This document shows, in pieces, positions 1 through 42,179 of a stretch of 42,179 nt of DNA. The DNA is from an uncultured Anaerolineaceae bacterium. Lineage in GTDB: Bacteria > Chloroflexota > Anaerolineae > Anaerolineales > Anaerolineaceae. The position numbers and the translations under genes were made by a program. Below the pieces are notes generated by a model. The model ran no database searches. It was not told the DNA's origin and saw nothing but the letters and a program-made list of their open reading frames with translations. The stretch is taken from contig CAZUZM010000003.1 of the NCBI GenBank assembly GCA_964624615.1, positions 3,241 to 45,419 on the forward strand. Direction: 5' to 3'. How positions within the stretch are numbered: position 1 is the first letter of the stretch; every line of letters begins with the position of its first letter.

Positions 1-645
1 CCCTTAGCCACACAATCTGTTTTCGCACCTTATACCTATTTTAAGCGTGCCCCAAAGAAATTGGTTCGCCTGATTTTGCCCAACCTGATTACATCGATTG
101 GCGCTGGCATGATTATGCCCTTCATGAATGTTTTCTTCCGCAACGTCCACACCCAGTCGGACGCCTCGATTGGCGTCATTTTTGCCTGGGGCAGCCTGGC
201 AATGGGCGCAGGCTTGATTATCGCGCCGATGTTGGCTGAACGCTTTGGCAAAATCCAAGTAGTGGTCATCACCCAAGCCCTATCCATCCCCTTCCTCGCA
301 CTACTGGGTTTTACACCATACTTCGAACTGGCCGTCATCGCCTATTACATTCGCCTGACCCTCATGAACATGAGCAGCCCCATCTTTTCGACCTTTGCCA
401 TGGAGCAGGTTGAACCAGAAGCGCGGGCGATGTTGGCAAGCCTCAACAGCATGGCTTTTAACTTTGGCTGGGCTTTCAGCCCGACCATTAGTGGCATCTT
501 GCAAGAGAAACATGGGTTTAAACCACCCTTTATGATTACGCTTGCGCTTTATGCCATTTCTACAACGATGTATTTCCTCTGGTTTTGGTACCGCAAAAAT
601 AATGCCAAGACTGAAGAAGGCCCCATTCAAGCTTTGGACAACTAA
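1..645 (+). CDS. MFS-type transporter, C-terminal part (5' end cut by window edge)
   Basis: Frame 1 is open from base 1, and the track start at 61 is a TTG inside this frame. The translation is a run of hydrophobic helices typical of the MFS C-terminal half. TAA stop at 643-645. Confidence 0.7.
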   Translation, partial: PLATQSVFAPYTYFKRAPKKLVRLILPNLITSIGAGMIMPFMNVFFRNVHTQSDASIGVIFAWGSLAMGAGLIIAPMLAERFGKIQVVVITQALSIPFLALLGFTPYFELAVIAYYIRLTLMNMSSPIFSTFAMEQVEPEARAMLASLNSMAFNFGWAFSPTISGILQEKHGFKPPFMITLALYAISTTMYFLWFWYRKNNAKTEEGPIQALDN

Positions 646-681
646 CAACATATTTTTGATGAGTCTTTAACAAGGCAGTTG

Positions 682-710
682 TTGACGCCTTAATTTGAAG
701 ATGGTATAAC
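682..710 (+). promoter_or_regulatory. Sigma-70-like promoter for the ArsR-like gene
   Basis: TTGACG (682-687), 17-nt spacer, TATAAC (705-710). GGAGG RBS at 765-769 and ATG at 778. Confidence 0.5.
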
Positions 711-711
711 T

Positions 712-743
712 GAGATATGATTGTTAGATATATCTCTAACAAT
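712..743. promoter_or_regulatory. Overlapping inverted repeats, candidate operator
   Basis: ATTGTTAGA (720-728) / TCTAACAAT (735-743) has 9-bp arms and a 6-bp spacer. It overlaps a second repeat, GAGATAT (712-718) / ATATCTC (730-736). Both lie just downstream of the predicted -10. Confidence 0.45.
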
Positions 744-777
744 TATTCCGAAAGTAATTTGTCGGAGGTAAATAAGA

Positions 778-1842
778 ATGGATCCGATTAAAGGTGCGAA
801 GCTTGTTTTCGATTTTGGCACGGCGTATGACTTATTCATCAGTCAACATGTCCTTCATAACCCAGAACGTTTTAGCCTGAAACCCAATTGGGCGGCGGGT
901 ATTCGTGGGCGCCTAAGCCCTGAACTTGGTGAAGCGATAGAACATTCCATTACCTGTACCCTTTTGCCAATGCACTTCGTCCATTACAAGATAGAAAAGC
1001 CAAAGAATAGTGCTTCTGTACTCAAGGTTTTAGGCGAAGCCAGTCCTCTAAAGCGTGTTGAAATGCTCAACTACCATCCGCGAAACTCAGAAGAATACCT
1101 CGAAATCCTGCACAACACTTCTCCAAAGAAGCCTTGGACAAATGTCGAACGAGAAACACTCCTGGAACATACCATCGGGGCTGAGCGAAGAGCTAATCCA
1201 AAATACCTGGAAAGCCTCTACCATGTGTGGTCTGACCCAAAGGCCTTTGGCGATAAATATCTTGCCGCTTTGAAAGCCTATGTGGACGTTTTCTTCGCCG
1301 AGGAAGAGCGTCGCATTCTACCCGCCCTCAAACAATCCCTCAATCATGCGCAAATGCGCTCCGGCAGTGTCACTGTGCCAAAACTATTAGAGGAACTCAC
1401 GGCAGGCATTCGCTATTATGACCTTGAAGAAATTCGCACAGTAACGCTGGCACCTTCTTTTTGGATGGCCCCCCTGATGATTACCCACCGCATTGAAACT
1501 GATCAGTATCTGGTTATTTATGGGACTCGTCCGGACAATATGACTCTTATCCCTGGTGACCCTGTGCCCGATAGCCTCGTGCGTAGCTTAAAAGCACTCT
1601 GTGACCCGACCCGCTTGCATATCGCACGATTAGTGACCCTTAGCCCACAAACGCCAAGCCAACTTTCTCGCACCCTAAGGCTGAGACCTGCGACCATTAA
1701 CAACCATCTCTACGAACTTCGCATTGCTGGTTTAATTCAAATGATCCTGACCGAAGAAGGCGAAACGCTTTACGCCACGCGCTATGATGGTGTTGATGAA
1801 CTCACCGACCTTTTGCACCGTTTTCTTAACGGTCTTTCCTAA
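778..1842 (+). CDS. ArsR/SmtB-type winged-HTH regulator with a large uncharacterised N-terminal domain
   Basis: The C-terminal segment LKALCDPTRLHIARLV...PSQLSRTLRLRPATINNHLYELRIAGLI matches the ArsR HTH pattern. I did not recognise the ~270-aa N-terminal region. Confidence 0.7.
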   Translation: MDPIKGAKLVFDFGTAYDLFISQHVLHNPERFSLKPNWAAGIRGRLSPELGEAIEHSITCTLLPMHFVHYKIEKPKNSASVLKVLGEASPLKRVEMLNYHPRNSEEYLEILHNTSPKKPWTNVERETLLEHTIGAERRANPKYLESLYHVWSDPKAFGDKYLAALKAYVDVFFAEEERRILPALKQSLNHAQMRSGSVTVPKLLEELTAGIRYYDLEEIRTVTLAPSFWMAPLMITHRIETDQYLVIYGTRPDNMTLIPGDPVPDSLVRSLKALCDPTRLHIARLVTLSPQTPSQLSRTLRLRPATINNHLYELRIAGLIQMILTEEGETLYATRYDGVDELTDLLHRFLNGLS

Positions 1843-1876
1843 GACAGGTTAAGAAGATTTTTTATCCTACAGAACT

Positions 1877-1905
1877 AAAAAGACCAGCAAATTGCTGGTC
1901 TTTTT
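1877..1905. terminator. Bidirectional rho-independent terminator between convergent genes
   Basis: AAAAA-GACCAGCA-AATT-GCTGGTC-TTTTT: a perfect stem flanked by an A-run and a T-run. Confidence 0.7.
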
Positions 1906-1925
1906 GTTGTGTAACGATTGGTTGT

Positions 1926-2864
1926 TTAGCCCTCAGGATTGATACGGAACTCATAAATCCCGTCGCGATACTCCCAAACATGGCTACAACCCGGACAAGT
2001 TTGGTCATGCTTCGTTTCCGGCAGGCTGGTTTGACAAATTGGGCAAGAGAAGAATGCGCCATCCTCGGGTTTTGGACTTGCACCAATGGCAAAGGATTGG
2101 GTAAACACACTGGGACTCAGCTGGACAAATGCACCTGTACACTGTAATGCAGAATCCAAACCCACCAAAACCTTGTGGTTAATGCCTCGTTTGAGCGCAC
2201 CAACGCGAAAATGAGAGACGGTTAGTTGCTTTTTGAGGTCAAACTGATTTTCCTTAAGCAAATTGCGCACCGTTCGCGGGTGGAAGTTGTAGTTAAGAGC
2301 AACAAACTCAACCTGCTCAGGGCTAAAGGGACTCCAGGACTGCTTCTTGAGCCAATATCGTCCGATCGCTTTTAGGTTTCGTTTGTTGGCATATTCCAAC
2401 ACGAACAGGGCATCTTCTGCCAAAACACGGCGCACATTCGCTAAAGCGCTAGCGGCATCAGAGAGATGATGCAGCGTGCGGATCATCGTCGCGCCATCAA
2501 AAAGGCCAGACACAAACGGTAATTTGTAAATATCCGCGGTGACATAGATATAACGATCAGAATCGCCCAGTCGTTCGCGCGCTTGCAAAAGTTGGGTGCG
2601 CGAATAGTCTAAAAGAACAATGCGTTCCCAGTGGTTGTAACGCGGCGTGTTGCGACCCGCACCAGCCCCAAGTTCAAGCAACAGCCTGCCATGCTCGGGC
2701 ATAATGCGCTTTAGCGCTACTTCTTCTGCGCCATCTTCATAACGTCGCTCGCCGGTATCCCAAAAAACCTCTTGGTATTTAGAACCTTCATACGAGCAAA
2801 CGGATGGCGTTTGATCCTCATCGGTTGGGTTAATAGAAGGGCTGATTTGATTTTCGTTGGTCAT
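1926..2864 (-). CDS. Class I SAM-dependent methyltransferase with C-terminal zinc-ribbon
   Basis: LLELGAGAGRNT is SAM-binding motif I. The C-terminus carries CPICQ...CPGC...YEF, a Trm112-like ribbon. I moved the start to the internal ATG at 2864 (MTNENQ), which has a TGAGG RBS. The longer track ORF runs over the SRP RNA. Confidence 0.8.
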   Translation of the reverse strand: MTNENQISPSINPTDEDQTPSVCSYEGSKYQEVFWDTGERRYEDGAEEVALKRIMPEHGRLLLELGAGAGRNTPRYNHWERIVLLDYSRTQLLQARERLGDSDRYIYVTADIYKLPFVSGLFDGATMIRTLHHLSDAASALANVRRVLAEDALFVLEYANKRNLKAIGRYWLKKQSWSPFSPEQVEFVALNYNFHPRTVRNLLKENQFDLKKQLTVSHFRVGALKRGINHKVLVGLDSALQCTGAFVQLSPSVFTQSFAIGASPKPEDGAFFSCPICQTSLPETKHDQTCPGCSHVWEYRDGIYEFRINPEG

Positions 2865-2885
2865 GCTTTGCCTCATTAAGAAAAT

Positions 2886-2988
2886 GTTGGGCAGGTTTAC
2901 CGGCAACACCCAGAGATACCTCCTTACCGCTGCTTCCTCTCGGACCTGACGGGGTTCGTAGGGCTCTGCCGCGCCGGTCCCGCCCAAC
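2886..2988 (-). ncRNA. ffs: Signal recognition particle RNA (small bacterial 4.5S type)
   Basis: The minus strand reads GUUGGGCGGG...CCCGUCAGGUCCGAGAGGAAGCAGCGGUAAGG...CCUGCCCAAC. GUCAGGUCC-GAGA-GGAAGCAGC matches the conserved domain IV with a GNRA tetraloop (E. coli has GUCAGGUCCGGAAGGAAGCAGC). The 5' and 3' ends pair (UUGGGCGGG / CCUGCCCAA), and AUUUUCUU follows the 3' end. Confidence 0.85.
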
Positions 2989-2995
2989 GCGAATA

Positions 2996-3024
2996 AGGAT
3001 AACTGTTTAGTGCCTGTGTGTCAA
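2996..3024 (-). promoter_or_regulatory. Promoter of the SRP RNA gene
   Basis: On the minus strand: TTGACA (3024-3019), 17-nt spacer, TATCCT (3001-2996). The predicted RNA 5' end at 2988 lies 7 nt downstream. Confidence 0.6.
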
Positions 3025-3039
3025 TTGAAAAATAAGAGG

Positions 3040-3564
3040 CTATGCCAGATTTTGGTCACAAATATCCCGAAATCCACAACTGCGACAACGCGCAGCTTGC
3101 TGATGGGAGCGCTGAGGGCTTTCATCACAGCCTTCAACCTGACGTAAGGCTAAGATGAGGTCGAGGAGTTTTGCTTTTTGAAGGTCATCGTAAGGCACTT
3201 CAAAACTTTTGTCTTCATAGCGAATGATGCCATGGCTTGGCTTTAAACCTTGCGTTTGTTCAATGAGGTAGCAGTACGCCAAAACCTGATAAACATGCGA
3301 ATCATAAGGTTGGATGGGTGCAGACACAGACTTGAAGTCAACCGGTACCAGGCTGCCATCGCGCTGACGAATGACATAATCGGGCTTGCCAACAAGGTTT
3401 AGATCAGCATCATACAAAGGTTTGGGGACGGCTTGTAGTTGATCGGTGTCGGCGTAAACCAAACGGCCAGACGGTAATCCGCTGGCTTGCTTCAAACGCC
3501 AGGCAATAATCAGCAAGAACACTGCCAAAACACAAAGAAGAAGTGCCACAGTCCAAGGGCTCAT
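3040..3564 (-). CDS. Cas4/RecB-like PD-(D/E)XK nuclease, C-terminal half with N-terminal TM helix
   Basis: From ATG 3564: MSPWTVALLLCVLAVFLLIIAW is a TM helix. The nuclease motifs are GKPDYV...VPVDFK (D / D-x-K) and QVLAYCY (QxxxY). The C-terminus has CRSCGFRDIC (C-x2-C-x5-C), typical of the Cas4 Fe-S cluster. The track start at 3729 overlaps the upstream ORF in another frame. Confidence 0.7.
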   Translation of the reverse strand: MSPWTVALLLCVLAVFLLIIAWRLKQASGLPSGRLVYADTDQLQAVPKPLYDADLNLVGKPDYVIRQRDGSLVPVDFKSVSAPIQPYDSHVYQVLAYCYLIEQTQGLKPSHGIIRYEDKSFEVPYDDLQKAKLLDLILALRQVEGCDESPQRSHQQAARCRSCGFRDICDQNLA

Positions 3565-3782
3565 CGTTTCACCCACAATAGTACTAATGCTATAGCAATC
3601 AAAATAAAAGCGACCAAAATAAGAAGTGGTACAAGTTTGACTTGTCGGGCATGACTTTGGTGTGCCTGGGTGCCGGCGTCCATTTGCTCTTGGTTTGAGG
3701 AGACTTCGCCTTGTAACTGGTACCACCAAGCACGTTCGCAGTATAAAAAAGACCCTAATTCTGACGCTTTTATCGTTCGCAT
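3561..3782 (-). CDS. Cas4-like N-terminal fragment (first cluster Cys) with C-terminal TM helix
   Basis: IKASELGSFLYCERAWWYQ resembles the Cas4/DUF83 N-terminal Cys motif. LVPLLILVAFILIAIALVLLWV is a TM helix. The TGA stop (3563-3561) overlaps the ATG (3564-3562) of the next ORF as ATGA. Confidence 0.6.
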   Translation of the reverse strand: MRTIKASELGSFLYCERAWWYQLQGEVSSNQEQMDAGTQAHQSHARQVKLVPLLILVAFILIAIALVLLWVKR

Positions 3783-3791
3783 AACCGTTTT

Positions 3792-3823
3792 CTATGATAA
3801 CATCTAATAAACTATTATCATAG
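3792..3823. promoter_or_regulatory. Palindrome filling the 49-bp divergent intergenic region
   Basis: CTATGATAA (3792-3800), 14 nt, TTATCATAG (3815-3823). The right arm abuts the AGGAG RBS of the gene at 3832. Confidence 0.4.
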
Positions 3824-3831
3824 GAGAAGAC

Positions 3832-4608
3832 ATGGCCTTAATAAATTGCCCTGAATGCGAACGAGAGATTTCTGATAGAGTCCTCGCATGTCCACATTGT
3901 GGCTTTCCGCTTAAAGAAGAGACTGGTTTTGTAGAAGACGTAAAGCCTCAAGATGTACAAATCACTGGTGTGAAAGTTGAAAAGCAGAAAGTTTTAACTT
4001 ACATACTTATCCCCTTACTAGTTATCGTCTTGATAGCTGGAGCCTACTTTATATTTAAAAGCGTAAAAGCTAAAAAAGAACAGATGGCTTATCAGGCAGC
4101 CTTTAATGAGTACATTGATAACACCAACTTGACATCATTAAAGATGCTAGTAGATGGAAGCATTGCGGAAGATATAACAGACTTATTGGCACGAGTGTGG
4201 AGGAATACTATTTATAAAGAAAATGACTCTACTACAGATAAATTCACAAAGTCCTCTGGCTATGGATTCAACGAGGATTTTAATACCTCAATTAGTTCTT
4301 TTTATGCTGACAGTGCGATTTCTAGAAAAGTAACTGACCTCAGGAATGGGCAAACAAGAGTTTCAGGGTTGATGAAAGACCTGCAAAATCCGCCGGAAGG
4401 TCTAGAAAAGGTTTATGACGCTATCATGGAACTAAACCTGGCCTATAAGCAGTTAACCAATTTAGCTATTTCCCCAACGGGAAGCTTAAATACCTATTCA
4501 GAGGCTAAAGATAAAGCTCAAAGCAATTTCCTAGACAAATTTGAGCGCCTTAAGAACCTAATACCTGAAAAATTCCCGGAACCAGCAAATGCTGATAAAA
4601 AACAATAG
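3832..4608 (+). CDS. Zinc-ribbon / single-pass membrane protein, unknown function
   Basis: N-terminal CPECE...CPHCG zinc ribbon, then the TM helix LTYILIPLLVIVLIAGAYFIF, then a ~180-aa extracytoplasmic domain I did not recognise. The gene is visibly more AT-rich than its neighbours. Confidence 0.7.
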   Translation: MALINCPECEREISDRVLACPHCGFPLKEETGFVEDVKPQDVQITGVKVEKQKVLTYILIPLLVIVLIAGAYFIFKSVKAKKEQMAYQAAFNEYIDNTNLTSLKMLVDGSIAEDITDLLARVWRNTIYKENDSTTDKFTKSSGYGFNEDFNTSISSFYADSAISRKVTDLRNGQTRVSGLMKDLQNPPEGLEKVYDAIMELNLAYKQLTNLAISPTGSLNTYSEAKDKAQSNFLDKFERLKNLIPEKFPEPANADKKQ

Positions 4609-4639
4609 GCTTAAGAACTTTTAATTTTCCTATAAAACT

Positions 4640-4668
4640 AAAAACAGCTCGGTAAACCGAGCTGTTTC
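4640..4668. terminator. Bidirectional rho-independent terminator
   Basis: AAAAA-CAGCTCGG-TAAA-CCGAGCTG-TTT, between convergent genes. Confidence 0.75.
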
Positions 4669-4686
4669 ATTTTGAGGCATAACAGA

Positions 4687-5343
4687 TTACTTGTGATGAG
4701 CCGTGAGAAAGCCGTCCAGCTTATCCGAAAGTTCGTCCAGCTGTTGGGTCAGGACTTGTTGGCGATAGGAAGTTGTGATATCGGCACGTGTGCGCTCGAT
4801 GATGCCCCGCGCTAAGTCGGTTCGTCTTCTCAGACCGTCTGTAACCGCATCGGGATAATCCATGGTCACCAACTGGGTAAAAATTTCGTCCATGCTAAAC
4901 AAGAGTCTTTCCACTTCATCCGTATAGCCAGTACGCAAAATGTCCATGCAGCGACGGCGCATTTCGCCCAGTGTCTCGGTAAGGCCATTAAGCCACGCTG
5001 GCAGCTCCACACCCAGGTCCGCAGGGCTTGGGATGGGGTTGTCATAGATAATCGCAGCGGTCAATTTGGCTTCGCAATATTCTTTGAGGGCGTCTTGGGT
5101 GTAGCCAGTGTAATAAAGGTCTGGGTGATTGGGTTTAAGCGTATGGATAATACAGTCAACAATCACCTTTCCCGCTTCAAGTTCTTCCTCTGCGACCTTA
5201 AGCTCGTTGCGATGGATGGCGCGAATAGCTAAAGACGCACGGCGAATAACTTCACGCGCGTTCTTTAATGCCTGATCCCGCAGCTCCGTTTTCTCGTTGA
5301 ACTCTTCACGGATCTGCTCACAAATTTTTTCTAAATTTTGCAT
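4687..5343 (-). CDS. Translin/TRAX-family (C3PO-like) protein
   Basis: KEYCEA resembles the TRAX catalytic QEYVEA (ExxE) motif, and LGEMRRRC resembles the translin GELMR motif. I set the start at ATG 5343 (MQNLEK), which has a GGAGG RBS 1 nt after the upstream stop. The longer track ORF overlaps the upstream gene. Confidence 0.65.
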   Translation of the reverse strand: MQNLEKICEQIREEFNEKTELRDQALKNAREVIRRASLAIRAIHRNELKVAEEELEAGKVIVDCIIHTLKPNHPDLYYTGYTQDALKEYCEAKLTAAIIYDNPIPSPADLGVELPAWLNGLTETLGEMRRRCMDILRTGYTDEVERLLFSMDEIFTQLVTMDYPDAVTDGLRRRTDLARGIIERTRADITTSYRQQVLTQQLDELSDKLDGFLTAHHK

Positions 5344-5344
5344 T

Positions 5345-5662
5345 TTATCCCTCCTCTGGCGGTTCCTTTGGTCCACTTGTCTTAAAAAGTTGGTCTGCAA
5401 GGCTGTGTCCTTGTGGGATTTTAATTTCACCAAAGTTGCTTTCAAAACGGCGCAAATTTTCGTTCAAAGCCTGAACGAGCAACTTGGCACCTAAGGGAGA
5501 AAAGACAAGTCTGGTATTAATCTTTTGTTCTTTAATACCCGGCATGACACTCGCAAAATCGAGCACAAACTCTTGCGGCGTGTGTGAGATGTAAGACATA
5601 TTCACATATCGCGCGCTTAAATCTTCTGGCACACTAATGGTTATCTTCTTAATTTCCGCCAT
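5345..5662 (-). CDS. DUF3467-family small protein
   Basis: YVNMSYISHTPQEFVLDF...RLVFSPLGAKLLVQALNENLRRFESNFGEI matches my memory of the DUF3467 pattern. It starts 9 nt after ssb. Confidence 0.6.
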   Translation of the reverse strand: MAEIKKITISVPEDLSARYVNMSYISHTPQEFVLDFASVMPGIKEQKINTRLVFSPLGAKLLVQALNENLRRFESNFGEIKIPQGHSLADQLFKTSGPKEPPEEG

Positions 5663-5671
5663 GAGAAAACC

Positions 5672-6073
5672 TTAGAATGGGATGTCGTCGTCCATAGAAT
5701 CGTCTATGCCGTCAGCATCCGCGCCACCACCAACGCCTTCTGAGCGAGGCGACATAAAGCGCACTGACTCAGCAGTGATCTCATAAGAACTGCCCCAAGA
5801 TCCATCATTTCGTTGATAAACGCGAGGTCCACCGGTTTGAGAATCTGGGTACAAGCGTCCCTCAACTAAAACCTTAGATCCTTTACGAAGGTATTGATTG
5901 CAGCTTTCTGCTTGTTTACCCCAAACGGAAACGCGAAACCAAGTAGTTTCATCGACATCTTTATACTTTCGGCTGGTCGCTACGCTAAAGCTGGTTACAG
6001 GGTTGCCATCGGGTGAAAAACGCATTTCTGGGTCGCGACCCAAATTGCCGATAATGATTATTTTTTGATACAT
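5672..6073 (-). CDS. ssb: Single-stranded DNA-binding protein
   Basis: MYQKIIIIGNLGRDPEMRF...TWFRVSVWGKQAE is an OB fold, and the acidic tail ends in DDDIPF. Confidence 0.95.
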   Translation of the reverse strand: MYQKIIIIGNLGRDPEMRFSPDGNPVTSFSVATSRKYKDVDETTWFRVSVWGKQAESCNQYLRKGSKVLVEGRLYPDSQTGGPRVYQRNDGSWGSSYEITAESVRFMSPRSEGVGGGADADGIDDSMDDDIPF

Positions 6074-6200
6074 TGTGTGAAATCCTTTCGTCTCTTGCGT
6101 GTTGTGTTAATCTACCTGGGTCTATTTTACTTGAAATCAATCTTGAAATCTATAAATCGTATGCACGTTTGTGTTTAGCGAAAAAGAGATCGGCATTTGC

Positions 6201-6230
6201 TTGACGATTTAGACGGCGATAGGATATACT
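6201..6230 (+). promoter_or_regulatory. Promoter for tRNA-Pro
   Basis: TTGACG (6201-6206), 18-nt spacer, TATACT (6225-6230), 12 nt before the tRNA 5' end. Confidence 0.55.
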
Positions 6231-6242
6231 TCATTCTCACGC

Positions 6243-6316
6243 CGGGGTGTGGCGCAGACGGCTAGCGCGCTGCGTTTGGGACGCAGAGGTCGTCGGTTCA
6301 AGTCCGACCACCCCGA
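6243..6316 (+). tRNA. tRNA-Pro (anticodon UGG)
   Basis: Cloverleaf folded by hand: acceptor CGGGGTG/CACCCCG, D arm GCGC/GCGC, anticodon stem CTGCG/CGCAG with loop TTTGGGA (TGG), T arm GTCGG-TTCAAGT-CCGAC, discriminator A. CCA is not encoded. Confidence 0.9.
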
Positions 6317-6353
6317 CTTTTTTATTTAAAGGGTATACTTAGCCCACACAATT

Positions 6354-7076
6354 ATGGGCACACCTTATCTTTCAATTATCATTCCCGCGCATAACGAATC
6401 CAAACGCCTTGGGCAAACCTTGATGCTTGTCCAAGAATATCTCAAAAACAAAGATTTTGAGTCCGAACTCATCATTGTAGAAAATGCCAGCAGCGACCAA
6501 ACCGCACAAATCGTGCGTGATTGGCAAGCGCGCATGCCCAACCTGCACCTCATCAGCCTCAAAGAACCTGGCAAAGGGGGCGCTGTGAAAGTTGGTATGC
6601 TCTCGGCGCGTGGTCAATTCCGCTTTATGGCGGATGCGGATCTTTCAATGCCCATCGAAGAGTTGGATAAGTTTTTACCACCCAAACAAGATGCAGAAGT
6701 TGCCATTGGATCACGTGAAGCACCCGGCGCACGTCGGTTTGACGAGCCAGAATACCGCCATCTGATTGGTCGGGTTTTCAACCTTTTGGTCAAACTCATT
6801 GCTTTGCCCAAGGTTGAAGATTCGCAGTGCGGCTTCAAAGGCTTTAGTGCCGAAGCCGCCGACCGCATTTTTCCCTTGCAGCAGCAAACCGGCTGGAGCT
6901 TTGATGTTGAGGTCTTGGTTATCGCACGCGAGTTGGGCTACGCCATCAGCGAAGTACCCATCGACTGGTATTACCAAAAAGGCTCACGCATGAATGTCCT
7001 CAAAGCCAGTTGGCGCATGTTCCGTGACCTATGGCGCATTCGCCGTAACCGTAAACAGGGTCTTTATCGTGCCTAA
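6354..7076 (+). CDS. Family 2 glycosyltransferase (dolichyl/polyprenyl-phosphate glycosyltransferase-like)
   Basis: LSIIIPAHNE, MADADLS (DxD) and GFKGF motifs. Confidence 0.85.
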   Translation: MGTPYLSIIIPAHNESKRLGQTLMLVQEYLKNKDFESELIIVENASSDQTAQIVRDWQARMPNLHLISLKEPGKGGAVKVGMLSARGQFRFMADADLSMPIEELDKFLPPKQDAEVAIGSREAPGARRFDEPEYRHLIGRVFNLLVKLIALPKVEDSQCGFKGFSAEAADRIFPLQQQTGWSFDVEVLVIARELGYAISEVPIDWYYQKGSRMNVLKASWRMFRDLWRIRRNRKQGLYRA

Positions 7077-7731
7077 ACGCTTCGATCCCGCCCTGCTTCC
7101 ACCCTTTCCGACCCTGGAATTTGAAAGCGCGCTATGGCAGGAGGGAAATCGGATCGTCGCAGGCGTGGATGAAGCCGGCAGAGGTGCCCTGGCAGGACCG
7201 CTTTATGCCGCGGCCATCGTTTTACCACCCGATGAACCTGACATAAGTCAAGTTCTTTTTGACGTGCGCGACTCCAAACAACTCAAACCTTTTGACCGTG
7301 AGCGCTTGGCACCCATCATCACCGAGGTCGCCTTGGACTACGCCATTGCCTGGCTCGAAGCGGATGAAATTGACGCTTTAGGCATGGCACAAGCCGGGCG
7401 ATTGGTCTTTCAAAAGGCTTTGTCAGGACTAAAAATAAAGCCTGATCATGTTTTAGTAGATTATTTCACCATCCCAGCACTTGAAATAGGTCAAACCAGT
7501 TTGGTGAAAGGCGATCAGCGCTCCTTGAGCATCGCCTGCGCATCTATTTTGGCAAAACAAGCCCGTGACGCGCGCATGGTTGAAGAAGCCAAACGCCATC
7601 CCGGCTATTTTCTCGCCGAAAACAAAGGCTATGGCAGCGCTGAACACATCCAAGCCATTCAGACTTTAGGACTGGATGCCATTCACCGCAAAAGTTTTTG
7701 CGAAGGCTTGATGCAACTTTCATTATTTTAG
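7069..7731 (+). CDS. rnhB: Ribonuclease HII
   Basis: AGVDEAGRGALAGPLYAAA and ASILAK motifs. I chose the GTG start at 7069 (VPKRF), which overlaps the GT2 stop by 8 nt. The track ATG at 6994 lies deep inside the upstream gene. Confidence 0.9.
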   Translation: MPKRFDPALLPPFPTLEFESALWQEGNRIVAGVDEAGRGALAGPLYAAAIVLPPDEPDISQVLFDVRDSKQLKPFDRERLAPIITEVALDYAIAWLEADEIDALGMAQAGRLVFQKALSGLKIKPDHVLVDYFTIPALEIGQTSLVKGDQRSLSIACASILAKQARDARMVEEAKRHPGYFLAENKGYGSAEHIQAIQTLGLDAIHRKSFCEGLMQLSLF

Positions 7732-7752
7732 TTTTTTGTTGTAGGAGACGAT

Positions 7753-8550
7753 ATGAGCGAACAAACCCCACACATTTCACCCCTCGGTCGGCTGGCACGC
7801 CGCGCTTATGATGGCTTGAAGCGCATACCCGAACTACCCGCGGCTTATTGCCACCCCTGGCGGGGTGAATCGCGCCGCAAGTTGGCTTTACTCAAGAATA
7901 GTCATAAAGGTGAACGCTGTTTTATCGTTGGCAACGGACCTTCGCTCAAAAACACTGACCTGAGCAAACTCAAAAATGATTTTGCGATTGGCATGAACCG
8001 CATTTTTTTAGCCGCGGATGAACTCAATTTCAAACCGGATGTGCTGGTGTGTATCAACGACTTGGTTGTGGAACAATCGGTAGAAGACTTCAACGCCTTG
8101 CAGATGCCCAAATTTTTCTCTTGGCGTGCGCGCAAGTGGCTGCACATGGACGACTATACCCACTTTTTGTACACCACTTACACTGAACCCAAGTTTGCCA
8201 CCGATATGCGCGGCAGAGTTTGGGAAGGCGCCACAGTCACCAATGTTTGCTTGCAACTGGCATACTATTTGGGCTTTTCTGAGGCGGTTTTGATTGGCGT
8301 CGACCATAGTTTTGCTACCAAGGGCACACCCAACACCACCGTCCAGAGCCAAGGAGATGACCCTAACCACTTCTCAGCCGCCTATTTTGGCAAAGGCTTC
8401 AGATGGCAATTGCCTGACTTGGAGACCTCCGAAATAGCCTACCGCATGGCACGCCAAGCTTACGAGGCTGATGGGCGCAAGGTGCTGGATGCAACCATTG
8501 GCGGTAAGCTGGATATTTTTGAAAAGGTCGATTTTGACAGCTTGTTTTAA
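7753..8550 (+). CDS. DUF115 / MptE-like family protein
   Basis: CFIVGNGPSLKNTDLSKL...GMNR and GVDHSF are typical of the DUF115 (Maf/MptE-like) family. Confidence 0.6.
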   Translation: MSEQTPHISPLGRLARRAYDGLKRIPELPAAYCHPWRGESRRKLALLKNSHKGERCFIVGNGPSLKNTDLSKLKNDFAIGMNRIFLAADELNFKPDVLVCINDLVVEQSVEDFNALQMPKFFSWRARKWLHMDDYTHFLYTTYTEPKFATDMRGRVWEGATVTNVCLQLAYYLGFSEAVLIGVDHSFATKGTPNTTVQSQGDDPNHFSAAYFGKGFRWQLPDLETSEIAYRMARQAYEADGRKVLDATIGGKLDIFEKVDFDSLF

Positions 8551-8817
8551 CACTGGATGCCAACAGAGGAAGCATTCCCCATGGATTCATTCCGACGATG
8601 GAAAATAATTCTTAGTACACTATAACAACATTGCCATGTAGATGTTTAACGGCTTTGCATCTTTAGCCATAATATCACGAAAAGACACTATTAACAAATA
8701 TCTTCGCCTATACTGAGTAAATTTGCAGGGCCAGATTAGAGCTAAATTTAACAGAAAAGAAGCCTGTTTTCACAAGCTCCTTTTCATTGATCGTATAGCT
8801 ATTTAGCTAAGCCAGTC

Positions 8818-10710
8818 TTAGCCTTCAGTAAACTCACCATCCACCACGTTTTCGTCCGTGTCAGGTTGGGCTTGACCGGGCATGCCTTGTTCAGCCGCAC
8901 CTTGGGCTTGCTGATAAGCTGCGGTGCCAATGGCTTGCATGGCTTCGTTCAAAGCGTTACTGGCGTTGGTAATCGCGCTCACATCATCACCAGCCAATGC
9001 GCCACGCAGTACCTGGATTTTGGCATCGGCGTCGTTGCGCAAGGCAACGTCCACCTTGTCACCCAGTTCGCGCAGGCTCTTTTCGGACTGGTAGGCCAGG
9101 CTTTCGCCATGATTTTTCGCTTCAATCAACTCGCGACGGCGGTCGTCTTCAGCCTTATTCATCGAGGCTTCACGCACCATGCGTTCCACGTCCTGTTTAT
9201 TCAGGTTGGTCGTGGCAGTAATCGTCACCGATTGCGCCTTGTTGGTGGCTTTATCCTTGGCGGTTACGCTCAGGATACCATTGGCGTCAATGTCGAAGGT
9301 TACCTCAACCTGAGGAATGCCACGCGGCGCGGGCGGAATGCCTTCCAGTCGGAAGCGTCCCAGGGTCATGTTGTCATTCGCCATCGGGCGTTCACCCTGT
9401 AAAACATGGATGTCGACCGCAGTTTGGCTATCCTCGGCGGTTGAGAAGACTTCGGTCTTCTTGACCGGGATGGTGGTGTTACGCTCGATCAGGCGGGTCA
9501 TCACGCCACCTAGAGTTTCGAGGCCCAGTGAAAGCGGGGTCACGTCCAAAAGCAGCACGTCCTTGACTTCACCCGAGAGCACGCCACCTTGAATGGCGGC
9601 ACCAATCGAGACGACTTCGTCCGGGTTGACGCTCTTGTTAGGCTCTTTGCCGTTGGTGTGTTTCTTGACGAAATCGACCACCATGGGCATACGCGTGGAG
9701 CCACCCACCAAAACCACTTCATCAATCTTATCGATGCCAATACCGGCATCTTTCATGACCGCGTTAAAGGGAATCAAAGTGCGTTCCATCAGCTTTTCAG
9801 TCATCTGCTCAAATTTCGAGCGGCTAAGCTTCAGCAAAAGGTGCTTGGGTCCACTGGCGTCTGCGGTGATATAAGGCAGGTTGATTTCCGTTTCAAGCAC
9901 AGAGCTCAGTTCAATCTTGGCTTTTTCGGCGCCTTCGCGTAAGCGTTGCAGCGCCTGACGATCCGTGCGCAAATCCACGCCTTGTTCTTTTTTGAACTCA
10001 TCGGCTGCCCAGTTGACAATCACATTGTCCCAGTCATCGCCACCCAAGTGGGTGTCGCCGTTGGTTGCGCGCACTTCCACCACGCCATCGCCGACTTCAA
10101 GCAGCGAAACGTCAAAAGTACCACCACCCAGGTCAAAAACAAGAATGGTTTCGTTTGCCTTTTTATCAAGACCATAGGCAAGAGCGGATGCGGTTGGCTC
10201 GTTGATGATACGCATCACTTCGAGTCCGGCAATTTTGCCTGCGTCTTTGGTCGCCTGACGCTGGCTATCGTTGAAGTAAGCCGGCACGGTGATGACCGCT
10301 TGGGTCACTTTTTCGCCCAAATAGGCTTCGGCGTCGGTTTTGAGCTTTGCCAAAATCATCGCGCTGATTTCCTGAGGGGTGTAGCTTTGGTTGGTGGCGG
10401 GGATTTGGATTCGCGCGTCACCTGTGGGGCCTTCCACGACCTTAAAGGAAACCATGTCGCGTTCACCGGCAATTTCGTCATAGCGACGGCCGATAAAGCG
10501 TTTGACGGATGAAATGGTGTTTTCTGGGTTCACCACCGCCTGTCGCTTGGCAGGGATGCCCACCAGCCGTTCGCCATTTTTGTTAAAAGCTACCACGGAG
10601 GGTAGTAAGCGCGAGCCTTCTGAAGTGGGAATAACGACGGGAGAGCCGCCTTCCATCACTGCAACCGCGCTGTTTGTTGTTCCTAAGTCAATACCAATTA
10701 TTTTTCCCAT
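8818..10710 (-). CDS. dnaK: Molecular chaperone DnaK (Hsp70)
   Basis: [17 protein letters not shown] and [10 protein letters not shown] signatures across 630 aa. Confidence 0.98.
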
Positions 10711-10913
10711 AATTCTGTTCTCCTAATCTTTGTATGAAAAGAGTGTAGCGAGGCGATAATAGAGATGCGTTAACGAAAAGTAGGATTGATATTAATGGGT
10801 TGGCGAGGCTAATCGTATCGTTCAGAACGGTATTGCGACAGGTGGGCGCAGACAAATGAAGTCTGCACGCAAGCAGCGCCGTCGCGATGAAGATAAAAGG
10901 ACACCGGCGACAT

Positions 10914-10943
10914 AAAAAACCGCCCAGTCAGAGACCAGGCGGG
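10914..10943 (-). terminator. Rho-independent terminator of pgm
   Basis: The minus strand reads CCCGCC-TGGTCTCTGACT-GGGCGG-TTTTTT, about 30 nt after the pgm stop. Confidence 0.65.
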
Positions 10944-10973
10944 AATATTAATTTGGTTGTTTTCCTAAGTCGC

Positions 10974-12617
10974 CTAACCCTCAAACACCTTGTCGACAAT
11001 CTGCTTGGCTTCTTCTTGTATCCTGGCAAGGTGTTCAGCGCTTTCAAGGCTTTCAGCATAAATTTTATACAAATCTTCCGTACCCGAAGGACGTGCGGCA
11101 AACCAGCCCTTTTCTGTAGCGACTTTCAACCCACCAATTGGCGCATGATTGCAAGGGGCTTCGGTCAGCTTGGCAATAATGGGGTCACCTGCCAAGGTGT
11201 CTGCCTGAACCTGATCTGGCGACATTTTAGCCAAAATCTGCTTTTGGGCAACCGTCGCTGGCGCTTCAAAGCGTTTATACCAGCTGCCTCCCAGCTCCGC
11301 TTCAATTTCCTGGTAGCAAACACCCGGGTCCTTGCCGGTTACTGCCAAAATTTCCGCAGCGAGCAGGTCAAGTATGATGCCGTCTTTATCCGTCGTCCAG
11401 GTTTTACCGTTCAAACGCAGGAAAGACGCGCCTGCGCTTTCCTCGCCACCAAAGCCAACCGAGCCGTCTTCCAACCCAGGCACAAACCATTTGAAACCCA
11501 CCGGCACTTCGCAAAGCTTTCGTCCCAAGCGTTTGGTCACCTTATCAATCACCGAACTAGAAACCAAGGTCTTGCCCACCATGGCGTCCTGGCTCCATCC
11601 AGGTCGGTTTTGGAAGAGATAATCCACCGCCACGACCAAATAGTGGTTGGGATTCATTAAACCCACACCGGGTGTCACAATGCCATGGCGGTCATAATCG
11701 ACATCATTACCAAAGGCAACGTCAAATCGGTCCTTTAGCGCAACCAAATTTGCCATGGCGTAAGGTGAGGAACAGTCCATGCGAATTTTGCCGTCATAAT
11801 CAAGGGTCATAAAAGCAAAAGTCTGGTCCACACGTTTGTTGACGACCTCAAGGTTCAAACCGTATGTCTCAGCAATCGGCTCCCAATAGGCAACCCCGGA
11901 ACCACCCAGAGGGTCCACGCCAATACGCAAGCCGGCGTCCGCAATCGCCTGCATATTAATCACATTCTTGAGGTCGCGTACATAGGGCATAATCAGGTCT
12001 ATCATCTGCGTGGTGTCTGCCGCCAACGCTTTTTTCAATGACCAACGCTTGACGTCACACATACCGCCGCTAATAATTTCATTCGCCCTGTTTTGAATCC
12101 ACTTGGTTGTTTCGGTATCAGCCGGCCCAGCCGAGGGTGGATTGTACTTAAAGCCACCATCCTCTGGCGGGTTATGCGAGGGTGAGATAACCACACCATC
12201 ACCAATATTGTCTGGATGCGCCATGTTCCACGCCAAAATCGCATGGGAAATCACCGGCGTAGGCGTGTATTGGTTGCCCTGATGCAACCGCAGTTCCACA
12301 CCATTGGCAGCAAAAACTTCAATCGCACTGTAAAGTGCCGGCTCAGACAAAGCATGCGTATCCATACCCATAAAAAGCGGACCCTTTATGCCTTGTGCCT
12401 GGCGCAATTCGGCAATCGCCTGGGCAATCGCCAAAACATGGTCTTCGTTAAAACTGACGCTCAGCGAGCTACCGCGATGGCCAGACGTGCCAAAGCTAAC
12501 CGCCTGGGAAGCCACGCCGGGTTCAGGCTTTTGGGTGTAATAGGATGCCACGAGTTTGGGCACATTGACCAAAACGTCGATGGGTGCACGTTTTCCTGCA
12601 AGGGGATGAATGTTCAT
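10974..12617 (-). CDS. pgm: Phosphoglucomutase (alpha-D-glucose phosphate-specific)
   Basis: The active-site serine lies in TSGHRG. Also [22 protein letters not shown] and GEESAG. Confidence 0.93.
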
Positions 12618-13216
12618 GCTTCCACCTCTTTCTCAAAGCCACCTTCGTGAATGATTTCTTGAATAGGCTTGCGTTGATTGGGTTGCTCGCGAACCTGGTT
12701 GTATTCCGAAAGCTCGCTGGGGTCACCATGATGTCCGATAGCAATCATGCACTGCGGCACAAAGCGCTCCGGCACATTCAACTCGCTTTTGGCGCGGTCA
12801 TAACTAAACCCGGCCATCGGATGCGCCACTAAATCCATGATACAAGCTTGCAACAACAAGTTTTCCACGGCTAATCCCGTATCAAAAGCATGCCAGGGAT
12901 TGGGCTTTCCGTTTGCCAAAAGCGAATCAGAGAACGCCACAATCAAAACCGCAGCTTTGGCACACCATTCTTGGTTCCCTGGTGCTAGCAACGAAAAGAA
13001 CTGCTCAAAGGCGGGGGTACCGCGATAGGCGTACAAAAAGAGCCTGTCCTGGATGTTTCCTGCGGAAGGTGCCCAGCGTGCAGCTTCAAAGAGGGTCATC
13101 AGTTGGTCAGGTTCGAGCGGCTCACCGCTCATGGCACGCGGCGACCAGCGGGTCAACAAAAGGTCTTGGATGGGATAATCTGGGCTTCGAAAGTCTTTAA
13201 CATCAAGTTTGGTCAT
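12614..13216 (-). CDS. Nitroreductase family protein
   Basis: RWSPRAM...[12 protein letters not shown]. Its stop overlaps the pgm start as ATGA. I preferred ATG 13216 (MTKLDV); GTG 13237 is an alternative. Confidence 0.85.
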
Positions 13217-13261
13217 GATAACAAGGTCCTTTCTCACTAAATCCCTGAATCTAAGCTTAAT

Positions 13262-13300
13262 AAAAAAGAAAGCTTGCCATCAAAAGCTGATCGCAAGCTT
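13262..13300 (-). terminator. Rho-independent terminator of the SIMPL-domain gene
   Basis: The minus strand reads AAGCTTGC, a 15-nt loop, GCAAGCTT, then TCTTTTTT. Confidence 0.6.
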
Positions 13301-13366
13301 GTTTTCTTTAGTCTGCCAAAATGTCAGGGTCTTCATGCCCTAATTCTAGCATATTTCAAAACAGTT

Positions 13367-14140
13367 TTACTTGATGCTATAGGTCAAAGTCACTTCATAG
13401 GTCACCACAATTTGACCTGCAGAAATCGGCACGGAGGTATCCATAGCCTGTTTTGCCTCACCGCCACCCATACCATACATCGGGTAAGGTTGAACATAGG
13501 AACTGTTGGTCACATTGATGGTAACGACTTGGTCGATGCTCACACCCATCGTTTCAGCAACAGACTTGGCTTTTGCTTCAGCATCTTTGAGTGCCAGGTC
13601 ACGGGCTTGTTCCTGCGCAGCTTGCCGGTTATCAATATCAAAGCTGATGCCGTTGATTTGGTTCGCGCCGGCTTTGATGGCAGCATCCAGAATCTCGCTC
13701 AGCGATTTGAGGTCGCGCACAGTAACATAAAGGGTATTGTCCACGTTATAGGTTACCCCAATGACTTCGTTGGTCATATGGTCATACTGTTGCATAGGAT
13801 AAACGTTGAAGTTAGCGGTCTGGATATCCTTTTCTTCAACGCCCTTTTTCTTGAGCGCTTCGGTGATGGCCAGGGCTTGTTTGTTGTTTAGGTTAACAGC
13901 CTCGCTCACTTCTTTGGCTTTGCTGTTCACACCCACATTAATGCGGGCAATATCCGGCACCAGGGTAACCATACCGTTACCACCAATGGTGAGCGTTCTA
14001 ATAGTTTGTGATGTTCCCAAGGCTTCAACCTTCTTTCCTGAATTGTCTGTTGGAACTTGTTGCAAAGGCCCACATGCGGCAACAAGTGCGGTGATGATGA
14101 CGACAACGGCAAGGAGCCGCATCCAATTTGAGTTTTTCAT
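13367..14140 (-). CDS. SIMPL (DUF541) domain lipoprotein
   Basis: Lipobox LVAACG. TLTIGGNGMVTLVPDIARINVGV and the C-terminal PISAGQIVVTYEVTLTYSI resemble the SIMPL family. Confidence 0.75.
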   Translation of the reverse strand: MKNSNWMRLLAVVVIITALVAACGPLQQVPTDNSGKKVEALGTSQTIRTLTIGGNGMVTLVPDIARINVGVNSKAKEVSEAVNLNNKQALAITEALKKKGVEEKDIQTANFNVYPMQQYDHMTNEVIGVTYNVDNTLYVTVRDLKSLSEILDAAIKAGANQINGISFDIDNRQAAQEQARDLALKDAEAKAKSVAETMGVSIDQVVTINVTNSSYVQPYPMYGMGGGEAKQAMDTSVPISAGQIVVTYEVTLTYSIK

Positions 14141-14267
14141 TTCTTTCTCCTGTTAATGACTTTCTTGTCTTGTTAACGAATCCTTAGCCGCTTTTGTTCC
14201 AAAATCTTAAAGCCAATCGCTTATAATAGAGCCATGCTGTTTGGCATGACCGTTTTTAGGAAAAATT

Positions 14268-15443
14268 ATGCCCATCAATTACGCTCACATTCATAATAAT
14301 CTCGATCATTTTGCGGATTTAACCCAAAAAAAGCTGGAAGAGCAACGTCAGGCGCTTGAAAAAGTGTTGTCGCAAATCGAAACAGCAGCGAGTGTACAGG
14401 CTGAGGTCGAAGCAGCCGTCCAGCGTGCGGAACAACAAGCTGGCAACCTCTATACCGCCAAGCCCAGCCACGAAGCCATGCTGGCAAGCTTCTCCTTGCC
14501 CGAATGCCCCAAATATTACACGCTCATCGCCGCCGATGGTTCGCAAATCAACCCCAGCCGCCACCGTGCCTTGCAGTTTTGCTTGATCAATGTCGGCTTG
14601 ATTCACGTGGAACATGGTTCTGGCGAGACACCCGTTCAGCAGGTCTTTAGCAAAATCCTCGACCAAGACGAACTCTATACCAACGAAGGGACGCTCATCG
14701 GCGAAGAAGAAGTCGCCCTACACCGTGACCTCTTGGAACGCATCTATTTGATGGAAGCTTTACCAGTAGCTATTGAAAAACCAACCATCACCCTCACCGA
14801 CGGGCCTTTGGAAGTCTTTACCGGACCAACCCTGAGTGGTGAACGCCGGCAAAAGGTACAAGAACAAAACCAGACCATCGAGCAACGCATGCAAGCGCTG
14901 GGCGTCATCAACGCTGGTTACATCGATAAACCAGGCGCGGAAATGATTAACCGCATGCTTGACCTTTTTGCCCAAAGTCAAAGTGCTTCCGACCGCCCTT
15001 ACGAAGCCAAAAAGCGCGCCAATAAAGGTGTCAGTGACCTGGCTATTTTCCAAAACCGTCTGGCACCAGGTGAACGGTCAGCATTATTTTATGTTATTTC
15101 CAAGAACGAGGCCAAACAAGAAGCCACAAAGGTCTGCTTTTTCTTACTCAATGTCAGCAACGATCCCGATGAACCCTGGCTGGCGCGGGTAGAATGCCCC
15201 GCCTGGCTTGCTGAAGACCCGGATACAATAGACATCCTGCACGCCGCGCTTTACCGGGATGCCCAGGTGCTCGACGCCATGCCCTATCCCTATGTGCTCC
15301 ATCGCGCGCACGAATTGGCGGTGGTCAATGTCGCCGAACATGACGAGGTTGAAGAAATGCTTATGTCCCGTCTGGACCATGACCAATTACCATCGGGTAG
15401 CATGTCGCACAAACAAAGTCTAAAATCACTCTCAAAGAGGTGA
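14268..15443 (+). CDS. NurA-like 5'-3' nuclease with N-terminal coiled-coil extension
   Basis: IAADGSQ (catalytic Asp), LTDGPL, GYIDKPGA and the C-terminal PYPYVLHRAHELA resemble NurA-domain motifs. Confidence 0.75.
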   Translation: MPINYAHIHNNLDHFADLTQKKLEEQRQALEKVLSQIETAASVQAEVEAAVQRAEQQAGNLYTAKPSHEAMLASFSLPECPKYYTLIAADGSQINPSRHRALQFCLINVGLIHVEHGSGETPVQQVFSKILDQDELYTNEGTLIGEEEVALHRDLLERIYLMEALPVAIEKPTITLTDGPLEVFTGPTLSGERRQKVQEQNQTIEQRMQALGVINAGYIDKPGAEMINRMLDLFAQSQSASDRPYEAKKRANKGVSDLAIFQNRLAPGERSALFYVISKNEAKQEATKVCFFLLNVSNDPDEPWLARVECPAWLAEDPDTIDILHAALYRDAQVLDAMPYPYVLHRAHELAVVNVAEHDEVEEMLMSRLDHDQLPSGSMSHKQSLKSLSKR

Positions 15444-15445
15444 GC

Positions 15446-16057
15446 ATGAACGAAGTCAAAACCATCCCAATAGGCAAACTCTTGCGCGCCGACAACCGCC
15501 AGTTTGTCGCCGGCTGTCGTGTTAAAGAGCTGGAAACGCCCGCGTTAGGCGGGCTGGTCAAAGCCAAATTGCAAGACCAAAGTGAGGTTTATGGCATCAT
15601 CACACGCATCAGCATCAGTGATGATGGGCTGGTGCGTCAATTGGCATCGGGCACGAGCATTCCGCCCGAATACACCGCCGACAACCGTCACAATCGCAAC
15701 CTGCCGGTGGAGATTGAAGTGCTTACATTGGGTTATGCCCGTGATGGACAGATTTTTCACCAACTTCCGCCCCGCCCACCCCTGAGTTTGGACGTGCTTT
15801 ACCTCTGTGATGATGATGACTTGGTCGCTTTTACCAAACATGGCAACAATCAAGCCTATCTGCGGCACATCCTGCGCCTGCAAGACATGCCCTTGGAAGA
15901 GGTTTTAGTGAGTCATCTCAAAAAAACAAAACAAGCCCACGATGCCCACGGCAACCCAGCTTGGTACACCCAGGCTTGCGAGCGCTTGATTATCTTATTG
16001 CGCGAAGATTACCCACGGTTGACCGCCGTGCTGGATGCCCTTTCAGCGATGGACTGA
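15446..16057 (+). CDS. Hypothetical protein, N-terminus resembles a HerA HAS-barrel
   Basis: ATG 15446 follows an AAGAGGTGA RBS, and the alternative GTG at 15440 overlaps the nurA stop. PIGKLLRADNRQFVAGCRV...GGLVKAKL...VYGIITRISIS parallels PIGFVSGG..LQVRLMV...GAFVVMDS...FYGLVTDLQLG in the downstream HerA. No Walker motifs are present. Confidence 0.55.
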   Translation: MNEVKTIPIGKLLRADNRQFVAGCRVKELETPALGGLVKAKLQDQSEVYGIITRISISDDGLVRQLASGTSIPPEYTADNRHNRNLPVEIEVLTLGYARDGQIFHQLPPRPPLSLDVLYLCDDDDLVAFTKHGNNQAYLRHILRLQDMPLEEVLVSHLKKTKQAHDAHGNPAWYTQACERLIILLREDYPRLTAVLDALSAMD

Positions 16058-16064
16058 GGTAAAA

Positions 16065-17801
16065 ATGACAGACACAAACCAAAACACCGCCTTGACTCAA
16101 ACCATGCAAAACCAACCCATCGGCTTCGTTTCCGGCGGTGGGCTTGAAGCCAACCTACAAGTTCGCCTGATGGTGCCCGCCCAAGAGGTGCAAAGCGGCG
16201 CCTTTGTGGTGATGGACAGTGGCAACTGGCGCTTTTATGGCCTGGTCACCGACCTGCAACTCGGTGCGGTAGACTTGCAATACGCCAATCAGCTCAACAT
16301 CAAGCGTTTTGACCCCGCCCTGTCTGCGTTGCTGAATCAACAGACCCTGTTCACCAACCTGGCTGTCATGCCAGCACTGATGTTGGAACGCGGTCCCGAG
16401 CTTGATTCACCGGACTATAGCGCCTGGCGTGCTTCGCTAACCAAGGAACCCAACCCCATGCCGGTCAAAACCGTACCTGACCATCACACCCCGGTGCGTT
16501 TAGCCGACAAAGCCGACATTGCAGAAATTTTCGGCGAAGAAAGCAAAACCGTTTTCCGCGTGGGCGAAACCCGCGAACAGGGTCATGGCGTTTGCCTGGA
16601 CCTCGAAAAGTTCGTCCAGCGCAGCTCTGGCATCTTTGGCACCACCGGCTCAGGTAAATCTTTCCTGGCACGCATGATTTTGGCAGGCCTCATCCACGCC
16701 GATAAAGCCTCCACGCTCATTTTTGACATGCACAACGAATATGGCATCGACTCAACCAGCTCTGATTCTGGTGCGGCTGTGCCTGGGCTAAAAGGCAAAT
16801 TTGATTCGAAAGTCCGTTTGGTTGGTCTCGGCGCGGATAGCAGTTTTCACAGCCGCCAACCTGATTTCACCCTTGAAATCGCCCACAGTGACATCATGCC
16901 CGAGGATATTCTGCTGCTCGCTGAGACACTCAACCTGACTGATGCCAGTAATGTAACCCTGGATGCACTTTACAGTAAATTTGGCGATAAATGGTTTACG
17001 GCTTTCAAAGACATGAAAATAGGCGCTGGCGCTTATGAAAATGATGAAAACGGCAAGCAAGTCCCCACCGATGGCAGCGTTGCCGCCTGGGCGAACGAAG
17101 CCGGCGTGCATGTCAAATCTGCCGAAGCCGTCCGCCGAAAGCTAGAAGAGTTGATGAACCGCAAGTATCTGGTCGCTGAACCCGCCCGAAACGCCTTGGA
17201 TGACGTCATCAACAATTTGCAAAACGGACGTCATGTGGTGCTTTCTTTTGGACATTATGAGAAAGATATCGACTACTTGATGGTTACTAATCTGATTACC
17301 CGGAAAATACGTGACACCTGGGAAAAAGCCACAAACAAGTTCCACAGCAAAGCCAAAGACGCCGCGGAACCTAGACCTTTGGTCATCGCCGTGGAAGAAG
17401 CTCACAAACTACTCAATCGTGAGATGGCTAACCAAACCATTTTTAGCACCATCGCGCGCGAAATGCGCAAATACTATGTAACGCTTTTGATTATCGACCA
17501 ACGCCCCTCACAAATCTATGATGAGGTCATGTCGCAGCTTGGCACACGCATCTCAGCCTCACTGGGTGACGAAGATGATATCAGTGCGGTACTTTCTGGT
17601 CTACCGGGACGTTCGAGCTTGCGTGGCATGCTCGCTAAGCTACAGCCGAAAGAAGAAGTGCTCATGCTGGGTTGGGGTGTGCCTATGCCCATTCCCATCC
17701 GCTCACGCCGCTATGACCAGGTCTTCTGGCAAGAACTTTTGGGTAAAGACGACAAAAAAGTCACCTCCGCCGCGGACGCCAAGAGAAACCTGGGCTTTTA
17801 A
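16065..17801 (+). CDS. HerA/FtsK-superfamily hexameric ATPase (DUF87-type)
   Basis: Walker A GIFGTTGSGKSF, Walker B VIAVEEAHKLL, and LLIIDQRPSQI. The N-terminus is HAS-barrel-like. ATG 16065 follows a GAGG RBS right after the upstream stop. Confidence 0.85.
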   Translation: MTDTNQNTALTQTMQNQPIGFVSGGGLEANLQVRLMVPAQEVQSGAFVVMDSGNWRFYGLVTDLQLGAVDLQYANQLNIKRFDPALSALLNQQTLFTNLAVMPALMLERGPELDSPDYSAWRASLTKEPNPMPVKTVPDHHTPVRLADKADIAEIFGEESKTVFRVGETREQGHGVCLDLEKFVQRSSGIFGTTGSGKSFLARMILAGLIHADKASTLIFDMHNEYGIDSTSSDSGAAVPGLKGKFDSKVRLVGLGADSSFHSRQPDFTLEIAHSDIMPEDILLLAETLNLTDASNVTLDALYSKFGDKWFTAFKDMKIGAGAYENDENGKQVPTDGSVAAWANEAGVHVKSAEAVRRKLEELMNRKYLVAEPARNALDDVINNLQNGRHVVLSFGHYEKDIDYLMVTNLITRKIRDTWEKATNKFHSKAKDAAEPRPLVIAVEEAHKLLNREMANQTIFSTIAREMRKYYVTLLIIDQRPSQIYDEVMSQLGTRISASLGDEDDISAVLSGLPGRSSLRGMLAKLQPKEEVLMLGWGVPMPIPIRSRRYDQVFWQELLGKDDKKVTSAADAKRNLGF

Positions 17802-17803
17802 CG

Positions 17804-20386
17804 ATGATTCCCAAGAAACTAACCCTCAGTGGCTTCACCTCTTATCGCAATCCGGTAACGCTCGACTTTTCAGCATTCAGCATTGCCTGCGTTTCAGGAT
17901 CAAACGGCTCGGGCAAGTCCTCGATTTTGGATGGCATGACCTTCGCCCTGTATGGCAAAGCACGAAAATCAGATGATTCCCTCATCAACTCTGCCAGCGA
18001 TAAAGCCGAAGTAACCCTCGACTTTGAATATGAAGGACAGACCTACCGCGTGACGCGTTCCCTAACCCGAGGGAAAAGCAGCACGCTTGATTTTTACATC
18101 TACAACCCCGAACCGGAAGAAGAAGGCAGGCACTGGAAGGTGCTCACCGAACACACCATCGGAAACACCAACGCCAAAATTGAGCGTACCTTACGCCTGG
18201 ACTACGAAACCTTCGTCAACGCCTCGTTCTTTTTGCAAGGTAAAGCTGATTCTTTTGCCACCCAAAGACCGGCTGACCGCAAGCGCATCCTTGCCAGTAT
18301 TTTAGGGCTCAATCAATGGGACTTATACCTTAAAGCCAGCAAAGAGCGCAGCACCCAGGTCCGCCTGGAACTCGAAAGGATTGACGCGCGCCTTGCTGAG
18401 ATTCAAAGCGAACTCGATCAGGAAGAGGAACGCAAGGCACGACTGGAAAGCCTGGAAGATAAACTCAAACTCGCCAAGGCCGAGACCAGTGTTTTACAAG
18501 CCCAATTGGATACCGAGCGTGCTAAACAGGAGAAGCTCAAAGAAAAACGCCAGTATGTAGCGCTCCTAAAGCAAAATTTTGACCGTGCCGAAAGCAATCA
18601 CGCCGACACCCTGGCGCGTCGTGACGAACGCCAGGCACAACTGAACAGCTTTAACGAGGTGTTGGCAAACGCTGATCAAACGGAAAAAGACTATCAGACC
18701 TGGCAAGAAGCCCGCAAAGCACTCCAAGCCTTCGACCAGGTTTATGAGCAATTCAAGCCCATGGATGGCAAGCGGCAGGACCTGCTCAGGCAAATCGAAC
18801 TCAAAAAACAATCTCTACAACAAGCTCTCCAGCACCTATTGGACGAAAGAAGAAAGCTTGAGGATGTTCTCAACCGCAGCTTGGACGATCAAAAACAATT
18901 GGATGCCCTGCAGCCAAAAGTTGACTCCTTACAAAAGGAAATCGCCCTTGGGGAAACCCTCCAGGAAGAGATCAACCAGCTCATTGGATTGAAATCCACG
19001 TTGGAAAGCGAGAACAAGAGCCTGCGCCAAAAGATGAATGACCTCAAAGAACGCCAGCTCAAGATTGGCGCGGTGGAAGGCGCGCAATGCCCCTTCTGTG
19101 ACCAAGCGCTTTCAGCGGAGCATCGCCAAAACCTGATTGACAAAATCCAAACTGAAGGTACCAGCCTTGGCAATCAGTTCCGCGAAAACCAAGATAAAAC
19201 CGAAAATGCTGAGCAAGCCCTCAAAGTCAAGAAGCAAGCTTTGCTCAACCGCAATGAGCACCAAAGCACTTTGCAGCATTTGTTAAGGGAAAAAGACCGG
19301 CTGACACAGCTGTTGAACCAAGTCGAAACGCAGAAAAAAACTTTTGAAGCCGAGCGCGCTCCAAAAATCGCTGAATTAGAAGCCCTACTAGAGACTGAAG
19401 CCTTCATGCATGAAGAACGCGCGGCGATTCAAAACATCGAAAAAGAAATCGCCACCCTGGGCTATGACGCCAACGCCCACGCCAGCATCCGTCAAGAAGA
19501 AGCCCGAGCCCGCCTCGCCGAAGCGGCTTATCACGACCTGGGCAAAGCGCGCAGTAGCGTGGAACTGATCAAACAGAACCTCAGCGAACTCGAAACCAGT
19601 CTGATCGGCTCTGAAAAAGAGCGCCAGAGTCAGGAAACAGCCTTTCACCAGGCTGCTGCCAGCCTGGCAGAAGAAGAAGCCCAACTTCCAGACCTTTATC
19701 AACTTGAACGCGATTACATGCTCCAAAAAGAAAAAGAAGCTGCTTTGTTACGCGAACATGGTGGCGCAAGTCAACTGGTCAAAAACCTCGACACCCAACG
19801 CATGCGACAACTAAGTCTCCGTGAAGATCAAGAAGCCCTGATGCAAAATCTGGGACAACTGCGCAGCCTGGAAACCGCCTTTGGCAAGGACGGCGTGCCC
19901 GCGATGCTCATCGAACAAGCGCTGCCCGAACTGCAGGAACAAGCCAATGAGGTTTTGCACAAACTAAGCGACCACACCATGAGCGTCACTTTTAGCACCC
20001 AACGGGAGTACAAAGACAAAAAGCGCGAGGACAAGCGTGAGACTTTGGATATTCTCATCAGCGATGGGTCTTCTACCCGCGATTACGAAACATTTTCAGG
20101 CGGCGAAGCTTTTCGAGTCAATTTTGCCATCCGCTTAGCCCTTTCACGGGTGCTCAGCAGGCGTGCTGGTGCAAAGATGCAGACCTTGGTTATTGACGAA
20201 GGTTTCGGCAACCAAGACCGCCACGGTCGGCAGCTGTTGATCGAAGCCATCAACATGATTCAAGATGACTTTGAGAAGATTTTGGTGATTACCCATATTG
20301 AAGAACTCAAGGACCAATTCCCTAATCGTGTTGAGGTCAGCAAAGATGCTATGGGTTCCTCAACCCTGGATTTAGTCTTGGGATAA
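17804..20386 (+). CDS. Rad50/SbcC-family SMC-like ATPase with central zinc hook
   Basis: Walker A GSNGSGKSS. A long heptad-rich middle region carries CPFC (codons 429-432 of 860) at its exact midpoint. Signature motif FSGGE, Walker B LVIDEGFG, and ITHIEEL. Confidence 0.85.
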   Translation: MIPKKLTLSGFTSYRNPVTLDFSAFSIACVSGSNGSGKSSILDGMTFALYGKARKSDDSLINSASDKAEVTLDFEYEGQTYRVTRSLTRGKSSTLDFYIYNPEPEEEGRHWKVLTEHTIGNTNAKIERTLRLDYETFVNASFFLQGKADSFATQRPADRKRILASILGLNQWDLYLKASKERSTQVRLELERIDARLAEIQSELDQEEERKARLESLEDKLKLAKAETSVLQAQLDTERAKQEKLKEKRQYVALLKQNFDRAESNHADTLARRDERQAQLNSFNEVLANADQTEKDYQTWQEARKALQAFDQVYEQFKPMDGKRQDLLRQIELKKQSLQQALQHLLDERRKLEDVLNRSLDDQKQLDALQPKVDSLQKEIALGETLQEEINQLIGLKSTLESENKSLRQKMNDLKERQLKIGAVEGAQCPFCDQALSAEHRQNLIDKIQTEGTSLGNQFRENQDKTENAEQALKVKKQALLNRNEHQSTLQHLLREKDRLTQLLNQVETQKKTFEAERAPKIAELEALLETEAFMHEERAAIQNIEKEIATLGYDANAHASIRQEEARARLAEAAYHDLGKARSSVELIKQNLSELETSLIGSEKERQSQETAFHQAAASLAEEEAQLPDLYQLERDYMLQKEKEAALLREHGGASQLVKNLDTQRMRQLSLREDQEALMQNLGQLRSLETAFGKDGVPAMLIEQALPELQEQANEVLHKLSDHTMSVTFSTQREYKDKKREDKRETLDILISDGSSTRDYETFSGGEAFRVNFAIRLALSRVLSRRAGAKMQTLVIDEGFGNQDRHGRQLLIEAINMIQDDFEKILVITHIEELKDQFPNRVEVSKDAMGSSTLDLVLG

Positions 20387-20397
20387 AACCAAACGTC

Positions 20398-21852
20398 CTA
20401 ATCGAAGGTTTGCTCATCCGGTGTTTTGACCCCCAGAAGCGCGAGAGTCGAGAGTAAAAAGATGACCGCGTAAACTGACATCAAAACCGCATAACCGGCA
20501 TGGTCACCAATCGGACCGCCAATATAAGCACCAACCGCGCCAGCCCCGGCTCCGGCGATGTTCGCAACGCCTAACCAGCGGCCGGCTTCCTCTTTGGGCA
20601 CCAGGCGTGTGCCCAAAGCCCAATTCGACGCGTAGAATAGCCCGGCTGCCACACCGACCAAAGCAGCGCCAACATAAACCAGTAACAGCGTTCCGCCAAA
20701 GATGACGATAAAACTCGCCCCAAAAGCCAAAAAACCGCTGGCAACCAGCAGTGGCTTCGACCCGAAGCGATCCGTGAGCCACCCTGCCACCAATGTGGCA
20801 AGCAGCAAACCCACGCCAATCACCACCATCAGGATGGCGGTAGGTTGCGCCGCTGCGGGACCTGCCAATTCAGGGAAGCGTTCCTGTAAAAAGTAAAGCA
20901 CAAAGCCAGCCAGGTTCGTCGCCCCAACCATAAAAGCCAATCGGTTAATCACCCACCAGGTGAAGGGTCGCCGTTCTTCGGTATAATCCCCCAAACTCAG
21001 GCGGGTGGAGATAGTAACACCAATCACCACTGCCACAAGCATCGCCACCAGCCCGAATAGTGCGCTTAATATTTTGTAAAACTGGCTATCTGCCAGGGCT
21101 TCCTTGGCTAATGGCAAACCAAAACGCGCGCCAAGCCCGAGGAGCACAATCACAGCCGTAAAAGCCAGTGTCATGCCCAACAAACGCCAAAAACTATCCT
21201 TGTCAAAAGCTTTGGTTGGTCGCATTATAGGCTTTTCAGGAATAAAGAGGCTGATGATGCCAACCAAAACTTTGACCCCAATCAGGGTCCACAAAACCGT
21301 CCACAATTGCCCGGCACTAATCCACTTGGCAATCGTAAAAGACACAAAAATCACCGGTAGCGGGAGTTCAAAAAACGATTTAACCGCGGAATAACGACCG
21401 CGTTGATTCTCTGGTACCAAGTCCGGGATGAGCGCTTGGGCTGGTCCCAAGCCGATATTAGAGAATACCATTGCCAAAAGAATGCAACAAAACAGCAAAA
21501 CATAGGTGCTGGCGACATCCGTATGGGTAATCATCCAACCCATGGCCACCAAGGTCAGTGTTTCCAGGACCAGGCTGGCCAGCATAAAAGGTTTGCGCCT
21601 GCCTAGCTTACTGGTACAGCGGTCTGAAAGTTGGGCTGCGACGGCGTTTACCAATAAACTGAGCATTAACGTCACCAGGCGCAAGGTACCCAAAGCGCTG
21701 CCCTTGACCGCTTCACCGATATATTGCTCGACCAGAATGGGCAAAAGCATGGGCACCAAGGTGAGCGTTTGTAAATTGACAGAAAAATAATAGGCGTTGA
21801 GCGTCAAGGCATCAAAAACGCCTAACGATCGAACCGTCTTTTGATTATCCAT
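20398..21852 (-). CDS. MFS transporter
   Basis: 484 aa with about 12-14 hydrophobic helices, plus the LSDRCTSKLGRRKP loop motif. Confidence 0.85.
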   Translation of the reverse strand: MDNQKTVRSLGVFDALTLNAYYFSVNLQTLTLVPMLLPILVEQYIGEAVKGSALGTLRLVTLMLSLLVNAVAAQLSDRCTSKLGRRKPFMLASLVLETLTLVAMGWMITHTDVASTYVLLFCCILLAMVFSNIGLGPAQALIPDLVPENQRGRYSAVKSFFELPLPVIFVSFTIAKWISAGQLWTVLWTLIGVKVLVGIISLFIPEKPIMRPTKAFDKDSFWRLLGMTLAFTAVIVLLGLGARFGLPLAKEALADSQFYKILSALFGLVAMLVAVVIGVTISTRLSLGDYTEERRPFTWWVINRLAFMVGATNLAGFVLYFLQERFPELAGPAAAQPTAILMVVIGVGLLLATLVAGWLTDRFGSKPLLVASGFLAFGASFIVIFGGTLLLVYVGAALVGVAAGLFYASNWALGTRLVPKEEAGRWLGVANIAGAGAGAVGAYIGGPIGDHAGYAVLMSVYAVIFLLSTLALLGVKTPDEQTFD

Positions 21853-22361
21853 TAAAAGGGACTCACCATTTGAGGATAAAAACCAGTACTTGCCTGCCAG
21901 GGATAAATTATTTCAGCCACGGTGCGTGCCGCATAATAACGTGGCGCACTGCCTTCCAGGCGACTCTCGCTGGGGTCAAAATACAGGGTTGCACTGTCTG
22001 AGGCGAAGCCTTCCCTTTCCAGCCGCGCCTGGCTCGCCAATATCTCTCGCCCACTGTGCCAATGCTCGCTTACCAACAAGATCTCGTGCTTTTGAAGCAA
22101 TGCTGGCTCAGGAAACTGAGCAAAAAATGGAAACTCGATGGACAAAGCCTCCCGCGGCGATGCCTGCAAATCCAACGGGAACTGAACCGAAATGAGAACA
22201 ATATGCTTGATGCCCATGGCTTCGGCGAGCATGGTCGCTGGGATGATAGCGTTTTGGTTCACCGGTAATATGCAGGTGTAAGGTTTATCAAACTGGGGCA
22301 AGAGGTGGTCAATCAGTCGGTTCAAGTCAGTCCACGTTAGCATTTCTTGTCTTTTTCGCAT
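21852..22361 (-). CDS. Gpt-like phosphoribosyltransferase-fold protein with degenerate catalytic motifs
   Basis: LTWTDLNRLIDHL...IIPATMLAEAMGIKHI aligns by eye to E. coli Gpt. The RGG loop is QNA, and the PRPP motif reads ILLVSEHWHSGRE instead of IVIDDLVDTGGT. Confidence 0.55.
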   Translation of the reverse strand: MRKRQEMLTWTDLNRLIDHLLPQFDKPYTCILPVNQNAIIPATMLAEAMGIKHIVLISVQFPLDLQASPREALSIEFPFFAQFPEPALLQKHEILLVSEHWHSGREILASQARLEREGFASDSATLYFDPSESRLEGSAPRYYAARTVAEIIYPWQASTGFYPQMVSPF

Positions 22362-22390
22362 GTCTTATCCTCTCATCATCCGACCCAGAC

Positions 22391-24883
22391 CTATAACAAG
22401 TCCGGTGGATTGACCTCCACCCGCCAGTCGCGCAAGTTAAGCCCTTCCAGGACCACATTCGGATTGGGACCCCGTAAAACGATTTGCCAGCGGTATTGCC
22501 CTGCCCATTTATGGAAATAACAAGGTGCGGGACCCATAAGGTAAGTGCGTTTCAAAGCCAACGTCTTGATATTCTCATTCAAAACGTTCGCCATCGCTTC
22601 AGCTTCCTCTTGAGCCTTGCTGTCAAAGCGATGTTGATAGACCAAACGCGTCAAAAAACTGAAGGGCGGGTAGCCTAACTCACGTCGAAACGCCAATTCC
22701 TGATGATAAAAACCTTCAAAGTTGTGATCCGCGGCAAATTGGATGACGCTATTTTCGGGTTGATAACTTTGCATGATAACCCGACCACCCAACGGGCTGC
22801 GTCCCGCCCGTCCGGCAACTTGCGTCAACACCTGAAAAACCCTTTCACTGGCACGATAATCGGGCAAGTTCAAGCCCAGTTCCGCCAAAATAATGCCCAC
22901 CAGGGTCACTTTAGGGAAGTCCAACCCTTTGGCAAGCATCTGGGTGCCAATCAAAACATCCGCACGATGGGCACTGAAGTGCGACAGAATCAGGTCGTGG
23001 TCACCCTTGCCTCGTGTGCTTTCAGCATCCCACCGCAATAACCTTGCCGTTGGAAACGCTTTTTGTACCATATCTTCCAATTGCTCGGTGCCCATGCCCA
23101 GTTGGCGTATCTGGCTACCACCACATTGGGGACAGGTTTTGGGCAACTGTCGGGTGTAGCCACATTGGTGGCACAACAAGCCCTGGCGTGAGCGGTGGTA
23201 GGTCAGCGGCGCTTCATCCCGTGGACAGCGTATGACGTGTCCACAAGTGCGGCAAAAGACATAGGTGGTACTGCCTTTACGATTGAGAAAGAGGATGGCT
23301 TGTTGGCCGGCATCAAGCGTTTCTCGCAGCGCTTGTTTGAGCGCGCGCGAAAGGGGTTGGCGATTGCCAGCGATCAGCTCTTGGCGCATATCAACAATAT
23401 GAACGGGTGGCATGACTGGCGCGTCAGAGGAAGGCTTACCCTCGTCAACAGAATGGGTATCCTTGTGCTCCAAATGTGCTGGCACGCGTCGTGGCAGACG
23501 CAAAAGCTGCCAGTCGCCCTTTTCAGCTTTGTAGTATTGAGTCACACGTGGGGTAGCACTACCTAGAAGAAGCGTAGCATCACAAATGCGGGCATAAGCT
23601 TCAGCCGTTTCAACGGCATGATAGAAGGGTAATCGCTCAGTTTCGTCATAAGAGTCGTTGTCACACTCATCAATGACAATCAGCCCTAAGCGTTCAAGAG
23701 GCATGAACAACGCCGAGCGTGAGCCGATGATGATTTTCAAATCACCTTGCCGTGCTCTTCGCCAGGTGTCGTAGCGCTCACCGTCAGAAAGTTTTGAATG
23801 ATATATACCAACTTGGTTGGGAAAACGCGCCATGAAACGGCGCACGGTTTGGGGTGTCATTGCAATTTCGGGCACCAAAACCAAGGCTTGCTTGCCCTTG
23901 TTCAGTTGCTCTTGCACCGCGCGCATATAGATTTCTGTTTTTCCAGAACTGGTTACGCCATGCAACAAAAAGGGTTTTGCCTTGGAGTTATCTAACTGTG
24001 GCAAAATGGATTCCCAAACCTTCTGCTGATCAGCGGTAAGTATCGGTGGTTTTGCCTCGGGCAGCTCGTAATCTGCCAGAGGATTCCGCCAAACCTCGGT
24101 TTCATTGAAATGAATCAAGCCCATTTCTGCCAAGAGGGTCAAGTCCGCATAGTTTGCACCGGTTTGGGCATAAATCCAAGAGAAATCCATGGGCATCGCG
24201 TCACTCGCCAGCCGTTCCAAAACCGCCATTCGCCTAACGCGCGTGTTTTCCTGGCTGCCCAAAGTGTCAGAGTCCAGCCTCGCAATCGACTCCACCGGCA
24301 CTGACAGGGACGCCGTGCGCACTGTTTTGCTTGTGACACTCGGCGGCGGCAAGACGTTTTGGCTGCTAATCAATCCTTGCTGCCGCAAAGCACGCATCGC
24401 GCGACGCCAATCGACCTTGGGCATGGCATGGCTTATCTGAGCGCCACGCAAAGTACCGCGCCTTCTCAAAAGCTGAACCAAGCGTTTTTGAGCAGGCGAA
24501 AGCCCAGCCAAAAGAACATCGTTAATTTCAATGTCTCGTAAACGATAAAGAACATCCGCCCGGCGCGAAAGACCGATTGGAATCATCAAGCCCACACATG
24601 CACCCAAGGGCGCCAGGGTATGCACCGAAAGCCACTGCGCCAGCGCCAGTTGTTGATCGGTGAGCACCTGCTCTTCAGAAAGAGGCTCAATAATATCCTT
24701 GATATCTTCAAAGTCCGGGGCCGCGTTCTCTCCTAAAACCACCCCTTGTGCCAACCGCGAACCAAACGGCACCAAAACCAAACTGCCCGGCTTTATGACA
24801 GCTTCGAATTCAGGCGGCACACGATAGGTATAACTTTGATCAATTTGGCTTATGTTGATACTGACATCAACGAAAGGGCTCAC
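22391..24883 (-). CDS. priA: Primosomal replication-restart helicase PriA
   Basis: LLHGVTSSGKTE (Walker A), VIDECD, the Cys-rich insert CRTCGH...CHQCG...CPQCGG, and AGRAGR. GTG start. Confidence 0.93.
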   Translation of the reverse strand: MSPFVDVSINISQIDQSYTYRVPPEFEAVIKPGSLVLVPFGSRLAQGVVLGENAAPDFEDIKDIIEPLSEEQVLTDQQLALAQWLSVHTLAPLGACVGLMIPIGLSRRADVLYRLRDIEINDVLLAGLSPAQKRLVQLLRRRGTLRGAQISHAMPKVDWRRAMRALRQQGLISSQNVLPPPSVTSKTVRTASLSVPVESIARLDSDTLGSQENTRVRRMAVLERLASDAMPMDFSWIYAQTGANYADLTLLAEMGLIHFNETEVWRNPLADYELPEAKPPILTADQQKVWESILPQLDNSKAKPFLLHGVTSSGKTEIYMRAVQEQLNKGKQALVLVPEIAMTPQTVRRFMARFPNQVGIYHSKLSDGERYDTWRRARQGDLKIIIGSRSALFMPLERLGLIVIDECDNDSYDETERLPFYHAVETAEAYARICDATLLLGSATPRVTQYYKAEKGDWQLLRLPRRVPAHLEHKDTHSVDEGKPSSDAPVMPPVHIVDMRQELIAGNRQPLSRALKQALRETLDAGQQAILFLNRKGSTTYVFCRTCGHVIRCPRDEAPLTYHRSRQGLLCHQCGYTRQLPKTCPQCGGSQIRQLGMGTEQLEDMVQKAFPTARLLRWDAESTRGKGDHDLILSHFSAHRADVLIGTQMLAKGLDFPKVTLVGIILAELGLNLPDYRASERVFQVLTQVAGRAGRSPLGGRVIMQSYQPENSVIQFAADHNFEGFYHQELAFRRELGYPPFSFLTRLVYQHRFDSKAQEEAEAMANVLNENIKTLALKRTYLMGPAPCYFHKWAGQYRWQIVLRGPNPNVVLEGLNLRDWRVEVNPPDLL

Positions 24884-24894
24884 ATCATACCTGC

Positions 24895-25875
24895 TTATGG
24901 GGTGATAACGAGAATATACTCGGCTGAAAAAACCAACTTCTGACGTACATCGCCCGGAATATCCACATCACTGACCAGGTTTTGTTGCAGGATTGTGGCT
25001 AAACTGGTTTGTCCAATAAGTTGGTTCAATTCGTTGAAAGCAAAGAATGGGTTCAAACGCGCGCCGGAAGCACTAATCCGTTCCATGTCAAGTCGCACCT
25101 GATTCCAGCGTTCCGGTTCAATGATAATGGGGTGTTCGGCAAACAAAATGAAGTTTTCAGGTAACTCATCGAGGATGACCTGGAATTGACGTAAGGTGAG
25201 CCCCTGAAAATGCTCATTGCGCTGCTCCACGGGTAAGTCCCAGTCCGTAGCAATCTTTGCCGGCTGGAAGGGAACATCAGAGTTTTGGGTGCGATAGAAG
25301 ATAAAGTTAGAGCCATCCGCGGGCATGGCATCAATTGCCACATTATCACCAAAGGTGCCGGTCAAAATCAACTTGACTTCCAGATGTTCAGCCTTAAAAG
25401 CATGACGCACACGCAGATAATAAACTGTAATCTCATTGTCGAGGAGTTTTATGGTTTCCGTGTGGATGCCACGGTCAAGCATTTGAAATGCCATCAATGC
25501 GGAAAGATTGTATTGGCTGCCATTCTCACGCTTATTGTTTTGGGTCAGGTAGGTGTAGTTCCATTCCACCTTGGTGTCATCGCCAACTTTCAAATCAATC
25601 AAGCCTGAAATGCGGGCGGGAACTGCCGTTGGCGTCATTGTAGCAGTAGGACTGGGGATTGCCGTCGGCGTATAAGTCGGTGTAATCGTCAAGGTTGGGG
25701 TGACCGTTGGTGCTTCAGTAGGAATGCTAGTAATGGTAGGCGTTACCGTCTTGGTTGGTGGATGGGTGGGGATGCCAGTCGGACGACCCTCATAAACAGG
25801 CTCACATGCCGTGAAAATAAAAACAATGATGGAAAGCATTAGTAGTAAGGTTAAAAAAGAACGGTTTTTAGGCAT
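24895..25875 (-). CDS. Secreted lipoprotein with Pro/Thr-rich linker, unknown C-terminal domain
   Basis: From ATG 25875: MPKNRSFLTLLLMLSIIVFIFTAC is a lipobox. A ~50-aa PT-rich linker follows. Confidence 0.6.
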   Translation of the reverse strand: MPKNRSFLTLLLMLSIIVFIFTACEPVYEGRPTGIPTHPPTKTVTPTITSIPTEAPTVTPTLTITPTYTPTAIPSPTATMTPTAVPARISGLIDLKVGDDTKVEWNYTYLTQNNKRENGSQYNLSALMAFQMLDRGIHTETIKLLDNEITVYYLRVRHAFKAEHLEVKLILTGTFGDNVAIDAMPADGSNFIFYRTQNSDVPFQPAKIATDWDLPVEQRNEHFQGLTLRQFQVILDELPENFILFAEHPIIIEPERWNQVRLDMERISASGARLNPFFAFNELNQLIGQTSLATILQQNLVSDVDIPGDVRQKLVFSAEYILVITP

Positions 25876-26752
25876 AGTCGGTGTCCTTATGAGAAAAAAT
25901 GGCAGATACATAACCCACCACGGCGCTTTTATCACCGCTGGCATGGGAAGAGTCGCGATAGTCTGCGATGCGTATGTTGTTCGCGCCAAGCATCTGGCTG
26001 AGGCTCATCACCACAGCCGCAGGCCCCAAGCCACAGGCTTCGGTTCTGCCTTGGTTTTCAGCCTGATAAAGTTGGTCAATTTCACCTGTTTCCAAAGCTT
26101 TAATAAAGGCTTCATCAAGCATTTTGGCGCGGTTTTGGGGATAAAAATGTGAAAGATCGCTGGAAGCAACGAGTAAAACTTGTTCATCTTCCCCAAAACT
26201 TTGAATGAGTCTAAACAAAGCCTGAGCTAACACCTGAGCTGTTTTTTGACGCTGGTCAAGCATCATCACCGGAATGAGTTCGAATGACTCAGCCAGCAGA
26301 TATTGCAGGAAGGGCAGCTCAATTTCGAGGGAATGTTCCTGATCAAAGCGTACCTTGCTTAGGTGTAGCCCCTCTTCCACCAAAAGGCTGTCAAGAGAAT
26401 CAAGGCTTTTATGGTCTACGGACACCAAGCCCAAAGGTGTTTGGTAGGCATCATGCCCACTGGTTAATAGTGGCTCGGCATAAGCACGGTGAGAAGGCGA
26501 GATGACGACCACTTTTTGATAAGACTTCCGGCGTATAGCCTGGAAAGCCGCCGCAGCCGTCGCACCTGAATAGACATAACCGGCATGTGGCACCAAAAGA
26601 CCCACGACTCTTTCAGAGCCTTGGGATGCGTCGGCTTGGTTGAATGCTGTCATATAGCTTTCCAACGCTCGTCGCAAAGCCATTTCTGTGCCGGGATACC
26701 ACGCACCGGCAATCGGGGATGGTCGAATATCAAGCGCTTCTTGCTTGTTCAT
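25868..26752 (-). CDS. AmmeMemoRadiSam system protein B (MEMO1 family)
   Basis: RPSPIAGAWYPG and LLVPHAGYVYSG motifs. Confidence 0.85.
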   Translation of the reverse strand: MNKQEALDIRPSPIAGAWYPGTEMALRRALESYMTAFNQADASQGSERVVGLLVPHAGYVYSGATAAAAFQAIRRKSYQKVVVISPSHRAYAEPLLTSGHDAYQTPLGLVSVDHKSLDSLDSLLVEEGLHLSKVRFDQEHSLEIELPFLQYLLAESFELIPVMMLDQRQKTAQVLAQALFRLIQSFGEDEQVLLVASSDLSHFYPQNRAKMLDEAFIKALETGEIDQLYQAENQGRTEACGLGPAAVVMSLSQMLGANNIRIADYRDSSHASGDKSAVVGYVSAIFSHKDTDYA

Positions 26753-26813
26753 GGTCTTATTTTAACACGAGAGAGGGGCTTAACCCAATTATCCGCTTTG
26801 GGCTAAGCTGTCA

Positions 26814-27668
26814 TTAAGGTTTAGGACTTTCTTTGAGCCTGACCAACATAAACCCTCCGTTACCAGTCATGCCCAATTCTTTCCGTAAGGTGTCATTGGT
26901 AAGGTCATAAAACAAGCCAACACCGGGTTGGGTTGGATCGTAGAGCATTTCTTCTTGAATAACAAAGCCCTCACCATGATTGATGTTGGTCACAGAATAC
27001 GCAGCACCATTTTCATCCACACGGGTAACAACCAGCATGTGGTCAAAACCCCGGTAATTTGAGACGCCTTTCAAAACATAAAGATAGAGCCAGTCACCAA
27101 CTTGCAAAGGGTTTTTCACAAAGTCATACTTGCCGATACTCTCTTCAATTTTGGTGTAAGTGTATTGATCCGGGGGAAAATAGATGCCGTTAAGTGTGTC
27201 TGTGCCAAAACAATATGGCAGATCGGGGTCTTCTTCATCTTCGCGCAAACACAAAAGCCACATATTTTTCAGGGGGCTATCCGCGGGCAAAAAGCCACCA
27301 TCGCGCATAATGGCAACGGTCAAGGGCCCACAAGCATTGTCTGGCGATTCATTCTTGCCACCTAAAAAGCTGATTTCTTTGACTCTTTCGTTGGCCTCAT
27401 CCGCCGTTTCGGCGATGTAATGTAAACTGGCTTCATAAAGGCGTAGGGCAGCCTTTTCTTTTGGACTCAGGGTCGGGGTAGCCGTTGGCGGAAGCGGCGT
27501 CGGGCTGGGAGTCTTGGTAGGCGTTGCCGTGGGTGTCGCAGTAGAAGTGCTTGTTTTACTTGGTTGTGGTGTTAACGTCTCAGTGGGTTCGGGTTGTACC
27601 AGCGATCCACAAGCACTCACCAAAAGCATAAGAATAAACAACGCTAATGACAAACCTTTTTTCATCAT
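26814..27668 (-). CDS. Secreted lipoprotein with PT-rich linker and C39-like papain-fold peptidase domain
   Basis: Lipobox LLVSACG. DNACGPLTVAIM resembles the C39-like N-x-CGP catalytic Cys motif, and GFDHMLVVTRVD is the candidate His. ATG 27668 overlaps the upstream stop as ATGA. Confidence 0.55.
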   Translation of the reverse strand: MMKKGLSLALFILMLLVSACGSLVQPEPTETLTPQPSKTSTSTATPTATPTKTPSPTPLPPTATPTLSPKEKAALRLYEASLHYIAETADEANERVKEISFLGGKNESPDNACGPLTVAIMRDGGFLPADSPLKNMWLLCLREDEEDPDLPYCFGTDTLNGIYFPPDQYTYTKIEESIGKYDFVKNPLQVGDWLYLYVLKGVSNYRGFDHMLVVTRVDENGAAYSVTNINHGEGFVIQEEMLYDPTQPGVGLFYDLTNDTLRKELGMTGNGGFMLVRLKESPKP

Positions 27669-28888
27669 TCGATATCCTGCAAAAAGTCCCATGGATTAAC
27701 TCTGCCATATTCGTCGTGGCGCAATTCAAAGTGTAAGTGCGGACCAAATGCATTACCTGTTTGCCCGACGGTGCCAATGACATTGCCGCGATACATTTCT
27801 TGACCACAGGTCACATCTACCGTTGCGAGGTGAGAATAGAGGCTCTGCCATCCGTTACCATGGTCAATCACAACCATTTCGCCGTAGCCCCAATCGTTCC
27901 AGCCGGCATAAACCACAACGCCATTGTCGGCTGCAACAACCGGGTCACCGATTTCTCCGCCCAGGTCAATGCCAAAGTGGTTCGCAGCGGGTTGATAATC
28001 AAAACCGGTCAACTTAGGCGTGTTCTTGACTGGGAAAACAAACTTTTCCGCGCCAACCACACCATCATATTTTCCTTCACAAGCCCCGGGACCTACATTT
28101 TTCGCAGTCGCCGGCTCATTGCGGGTGATGCGTGGCGTACGCCAATCGCTAAACTGAGCATAGCCACCAGGAATGACAATCATTTTTCCGGGTGCAATGT
28201 TTGGCTCGCTAAAGGTCCCAATGGTCTCCATGCTCAACCCATTCGGTGGATAATTGACGATGGCTTCAGGGGTCACATGATAAAAATCAGCAACGCCATT
28301 AAGTCCTTCGCCAGCGCTCCAGCGATGTAAAATGCCATCCACCGGTAAAACAAGCAGTTTTTGACCCGGAGTCATAAAGTGGGGATCATCCCCCAAAGTA
28401 TATCGATTGCTCCAAAGCAAGGTCTCGGGACGTAAATTGTATTTTGCTGCAACTGAAAACAGGCTTTCACCGGGTTGAATAATATGCTCAACAATGCCAG
28501 TGCGCTCTCTTTCGGGCAAAATAGTCGTCATATGGGTATCACGCGGAATGCCTTCACCTTGTGGCTTATTTAGGTCAGCCTGAAAAACGGGTAAAACCGC
28601 CATCCCCTCTCGCTCAACAGCCCCAGCCTGACTTAGGCTAAGTTCTGAAGGTTTTTGTCCGCTCTGACTTATAAAAAAGCGATCCATAAAAAGCACGACC
28701 AAAACCATCACCATCATTGTACTGATGATGGCTACGACCCGCCGCGCGCTATCGTGCAAACCCAAATGCACCAAACGTTCCCAAGTTTGTTGAAACCAGT
28801 TTTCATGGACTGGCTTTTCAGTTGTGGGCTCAGCTAACCTGGCATCTTTCAGGTCTATATCTTTGGTAGAAGGCAAATCTACGCTCAT
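27665..28888 (-). CDS. Membrane-anchored LysM + M23 metallopeptidase
   Basis: TM helix VVAIISTMMVMVLVVLF, LysM HIIQPGESLFSVAAKYNL, and M23 motifs HFGIDL and GPHLHFELR. Confidence 0.9.
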   Translation of the reverse strand: MSVDLPSTKDIDLKDARLAEPTTEKPVHENWFQQTWERLVHLGLHDSARRVVAIISTMMVMVLVVLFMDRFFISQSGQKPSELSLSQAGAVEREGMAVLPVFQADLNKPQGEGIPRDTHMTTILPERERTGIVEHIIQPGESLFSVAAKYNLRPETLLWSNRYTLGDDPHFMTPGQKLLVLPVDGILHRWSAGEGLNGVADFYHVTPEAIVNYPPNGLSMETIGTFSEPNIAPGKMIVIPGGYAQFSDWRTPRITRNEPATAKNVGPGACEGKYDGVVGAEKFVFPVKNTPKLTGFDYQPAANHFGIDLGGEIGDPVVAADNGVVVYAGWNDWGYGEMVVIDHGNGWQSLYSHLATVDVTCGQEMYRGNVIGTVGQTGNAFGPHLHFELRHDEYGRVNPWDFLQDIE

Positions 28889-29016
28889 CTTAATGATGAT
28901 ATCACGAGTTCAGATAATGATAAATCGCCCGCAAAAGCCTCAACCACCTTTTTTTGAGCAGATTTCGATGCACTCGACTATAATACCGAAAGAAATCCTG
29001 AACTTAAGGACACGTT

Positions 29017-30219
29017 ATGAAAAAAAGAACACTGCTCATCATCGTTTTACTGTTTACCTTATTGCTTGGCGCTTGCGATAAACTCAAGTCCCCAACAGAA
29101 CCCGCAAACACTGCCGTAGCGACCAAAGCACCCCAGGGCGCAACAAAAGCACCCACCCACACACCACGCTATTTGGGTCCGCTTTACAAAATCAAAATCT
29201 TTTTAGGTGGTGAAGGCTGGGCAATTAACGTTGATAAAACCCAATATTATCGCACCGTCAACTTCGGCGAGCACTGGGTAACGGCAACCCCACCTGAACT
29301 GAGCAAAAACGCCAAGGATTACCCACAAATTTCAAACTATTTTACTTCGGGCAGAACCGCATATGTTTTGCTCAGTCGTCCCGAGGAAAAGAGCATCCTC
29401 TTCCACACCACCGATGGCGGTGAAAATTGGGAAACTACTAAGCTAGACTTCCCCGGTGGGCACTTGCATTTTATTAGCCACACAGAGGGCTTTATCCTTT
29501 CCAGCCTGGGTGTTGGTGCGGGCTCTGAGTATGTGGCAGTGCAACACACGACCGATAGCGGTAAGACCTGGCAGACTGTTTTTAGCCACGAACCCGGACA
29601 AGATGCAGGCACACTGCCTAGCTCTGGGATCAAAAATGGCATCACTTTCATGGACGATAAAGTTGGCTTTGTAACCGGCAGCGCGCCGATCTCGGAATCA
29701 CTTTACCTCTATCGCACAAGCGATGGTGGTGTCACCTGGGAGCAAAAATCTTGTGAGGCTATCCCCGTTTTTGGCGAGGGTGATATTTGGGAACCTTCCC
29801 CAGTGCGTCGGGTTAGCCCCACAACGGCTTTTGTTGCCATTAAAGCCCATATCGCCGAACGCGAAACCACTGTGACCCACTGGTGTAAAACCACCGACGC
29901 CGGCGAAACATGGCAATTTATTTCCAGTCGTGACCAAGTTGAATTCAGCGATTTCGGTTCTGCTAATTATGGGCTCGCTTATAGCAAAGACAAACTGCTG
30001 CGCACCTCTGATGGTGGCGTCACTTGGGAAGACTATACCGAAAACGCCTGCCCCAGCATGAAACCGGTCACTTTCCAGGTCGTTTCTGATGGCTTAGCCT
30101 ATATGGTTTGTTCTTCATCTGCGCCCGAGGATTTAATTAACCTCAACCAAAACCGCCTGTTCGTCAGCATGACCAAGGGTCGCCGATGGCAAACCGTTGA
30201 AGCGTCAATCATCCGCTAA
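29017..30219 (+). CDS. Lipoprotein with BNR/Asp-box beta-propeller (Ycf48-like)
   Basis: Lipobox LLLGAC. Five S/T-D-x-G-x-T-W repeats: TDGGENWE, TDSGKTWQ, SDGGVTWE, TDAGETWQ, SDGGVTWE. Confidence 0.75.
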   Translation: MKKRTLLIIVLLFTLLLGACDKLKSPTEPANTAVATKAPQGATKAPTHTPRYLGPLYKIKIFLGGEGWAINVDKTQYYRTVNFGEHWVTATPPELSKNAKDYPQISNYFTSGRTAYVLLSRPEEKSILFHTTDGGENWETTKLDFPGGHLHFISHTEGFILSSLGVGAGSEYVAVQHTTDSGKTWQTVFSHEPGQDAGTLPSSGIKNGITFMDDKVGFVTGSAPISESLYLYRTSDGGVTWEQKSCEAIPVFGEGDIWEPSPVRRVSPTTAFVAIKAHIAERETTVTHWCKTTDAGETWQFISSRDQVEFSDFGSANYGLAYSKDKLLRTSDGGVTWEDYTENACPSMKPVTFQVVSDGLAYMVCSSSAPEDLINLNQNRLFVSMTKGRRWQTVEASIIR

Positions 30220-30239
30220 ACCCTTTGTATAAATGCATT

Positions 30240-30272
30240 ACGCCCTGGTACTTTTTGACCAGGGCGTTTTTT
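30240..30272 (+). terminator. Rho-independent terminator
   Basis: ACGCCCTGGT, 8-nt loop, ACCAGGGCGT, then TTTTT. Confidence 0.75.
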
Positions 30273-30315
30273 GTTATACTTAGGGATATTAAACATGTGG
30301 TTTAGGGCTAATTTT

Positions 30316-31155
30316 ATGAGAAAACAGCGGTCACAAAGATTTTTAGCAATTTTGCTTAGTTTATCTCTCCTTTTGGTGGGACTATCGCAACATGCTCATG
30401 CAGAAGCCAATACAGATTCGCTCCTGGAACTCAGCCAGCGCTGGACCCATTTTGAAAAACCATCAGAAGCTAATACCAGCAATCCCGAAACACTCCCTGA
30501 AAGCACCTATCCTGTAGAAACCCAATCACCTGAAGTCAATGAAACGCACAAACCGGTCTATTTGACCTTTGATGATGGCCCTGACCCCAATTGGACGCCA
30601 AAAGTGCTGAGCTTGCTCAAGCGCTATAACGCCAAAGCCACTTTTTATATGTTAGGACGAAACGTATCAAGCTACCCTGAACTGGTTGTCGAACTGGCTC
30701 AAGCTGGTCAAAGTCTGGCGAACCACAGTTACAATCACCCCAGTTTCAATAGTTTGAGCTATGAAGCCATTGGCCGTGAGGTGGGGGATACGACCTGGGT
30801 CACCAGAAACGCCTTGTCAAATCACCCCGAACTATCCAACCAAGTTGTTACCTGCGTTAGACCGCCTTACGGCGAGGCTAATGGCGGCGTTTATAATGCG
30901 CTTTGGGGACTGGGTTATAACGTTTCGATGTGGGATTTGGACACCATGGATTGGCAACAACCTGCCCCAGCCACTATTCTGCAGCAAGTCCTTTCACAAA
31001 TCGAAACCCATCGTGTCATTCTGATGCATGATGGCGGGCAAAATCGCCAATCAACCATCGAATCCCTGGCGCTTATTCTGCACGAACTGACCATACAAGG
31101 CTACCGTTTTGAACCCTACTGCACCCAAAACGGTCAAGCCAATTTCACCCCTTAG
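30316..31155 (+). CDS. Polysaccharide deacetylase (NodB homology domain), secreted
   Basis: LTFDDGPDPNWTP, ATFYMLG, HSYNHP and ILMHDG. I chose ATG 30316, which gives the signal peptide MRKQRSQRFLAILLSLSLLLVG. ATG 30295 is also possible. The track TTG at 30271 lies inside the terminator. Confidence 0.88.
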   Translation: MRKQRSQRFLAILLSLSLLLVGLSQHAHAEANTDSLLELSQRWTHFEKPSEANTSNPETLPESTYPVETQSPEVNETHKPVYLTFDDGPDPNWTPKVLSLLKRYNAKATFYMLGRNVSSYPELVVELAQAGQSLANHSYNHPSFNSLSYEAIGREVGDTTWVTRNALSNHPELSNQVVTCVRPPYGEANGGVYNALWGLGYNVSMWDLDTMDWQQPAPATILQQVLSQIETHRVILMHDGGQNRQSTIESLALILHELTIQGYRFEPYCTQNGQANFTP

Positions 31156-31192
31156 CAATCGAAGGAATTAATAAAAATTTTACAATTGGGTC

Positions 31193-31221
31193 TTGCATTT
31201 TGCATATGTTTCTTGTAATAT
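31193..31221 (+). promoter_or_regulatory. Near-consensus sigma-70-like promoter
   Basis: TTGCAT (31193-31198), 17-nt spacer, TAATAT (31216-31221). Confidence 0.5.
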
Positions 31222-31227
31222 AGAGCA

Positions 31228-31263
31228 TTAGACGCTTGGGTGCCCCCCTCACCCGGCGTCTAA
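31228..31263 (+). other. GC-rich hairpin (terminator, attenuator or small-RNA stem)
   Basis: TTAGACGC-T-TGGGTG-CCCCCCT-CACCCG-GCGTCTAA, followed by CTTGTTT and a TTTTTCTTTT tract. It begins about 7 nt after the predicted -10. Confidence 0.45.
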
Positions 31264-31320
31264 CTTGTTTAATGCGCCATTTTTCTTTTAAATCTTCTCC
31301 CTTTTCGATATAATCAAGTT

Positions 31321-31965
31321 ATGTCTGATGAGTCCATCTTCTTCATGCAATGTCAAAACGCAAGCTGTGGCTTACGCTTCCCTTTGGACCTGACTCAATT
31401 CGGTGGCAAATTTTGCCCACGTTGTGGCGCTGACCTTAAACAAGATTCTCCACGTGTCGCGAGCCAGAGTTTTGCCACTGCAACTGGCAAGGCAAAAAGA
31501 TGGGTCGGGGTGCTGGATAACTTGCGCTCAGCTCATAACGTTGGTTCTATATTTCGAAGCGCAGATGGACTTGGGTTGAACCATTTACATCTGGGAGGCA
31601 TCACACCTACGCCGGACATCCACCCGGCTGTCGCTAAAACCGCTCTGGGTGCTGAAAAAAACATACCATGGACCTATAGCCCTAACGCCGTTGCACAAGT
31701 CGAGGCACTGAAAAGATCCGGCGCGATGATTATTGTATTGGAAGCCGTGCCTCAATCCATCTCGCTTTATGATTTAAAAACGGAATCATTGTTTGAGAAA
31801 CAAGAGATTGTACTCGTAGTTGGCAACGAACCCGCCGGCGTGGATCCTGAAGTCATAGCCCTTGCCGACACTTGTGTGTTCATCCCCATGTTAGGTGAAA
31901 AAAAATCCCTAAACGTTGCCATCGCCTTTAGCATTGCTGCTTACCACTTGGCTTTTGGTATGTAG
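31321..31965 (+). CDS. SpoU/TrmH-family RNA 2'-O-methyltransferase with N-terminal zinc ribbon
   Basis: CQNASCG...CPRCG ribbon. NVGSIFRSADGLG, LVVGNEPAGV and SLNVAIAFSIAAY are the SPOUT motifs. Confidence 0.85.
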   Translation: MSDESIFFMQCQNASCGLRFPLDLTQFGGKFCPRCGADLKQDSPRVASQSFATATGKAKRWVGVLDNLRSAHNVGSIFRSADGLGLNHLHLGGITPTPDIHPAVAKTALGAEKNIPWTYSPNAVAQVEALKRSGAMIIVLEAVPQSISLYDLKTESLFEKQEIVLVVGNEPAGVDPEVIALADTCVFIPMLGEKKSLNVAIAFSIAAYHLAFGM

Positions 31966-31982
31966 TTCTAATCAAGTCAATT

Positions 31983-32013
31983 AAAAAATGCCCTGCGTCG
32001 CAAGGCATTTTTG
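31983..32013. terminator. Bidirectional terminator between convergent genes
   Basis: AAAAAATGCC...GGCATTTTTGTTTT. Confidence 0.65.
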
Positions 32014-32033
32014 TTTTCTAACCACAAAGAACA

Positions 32034-33293
32034 TCAGGGTTGAATGGTCGTCCCGGCTGGAATGGTGGTGTTTTTGGGGATGACAACAATACCTTCACGC
32101 ACAATATACATGGGATGGTCCACATTGATATCTTCAGGGAAAGGTTTGATGACCACATTATCCCCAATCGCAGCATTTTTATCAATAATCGCACCCTGAA
32201 TGTGACAATTCTTGCCGATACCTAAAGGCGCGCCATTACGTTGAACGCCATACCAGTCGGCACCCATCATAATGGTGTCCTTGATGACCGTGCCTGCGCC
32301 AATCTGCGCACGCAAACCAATGACGCAATGGTCAATTTCGGCATCCCGGATCGTACTGCCTTCCGCCAAAAGCACGCGTGAAAGCTTGCACCCAATCGCG
32401 CGGGTTCCAGGCAGGTAGCGCGGGTGCGTATAAATCGGTTTGTCAGGATCGTAGAAGTTAATTTGAGGCTCATCTTCCGCCAGTTCCAGGTTGGTTTCAT
32501 AGAAGGTACGAATAGTACCAATATCACGCCAATAACCTTCATATTGATAGCCAAATACGCGTGAGTCGGCTGCGATAAGGTAAGGAATGATGTCTTTACC
32601 AAAGTCGTCAAACTGTTTCCCGTCAATTTCCTTACGCAGCACATCAACCAACACGTCAGTATTGAACAAATAAATACCCATTGAACCCAGATAAGGCATT
32701 TCAGGGTTGTCCAAACTGACCAAATCTGCCAAAAGCGCAGGGTCGGTAGGCTTTTCAGCGAACCGCCTAATCTCACCCTGGGCATCCTTCTTCAAAATAC
32801 CGAATCGTGAGGCATCTTCCTTGAGTACAGGTTGCACAGCAACGGTCACATCGGCGTCATTCTCCCAGTGGAACTCTGCCATTTTGCCGTAATCCATGCG
32901 ATAAAGATGGTCACCCGCTAGAATGAGCACATATTTGGCACGCGAACTTTGGATTTCCTGGATTTGCTTGCGCACCGCGTCGGCTGTGCCTTGATACCAA
33001 TCGGTGGTATCCAAAGACTGCTCAGCCGCCCAAATCTGAACCCAGCCATGATGGAAAGAGTCAAACACATAGGTTCGGGTAATATGACGATGCAATGAAA
33101 CCGATAGAAACTGGGTCAAGACCGAAATGCGATAGATATCTGAGTTGATGCAGTTGCTGATGGGAATATCAATGAGGCGGTACTTTCCGGCGATGGGCAC
33201 AGCGGGTTTGGCGCGCTCGGCGGTGAGGGGATATAAGCGTGTCCCTCGCCCTCCACCTAAGATGACCGCTAAAATTTCGTCACGTTTTGGCAT
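32034..33293 (-). CDS. glgC: Glucose-1-phosphate adenylyltransferase
   Basis: AVILGGGRGTRLYPLT...KPAVPIAGKYRLIDIPISNC, plus a C-terminal left-handed beta-helix. Confidence 0.95.
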   Translation of the reverse strand: MPKRDEILAVILGGGRGTRLYPLTAERAKPAVPIAGKYRLIDIPISNCINSDIYRISVLTQFLSVSLHRHITRTYVFDSFHHGWVQIWAAEQSLDTTDWYQGTADAVRKQIQEIQSSRAKYVLILAGDHLYRMDYGKMAEFHWENDADVTVAVQPVLKEDASRFGILKKDAQGEIRRFAEKPTDPALLADLVSLDNPEMPYLGSMGIYLFNTDVLVDVLRKEIDGKQFDDFGKDIIPYLIAADSRVFGYQYEGYWRDIGTIRTFYETNLELAEDEPQINFYDPDKPIYTHPRYLPGTRAIGCKLSRVLLAEGSTIRDAEIDHCVIGLRAQIGAGTVIKDTIMMGADWYGVQRNGAPLGIGKNCHIQGAIIDKNAAIGDNVVIKPFPEDINVDHPMYIVREGIVVIPKNTTIPAGTTIQP

Positions 33294-33420
33294 AATGGCT
33301 TCCTTTCAACACTTCTGGTGTGCCAAGCCAGCCGCATGGTAGCTCGGCACCTGTTGCACTATCAATTTTCAAACAAGCAGACTTTCAATCTTGACAATGG
33401 GAAAAACCTAACCTTGAGAC

Positions 33421-35154
33421 TTATATCTGAATTGTACCTGTTAATTCAGAAACTGAGGTAAGAATGTCTTTAGCAGATTGTAAAATGCTTTCAGAGTCAC
33501 CGCCCAACATGCTGGCGAGCTCTCGCTCGCGCTCCTCACGGGACAGTTGCTTCACTTGGGTAACGGTGCGCGAGTCACTTTCCGCCTTGCTGGCTTGGAA
33601 GTGCTGGTCAGCAAACGCCGCCAGCTGAGGCAAGTGGGTCACGCAAAGCACTTGATGCTCACGCGCCAACTGCCAAAGCATTTTGCCAACCGTCATGCCG
33701 ATGCGCCCACCAATACCACTGTCGATTTCATCAAAAACAAGGGTTGGAATTTGATCCGCTTCTGCCAAGACATGCTTAAGCGCAAGCATTAGACGTGATG
33801 TTTCACCACCGGAGGCAATTTTTGCCAACGGTTTGAAGCCTTCGCCAAGATTTGTTTCGATGAGAAATTCCACCTGATCAATGCCGTGTTGGTCAAAAGC
33901 GAGGTTCGCGCCCTCAATAGTCAAGCCATTTGCGTCTGCCTTGTGGTGAATCTGAACCTGAAACGTTGCTTTTTGCATCTGCAAGGCAGCTAGTTCCTGG
34001 CTAATGGCGCTTTGCATCGTTTTGGCGGCAGCAAGCCTCGCTTTACTTATTCTCAAAGCTTTTTTAGAAAGACTTTCCTTAACTCGCTCTAATTTTTGGC
34101 TTACTTCTTTTATCTGTTCGTCTATAGAGTCGATATTCTCCAACTCCACGCGGCTCTTTTCCAAATGGACTAAGGCGCTTTCAATCGACCCGCCGTATTT
34201 CTTCTTGAGCAGCTGCAAGGTGTTCAAGCGTTCTTCGACTTGATCCAAACGTCCCGGCTGAAACTCCATGCCTTCCAGATAAGCTCGCAAGTCATAAGCG
34301 ATGTCCGCCAGGGTGCTCAGCGCTTCTTCAGCCCGCGTAGCGAGGTCTTGCGCTTCGGCGTCGATGCGCGCCAGATCATGCAAAAAATGTGCTGCCTGCC
34401 CTACCAAGTCTGTCGCTGCCATTCCTTCGGCAGAGCCTTCATCAATCGCCATTAAGGCTTGTTGGCTGAGAGAACTGAGGGCTTCGGCATTCACCAGACG
34501 CGTGCGCTCTGAACGCAGACTTTCGTCCTCGTCGGTTTGAGGTTTAGCGCTTTCTATTTCCTGAATTTGGAAGCGCAACATATCCACCCGCTGAGCGGCC
34601 TGTTTTTCGATGTCTGTCAGCTTGTTAAGCTCCTCTTTTAAGCTCAACCAGGTTTTGTAGTCCGCCTTAAAGGTATCTAAATCTTCACTGAGGTGTGCAT
34701 ACCGATCCAAAAGCTCGCGGTGGCTGCGCACATTAAGCAAACTGAAATGCTCGGACTGCCCGTGGATATCCGCAAGGAGTGCGCCAAGTTCAGCTTGAAG
34801 ACTCACGCTCACCGCACGCCCATTGACCCGGGCAATGGTGCGGCCTTCGGCACGAATTTCCCGCCCTAAAGTCAAAAAGTCTTCATCATCCCAAAGACCT
34901 TCTTCTTCCAACAAGGCTTTGACCAGCGGTTTTGTGGCGTCGTCAAGCTCATACACGCCCTCCACGATGGCTTTGCTCTCGCCTTGACGAATGATGGTGG
35001 TATCCATGCGCTCGCCAAGGATGGCACTGAGCGAATCCAAAACAATAGACTTACCAGCGCCGGTTTCACCGGTAAAGATAATCAAGCCTGGCTTAAAATC
35101 CAGGCTCAACTGCTCGATGATGGCAAAGTTTTGGATGTGCAGCTCTTTGAGCAT
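33421..35154 (-). CDS. recN: DNA repair protein RecN
   Basis: MLKELHIQNFAII...FTGETGAGKSI, a coiled-coil middle region, ASGGE and LVFDEIDSGIGG. Confidence 0.95.
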   Translation of the reverse strand: MLKELHIQNFAIIEQLSLDFKPGLIIFTGETGAGKSIVLDSLSAILGERMDTTIIRQGESKAIVEGVYELDDATKPLVKALLEEEGLWDDEDFLTLGREIRAEGRTIARVNGRAVSVSLQAELGALLADIHGQSEHFSLLNVRSHRELLDRYAHLSEDLDTFKADYKTWLSLKEELNKLTDIEKQAAQRVDMLRFQIQEIESAKPQTDEDESLRSERTRLVNAEALSSLSQQALMAIDEGSAEGMAATDLVGQAAHFLHDLARIDAEAQDLATRAEEALSTLADIAYDLRAYLEGMEFQPGRLDQVEERLNTLQLLKKKYGGSIESALVHLEKSRVELENIDSIDEQIKEVSQKLERVKESLSKKALRISKARLAAAKTMQSAISQELAALQMQKATFQVQIHHKADANGLTIEGANLAFDQHGIDQVEFLIETNLGEGFKPLAKIASGGETSRLMLALKHVLAEADQIPTLVFDEIDSGIGGRIGMTVGKMLWQLAREHQVLCVTHLPQLAAFADQHFQASKAESDSRTVTQVKQLSREERERELASMLGGDSESILQSAKDILTSVSELTGTIQI

Positions 35155-35157
35155 GGC

Positions 35158-35694
35158 TTAATTGCGGGCTCCTTTAGATTGCGCATATGCGCTGGCAGCA
35201 AGCAGTCCAGCATAAACAATATACCAGATGATGCTTCCAGCACCAGCCAGAATATTTCCCGATTTAATCATCAGCAGGAGTTGGCGGATCAACAAGGGGC
35301 TGGCGCCAACAAGGGCGCCAAACAAAACGCCAAGATCAATCCGTTTGCCACGCCGTCGTTTGAGCACCAGCCGGTTGACCCGATAAATGAGCAAACCAAG
35401 CCCGGTTGCCACCAAAATGATAATGAAACCCAAGGGCGCCACCAACCAACTTCCGGCAAAAGCAATCACTGCGGCAACAAAAAAAGCAATGATAGGGTCT
35501 GTGGCATGGGAGCTATCAAAAACCCTTTGCTGGCTCTTCACGCAATTCTTGCAGCGATAGCCGGTTGGGGTAAGCACTGCCGTCTGGGGTGTAATTGGGA
35601 TATTACAGCGATTACAGCGCAAAACTGGCGCATCATCTTGCATCAGTTCATTGAAATCGCTGGGAATGTTTGGGGTATTTTCTGAATTAGTCAT
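35158..35694 (-). CDS. Zinc-ribbon membrane protein, unknown function
   Basis: CNRCN...CKNC ribbon followed by about four hydrophobic helices. It overlaps the nadK stop by 8 nt and ends 3 nt before recN. Confidence 0.6.
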   Translation of the reverse strand: MTNSENTPNIPSDFNELMQDDAPVLRCNRCNIPITPQTAVLTPTGYRCKNCVKSQQRVFDSSHATDPIIAFFVAAVIAFAGSWLVAPLGFIIILVATGLGLLIYRVNRLVLKRRRGKRIDLGVLFGALVGASPLLIRQLLLMIKSGNILAGAGSIIWYIVYAGLLAASAYAQSKGARN

Positions 35695-36565
35695 CTTTGT
35701 TTATCTTTAATATGGGGTTCAGGCGCATCACGGTCGCCAAATCACGGTAGAAGTAGTTCGGTTCGCCGAAGCGCACCATTTTTAGGGAGTTTTTGTTGCA
35801 ACTCACCACCACCCGGTCACTGTTGTTGAGGTAAATCGGGCGCATACCGTCCACGCTTAAAATGGCATCATTGTCACTCTTCTTGCGCAGGGTCACCTTA
35901 GCGCCTTCAGCTAAAACCACACCACGATCCAAAGAAAGGTGCGGTGACACCGGTAAGATGAGCATATTGCGCAACTCGGGCGGCAAAATGGGACCACCAG
36001 CGGAAAAAGCATAGGCCGTAGAACCCGTGGCAGTGCTGACAATCAAACCATCCGCCTTATAGGAAGCCAAAAAGCCTTCGCTAAGGTCGACACGTACCTC
36101 AATCGGGCGTACGTCGCTGCCCCGACTGATGACGATTTCGTTGATAACATCCCACCGTCCATTAACGATGTCGTTGCGAACCAACTCCGCGTTGAGCATC
36201 ATGCGACTTTCGATGCGGAAGTCGCCCTTCATTAAACGATCGAGTTTGGTGGTCAGATCTTCATCCTTAACTTCCACCAAAAAGCCAAGTGTGCCGGCCT
36301 GGATGCCTAAAAGCGGCACTTCATTCACCGCACAGAGGTGACCAGCGCGCAAAAGCGTACCGTCGCCACCGATAACAATCACCAAATCGCTGCCTACAAG
36401 AACTGGTTTATCACTTTTGCTATCAAAGTCATAGGCAAAAATGTCAGTATGCACATTGCGGCCGTGAAAATACTCATGAACGTCCTTGGCAATCGCCATG
36501 GCTTTGGGCACACCAGCATTTGGCATGAGTAAAATGTTCTTGGGAATAAAGTTTTGCTCTGACAT
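35687..36565 (-). CDS. nadK: NAD+ kinase
   Basis: VIVIGGDGTLLRA and STATGSTAYAFSAGGPI. Confidence 0.92.
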   Translation of the reverse strand: MSEQNFIPKNILLMPNAGVPKAMAIAKDVHEYFHGRNVHTDIFAYDFDSKSDKPVLVGSDLVIVIGGDGTLLRAGHLCAVNEVPLLGIQAGTLGFLVEVKDEDLTTKLDRLMKGDFRIESRMMLNAELVRNDIVNGRWDVINEIVISRGSDVRPIEVRVDLSEGFLASYKADGLIVSTATGSTAYAFSAGGPILPPELRNMLILPVSPHLSLDRGVVLAEGAKVTLRKKSDNDAILSVDGMRPIYLNNSDRVVVSCNKNSLKMVRFGEPNYFYRDLATVMRLNPILKINKDD

Positions 36566-36642
36566 GGTGATATTATAGCCCTAAACATTCGCCATGACCA
36601 AAAAAAAGCGGTATCATTTGAAGTGTAACAGGGTGACACGCT

Positions 36643-37461
36643 ATGAGCCATCAAAATAAGCCAATCAACAGCACGCCTTTCCTTCAGCGACTCAAGCCTC
36701 TGATGGGTCTGTTTTATAGCGTTGGAGCGTTCGTGGTCTTTGTGTTGCTTTGGCAAATACTGTTTGCCCTGCTCAAATTGCCCACCTTCATTCTGCCCAG
36801 TCCAAAAATGGTTTGGCAGAAGTTTATCGGCATTTTGCTTGATGGCACATGGTGGCACCACCTTTCCTGGACTTTACTTGAAATTGTATTGGGCTTACTC
36901 ATTGGCTTGATTGCTGCCATGCTGATTGGCTACGCACTTTCAAAACTACCCAAAATGGAGCGTTTTCTTTCACCATTCCTGGTGGGTAGCAGTTCTCTGC
37001 CCATGGTGGCGGTAGCTCCCTTGCTGATTATCTGGTTTGGCATAGGTCTTGGTTCAAAAGTCCTCATTTGCGCCTTGACTGTCTTCTTCCCTGTTTTGGT
37101 TAACGTCTTAATAGGTTTGCGCGAGACCCCACAAGAGCTTCACCAGTTAATGCAATCGCTCAACGCCAGTCCCTGGCAAAAGCTTTGGCATCTTGAAATC
37201 CCTGGCGCGATGCCGGTTTTGCTCGGCGGTTTACGCGTGGGCACGACGCTTTCGGTTATCGGTGCGATTGTTGGCGAGTTGGTTAGTTCAGACCGCGGAC
37301 TGGGCTTTTTGATTAATGTAGGACGCGGTCAATATGACACCGCGCTGGTTTTTGTGGCTGTGATTAGCCTTATTTTTATGGCGTCATTGCTCTATTACGC
37401 AGTTTTGCTCTTGGAACGCAAAGTTCTGGCATGGCAAACCTGGCGAAAGGATCCGTTATGA
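36643..37461 (+). CDS. ABC transporter permease (NitT/TauT-type)
   Basis: Six predicted helices. The EAA-like loop is LNASPWQKLWHLEIPGAMP. Confidence 0.88.
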   Translation: MSHQNKPINSTPFLQRLKPLMGLFYSVGAFVVFVLLWQILFALLKLPTFILPSPKMVWQKFIGILLDGTWWHHLSWTLLEIVLGLLIGLIAAMLIGYALSKLPKMERFLSPFLVGSSSLPMVAVAPLLIIWFGIGLGSKVLICALTVFFPVLVNVLIGLRETPQELHQLMQSLNASPWQKLWHLEIPGAMPVLLGGLRVGTTLSVIGAIVGELVSSDRGLGFLINVGRGQYDTALVFVAVISLIFMASLLYYAVLLLERKVLAWQTWRKDPL

Positions 37462-38444
37462 ACAAAAAACTTTTTTCCACGCTACTCCTCATCTCTGTCT
37501 TGCTACTCGCTGCCTGCAAACCAGTTAGCCAGACTGATAAAGTCACGCCCATCACCTTAAATCTGACCTACATCCCTAATGTGCAATTTGCACCTTATTA
37601 TGTTGGGATTGAAAAGGGCTTTTTTGCTGAAGCAGGGTTGGATGTCACGATTAGCTACGGCAATGAAGCCGATATGATTGCCTTAGTCGGTGCTGGAAAA
37701 GAAACTTTTATGATTGCCTCCGGCGAACAAGTCTTAATGGCGCGTGGGCAGGGGTTACCAGTTCTTTCTGTTGCTAATTGGTACAAAGACTATCCGGTCG
37801 GTGTTGCCAGCCTGAAAGATGCCGGCATCCAAAGCCCCGGTGACCTAAAAGGCAAAACGATTGGCTTGCCGGGTCTTTTTGGCGCAAGCTACATTGGCTT
37901 CGAAGCCCTGGCACGGGCGGCAGAGCTCAAAGATAGCGATACCACCCTCAACGCCATCGGCTTCACCCAGGTTGAAAGCCTGGTAACCGAGCAGGTGGAT
38001 GCGGTGGTCGTCTATATCGCCAACGAGCCGGTGCAACTCAAAGCGCGTGGCTACGATATCAACCTCATCAAAGTGGCGGACAGTGCCAACTTAGTTGGAA
38101 ACTGCCTGGTGACCAACGAAAATGCCGTGAAAGAAAACAAAGAACTGGTCAAGGCGATGACCCAGGCAGTCATTAAAAGCATTCGCTATGCCGCAGAAAA
38201 CCCAGACGAGGCGTTTGAAATTTGCAAAAAACATGTCGAAAACCTATCGCAACTCAGCACAGATGAACAAGCTATCCAGCGCCAGGTGCTTTTGGCGTCT
38301 ATCGCCATTTGGCAAACCGAAGCGCTGAGCCACGAAGCTCAAGCCAAAAAATGGCAAAATATGATGTCCCTCCTGATTGATTTAAAGCTTATGAACGAGA
38401 AAACAGAAATTGAAGGAGCTTTTAGTGACGCTTTCGACCGCTAA
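37458..38444 (+). CDS. ABC transporter substrate-binding lipoprotein (NMT1/THI5-like)
   Basis: ATG 37458 overlaps the permease TGA as ATGA. Lipobox LLLAAC. LNLTYIPNVQFAPYYVGIEKGFF is typical of NMT1-like SBPs. Confidence 0.85.
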   Translation: MNKKLFSTLLLISVLLLAACKPVSQTDKVTPITLNLTYIPNVQFAPYYVGIEKGFFAEAGLDVTISYGNEADMIALVGAGKETFMIASGEQVLMARGQGLPVLSVANWYKDYPVGVASLKDAGIQSPGDLKGKTIGLPGLFGASYIGFEALARAAELKDSDTTLNAIGFTQVESLVTEQVDAVVVYIANEPVQLKARGYDINLIKVADSANLVGNCLVTNENAVKENKELVKAMTQAVIKSIRYAAENPDEAFEICKKHVENLSQLSTDEQAIQRQVLLASIAIWQTEALSHEAQAKKWQNMMSLLIDLKLMNEKTEIEGAFSDAFDR

Positions 38445-39210
38445 ACCTGCGCTCGAACTACGCAAGCTTAGTGTCACCTTCACGGATAACGAAGGTGCGC
38501 TCGACGTTTTGGATAATCTAAACCTTGAGATTGCCAAGAACAGTTTTGTTTGTCTGATCGGACCCAGTGGCGGTGGTAAAAGCACGCTGCTACGTACTAT
38601 TAGTAGCTTAATTACGCCAAGCCAGGGTGAAATTCTCCTTTCGGGAGAGGTCTTGACTGCCCAGGCAAACAAAGCGGGTCTTGGAAAACGGGTCGGCATG
38701 GTTTTCCAAAAGCCAAACTTGATGCCCTGGCGCACACTATGGCAAAACATAGCCCTGCCTCTGGAAATTGAAAAAGTCCCCAAAGAGCGTATCCATAGCC
38801 AAGTCCAAGAGCTCATTTCACTGATGGGACTGGATGGTTTTGAGCAAGCCTGGCCCCACGAACTTTCCGGGGGCATGGCGCAACGCGTTGCCATCGCGCG
38901 CGCTCTAGCCCAGGATCCAGACCTTCTGCTTTTGGATGAACCCTTCGCCCAACTTGACGCGCTGAACCGCGAACGCATGGGCGAAGAGTTGTTGCGTGTT
39001 TGGGTTGAAAAACAAAAAACGGTTCTGATGGTTACTCATGCAGTGGATGAAGCTGTCTTTTTGGCAGACCGTGTTTTGGTGTTCAGCAAGCGACCCGCAC
39101 GGGTATCTTTGGATTTAGCCATCCCACTTCCCCGGCCGCGACAAAACACCCTGCGTTATAGCCCAGACTTCGTAAAGCTTTCCGAAACGCTCCATGCTGC
39201 ATTAAGTTAA
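38425..39210 (+). CDS. ABC transporter ATP-binding protein
   Basis: GPSGGGKST, LSGGMAQR and LLLLDEP. I chose GTG 38425, 6 nt after a GAAGGAG RBS. The track TTG at 38410 is less likely. Confidence 0.92.
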   Translation: MTLSTAKPALELRKLSVTFTDNEGALDVLDNLNLEIAKNSFVCLIGPSGGGKSTLLRTISSLITPSQGEILLSGEVLTAQANKAGLGKRVGMVFQKPNLMPWRTLWQNIALPLEIEKVPKERIHSQVQELISLMGLDGFEQAWPHELSGGMAQRVAIARALAQDPDLLLLDEPFAQLDALNRERMGEELLRVWVEKQKTVLMVTHAVDEAVFLADRVLVFSKRPARVSLDLAIPLPRPRQNTLRYSPDFVKLSETLHAALS

Positions 39211-39316
39211 ACAAAAATAATCATATCGTCTGATTTTCGAGCGCTAAAAAGGCATGTAACAGAGCGCTTTGTGGTATAGTTTAAGTTCCAAAACGGCTGT
39301 ATGCGTCGGAGAAAAC

Positions 39317-40354
39317 ATGCTCATCACAAAAGATCTGCTCATTCAACTCACCAAAGACTACCTCAACCGCCTTTTGCGCCAAAACAAAGAGATTGTTGCC
39401 GCTTATCTCACCGGCTCAATGCTCCAGGATGAACCGCTATTGGGTGGCAGCACGGATATCGACCTGGTTATCGTGCATAAAGAAGAACCTGCGGTGGGAC
39501 GGGAGATTCGGCGCGTCAAGAGCAATATTTCATTCGATATCGTACACCATCATCAGTCGCGCTACACCTTTCATCGCCGTATGCGCCAGGACGCCTGGCT
39601 AGGCTCCGCCTTACGCAACCATGACGCCATCATGTATGACACCGACCATTGGTTGGAATACATTCAAGCCGGTGTTGACTCACAGTACGACAGTCCAGAA
39701 AACACCCTCGCTCGTGCTCTCAAGTTTTCGGATGACGCACGCGCCTATTGGTTTGAGTTGGACGATGATGACGAAGCACCTTTTAGTGAATGGCTCAACG
39801 TTTTCTTTAAAGCTGTTGGCAGTGCCAGCAATGCCATTGCCGCACTGAGCGGTCCTGGGCTCACCCAACGTCGCTTTATGCTCGAGTTTCCTGCTCGTGC
39901 TGAAGCCGTGAATCAGCTTCCCCTAGTGGGTGATTTGGCACGCTTGATTGGCAATGAGCAAATGTCACCAGAAAACTATCAAAAATGGCGCCCTGTATGG
40001 GCGTTTTATATGGATCGCTGTGGCGAAAGCCCTGACTGCCCGCCCAATTTACATAAAGCGCGCAAAGCTTACTTTCTGGAAAGCTGTGACGCTCTGGTCG
40101 ATTCCGACAGGATTCATGGTGTTCTTTGGCCCATGCTTGAAACCTGGCGACAGATTGACCTTTGCCTCGGGGACAACCTTTTTGAGGAAGACTGTGAAGA
40201 TACGCCCACCACAGCTACCCAGCGGTGGCATCAGTTTGCTGGCGAAATGGGCTTTAGTTCTGAGAATAAAGAAGATAAGGCACATCAACTTGGTAGCTAC
40301 ATCGAGAAAGTTAATGATGTTTTGGAAGACTGGAAGCGCGAGTACGGACTCTAA
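39317..40354 (+). CDS. Pol-beta-type nucleotidyltransferase-domain protein, unknown function
   Basis: AAYLTGSMLQ...GGSTDIDLVIVH gives the G-S and DxD pattern. I did not recognise the remaining ~280 aa. ATG 39317 follows a GGAG RBS. Confidence 0.55.
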   Translation: MLITKDLLIQLTKDYLNRLLRQNKEIVAAYLTGSMLQDEPLLGGSTDIDLVIVHKEEPAVGREIRRVKSNISFDIVHHHQSRYTFHRRMRQDAWLGSALRNHDAIMYDTDHWLEYIQAGVDSQYDSPENTLARALKFSDDARAYWFELDDDDEAPFSEWLNVFFKAVGSASNAIAALSGPGLTQRRFMLEFPARAEAVNQLPLVGDLARLIGNEQMSPENYQKWRPVWAFYMDRCGESPDCPPNLHKARKAYFLESCDALVDSDRIHGVLWPMLETWRQIDLCLGDNLFEEDCEDTPTTATQRWHQFAGEMGFSSENKEDKAHQLGSYIEKVNDVLEDWKREYGL

Positions 40355-40365
40355 ACCATGAAAAA

Positions 40366-40636
40366 TGTGGATAATACGCTAAAAACTGTGGATAACCCCA
40401 CAGTTTTTGTTTATTTTGCCGATTAGAACCCCCAAAAGACTGTGGATAAGTCGTGCAAACTTTGTGGGTAACTTTGCCTTGATTTTTACAATGCTTTTCC
40501 TGCTGGGGATATGTGGAAAACCCCTCGTTTTGTCCATTCTTGAATGTGGAACAATTATCTATCCAAATCTTAACTCTTCAACGAGAGAAAACAAAGTCAG
40601 GGCATAAAAATGCAAGTGTTATCCACACCATCCACA
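40366..40636. promoter_or_regulatory. DnaA-box cluster (candidate oriC or DnaA-titration site)
   Basis: Perfect TGTGGATAA at 40366, 40387 and 40441, and perfect TTATCCACA at 40619. Near-matches are TGTGGGTAA (40463), TGTGGAAAA (40512), TGTGGAACA (40545) and CCATCCACA (40628). An AT-rich tract follows at 40637-40688. Confidence 0.6.
40381..40408 (+). terminator. Rho-independent terminator that embeds a DnaA box
   Basis: AAAAA-CTGTGG-ATAACC-CCACAG-TTTTT, 27 nt after the upstream stop. Confidence 0.65.
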
Positions 40637-40688
40637 GCCCCTACTAATAATACGACTTTAACTCATTTAATAAGATAATGACATTAAG

Positions 40689-42167
40689 TTAAGGTTTTGC
40701 CCAATACACCAAAGGGAAATATATCTTCACTTTTTGATCTGTTGAATTCAGCCTTAATCTGTAAACAAATCCAAGGTCTTCTCTATTGTTTAGCTGAGGG
40801 TCAATGGATAGACCCTGGATGTAAACCTGCAACCCCTCCGGTGGCACTTCCGAAATGGGTATGCTAAATGAAAAATCCATCAGTCGTGGGTTTTGTTCGT
40901 TTGGATTTAGGTTGACAATTGGGATTTTCGTTGCATCCCTGTGCCAAGGCGGAAGGTTAATCGAGAAGTGGGCTGCACTCACATAAGGTTCCGGTCGAAA
41001 ATTGCGATACAGGGTGTTTGTATCGAGGATTCCCGAAATCTCAAAAGACTGCCTTTCACTATCCTTTTGTAGTTCTACATCACGCACTTCTGGACCAGCT
41101 GAGTATTCCAACGGTATTGGCAATGATTTCAAGGCATTTAGTAAGCTTTGCATTGCAGGATTTACCAGTCTACTTTCAAAAACATTACAGGTTGGAATGT
41201 CTCCACCACCCATCTCACTGCTAATGCGGTAAAGCAAAGCGGTGATGCCCAATGTGTCATGCGCGTAATCGACCAGGGAGCCTGATTGTAACTCAACCAG
41301 TTCGGCGTTTCCGGGCATTGGCACTGCGCTTGCGCCATATAGTATTTTGTTAGCCAGGATTTGATAGGCTTCAAAACCTTCAGGCAGATGCGTTTTGGAA
41401 TACAGGTAAGGCGAGATCAAGGCATCTTGCCAGCCTTCCAGGTTAATAAGCAAAGCGGCGTGGGGATTGGTTTGGGTCTTAGCTTGTAAATAAGCTGCGA
41501 TCGCTTGCGTTTCCGGTTCTGAAGCTGGTGCAAGTCCTGGATGTTTGGTATGACAAGCGTCTGTGGGATACTCTTGCCATTGAAACGAGAAGTTGTGTTC
41601 AAGCGAAACACCACCATTTTCACCAGTACAGGTGCCAGGATTGGTGTTCTTGGTCCAGGTAATTGAGTCGGCAACGCCATCACCTAACGCCTGAGATTCT
41701 GCTCTTTCGCGTCCATCGGGATTTGCGAGAAAAATGAAATGAATTGCGAAGAAATCACGCAAAAAAGCTATTTCATCTTGAAGCGACGCCTGAGTCAAAA
41801 TAAATTCTGCAAAACGCAGATTGATTTCTGTTGCCGCAAAGGACTTAGCTTTGAGTCCACTCACCAAAAAAAGGCTGGGTTTAGACTCAGGTTGGTTTTT
41901 ATCTTCTATTGTCATGGCGATAAGGTCATGGCCCGAACCGAATTGAGCCTTTTCCCATGAATCACCGATATCTTCGACAGTTACCCATTGCGGGTGCTGG
42001 TTTTCGAGATGTAATGCAGCTTGGTAGATTGATTCAAGGTTACGATAGCAATTAAACCCTGGAATGGTAGCCGTCTTTGCTGTTACAGGTGCTTCTGATA
42101 TGGGACATGTTGAAAAGAGGATGATGACAATAATAAAAAAGAACAACCGCAAAAGTTTTTTGTTCAT
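40689..42167 (-). CDS. Secreted M14 carboxypeptidase-like protein
   Basis: Signal peptide MNKKLLRLFFFIIVIILFS. FLANPDGRE and GVSLEHNF resemble the M14 NPDG and GVDLNRNF motifs. The zinc-ligand positions look substituted (see findings). Confidence 0.65.
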   Translation of the reverse strand: MNKKLLRLFFFIIVIILFSTCPISEAPVTAKTATIPGFNCYRNLESIYQAALHLENQHPQWVTVEDIGDSWEKAQFGSGHDLIAMTIEDKNQPESKPSLFLVSGLKAKSFAATEINLRFAEFILTQASLQDEIAFLRDFFAIHFIFLANPDGRERAESQALGDGVADSITWTKNTNPGTCTGENGGVSLEHNFSFQWQEYPTDACHTKHPGLAPASEPETQAIAAYLQAKTQTNPHAALLINLEGWQDALISPYLYSKTHLPEGFEAYQILANKILYGASAVPMPGNAELVELQSGSLVDYAHDTLGITALLYRISSEMGGGDIPTCNVFESRLVNPAMQSLLNALKSLPIPLEYSAGPEVRDVELQKDSERQSFEISGILDTNTLYRNFRPEPYVSAAHFSINLPPWHRDATKIPIVNLNPNEQNPRLMDFSFSIPISEVPPEGLQVYIQGLSIDPQLNNREDLGFVYRLRLNSTDQKVKIYFPLVYWAKP

Positions 42168-42179
42168 AGAAGGATTGCT

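Follow-up and report, generated by a model that had tools for sequence, protein, structure and literature searches.

Is a Cas4-like Fe-S nuclease that appears as two overlapping, membrane-anchored ORFs a genuine two-subunit enzyme, or does the arrangement merely reflect a damaged or misread gene? This question is raised by two adjacent reading frames, here termed cas4N (ORF1) and cas4C (ORF2), which are located in a 42,179-nt stretch of DNA (the window) from an uncultured Anaerolineaceae bacterium. A sequence-only reading of the window had left three explanations side by side, namely a true two-subunit nuclease, a recent frameshift and a sequencing indel. The ORF boundaries, motifs, hydrophobic segments and ATGA start/stop overlap that it described are exact to the nucleotide (Table 1), and of its three explanations the first is the one supported. 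With a probability of roughly 0.8, cas4N and cas4C encode an obligate two-subunit, membrane-tethered nuclease of the solo-Cas4 family, unrelated to CRISPR, which arose by fission of a hairpin-bearing ancestor.

Table 1 Features of the cas4N/cas4C locus and of the neighbouring ssb cluster (positions within the window)
Feature	Position	Strand	Description
cas4N (ORF1)	3561..3782	-	73 aa; contains SFLYCERAWWY; C-terminus ...LLWVKR (stop)
cas4C (ORF2)	3040..3564	-	174 aa; contains GKPDYV, PVDFK, QVLAYCY, CRSCGFRDIC
ATGA start/stop overlap cas4N/cas4C	3561..3564	-	ORF2 ATG 3564-3562, ORF1 TGA 3563-3561
TM helix 1 (predicted)	3567..3635	-	ORF1 residues ~50-72; Kyte-Doolittle 19-residue mean 3.39
TM helix 2 (predicted)	3499..3555	-	ORF2 residues ~4-22; Kyte-Doolittle 19-residue mean 2.82
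CX2CX5C (C160, C163, C169 of ORF2)	3058..3087	-	three of four predicted 4Fe-4S ligands
Catalytic motifs II and III, GKPD(62) and PVD(76)FK(78)	3331..3390	-	align with Cas4 catalytic region
Promoter-like site (ATGATA, 16 nt, TG-TATCAT)	3794..3821	-	consensus match only
TRAX/translin-like gene	4687..5343	-	218 aa; AfTRAX 3zc1 E 1.8e-19, NEQ131 E 4e-8
DUF3467 gene	5345..5662	-	105 aa; PF11950 E 2.7e-17; conserved operon partner by synteny
ssb	5672..6073	-	133 aa, acidic DDDIPF tail; PF00436 E 1.9e-29; first gene of conserved cluster

Both ORFs are related to Cas4, and their matches are complementary along the Cas4 model TIGR00372. The ORF1 product aligns with model positions 3-47 of 180 (E 1.2e-4, under the cut-off) and with the Cas4 profile of PADLOC (E 1.3e-5), while its scores of 15.3 and 21.9 bits stay under all curated family cut-offs because just 45 model positions are covered. 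The ORF2 product occupies positions 58-178 (E 3.5e-16; 59.5 bits versus an equivalog cut-off of 65) and is additionally detected by PF01930 (40.6 bits, cut-off 22.7) and PF12705 (43.2 bits). In cas4C, an N-terminal TM helix precedes the PD-(D/E)XK core, in which the RecB-like motifs GxxD, (D/E)xK and QxxxY are present as G59-K-P-D62, D76-F-K78 and Q93..Y97 and are invariant among homologues, as are G59, P61, D62, Y63, P74 and K78; the chain then continues to C160-X2-C163-X5-C169. Residues 1-49 of cas4N correspond to the Cas4 N-terminal helices and are predicted to be cytoplasmic, followed by a C-terminal TM helix in a tail-anchored topology. Invariant residues of this small chain are C15 (codon 3740-3738), W19, G37 and H41 (codon 3662-3660). 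The proposal that the ligands of the predicted 4Fe-4S cluster are divided 1+3 between the chains thus holds, with C15 on ORF1 and C160, C163 and C169 on ORF2; the latter three are invariant in 44 C-fragment homologues as well as in fused forms of the protein. Split and fused forms alike retain C15, W19, G37 and H41 in the N-terminal part and D62, K78, Q93, Y97, C160, C163 and C169 in the C-terminal part.

By its position in the alignment, the invariant H41 of the small chain is probably a metal ligand. This assignment is based on the A2 alignment to Cas4 structure 8d3l and on the family HMM coordinates, because the 50-position N-fragment profile is too short and gave no significant match of its own in the PDB. 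The A2 alignment profile matches the Cas4 structures 8d3l, 4r5q, 4ic1 and 7mi4, and places N-fragment positions 6-46 on residues 11-51 of 8d3l, including the Cys and the His of G..lH. Use of this profile was needed, as a single-sequence phmmer search of the concatenated protein against the PDB returned only a marginal match, 9iab (E 0.55). The invariant His on the small chain, the fused archaeal homologues and the ssb/TRAX/recN neighbourhood were all absent from the sequence-only reading.

For the reality of the split, the comparison of assemblies and relatives is decisive. A sequencing indel is excluded, because three independent assemblies (SRR8925788, SRR8925790, ERR13731100) agree in every one of the 743 nt, and a relative with 85% nucleotide identity displays the same junction. 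Relatives occur in at least 591 species-representative genomes, the best 80 of which are all from Chloroflexota, and at E <= 1e-30 the subfamily forms at least 331 clusters at 50% identity. When related loci were checked for a fused or split state, two separate ORFs were found in 85 of 85 analysable loci (76 of them from species-representative genomes) and one continuous ORF in none, at N-fragment lengths of 72-106 aa, C-fragment lengths of 168-188 aa and identities down to ~37-40%. Likewise, none of the N-fragment clusters (n=24, 72-86 aa) is fused, and the pair is also split in a Pyrinomonadaceae (Acidobacteriota) genome. Junction geometry varies from -4 and -1 to +1 to +55 nt, with the -4 overlap (ATGA or GTGA) occurring in 22 related loci, a spacer of 21 nt in locus L007 and all three relative frames in use among adjacent pairs (28, 15 and 9 cases). 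In ~21 species, a same-strand gene of ~210 aa lies between N and C, which is 47-100% identical among its carriers and occurs at no other position in the loci examined. A recent frameshift is therefore excluded as well, since the two-gene state is kept in all 85 relatives across differing junctions and, in some, with a gene in between. Purifying selection acts on both ORFs, with dN/dS values against the relative of 85% nucleotide identity of 0.09 for cas4N, 0.15 for cas4C and 0.05 for the cytoplasmic part of cas4N. Judging from these genome comparisons, the two-gene split is no error but an ancient arrangement, conserved among the Chloroflexota genomes examined.

Few loci deviate from this pattern. 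Among 80 loci, an HMM search detected a C fragment with no N fragment within 5 kb in three cases (L067, L081, L091), so that the C chain may sometimes act alone or the two genes may be unlinked there; in a further locus (L043), no N fragment was found by HMM search because the contig ends at this point. The N fragments of L026 and L074 are obviously frameshifted.

The predicted structure and topology agree with a nuclease interrupted within a membrane hairpin. AF2 was used to model an artificial concatenation of ORF1 and ORF2, with an alignment composed of the concatenated window sequence and database proteins. The resulting model (pLDDT 90.7, pTM 0.84) contains a continuous helix over residues 31-71 and a second long helix over residues 76-101, and the split site falls into the 72-75 loop between them, in line with the earlier suggestion that the break lies inside a predicted TM hairpin. 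Residues 1-40 are packed in this model with a pLDDT of ~89-95. Foldseek returned Cas4 8d3l_I as top match (TM 0.59 by query, 0.66 by target, probability 1.00), and the best matches comprise Cas4 8d3l, AdnAB, SSO0001, Cas4-Cas1, ACE1, Dna2 and Exo5. The hydrophobic segments, already taken for TM helices from the sequence, reach their Kyte-Doolittle values in the 19-residue windows of ORF1 residues 53-71 and ORF2 residues 6-24, and the lowest values in 76 homologous pairs are still 2.20 for the ORF1 helix and 1.77 for the ORF2 helix. In the 76 homologues, the ORF1 helix is flanked by a mean of 2.25 K/R before and 0.62 after, and the ORF2 helix by 0.09 before and 2.93 after. This asymmetry fits the positive-inside rule, with one predicted TM helix per ORF; the single soluble polypeptide typical of the Cas4 family is not what this locus encodes.

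The surroundings of the pair, as far as their gene content indicates, are those of housekeeping DNA metabolism. Across 76 species loci, nadK/recN is found directly downstream in 57 and ssb-DUF3467-TRAX upstream in 35, both in 18 and neither in only one; the TRAX-like gene itself is directly upstream of cas4N in the same number of species (35/76). The TRAX-like protein has no match in Pfam and was identified by sequence search against the PDB. In the present window, a gene on the other strand and a terminator-like hairpin intervene between the pair and the ssb operon, while nadK-recN is 30 kb away. As a possible partner, the Zn-ribbon TM gene at 3832-4608 was rejected, since it runs opposite to the pair and no relatives other than the closest ones carry it. 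The promoter-like site ends 12 nt 5' of the cas4N ATG, and the position of this consensus match weakly suggests a short or absent leader on a putative cas4N transcript. As had been noted before, cas genes and CRISPR arrays are missing from the vicinity: the scanned ORFs of the window and ~90 related loci yielded no cas gene, and the 42 kb no CRISPR-like repeats, so that the adjacency to cas1/cas2 and an array which marks adaptation Cas4 is not seen here. PADLOC recorded for the pair only nuclease-domain matches to Cas4, DruK and Aga_Cas4-like, which are due to the shared fold, and no defence-system match for three neighbouring genes. In locus L001, REase-ARP and DUF234-ATPase genes are inserted beside the pair.

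For the preferred two-subunit enzyme, the following course can be proposed. The ancestor would have been a single chain in which a TM helical hairpin separated the Cys/His helices of the N-terminus from the catalytic beta-sheet core; archaea would retain this form, still fused and with 2, 4 or 8 TM helices. A break within the extracytoplasmic hairpin loop would then have divided the gene in two, with the small chain tail-anchored (N-in, C-out) and the large chain signal-anchored (N-out, C-in), an orientation that would place both soluble parts on the cytoplasmic side. There, the chains may rejoin by pairing of their TM helices and by joint binding of a [4Fe-4S] cluster, with Cys15 as ligand from the small and Cys160, Cys163 and Cys169 as ligands from the large chain, creating a composite active site to which the small chain would contribute His41 and the large chain D62, D76 and K78. 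ATGA overlaps represent the classic geometry for translational coupling, and in this genome the overlap could afford coupled, roughly equimolar translation. The enzyme may process ssDNA or dsDNA ends at the inner membrane face, in recombinational repair or replication-associated metabolism. Synteny is what points to repair, and this role, taken by itself, is a tentative assignment of somewhat less than even odds. The repair reading supplies no reason for the nuclease to be membrane-bound.

Several rival explanations can be weighed against this reading. That an indel or a recent frameshift produced a pseudogene would be compatible with the fact that 1-nt indels can create ATGA overlaps and that frameshifted N fragments such as those in L026 and L074 show errors or pseudogenes to occur in MAGs; given the identical assemblies, the two ORFs in every relative over many junctions, the purifying selection on both ORFs and homologous C proteins which all begin at the same TM helix with 168-188 aa, this explanation is effectively refuted. 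Almost as hard to sustain is the production of one polypeptide from both ORFs by programmed frameshifting or stop-codon bypass. In its favour, the two reading frames of this pair overlap, with C at -1 from N, and archaea do have fused homologues, but junction and relative frame vary among the relatives, and a whole gene or the 21-nt spacer of L007 can separate the halves, which makes conservation of a slippery site impossible. It is also very improbable that the hydrophobic helices form a coiled-coil or oligomerisation interface of a soluble Cas4 oligomer instead of spanning the membrane. Large oligomers are indeed formed by Cas4, as implied by a cited title on the SSO0001 toroid and by the high-order M. 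mazei oligomer (PMC12501428); however, ~19-23 uncharged residues per helix with Kyte-Doolittle values of 2.8-3.4 (homologue minima 1.8-2.2), the asymmetric K/R flanks, the even TM counts (2, 4, 8) of fused forms and tails at the split averaging 0-4 residues (maximum 13), as for a periplasmic turn, all speak for membrane-spanning segments.

Slightly less remote, though still improbable, is a reading of the small ORF as a dispensable remnant beside a 174-aa chain that functions alone, with a 3-Cys cluster or none, or that is a non-catalytic DNA binder. The three loci without nearby N fragment and the family matches of ORF1 under curated cut-offs would be in accordance with it, as would a cluster-less M. 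mazei solo-Cas4 mutant which, as cited in PMC13621843, reportedly is still active. Against it stand the N fragment adjoining the C fragment in 85 loci, the low dN/dS of cas4N and especially of its cytoplasmic part, the four residues of the small chain kept invariant in split and fused forms, and the confident packing of residues 1-40 by AF2. A further alternative leaves the two-subunit architecture untouched and assigns it to defence or DNA-entry surveillance, that is, to the degradation of phage, plasmid or transforming DNA entering at the membrane. The anchor is predicted to hold the active site ~10 residues from the inner leaflet, the discussion of PMC12501428 mentions other solo-Cas4 proteins acting on plasmid DNA or with Argonaute, e.g. 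ACE1 (9iab), and the insertion in L001 brings REase-ARP and DUF234-ATPase genes next to the pair. The pair, however, appears to be vertically inherited and is near-universal in Anaerolineae with fixed ssb/TRAX/nadK/recN surroundings, unlike defence islands; it is under moderate purifying selection, partner defence genes are absent among the neighbours scanned, and no arms-race signature was reported for solo-cas4 (Hudaiberdiev et al. 2017, PMC5704561). Hence, a defence function is unlikely, albeit a serious competitor.

Among known systems, the two-subunit nuclease is closest to solo-Cas4 (COG1468/PF01930/TIGR00372), with which it shares the RecB-like PD-(D/E)XK motifs, the C...CX2CX5C ligands, the Cas4 fold (8d3l, 4ic1, 4r5q and 7mi4 being its top Foldseek/HMM matches), the lack of cas neighbours and, apparently, vertical inheritance. 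In contrast to solo-Cas4, it is encoded by two genes, carries an inserted TM hairpin of ~70 residues and is predicted to share cluster and active site between chains. Solo-Cas4 has been described as monophyletic in many Chloroflexi and evolving vertically (Hudaiberdiev et al. 2017, PMC5704561), in a text that mentions neither 'transmembrane' nor 'split'. The distribution of the present family (best 80 of at least 591 genomes from Chloroflexota) and its synteny fit that clade, to which the pair may belong. The M. mazei solo-Cas4 (Rentz et al. 2025, PMC12501428) and ACE1 (9iab, 9iac) are likewise Cas4-family nucleases outside CRISPR adaptation, with Mn2+ dependence and an Fe-S cluster, traits which the pair would share; unlike the pair, they are soluble, single-chain and oligomeric, and ACE1 is tied to a pAgo that has no counterpart here. 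The word 'membrane' is absent from the M. mazei paper (PMC12501428), and no earlier description emerged from literature searches on transmembrane or split Cas4, DUF3467 and bacterial translin.

The iron staple of AddB/AdnAB, Dna2 and Exo5, in which a 4Fe-4S cluster links the C-terminal CX2CX5C of a RecB-like nuclease domain with a segment at the N-terminus, provides the closest mechanistic parallel. Proteins of the AdnAB/Dna2/Exo5 type are among the fold matches of the pair (6ppr, 5eax, 7lwa), and the function proposed for the pair is modelled on their part in processing DNA ends and in repair. In those enzymes, which are large soluble helicase-nucleases, the staple stays inside a single chain, whereas in the pair it is predicted to connect two small anchored chains, and a helicase partner is not encoded nearby. 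Thereby a natural fission experiment is at hand, with the predicted Fe-S 'staple' and catalytic His on a 73-aa tail-anchored peptide and the remainder on a second chain, and because of this fission the structural role of the Cas4/AddB/Dna2-type cluster, i.e. whether it holds the chains together, becomes directly testable. In the most far-reaching version, the pair would be an obligate heterodimeric membrane Fe-S nuclease with the cluster as intermolecular staple whose assembly or oxidation sets activity, the bacterial fissioned branch of an undescribed integral-membrane Cas4 family (2-8 TM in archaea) and part of an ancient ssb-DUF3467-TRAX-Cas4TM-nadK-recN repair module in Chloroflexota; as a whole, this is possible, although rather unlikely. 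Solo-Cas4 proteins are widespread, and the large subfamily delineated here, being predicted as integral to the membrane, would have to find its DNA substrate at the cell envelope, which narrows down the possible tasks of solo-Cas4. Moreover, the enzyme is linked to ssb, a bacterial TRAX homologue and recN, and thousands of 'hypothetical' ORFs of 70-85 aa are flagged as enzyme subunits.

Fused homologues with 2, 4 or 8 TM helices are mainly archaeal; a bacterial fused protein, P0171, may be either ancestral or a re-fusion. In Methanofollis formosanus, for instance, the protein (P0318) is annotated as 'CRISPR-associated protein Cas4'. Such fused forms have the same insertion point as the pair, a solo context and the same invariant C, W, G and H, D, K, Q and Y, and CX2CX5C; unlike the pair, they consist of one polypeptide, and their neighbours are RNase HI, CarS or GatE rather than ssb/TRAX/recN.

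The sequence-only reading had proposed a Cas4-like nuclease divided between two polypeptides, and complementary profile matches bear this out. The small chain, ORF1 (cas4N), aligns with the initial 45 positions of Cas4 models (TIGR00372 positions 3-47, E 1.2e-4; PADLOC Cas4, E 1.3e-5; Pfam Exo5, E 3.4e-4); given so short a stretch, none of these matches reaches its curated cut-off. The large chain, ORF2 (cas4C), covers the rest (TIGR00372 positions 58-178, E 3.5e-16) and exceeds the cut-offs for PF01930 (40.6 bits) and PF12705 (43.2 bits). The approximately 70 residues between the matched parts form two strongly hydrophobic helices without charges (Kyte-Doolittle 19-residue means of 3.39 and 2.82), TM1 ending ORF1 and TM2 opening ORF2. 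The ATGA overlap reported at 3564-3561 is exact to the nucleotide. In a mechanical ORF list, ORF2 is prolonged to a TTG at 3729; since homologues of 168-188 aa align from residue 1, however, the ATG at 3564 is read as its true start. The statement on cas genes and CRISPR arrays is borne out as well: no CRISPR-like repeats were found across the window and no cas genes among the window ORFs scanned.

Features of the window and of related loci (L numbers), with coordinates
Feature	Position	Strand	Remark
ORF1 (cas4N), 73 aa	3782..3561	minus	protein MRTIKASELGSFLYCERAWWYQLQGEVSSNQEQMDAGTQAHQSHARQVKLVPLLILVAFILIAIALVLLWVKR
ORF2 (cas4C), 174 aa	ATG 3564-3562, end 3040	minus	start overlaps ORF1 TGA
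ATGA overlap ORF1/ORF2	3564-3561 (ORF2 ATG 3564-3562, ORF1 TGA 3563-3561)	minus	
Class I SAM methyltransferase	1926-2987	minus	C-terminal CxxC...CxxC Zn-ribbon; directly downstream of cas4C
Promoter-like site	3821-3794	minus	upstream of cas4N
Zn-ribbon protein gene, 258 aa	3832-4608	plus	one TM helix and helical domain; inserted between TRAX-like gene and cas4N
Terminator-like hairpin	4641-4668		bidirectional, 12-bp stem; beyond Zn-ribbon gene, inserted before cas4N
TRAX/translin-like gene, 218 aa	4687..5343	minus	AfTRAX 3zc1, E 1.8e-19; Nanoarchaeum C3PO NEQ131, E 4e-8
GT2 glycosyltransferase	6354-7076	plus	longest ORF
RNase HII	6994-7731	plus	longest ORF
NurA	14268-15443	plus	repair cluster
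205-aa ORF	15440-16057	plus	between NurA and HerA
HerA	16035-17801	plus	repair cluster
Rad50/SbcC-like ATPase	17804-20386	plus	repair cluster
PriA	22391-24883	minus	after repair cluster
nadK (292 aa), 178-aa protein, recN (577 aa)	36565..33421	minus	30 kb from the pair
C-fragment gene with no N fragment detectable within 5 kb upstream	L067 4920-5459; L081 4905-5456; L091 4609-5133		otherwise normal, TM-helix start
Intervening gene, ~210 aa	L039 337-969; L040 4318-4953; L041 4323-4970; ~18 further loci		between cas4N and cas4C
TMEM175-family potassium channel gene	L033 4226-4966; L036 4229-4966		between cas4N and cas4C, besides HEAT-like gene
DUF234/ATPase_2 gene	L001 4375-5766		between TRAX-like gene and cas4N
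REase-ARP/PDDEXK_13 nuclease gene	L001 6591-7511		after cas4C

Three explanations of the split were weighed against a genuine two-subunit enzyme: a sequencing indel, a recent frameshift, both already raised from the sequence, and programmed recoding into one chain. Three independent assemblies, built from different sequencing runs, agree at every position of the 743-nt region, and the junction is shared by a relative that differs from it at 110 of the 743 nt. An ORF2 search yielded some 90 clusters (169-176 aa) from Chloroflexota MAGs with identities down to 40%, and a scan of species-representative genomes found a relative in at least 591, the best 80 of which are all Chloroflexota, mostly Anaerolineae. 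After N- and C-type ORFs had been placed in every locus, separate N (72-106 aa) and C (168-188 aa) ORFs were present in all 85 analysable loci, and a fused form in none. These results rule out an indel. Both ORFs also show low dN/dS values against a relative 85% identical in nucleotides (0.09 for ORF1, 0.15 for ORF2), which together with the split in 85/85 loci rules out a recent frameshift.

Junction geometry itself is not conserved among these loci: 22 have a -4 overlap (ATGA or GTGA), 6 a -1 overlap, about 33 a spacer of +1 to +55 nt, and 23 a gap of 140-1400 nt. The relative reading frame varies as well, each of the three possible ones occurring among adjacent pairs (28, 15 and 9 cases), and about 21 Anaerolineales species carry a gene of ~210 aa, on the same strand, between the halves. 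Varied junctions, three frames and an intervening gene are incompatible with recoding. Hence, the split is genuine, and the two-subunit reading is the one upheld. It recurs, with ATGA, in a Pyrinomonadaceae (Acidobacteriota) genome; the 24 clusters (72-86 aa) matching ORF1 include no fused protein. In three loci (L067, L081 and L091, the latter two being Thermoflexales MAGs), no N fragment was detectable within 5 kb upstream of the C gene; the gene may have been lost, or may lie unlinked at another place in the genome.

The ~210-aa intervening proteins share 47-100% identity among carrier species and appear all-helical by eye, with a weak HEAT_2 match. Their gene was never found at other positions in the loci; two tandem copies occur in L049 and a decayed remnant in L032. 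The protein might serve the nuclease as an accessory subunit.

Fused forms do exist among farther homologues of 262-335 aa, some of ~500-560 aa, which are one chain each: the N-terminal motif (SAGDVGRYxYCxLNWK...G...H) is followed by two, four or eight hydrophobic helices and then by the core with CX2CX5C. Among the proteins retrieved, 40 fused ones carry two TM helices, ~12 four and 4-5 eight, alongside 269 one-TM C fragments without the N motif. Neighbours of fused genes are archaeal (a CDP-archaeol synthase-like gene, an archaeal pilin, GatE). In the cultured methanogen Methanofollis formosanus, the fused gene has a 4-nt overlap with an RNase HI gene and no cas genes nearby. The fused cluster P0171 shows a Chloroflexi-type motif, a long inter-TM loop and an adjoining RseP-like protease gene. 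In archaeal fused homologues (P0245, P0266, P0289 and P0294 with 543-559 aa; P0232, P0292 and P0296 with 322-334 aa), the hairpin is multiplied to four or eight helices by a repeated ~100-aa module, an amphipathic stretch followed by two TM helices, e.g. 'ILWFSLIAIVIGVNGVAII...LWVIVAALFFY'. Residues invariant in split and fused forms are C15, W19, G37 and H41 in the N part, and D39, G59, P61, D62, Y63, P74, K78, Q93, Y97, R152, H154, C160, C163 and C169 in the C part.

For structure prediction, AlphaFold2 was run on an artificial concatenation of ORF1 and ORF2 with an alignment of fused, N-only and C-only homologues (mean pLDDT 90.7, pTM 0.84; pLDDT ~89-95 for residues 1-40). One helix spans residues 31-71, so that the His helix would run on into TM1; the two chains naturally part between residues 73 and 74, in a four-residue loop (72-75), and a second helix (76-101, TM2) runs into the beta-sheet core. 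In the model, the chain break falls inside a TM hairpin, as anticipated. The top Foldseek match in the PDB is the type I-C Cas4 8d3l_I (TM 0.59 query, 0.66 target), followed by AdnAB, SSO0001, Cas4-Cas1, ACE1, Dna2 and Exo5. The split-plus-fused profile matches Cas4 chains 8d3l, 4r5q, 4ic1 and 7mi4, with N-fragment positions 6-46 aligned to 8d3l residues 11-51, including the Cys and the 'G..lH' His. By position, His41 is likely the equivalent of His62 of SSO0001, whose metal ligands are His62, Asp99, Glu113 and a backbone carbonyl (PMC13621843, PMC12501428). TM helices were assigned from hydropathy, charge bias and the AlphaFold2 helices. Across 76 homologous pairs, mean K/R counts are 2.25 before and 0.62 after TM1, and 0.09 before and 2.93 after TM2, with tails of 0-4 residues on average past the helices at the split. 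This pattern places both soluble parts, by prediction, in the cytoplasm and the chain break on the outer side of the cytoplasmic membrane; the even TM counts of the fused forms fit such an N-in/C-in topology.

Most likely, the pair arose when gene fission divided a membrane-inserted solo-Cas4 at the outer loop of the TM hairpin. This would have left two subunits, one tail-anchored, of 8 kDa, with Cys15 and His41, the other signal-anchored, of 19 kDa, with the D..D-x-K core and three Cys. They would rejoin in the membrane via their paired helices and a [4Fe-4S] cluster shared between the subunits. In the window, translation would be coupled by the ATGA overlap, a coupling that is not universal.

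In relatives, the conserved cluster reads ssb, DUF3467, a 213-218-aa protein, cas4N, cas4C, nadK, a B-box Zn-finger protein and recN. nadK/recN lie directly downstream of the pair in 57 of 76 species loci and ssb/DUF3467/TRAX upstream in 35; 18 have both and one neither. The ssb-DUF3467-TRAX operon is kept across many Anaerolineae, and the ssb side is still present in the window, where Pfam does not recognise the 218-aa TRAX-like protein. The Zn-ribbon TM gene is found only in the closest relatives (L094, L095). As nadK-recN adjoins the pair in most relatives but lies 30 kb off here, the ancestral cluster has come apart in the window's lineage. Such partial, interrupted flanks mean that N-C linkage is much tighter than linkage to either neighbour. 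The SAM methyltransferase holds its place in only 8/76 species; an ArsR/DUF5937 regulator and an MFS transporter come after it. In one Anaerolineaceae lineage (L001), the insertions listed in the table have a transposase and an N6/N4 methyltransferase close by, a local hotspot of mobile/defence-like insertions.

Cas4, AddB, Dna2 and Exo5 are metal-dependent nucleases acting on ssDNA or DNA ends, and by analogy the cas4N/cas4C enzyme should be one as well. From the synteny with ssb and recN, we infer as its cellular function, tentatively, a role in repair or recombination. The main rival, a membrane-tethered enzyme breaking down incoming foreign DNA, is rated less likely: the neighbourhood is one of housekeeping DNA metabolism, not a defence island, and a PADLOC scan of three neighbouring genes gave no match.

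By motifs, profile and predicted fold, the pair is assigned to the solo-Cas4 family and is not a CRISPR-associated Cas4. Databases name the large chain 'CRISPR-associated protein Cas4' and the small one mostly 'hypothetical protein'. Unlike every characterised Cas4, it is predicted to be membrane-integral and two-chained, with a composite cluster and active site; the M. mazei solo-Cas4, for instance, is a soluble oligomer (PMC12501428). A monophyletic solo-Cas4 clade in Chloroflexi was noted by Hudaiberdiev et al. 2017 (PMC5704561), in which the words 'transmembrane' and 'split' are absent, and full-text literature searches turned up neither a transmembrane nor a split Cas4. The pair would represent an Fe-S nuclease split by nature and, within an already known enzyme family, a membrane-bound Cas4 subfamily that had gone unrecognised.

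Elsewhere, the window carries an archaeal-type double-strand-break repair cluster (14268-20386, plus strand), with no Mre11/SbcD identified among the window ORFs scanned. The longest ORFs of GT2 and RNase HII overlap by 83 nt; because the RNase HII domain begins at residue 56, the true start of this gene is probably farther downstream.

Follow-up and report, generated by a model that had tools for sequence, protein, structure and literature searches.

A NurA-HerA operon of Chloroflexota with a predicted free-standing HAS-barrel protein and, in one lineage, a coupled SbcC/Rad50 gene

The window analysed here, a 42,179-nt stretch of DNA from an uncultured Anaerolineaceae bacterium, carries four tightly packed genes that we interpret as probably an operon for processing double-stranded DNA ends, apparently vertically inherited and built on a three-subunit core of NurA, a 203-aa protein (hereafter P203) and HerA, to which an SbcC/Rad50-type ATPase became coupled in this lineage. 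The four genes are co-directional, in the order nurA, P203, herA, sbcC/rad50, and re-measurement of the gaps between them (2, 7 and 2 nt) confirmed the tight coupling described by an earlier, sequence-only reading of this DNA. The features are as follows:

14141..14267, + strand: intergenic, presumed promoter region, 127 nt separating nurA from the divergent SIMPL/DUF541 gene
14268..15443, + strand: nurA, 391 aa, NurA-family nuclease (stop TGA 15441-15443)
15446..16057, + strand: P203, 203 aa, predicted free-standing HAS-barrel protein (stop 16055-16057)
16065..17801, + strand: herA, 578 aa, HerA/FtsK-type hexameric translocase ATPase (stop TAA 17799-17801)
17804..20386, + strand: sbcC/rad50, 860 aa, Rad50/SbcC-family ABC ATPase with a long coiled coil
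19088..19099, + strand: zinc hook codons (C429-P-F-C432), in the middle of the coiled coil

The P203 ATG at 15446 lies 2 nt past the nurA stop with AAAGAGG in front of it, and an alternative GTG start at 15440 would create a GTGA overlap with nurA. The herA ATG at 16065 is found 7 nt past the P203 stop and is preceded by GAGG (the mechanically called open reading frame begins at 16035, but the HerA proteins of relatives are 568-575 aa long), and the sbcC/rad50 ATG at 17804 follows the herA stop by 2 nt. Median junctions in related loci are -4 nt (nurA/P203), +6 nt (P203/herA) and -14 nt (herA/sbcC); the nurA/P203 junction is never interrupted in these loci and the P203/herA junction often is. 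The juxtaposition of herA and sbcC could, in itself, be functionally neutral. The promoter of the operon presumably lies in the intergenic region upstream of nurA, where a sigma-70-like match (14241-14269) was no better than chance, and the SIMPL gene is similarly divergent and 5' of the operon in 53 of the 80 related loci.

Profile searches bore out the assignments of the nuclease and the translocase. NurA matched PF09376 over the full model (63 bits against a cutoff of 21, 3.3e-17, residues 85-353), and the motifs on which its identification had originally rested (IAADGSQ, TDGPL and PYPYVLHRAH) are all found in the translated ORF; across 73 orthologues, conservation reaches at least 95% at D90, G91, S92, Q93, E157, D178, H345 and H348. 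The protein carries an N-terminal extension of ~84 aa that is predicted to be helical, and searches of the PDB by sequence, solved NurA structures included, returned no match to it. HerA matched DUF87 (108 bits, 1.3e-30) as well as HerA_C, has a Walker A (GTTGSGKS) and a Walker B (VIAVEEAH) motif, and is at least 95% conserved at 204 of its 578 residues, with 56-87% identity across loci. Its best NCBIfam model was HerA_Thermprot (87.5 bits), and its scores on the repair HerA equivalog and other models were all far under their cutoffs. HerA aligns lengthwise to Sso HerA (4D2I), with residues 20-71 falling onto HAS residues 4-52; that is, it carries its own N-terminal HAS barrel.

P203, on the other hand, found zero matches in Pfam, NCBIfam and PADLOC, and every named protein among its 990 close matches is called "hypothetical" (the family comprises 539 representatives at 50% identity). 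Its AF2 model (pLDDT 93.1, pTM 0.88) consists of a beta-barrel with inserted helices (residues ~7-120) followed by a C-terminal helical domain (~123-200), and 50 of the 50 PDB matches listed by Foldseek are HerA-family chains, TdpA among them (best match 1.8e-6; 120-154 aligned columns). With no other kind of chain among the PDB matches listed for this confident model, P203 is, as modelled, a free-standing copy of HerA's HAS barrel with a helical tail, as had been guessed from the letters. An hhalign comparison placed P203 residues 18-57 onto HerA 19-66 as a weak, non-significant match (probability 3.8%), and the motif I57-x-D59-D60-G-L-V-R-Q-L66 is almost invariant across the P203 family. In both D. 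radiodurans (PMC9960219) and T. kodakarensis (PMC12977600), NurA docks on the HAS domain.

Relatives of P203 are encoded by at least 587 species genomes; every one of the 80 that were inspected belongs to Chloroflexota, most of them to Anaerolineae. The nurA-P203-herA trio is present at ~77 of 79 informative loci, with nurA-P203 lacking a herA within 10 kb at L052 and L068, and the full four-gene order recurs at 35 loci, window included, so the gene order is conserved at both levels and is not due to chance. Apart from L037 and L055, the four-gene form is essentially limited to a single clade, and ~30 relatives have the trio without an adjacent sbcC. Hence, judged by gene order, the conserved core is nurA-P203-herA, and the Rad50-like gene is a lineage-specific addition. 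The sequence-only reading had correctly placed an extra subunit between nurA and herA; since the trio is conserved across Anaerolineae with or without rad50, this subunit would go with NurA-HerA rather than with Rad50. P203 is thus a previously undescribed, putative third subunit of NurA-HerA from an unannotated family.

The fourth protein is indeed of the Rad50/SbcC family. It matched AAA_23, SbcC_Walker_B, SMC_N and Rad50_zn_hook in Pfam and TIGR00618 (sbcc) at 259 bits, under the 478.5-bit cutoff of that model, and in the PDB it comes closest to archaeal Rad50 heads, T. maritima Rad50 and E. coli SbcC. Among 30 orthologues, conservation extends to Walker A, the Q-loop, the SGGE motif, Walker B (DEGFG) and the H-loop. 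The central CPFC hook was located as proposed, at residues 429-432 within a PF04423 match (residues 407-451), with C429, P430 and C432 at least 95% conserved. Searches with E. coli SbcD and with an HMM built from five Anaerolineales-type SbcDs found no SbcD in the window or in the flanks of any related locus (up to 10 kb per side), in agreement with the earlier observation that the operon has no Mre11/SbcD in or near it.

How this arrangement came about is suggested by relatives. A single Chloroflexota SbcC clade holds both the window gene and sbcD-linked members, and in seven loci (L134, L138, L145, L149, L154, L167, L168) the orthologous SbcC gene adjoins a canonical 411-aa SbcD. In one relative (contig_3979) the trio is found at ~152-156 kb and, 66 kb further on in the same orientation, sbcD-sbcC at ~222-226 kb; next come PRT(-) and PriA(-), as they do in the window, whose order is collinear with this. 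Because of this relative, the window arrangement looks like a local removal of sbcD. The genes between the trio and sbcD-sbcC include the pst operon, which points to a rearrangement rather than a simple deletion, and sbcD could have moved along. A canonical sbcD beside this gene in close relatives had been named beforehand as the sign of local loss, and what was found comes near to that, although the sbcD-linked genomes are sister lineages, with SbcC 42% identical, and not close relatives.

Alternatively, as in the strong form of the sequence-only reading, sbcD may have been lost genome-wide, with SbcC using the NurA delivered by HerA in a four-subunit, Mre11-independent machine in which P203 possibly acts as a bridge. 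The lack of SbcD at all 35 four-gene loci, flanks of up to 10 kb included, fits this proposal, as does the 14-nt herA/sbcC overlap that is retained at 25 of these loci despite SbcC identities down to 39%, and the collinear relative suggests that sbcD was removed as herA and sbcC joined. Further, solo SbcC orthologues are common in the phylum (45 of the 50 loci with at least 1.5 kb of upstream sequence), and since archaeal Rad50 and HerA are known to be connected through Mre11 (PMC2288612), direct coupling would be functionally logical. However, SbcD is abundant and highly conserved in Anaerolineales and its gene can be unlinked from sbcC, the rearrangement may have moved sbcD elsewhere, and P203 and NurA-HerA are equally conserved where no sbcC is attached and hence did not evolve for Rad50. 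We consider this alternative rather unlikely, if worth keeping in view. Less likely again is that NurA-P203-HerA and SbcC (the latter with an unlinked SbcD) are independent and became one transcription unit by a chance rearrangement. Such a coincidence is consistent with a trio that works without adjacent sbcC in the relatives mentioned above, with SbcC orthologues that elsewhere stand solo or beside sbcD, and with the narrow distribution of the four-gene form; yet herA and sbcC have stayed coupled throughout a deep clade, with 34 of 35 junctions at 20 nt or less, and both products act on DNA ends, making neutral co-expression improbable.

A defence role was the other possibility raised initially, that is, a HerA paired with a nuclease effector (as in SIR2-HerA, DUF4297-HerA or TdpAB-like systems) and an SMC-like sensor comparable to LmuB of Lamassu, acting against phages or plasmids. 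At the family level PADLOC indeed matched HerA (111 bits) and, for the Rad50-like protein, LmuB (76 bits), and defence HerAs are among the top structural matches of P203. NurA, as P203, is without a PADLOC match, however, and the HerA scores on defence and repair models are comparable and similarly far under cutoffs. The operon is broadly distributed, its identities are graded across genomes as expected under vertical descent, its SbcC is orthologous to canonical sbcDC genes, and the viral contigs searched held no copies of it. Its flanks are syntenic and housekeeping (DnaK, PGM, SIMPL, MFS, PRT, PriA and RecN) as opposed to a variable island, and Ku and LigD adjoin it in three relatives. Hence, we favor repair and regard dedicated defence as very improbable, noting that the two are not cleanly separable because a role in destroying foreign DNA has been put forward for archaeal HerA-NurA itself (PMC12977600, PMC3326311).

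Under the favored end-processing model, the HerA ring would use ATP to thread duplex DNA into NurA, which would degrade it. P203, made in step with NurA via the overlapping stop and start, would most likely sit at the NurA-HerA interface or regulate it as an adaptor, collar or gate, and SbcC/Rad50 would sense and tether DNA ends by its zinc hook. Once a rearrangement had removed sbcD from the locus, SbcC may have become translationally coupled behind herA, and end recognition (SbcC) would therefore be co-expressed with long-range resection (NurA-P203-HerA). What the analysis shows are the domain identities, intact catalytic motifs, gene coupling, conservation, synteny and the local lack of sbcD; the physical complexes, the part played by P203 and a functional coupling of SbcC to HerA-NurA are inferred.

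With the archaeal herA-mre11-rad50-nurA operon (Sulfolobus, Pyrococcus, Thermococcus), the window shares NurA, a HAS-barrel HerA, a zinc-hook Rad50-type ATPase, tight gene packing and, presumably, the role in DNA-end processing. In contrast, the window operon has no mre11, follows the order nurA-P203-herA-sbcC, includes the additional free-standing HAS-barrel protein, and belongs to a bacterial host (Chloroflexota) in which the Rad50 is a bacterial-lineage SbcC, secondarily recruited in one clade. NurA-HerA of Deinococcus radiodurans (DR_0836/DR_0837; PDB 7F6D, 7WRW) is likewise a bacterial chromosomal nurA-herA operon whose NurA has an N-terminal extension, and a similar docking of NurA on the HerA HAS ring is expected here; however, that operon has two genes, whereas here P203 lies in between, conserved class-wide, and the window HerA is nearer to archaeal and defence HerAs by sequence (Deinococcus HerA is not among its matches at E<=1e-3). 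Bacterial SbcCD (E. coli sbcDC; PDB 6S6V) has the same split ABC head, long coiled coil and CxxC hook, and sister Anaerolineales orthologues lie directly 3' of the canonical sbcD, as in that system; the window and 34 related loci, on the other hand, have herA in the place of a local sbcD, and the window protein is shorter than E. coli SbcC (860 vs. ~1,050 aa; 23% identity). Finally, the HerA defence systems (SIR2-HerA, DUF4297-HerA, TdpAB) share the HerA hexamer with its HAS face toward the effector, and TdpAB pairs a HerA-like with a NurA-like protein, as here. The window operon is without a SIR2, DUF4297 or dnd partner and its distribution resembles that of a core gene, not of a patchy island, and while those systems do not include a third HAS-barrel subunit or a true SbcC, the window operon has both.

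The novelty of this locus lies in a conserved, unannotated, putative third subunit of the bacterial NurA-HerA machine across Anaerolineae, namely P203, the 203-aa protein encoded between nurA and herA. The sequence-only reading had placed its emphasis on a Rad50 operating without Mre11; its observation and gene assignments stand, but that aspect comes from an operon fusion, specific to this lineage, of an SbcC that is otherwise canonical, and the emphasis therefore moves to the third subunit. The operon consists of the following genes:

14268-15443, forward strand: nurA, 391 aa
15446-16057, forward strand: P203, 203 aa
16065-17801, forward strand: herA, 578 aa
17804-20386, forward strand: rad50/sbcC, 860 aa

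A nucleotide-level reading of the junctions shows all four ORFs as previously described, with gaps of 2, 7 and 2 nt. That is, nurA ends in a TGA (15441-15443) and P203 starts at an ATG (15446) behind AAAGAGG; P203 ends in a TGA (16055-16057) and herA starts at an ATG (16065) behind GAGG; and herA ends in a TAA (17799-17801), with the ATG of sbcC at 17804. An alternative GTG start for P203 at 15440 would produce a GTGA overlap with the nurA stop. A scan for promoters and terminators gave counts no higher than the shuffled expectation. The operon is preceded in the window by genes for DnaK, phosphoglucomutase (PGM), a nitroreductase and a divergent SIMPL/DUF541 protein (13367-14140, reverse strand; this position is kept in 53 of 80 related loci, distant ones included), and followed by an MFS transporter, a phosphoribosyltransferase (PRT) and PriA, with RNase HII, RecN with NAD kinase, and glgC farther out; the nearest homologues are annotated as Anaerolineaceae or Chloroflexota. 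A second DNA-repair ABC ATPase of the window, with no relation to the operon, is the RecN-like SMC_N ATPase (577 aa; 33421-35154, reverse strand), which adjoins the NAD kinase (35687-36565, reverse strand).

Profile searches with Pfam and NCBIfam uphold the NurA, HerA and Rad50/SbcC assignments, and the NurA motifs and central CPFC (residues 429-432 of 860) quoted in the sequence-only reading are all present. NurA matches PF09376 with 63.3 bits (cutoff 21) over model positions 2-254 of 254 (residues 85-353). Its residues D90, E157, D178, H345 and H348 are at least 95% conserved among 73 orthologues and may include metal-binding ones, the pattern in Pyrococcus furiosus NurA being D...E...D...H; a search of the NurA profile against PDB sequences returned no NurA match. 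Members of the NurA family form a toroidal dimer that docks on the HAS ring of HerA, and the window NurA may do likewise. A single-sequence structure model of NurA was unusable (pLDDT 41), and comparing the net charge of NurA, P203 and the HerA N-terminus yielded nothing informative.

HerA matches PF01935 (DUF87; 107.6 bits) and HerA_C (22.9 bits), and carries GTTGSGKS (Walker A), VIAVEEAH (Walker B) and IIDQRPSQ (the QRPS motif), all invariant in orthologues. It aligns over its full length to Sulfolobus solfataricus (Sso) HerA (4D2I; E=2.7e-17), residues 20-71 falling on HAS residues 4-52, a domain that alone scores 4.6 bits; judged from this alignment, the N-terminal HAS barrel, the domain of HerA on which NurA docks, is present in the window HerA. 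HerA proteins share 56-87% identity across loci, and 204 of the 578 residues reach at least 95% conservation; all four operon proteins look to be under strong constraint. In SbcC, matches to AAA_23, SbcC_Walker_B and SMC_N span residues 4-847, that is, a split ABC head and a long coiled coil, and the ABC motifs (Walker A, Q-loop, signature, Walker B, H-loop) are conserved in orthologues, as are C429 and C432 of the zinc hook (PF04423, 24.5 bits; cutoff 24.3). In the PDB, SbcC best matches archaeal Rad50 heads, Thermotoga maritima Rad50 and E. coli SbcC; its scores stay below the cutoffs of both TIGR00618 (sbcc; 259 vs. 478.5 bits) and the Rad50 equivalogs (101-131 vs. 700-1087 bits). By sequence, the 860-aa protein is a genuine but divergent member of the Rad50/SbcC family.

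P203 belongs to a family with about 990 close matches (539 representatives at 50% identity) that are uniformly ~200 aa long and, where named, are annotated only as 'hypothetical protein'; P203 found no match in Pfam (E<=0.1), NCBIfam or PADLOC. Two longer representatives (P0173 and P0165), considered as possible NurA-P203 fusion proteins, were rejected as frameshifted reads. In an AlphaFold2 model built on a 62-sequence alignment (pLDDT 93.1, pTM 0.88), the N-terminal part is a beta-barrel into which two helices are inserted, and the C-terminal domain is helical. Foldseek returned 55 PDB matches at E<=0.001, and all 50 of those listed are HerA-family chains (E 1.8e-6 to 6.5e-4, 120-154 aligned columns), including DUF4297-HerA, T. 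kodakarensis HerA-NurA, S. solfataricus HerA, SIR2-HerA, TdpA and D. radiodurans HerA. The sole barrel in HerA is the N-terminal HAS domain. The earlier label of P203 as a HAS-barrel protein thus holds at the level of the fold (model and Foldseek) but not at the level of sequence, where Pfam gives no match and hhalign aligns P203 to the HerA family only weakly (probability 3.8%, 39 columns, P203 residues 18-57 on window HerA 19-66). Since this HerA 19-66 region aligns in turn to Sso HAS residues 4-52, the window HerA keeps its own HAS barrel, to which P203, by its fold, adds a second and detached one.

Conservation in P203 is highest at I57-x-D-D-G-L-V-R-Q-L66, the loop and first helix after the fourth barrel strand. 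NurA docks on the HAS ring in each of the two HerA-NurA complexes solved (PMC9960219; PMC12977600): the acidic HAS residues D78, E80 and D81 of D. radiodurans HerA are required for NurA binding (PMC9960219), and in T. kodakarensis HerA the alpha-1 helices and the loops preceding them touch NurA (PMC12977600). By the order of secondary-structure elements in the model, as opposed to superposition, I57-L66 would occupy a position analogous to this NurA-contacting region. P203 may accordingly be placed, as a proposal, among the docking partners: it could bind NurA, the HAS ring of HerA, or both, and serve a three-subunit machine as its adaptor, collar or gate. Given the uninterrupted, overlapping nurA/P203 junction and the docking role of HAS domains, we consider this the most economical model.

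P203 relatives occur in at least 587 genomes in a scan of one genome per species. The best 80 P203-encoding genomes all belong to Chloroflexota, most of them to Anaerolineae, with Anaerolinea thermophila, Longilinea and Leptolinea among their number; their loci were screened with the four window proteins. nurA and P203 were adjacent in every locus screened, their junction never being broken by another gene, and of the 79 loci long enough to show it, about 77 had herA downstream. Two loci (L052 and L068) have nurA-P203 with no herA within 10 kb downstream, and could represent rearrangements or assembly problems. The Rad50-like gene follows herA only in closer relatives (among these, in every locus whose contig runs past herA) and in three further loci (L037, L041 and L055); within 10 kb, ~30 more distant loci showed neither a Rad50-like gene nor any other conserved fourth gene after herA. 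Conservation of the four-gene order among relatives is thereby borne out, with 35 loci counting the window and two additional loci (L085 and L086). Median spacing is -4 nt at the nurA/P203 junction (within 20 nt in 70/85 loci), +6 nt at P203/herA (49/65) and -14 nt at herA/sbcC (34/35). Flanking synteny is kept among closer relatives as well, with PGM and SIMPL on one side and MFS, PRT and PriA on the other. In three loci the NHEJ genes ligD and ku lie directly beyond SIMPL, beside the four-gene operon (L086:78-3505, L016:4234-7661, L019:4391-7812).

The P203/herA spacer, unlike the nurA/P203 junction, has gained inserted genes in several lineages, and in distant relatives it is an insertion hot spot (L056:10584-11489, L060:2961-3902, L063:4740-5546, L066:7029-7841, L071:7608-8204 and L073:4683-5549; also in L045, L065, L067, L076, L078 and L079). 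The inserts encode CpdA/GpdQ-type metallophosphoesterases (six loci) and GIY-YIG, four-helix-bundle (rRNA-intervening-sequence-type) and GxxExxY-type proteins. We asked whether the ~265-aa metallophosphoesterase of these six distant relatives might be a cryptic Mre11 and discarded the idea: the protein is a phosphodiesterase of the CpdA/GpdQ/Rv0805 type, scoring 71-87 bits with the NCBIfam cAMP phosphodiesterase model, matching GpdQ and Rv0805 in the PDB, and having no capping domain. Larger insertions of 4-5.5 kb occupy the spacer in L053 (10683-13601, reverse strand, with a 973-aa opposite-strand ORF) and L057 (10678-15936).

With respect to Mre11, we screened for SbcD, the bacterial Mre11-type phosphoesterase, by phmmer, with E. 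coli SbcD as the query, and by an HMM built from five Anaerolineales SbcDs. Neither SbcD nor Mre11 was found in the window or in the fetched flanks (<=10 kb) of the 35 four-gene loci, which agrees with the absence originally reported for this locus. A metagenome scan seeded with SbcC orthologues yielded 80 loci, in five of which (L134, L138, L145, L149 and L154) an SbcD of ~411 aa lies directly or closely upstream of sbcC; canonical SbcD is also found beside sbcC in two other loci, L167 and L168. This upstream SbcD carries the motifs ILHFADAHID, GDAYKD, GNHD and GHIH. Among the 50 metagenome loci with at least 1.5 kb of upstream sequence, 45 have no SbcD, that is, a solo sbcC followed by a conserved glycosyltransferase, and L084 is a further solo sbcC. 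Directly after the SbcC orthologue, 42 of the 80 metagenome loci as well as L167 and L168 carry a family-2/21 glycosyltransferase (e.g., L087:10560-11741), with or without sbcD. A 150-aa AAA_33-like gene lies between sbcD and sbcC in one Anaerolineales genome (L167:11263-11715), and L138 and L154 have a ~930-nt gap there that may contain the same gene.

A neighbour-joining tree placed herA-linked, sbcD-linked and solo SbcCs in one Chloroflexota clade, far from E. coli SbcC, with the herA-linked genes forming essentially one group and the sbcD-linked ones nested among the solo ones; the window SbcC shares 42-45% identity with the sbcD-linked, solo and L055 examples compared. SbcD itself is abundant and highly conserved in Anaerolineales, the best 120 matches listed all being at least 81% identical to the query and hence close to it. 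One of these matches lies on a 992,069-bp contig that also carries a trio locus (L065), with nurA-P203-herA at ~152-156 kb and sbcD-(AAA_33)-sbcC at ~222-226 kb on the same strand; next come a glycosyltransferase, cytochromes and, on the reverse strand, PRT, a 297-aa gene and PriA. The sbcD-sbcC...PRT-PriA arrangement is repeated in a second genome. The window reads nurA-P203-herA-sbcC followed by MFS, PRT and PriA on the reverse strand, so that, from collinearity with one genome, the four-gene operon looks like the ancestral order minus an intervening segment including sbcD, which was either removed or relocated. The pst operon lies in this segment too, which makes a rearrangement no less likely than simple deletion; had the segment been rearranged, sbcD could survive elsewhere in the genome.

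The biological meaning of the herA-sbcC joining hinges on the presence of sbcD in the genome. It is possible, although we regard it as rather improbable, that the clade is devoid of sbcD/mre11 genome-wide and that SbcC works directly with NurA-P203-HerA, P203 serving as an adaptor that replaces the archaeal Mre11-HerA and Mre11-Rad50 contacts. If true, this would represent a natural Mre11-independent, Rad50-dependent end-resection complex.

Alternatively, the operon might serve in anti-phage defence, as the sequence-only reading had also proposed. PADLOC gave only family-level HerA and LmuB-type matches on the operon and nothing for NurA or P203, HerA scoring comparably on the archaeal repair HerA model; elsewhere in the window its matches were generic domain hits and a solitary Cas4-like nuclease at a distance of 11 kb. 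The latter is a PD-(D/E)XK protein (3040-3729, reverse strand; PADLOC Cas4, 58 bits) with no cas genes or CRISPR array nearby, and an ArsR/Csa3-like HTH protein lies at 778-1842. No known anti-phage system (PADLOC-DB 2.0), taken as all components of one system in a variable or defence context, was found; the flanks are housekeeping and syntenic, and no relatives of the operon proteins were found on viral contigs. Constraint, housekeeping synteny and this viral absence together mark a core locus passed on vertically rather than a mobile defence island. Hence, we favor a chromosomal DNA-end-processing role over defence, given how widely the operon is distributed, its graded identities and strong conservation, the syntenic housekeeping flanks, the Ku-LigD genes sometimes found beside it, its absence from viral contigs, and orthology of SbcC to the canonical sbcDC. 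HerA-NurA has been suggested to degrade foreign DNA too (PMC12977600; PMC3326311), and the operon may have such a role secondarily.

These results bear on a major, environmentally dominant bacterial class, the Anaerolineae, for which the papers we read describe no SbcD, nor do they describe a third NurA-HerA subunit. A subunit that is a detached copy of the NurA-HerA docking domain offers a handle on how nuclease recruitment, gating and regulation take place on the motor, and the joining of herA and sbcC without sbcD at the locus provides a testable case of whether a Rad50-type ATPase can work without an Mre11-type nuclease. It also suggests that, through genome rearrangement, Rad50 can become linked to HerA-NurA in the archaeal manner independently. 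The archaeal herA-mre11-rad50-nurA operon includes mre11, whereas the window operon is without it and has P203 as an unrelated fourth gene. Further, the papers we read present bacterial NurA-HerA, studied in Deinococcus and reported for Deinococcus-Thermus, as a two-protein machine, while the Anaerolineae version is made up of three genes.

Follow-up and report, generated by a model that had tools for sequence, protein, structure and literature searches.

A probable chromosomal replication origin with a basal unwinding module, unlinked from dnaA, in an uncultured Anaerolineaceae bacterium

Background

The prototype of the basal unwinding system (BUS; Pelliciari et al. 2021, PMC8287927) is the incC region of Bacillus subtilis, which comprises DnaA boxes 6 and 7, a GC cluster, DnaA-trios, and an AT-rich 27-mer (PMC6669920, PMC8287927). 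Under the published rule, a BUS has a DnaA box with at most two mismatches, optionally a tandem second box with at most four mismatches, a spacer of 0-16 bp leading from the box to the first trio (the distribution peaks at 10-13 bp, 13 bp being the commonest length, and the spacer includes a GC-rich stretch of about 4 bp), and at least three trios with a central A on the trio strand (consensus, 3'-GAT-5') (PMC8287927). The commonest form has tandem boxes, of which the upstream copy is often the stronger (PMC8287927). In the supplementary table of that paper, where sequences are read 3'-5', the B. subtilis BUS is given as AATAGGTGT TTAGGTGT CCGG GATGATAATGAAGATGAT (PMC8287927).

The complete oriC of B. 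subtilis is bipartite around dnaA, between dnaA and dnaN. The oriC of Escherichia coli is a compact single origin between gidA (mnmG) and mioC, unlinked from dnaA, and transcription from gidA and mioC bears on it. Dense DnaA boxes are also known outside the dnaA region, namely at datA, DARS1, and DARS2 of E. coli and at the six DnaA-box clusters of B. subtilis; these loci titrate or recycle DnaA.

Anaerobic digesters, activated sludge, and sediments harbour abundant Anaerolineae, which are known mostly from metagenome-assembled genomes. A published description of an Anaerolineae origin was not found in the searchable literature, and the only catalogued one that we found is DoriC ORI94030346, from Anaerolinea thermophila UNI-1, a member of the same family as the bacterium studied here. 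This entry places the origin at a genome position of about 0.4 kb, with a BUS candidate at 420-460 (PMC8287927, supplementary table). The candidate is weak: it has one two-mismatch box (AAAAGGGGT, 3'-5') and a 16-bp spacer, and its score is 7, compared with 25 for B. subtilis (PMC8287927). Here, we describe a DnaA-box cluster in a 42,179-nt stretch of DNA from an uncultured Anaerolineaceae bacterium (this whole stretch is hereafter called the window), and compare it with the systems above and with the corresponding loci of other Anaerolineae.

Methods

For the comparison among species, one genome per species was taken, which gave 80 loci encoding a relative of the gene upstream of the cluster (34-86% identity). 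The module at the end of the cluster was counted in the 78 loci with enough sequence. Regular expressions for tandem boxes matched 8 of 75 loci and then 25 of 76 loci; being too strict, they were replaced by rule-based and anchored scans. GC skew was corrected for coding strand, because third positions are rich in C on the coding strand and the two flanks differ in gene orientation.

Results

DnaA-box cluster between two convergent genes

The cluster occupies the 334-bp intergenic region 40355-40688, between the convergent genes 39317-40354 (+) and 40689-42167 (-). The features of the region are as follows.

39317-40354, plus strand: gene for a 345-aa protein, assigned to the Pol-beta-type nucleotidyltransferases (kanamycin-NTase type) by motif, weak Pfam match, and model; upstream neighbour
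40366-40374, minus strand: perfect DnaA box TTATCCACA, first of the gene-proximal array; invariant in the alignment of six relatives
40380-40419, plus strand: terminator-like hairpin (11-bp stem, 40380-40409) and T tract, from hairpin scan and RNA fold
40387-40395, minus strand: perfect DnaA box (box 2), 21 bp (two helical turns) past the first box, one of the invariant boxes in the alignment; forms the 5' arm and loop of the hairpin
40441-40449, minus strand: perfect DnaA box, from box scan and alignment of relatives
40463-40471, minus strand: DnaA box with one mismatch (TTACCCACA), 22 bp past the preceding box
40504-40520, minus strand: two abutting weak boxes from the box scan, ATATCCCCA at 40504 (two mismatches) and TTTTCCACA at 40512 (one mismatch)
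40545-40553 (minus strand) and 40559-40567 (plus strand): two weak boxes with two mismatches each, poorly conserved among relatives
40580-40585, no strand assigned: short motif A-N-CGAG, invariant among close relatives (alignment columns 241-246)
40619-40627, plus strand: BUS box A, a perfect DnaA box TTATCCACA facing the unwinding element; invariant in the alignment
40628-40636, plus strand: BUS box B, abutting and weaker (CCATCCACA, two mismatches, ATCCACA core intact), from box scan and profile
40637-40640, plus strand: GC clamp GCCC, read from the sequence; 4 bp long in 77 of 78 loci
40641-40652, plus strand: DnaA-trios CTA CTA ATA ATA (bottom strand, 3'-GAT GAT TAT TAT-5'), which fit the (.A.){3,} rule of PMC8287927
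40641-40700, no strand assigned: AT-rich DNA-unwinding element, which enters the last codons of the convergent carboxypeptidase gene
40689-42167, minus strand: M14 zinc carboxypeptidase gene (Pfam); downstream neighbour

The intergenic region thus contains ten DnaA boxes with at most two mismatches (four perfect, two with one mismatch, and four with two mismatches); seven lie on the minus strand and the other three on the plus strand. An earlier reading made from the sequence alone (hereafter, the sequence-only reading) had correctly recognized the cluster, with too low a count of eight boxes divided six and two by strand; the four perfect boxes that it had reported were found at 40366 (-), 40387 (-), 40441 (-), and 40619 (+), and the AT-rich string that it had quoted after the boxes is 40641-40688. 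The gene-proximal array is oriented to the minus strand, with boxes about 21-22 bp apart, and the distal boxes are oriented to the plus strand. In a region of 334 bp, chance could account for about one of the four two-mismatch boxes, and either of the weak boxes at 40545 and 40559 could be such a match. As for the abutting weak pair at 40504-40520, TGTGGAA-TTGTGGAAAA is kept in the alignment of relatives. TCGAG or ACGAG strings resembling the A-N-CGAG motif stand upstream of the module in other lineages. GATC sites were absent from 40355-40688, and a scan of the region against Rfam gave no match.

In the whole window, 19 boxes with at most one mismatch were found, compared with 7.9 expected from shuffles (none of 100 shuffles reached 19). 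Six of these 19 fall inside 262 bp of the cluster, where about 0.05 are expected by chance, and all four perfect boxes of the 42 kb are located there. As the background, 1.31 Mb of related flanking Anaerolineae DNA had 0.25 boxes per kb, and outside the site it contained no 400-nt stretch with at least four boxes; inside the conserved cluster sites, the number of boxes per 400 nt is usually 5-7.

Basal unwinding module at the right end of the cluster

At its right end, the cluster reads TTATCCACA (40619-40627), CCATCCACA (40628-40636), GCCC (40637-40640), and CTA CTA ATA ATA (40641-40652), after which AT-rich DNA follows. The two boxes have zero (40619) and two (40628) mismatches, within the limits of the BUS rule. 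The spacer from box A to the first trio (40628-40640; box B plus the GC clamp) is 13 bp, the commonest length in bacteria, and the four trios, which conform to the trio rule, end where the pattern is broken by CGA. Judged from its sequence, the right end of the cluster is therefore a canonical BUS by the published definition. The trios (40641-40652) would serve as single-strand binding sites for a DnaA-ATP filament.

The AT-rich string is 48 nt long and covers exactly 40641-40688. Within it, 40641-40680 is the second least stable 40-mer of the window (dG, -41.0; mean, -55.3; sd, 4.1), 3.5 sd below the mean, and only 0.03% of the 40-mers of the window are equally unstable. The unwinding element begins precisely at the first trio.

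Comparison with known systems

The module of the window (5'-TTATCCACA CCATCCACA GCCC CTA CTA ATA ATA...) can be set directly beside that of B. subtilis (5'-TTATCCACA AATCCACA GGCC CTA CTA TTA CTT...). Order, orientation, and spacing are alike, the stronger box is upstream, and an AT-rich tract follows in both. In the 3'-5' notation of PMC8287927, the window reads AATAGGTGT GGTAGGTGT CGGG GATGATTATTAT, box A has the orientation and position of B. subtilis box 6 in the table of that paper, and the Deinococcus and Geobacter entries of the same table show the module in the same order and orientation as the window. In contrast to the bipartite arrangement of B. subtilis, the element of the window is single and compact (about 330 bp), and is flanked by genes for a nucleotidyltransferase and a peptidase.

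In being compact, single, and unlinked from dnaA, the cluster resembles E. coli oriC, with which it also shares opposed box arrays, a one-sided unwinding element, and the box-to-trio module (PMC8287927, table). Unlike E. coli oriC, the region lacks 13-mer repeats and its flanking genes converge; because GATC sites are absent, Dam/SeqA-type control is not expected here. The dense boxes outside the dnaA region are a likeness to datA, DARS1/2, and the B. subtilis DnaA-box clusters. Those loci are, however, without a trio and unwinding module, whereas the cluster of the window has one with conserved spacing. The BUS candidate of the A. thermophila DoriC entry had no similarity to any of the loci compared. 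Note that a UNI-1 homologue of the upstream gene was absent among the 120 matches listed in a homology search seeded with an Anaerolinea sp. protein.

Conservation in the Anaerolineae

The module was present in all 78 loci, in 77 of them directly after the homologue of the upstream gene. When 10 kb on either side was scanned, the box cluster of highest density started 0-90 bp past the stop codon of this marker gene in about 75 of the 80 species-level loci. In close relatives, with 68-86% identity at the protein level, the boxes and the terminal module are invariant, whereas the spacers have diverged. The layout with minus boxes proximal and plus boxes distal is family-wide, and the dominant spacing of successive boxes is 20-22 bp (131 pairs). 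Conservation of the cluster in relatives, on which the sequence-only reading had made its proposal depend, is therefore found across the family and favours an origin.

Under the strict BUS rule, 12 of the 78 loci matched, and no background match was found in 2.44 Mb of strand sequence. When the rule of PMC8287927 was combined with the GC clamp, a BUS was found in 34 of the 78 loci, on the expected strand and at the expected end (0.009 expected per region); the loci outside these 34 have the same module, with only two clean trios or a shifted phase. The anchored profile fitted 78 of 78 loci, with the consensus TTTTcCCca-N-TaTCCACAG-cCc followed by CTAcTACTaa. In this profile, the first CTA has about 2 bits per position and is nearly invariant, the clamp is 4 bp in all loci except one, and AT content rises from 0.54 to 0.84.

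The cluster is located at the same position after the marker gene in the cultured Levilinea saccharolytica (L086) and in distant lineages. The module is also present in the distant lineages L092, L093, and L095, which have other flanking genes. Several megabase contigs carry the cluster, among them JAXGXE010000001.1 (near 191 kb of 2.04 Mb), JAXGXZ010000001.1 (near 773 kb of 2.30 Mb), JAXGYK010000001.1, JAXGKP010000001.1, CAVRIZ010000005.1, and CAVYEQ010000003.1. At one locus (L082), the module lies 4.3 kb from the marker gene with three ORFs between them; because it persists at this distance, we consider the module an independent element that does not merely belong to the gene.

Neighbouring genes and context of the window

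The start of the upstream gene was assigned to the ATG at 39317, which gives a protein of 345 aa. The sources of its homologues label them as Anaerolineaceae or Chloroflexota. This protein has an invariant GS...DID motif, corresponding to the GS...DxD motif of Pol-beta nucleotidyltransferases, and a weak match to PF18765. Its predicted model (pLDDT 92.7) had as best PDB matches 1kny (kanamycin nucleotidyltransferase), ANT(4'), and LinB, with modest TM scores of 0.38-0.49. According to the motif and the model, the gene encodes a Pol-beta-type nucleotidyltransferase of the kanamycin-NTase type, and its conserved position marks the cluster. A functional tie of the protein to the origin was considered and dropped, as the fold is a generic one of aminoglycoside/lincosamide-type nucleotidyltransferases and the module is separable from the gene at L082. 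On the other side, the M14 carboxypeptidase gene is syntenic in 35 loci, and other lineages have an ABC sugar transporter or spoVS in its place.

The hairpin at 40380-40419 (RNA fold, -15.9 kcal/mol; z = -5.5), to which box 2 supplies the 5' arm and loop, is confined to the clade of the window, within which compensatory changes were found. This structure, which encloses DnaA box 2, probably acts as the intrinsic terminator of the upstream gene.

Near-identical contigs (99.6-99.98%) were found in several runs of Logan, one of which (L001) extends the sequence by 8.2 kb to the right. The window encodes tRNA-Pro, SRP RNA, dnaK, rnhB, priA, recN, NAD kinase, glgC, ABC transporters, and a NurA-HerA-Rad50-type cluster, and by this gene content it is ordinary chromosome.

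GC skew and gene orientation

In the window together with the L001 extension, GC skew was -0.046 in the 40 kb to the left of the cluster and +0.046 in the 9.7 kb to the right. Across the loci, the left side averaged -0.030 and the right side +0.013, and the right value was higher than the left in 49 of 55 loci (Wilcoxon p = 1.4e-9); the loci have a common synteny and are thus not fully independent. A strand-corrected weighted regression (899 genes, 82 loci) gave a side effect of +0.026 (bootstrap 95% confidence interval, 0.015-0.037), which corresponds to about -0.032 on the left and about +0.020 on the right; control splits within the flanks gave 0.016 and 0.008, compared with 0.026 at the cluster. 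For the window alone, the strand-corrected skew changed from -0.093 to only -0.030 and stayed negative, and at L092 and L093 the shift was little or none. The polarity, from negative to positive, is that of an origin and not of a terminus; the effect is moderate, and we take it as supportive, not decisive. A terminus was rejected, as it would show the reverse skew polarity and would not be expected to carry DnaA boxes. Over 50 kb, the change in read coverage expected from an origin is about 1%, too small to detect.

The plus strand carries 66% of the coding sequence on the left and 44% on the right across the loci, which is the opposite of co-orientation with replication and counts against oriC. 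In the left 40 kb of the window, 55% of the coding sequence is co-oriented with replication.

Search for dnaA and dnaN

In the window and the next 8 kb to the right, neither dnaA nor dnaN was found by tblastn, Pfam, or the gene list; dnaA is thus absent from the 40 kb to the left and the 10 kb to the right of the cluster of the window. For the 80 loci, a tblastn search with an approximate E. coli DnaA sequence (of reduced but adequate sensitivity) detected no dnaA within 10 kb on either side. No second box cluster that could be a bipartite partner was found within 10 kb on either side in any locus.

The scan of the loci detected dnaN once, at L081, and this DnaN was then used as a probe. In all four Anaerolineae contigs whose dnaN neighbourhood was inspected, dnaA was absent beside dnaN, and only 0-2 boxes were found in up to 21 kb around dnaN (two dnaN neighbourhoods and L081). 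On one contig (contig_1527), dnaN is about 260 kb from the cluster and would be head-on to replication if the cluster were the origin, which counts against oriC. In another lineage, one contig has 4.9 kb between the cluster and dnaN, which is co-directional and faces away from the cluster. From these two cases, the cluster is close to dnaN in some lineages and distant in others. Of the two genes that the sequence-only reading had proposed to locate, dnaN was therefore found in some lineages and dnaA in none of those searched.

Discussion

Anatomy, conservation, rarity elsewhere, the stability minimum, and skew polarity agree, and for this reason we regard 40355-40700 as the probable chromosomal replication origin (oriC) of this Anaerolineaceae bacterium (probability, roughly 0.8). 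The proposal of a replication origin with an unwinding element, made earlier from the letters of the window, is thus supported by the BUS module, the conservation in the family, and the skew flip. That the flanking genes converge and that dnaA and dnaN are missing from the window had been raised against oriC; both observations are true, but neither disqualifies it.

We infer that DnaA would bind at 40355-40700, and that unwinding and origin firing would take place there, as the sole origin. DnaA would fill the gene-proximal array of minus boxes (phased by about 21 bp) and the distal plus boxes, and the terminal tandem pair (40619-40636) would anchor a DnaA-ATP filament. The filament would then cross the 4-bp GC clamp to the trios at 40641-40652 on one strand, and would open the unstable AT-rich element, from 40641 to about 40700, for helicase loading. 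Replication would then run bidirectionally from 40355-40700.

Among the alternatives, the one that survives best, and which we still consider unlikely, is that the cluster is one of two origin-like elements (a secondary or auxiliary origin, a relic, or the unwinding half of a split origin), with the main origin elsewhere, for example beside dnaA. It draws on the facts that dnaA was located in no genome searched, that DoriC puts the origin of the type strain at about 0.4 kb, and that bipartite origins are known in B. subtilis and Helicobacter pylori (PMC3479198). The cluster is, however, complete in itself, comprising an array for DnaA assembly together with a BUS and an unwinding element; the BUS candidate of the A. 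thermophila entry is weak; and the sign of the skew flips at the cluster. As for a relic, it would not retain a near-invariant clamp and first trio over 78 species.

Somewhat less probable again is a non-origin function, either as a DnaA-titrating or reactivating locus of the kind of datA, DARS, or the B. subtilis DnaA-box clusters, or as a regulatory site controlled by DnaA. The dense boxes away from dnaA, between two gene 3' ends, would fit such a locus, and the B. subtilis clusters are also intergenic. Such sites are, however, without the box-clamp-trio-AT module, which the cluster has with exact spacing, and a change of skew polarity is not expected at them, whereas the cluster coincides with a local change of sign. 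Titration or reactivation, which the sequence-only reading had kept as its alternative, is accordingly improbable. For a regulatory site, the overlap of box 2 with the terminator could mean that DnaA modulates read-through, but this overlap is limited to one clade, and the site is disfavoured because there is no promoter between two 3' ends.

Finally, a chance pile-up of box-like 9-mers in AT-rich intergenic DNA, or a mere terminator region, is effectively refuted by the box density (four perfect and two one-mismatch boxes in 262 bp), by the maintenance of the boxes over 78 species while spacers drift, and by the empty 1.31-Mb background, even though about one two-mismatch match is expected in 334 bp and the boxes at 40545 and 40559 are poorly conserved.

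Conclusion

In its mechanism, the locus would follow the usual scheme of DnaA-dependent initiation through a canonical BUS, without implying any new principle. Its novelty lies in the location: throughout a class that has been little studied, the cluster is unlinked from dnaA and has a conserved gene as its marker. We suggest tentatively, and with somewhat less than even confidence, that the Anaerolineae as a class have a single origin unlinked from dnaA (and mostly from dnaN too), at the 3' end of a kanamycin-NTase-like gene, and that DoriC ORI94030346 is misplaced; the A. thermophila entry may thus be wrong, and the cluster may serve to correct it. If this is true, the marker gene with the box-clamp-CTA module would be a tag by which the origin can be located in any Anaerolineae metagenome-assembled genome. 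An origin defined by sequence would allow assemblies to be oriented and a start coordinate to be set, and would provide an anchor for coverage-based growth rates (peak-to-trough ratio, iRep). The box-clamp-trio module is extended here to a deep-branching class, with very tight conservation of spacing, which favours an ancestral status of the module in bacteria.

Short motifs and hairpins in the proposed origin clusters

Within the proposed origin (40355-40700), the following short motif is invariant among close relatives:

40580-40585, A-N-CGAG motif

The motif (TCGAG/ACGAG) is also present in other lineages, where some 40-60 bp lie between it and the tandem DnaA boxes downstream, and could be a site for an accessory protein. 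An AT-rich motif, (T)ACTACTTAATTAA, is located inside the unwinding element of many related Anaerolineae loci, 10-25 nt past the first DnaA-trio (for example, L015-L020, L031, and L046). It often takes the form CTATTACTTATTACTACTTAATTAA, a repeat-like signature, and may serve as unwinding repeats of the family. In two further loci, L092 and L093, the box cluster contains a GC-rich palindrome, CCACCCCCCATATATGGGGGGTGG, with a T run after it, about 150-190 nt 3' of the marker gene (the nucleotidyltransferase-type gene 5' of the cluster), and ATATATGG-type strings are repeated near the palindrome. Within the proposed origin of the L092/L093 lineage, this palindrome may act as a terminator or else bind a protein.

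In the window, DnaA box 2, the perfect minus-strand box at 40387-40395, is part of a strong hairpin (40380-40419) that resembles a terminator and belongs to the upstream gene. The hairpin is restricted to the window's own clade, with compensatory changes there. Transcription termination and DnaA binding could mutually interfere at this site.

Individual related loci

In L082 (Anaerolinea sp.; 11006-15290), three minus-strand ORFs (11641-14937) separate the marker gene from the origin module (box pair, GC clamp, and trios), which adjoins spoVS; the number of boxes is lower. In L010, an Illumina adapter, AGATCGGAAGAGCACACGTCTGAA, was found at the contig end (11370-11396), directly after the unwinding element; it is an assembly artefact of that public genome.

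Other genes in the window

The minus strand near the start of the window carries three features:

1926-2987 (-), 353-aa ORF
2886-2985 (-), SRP RNA gene
3040-3729 (-), stand-alone Cas4-like PD-(D/E)XK nuclease gene

Since the 5' end of the 353-aa ORF is overlapped by the SRP RNA gene, the upstream part of this ORF is probably non-coding. Apart from the Cas4-like gene, neither a CRISPR array nor any cas gene was seen in the window.

Four genes form one cluster (14268-20386):

14268-15443, NurA gene
15440-16057, gene for a 205-aa protein with no assigned identity
16035-17801, HerA gene
17804-20386, Rad50/SbcC-like gene, with zinc hook

No Mre11 was recognised in this cluster, which is a DNA-end resection set of archaeal type in a Chloroflexota genome. 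The Rad50 coiled coil accounts for a spike in AT skew, which reaches 0.2-0.32 between 17 and 22 kb.

The dnaN-to-origin distance is variable, being 4.9 kb in locus L095 and about 260 kb on the long related contig contig_1527. Three more genes were located in the window:

6994-7731, rnhB
22391-24883, priA
33421-35154, recN

None of the three is more than 35 kb away from the proposed origin; thus, DNA-metabolism genes are enriched near it.
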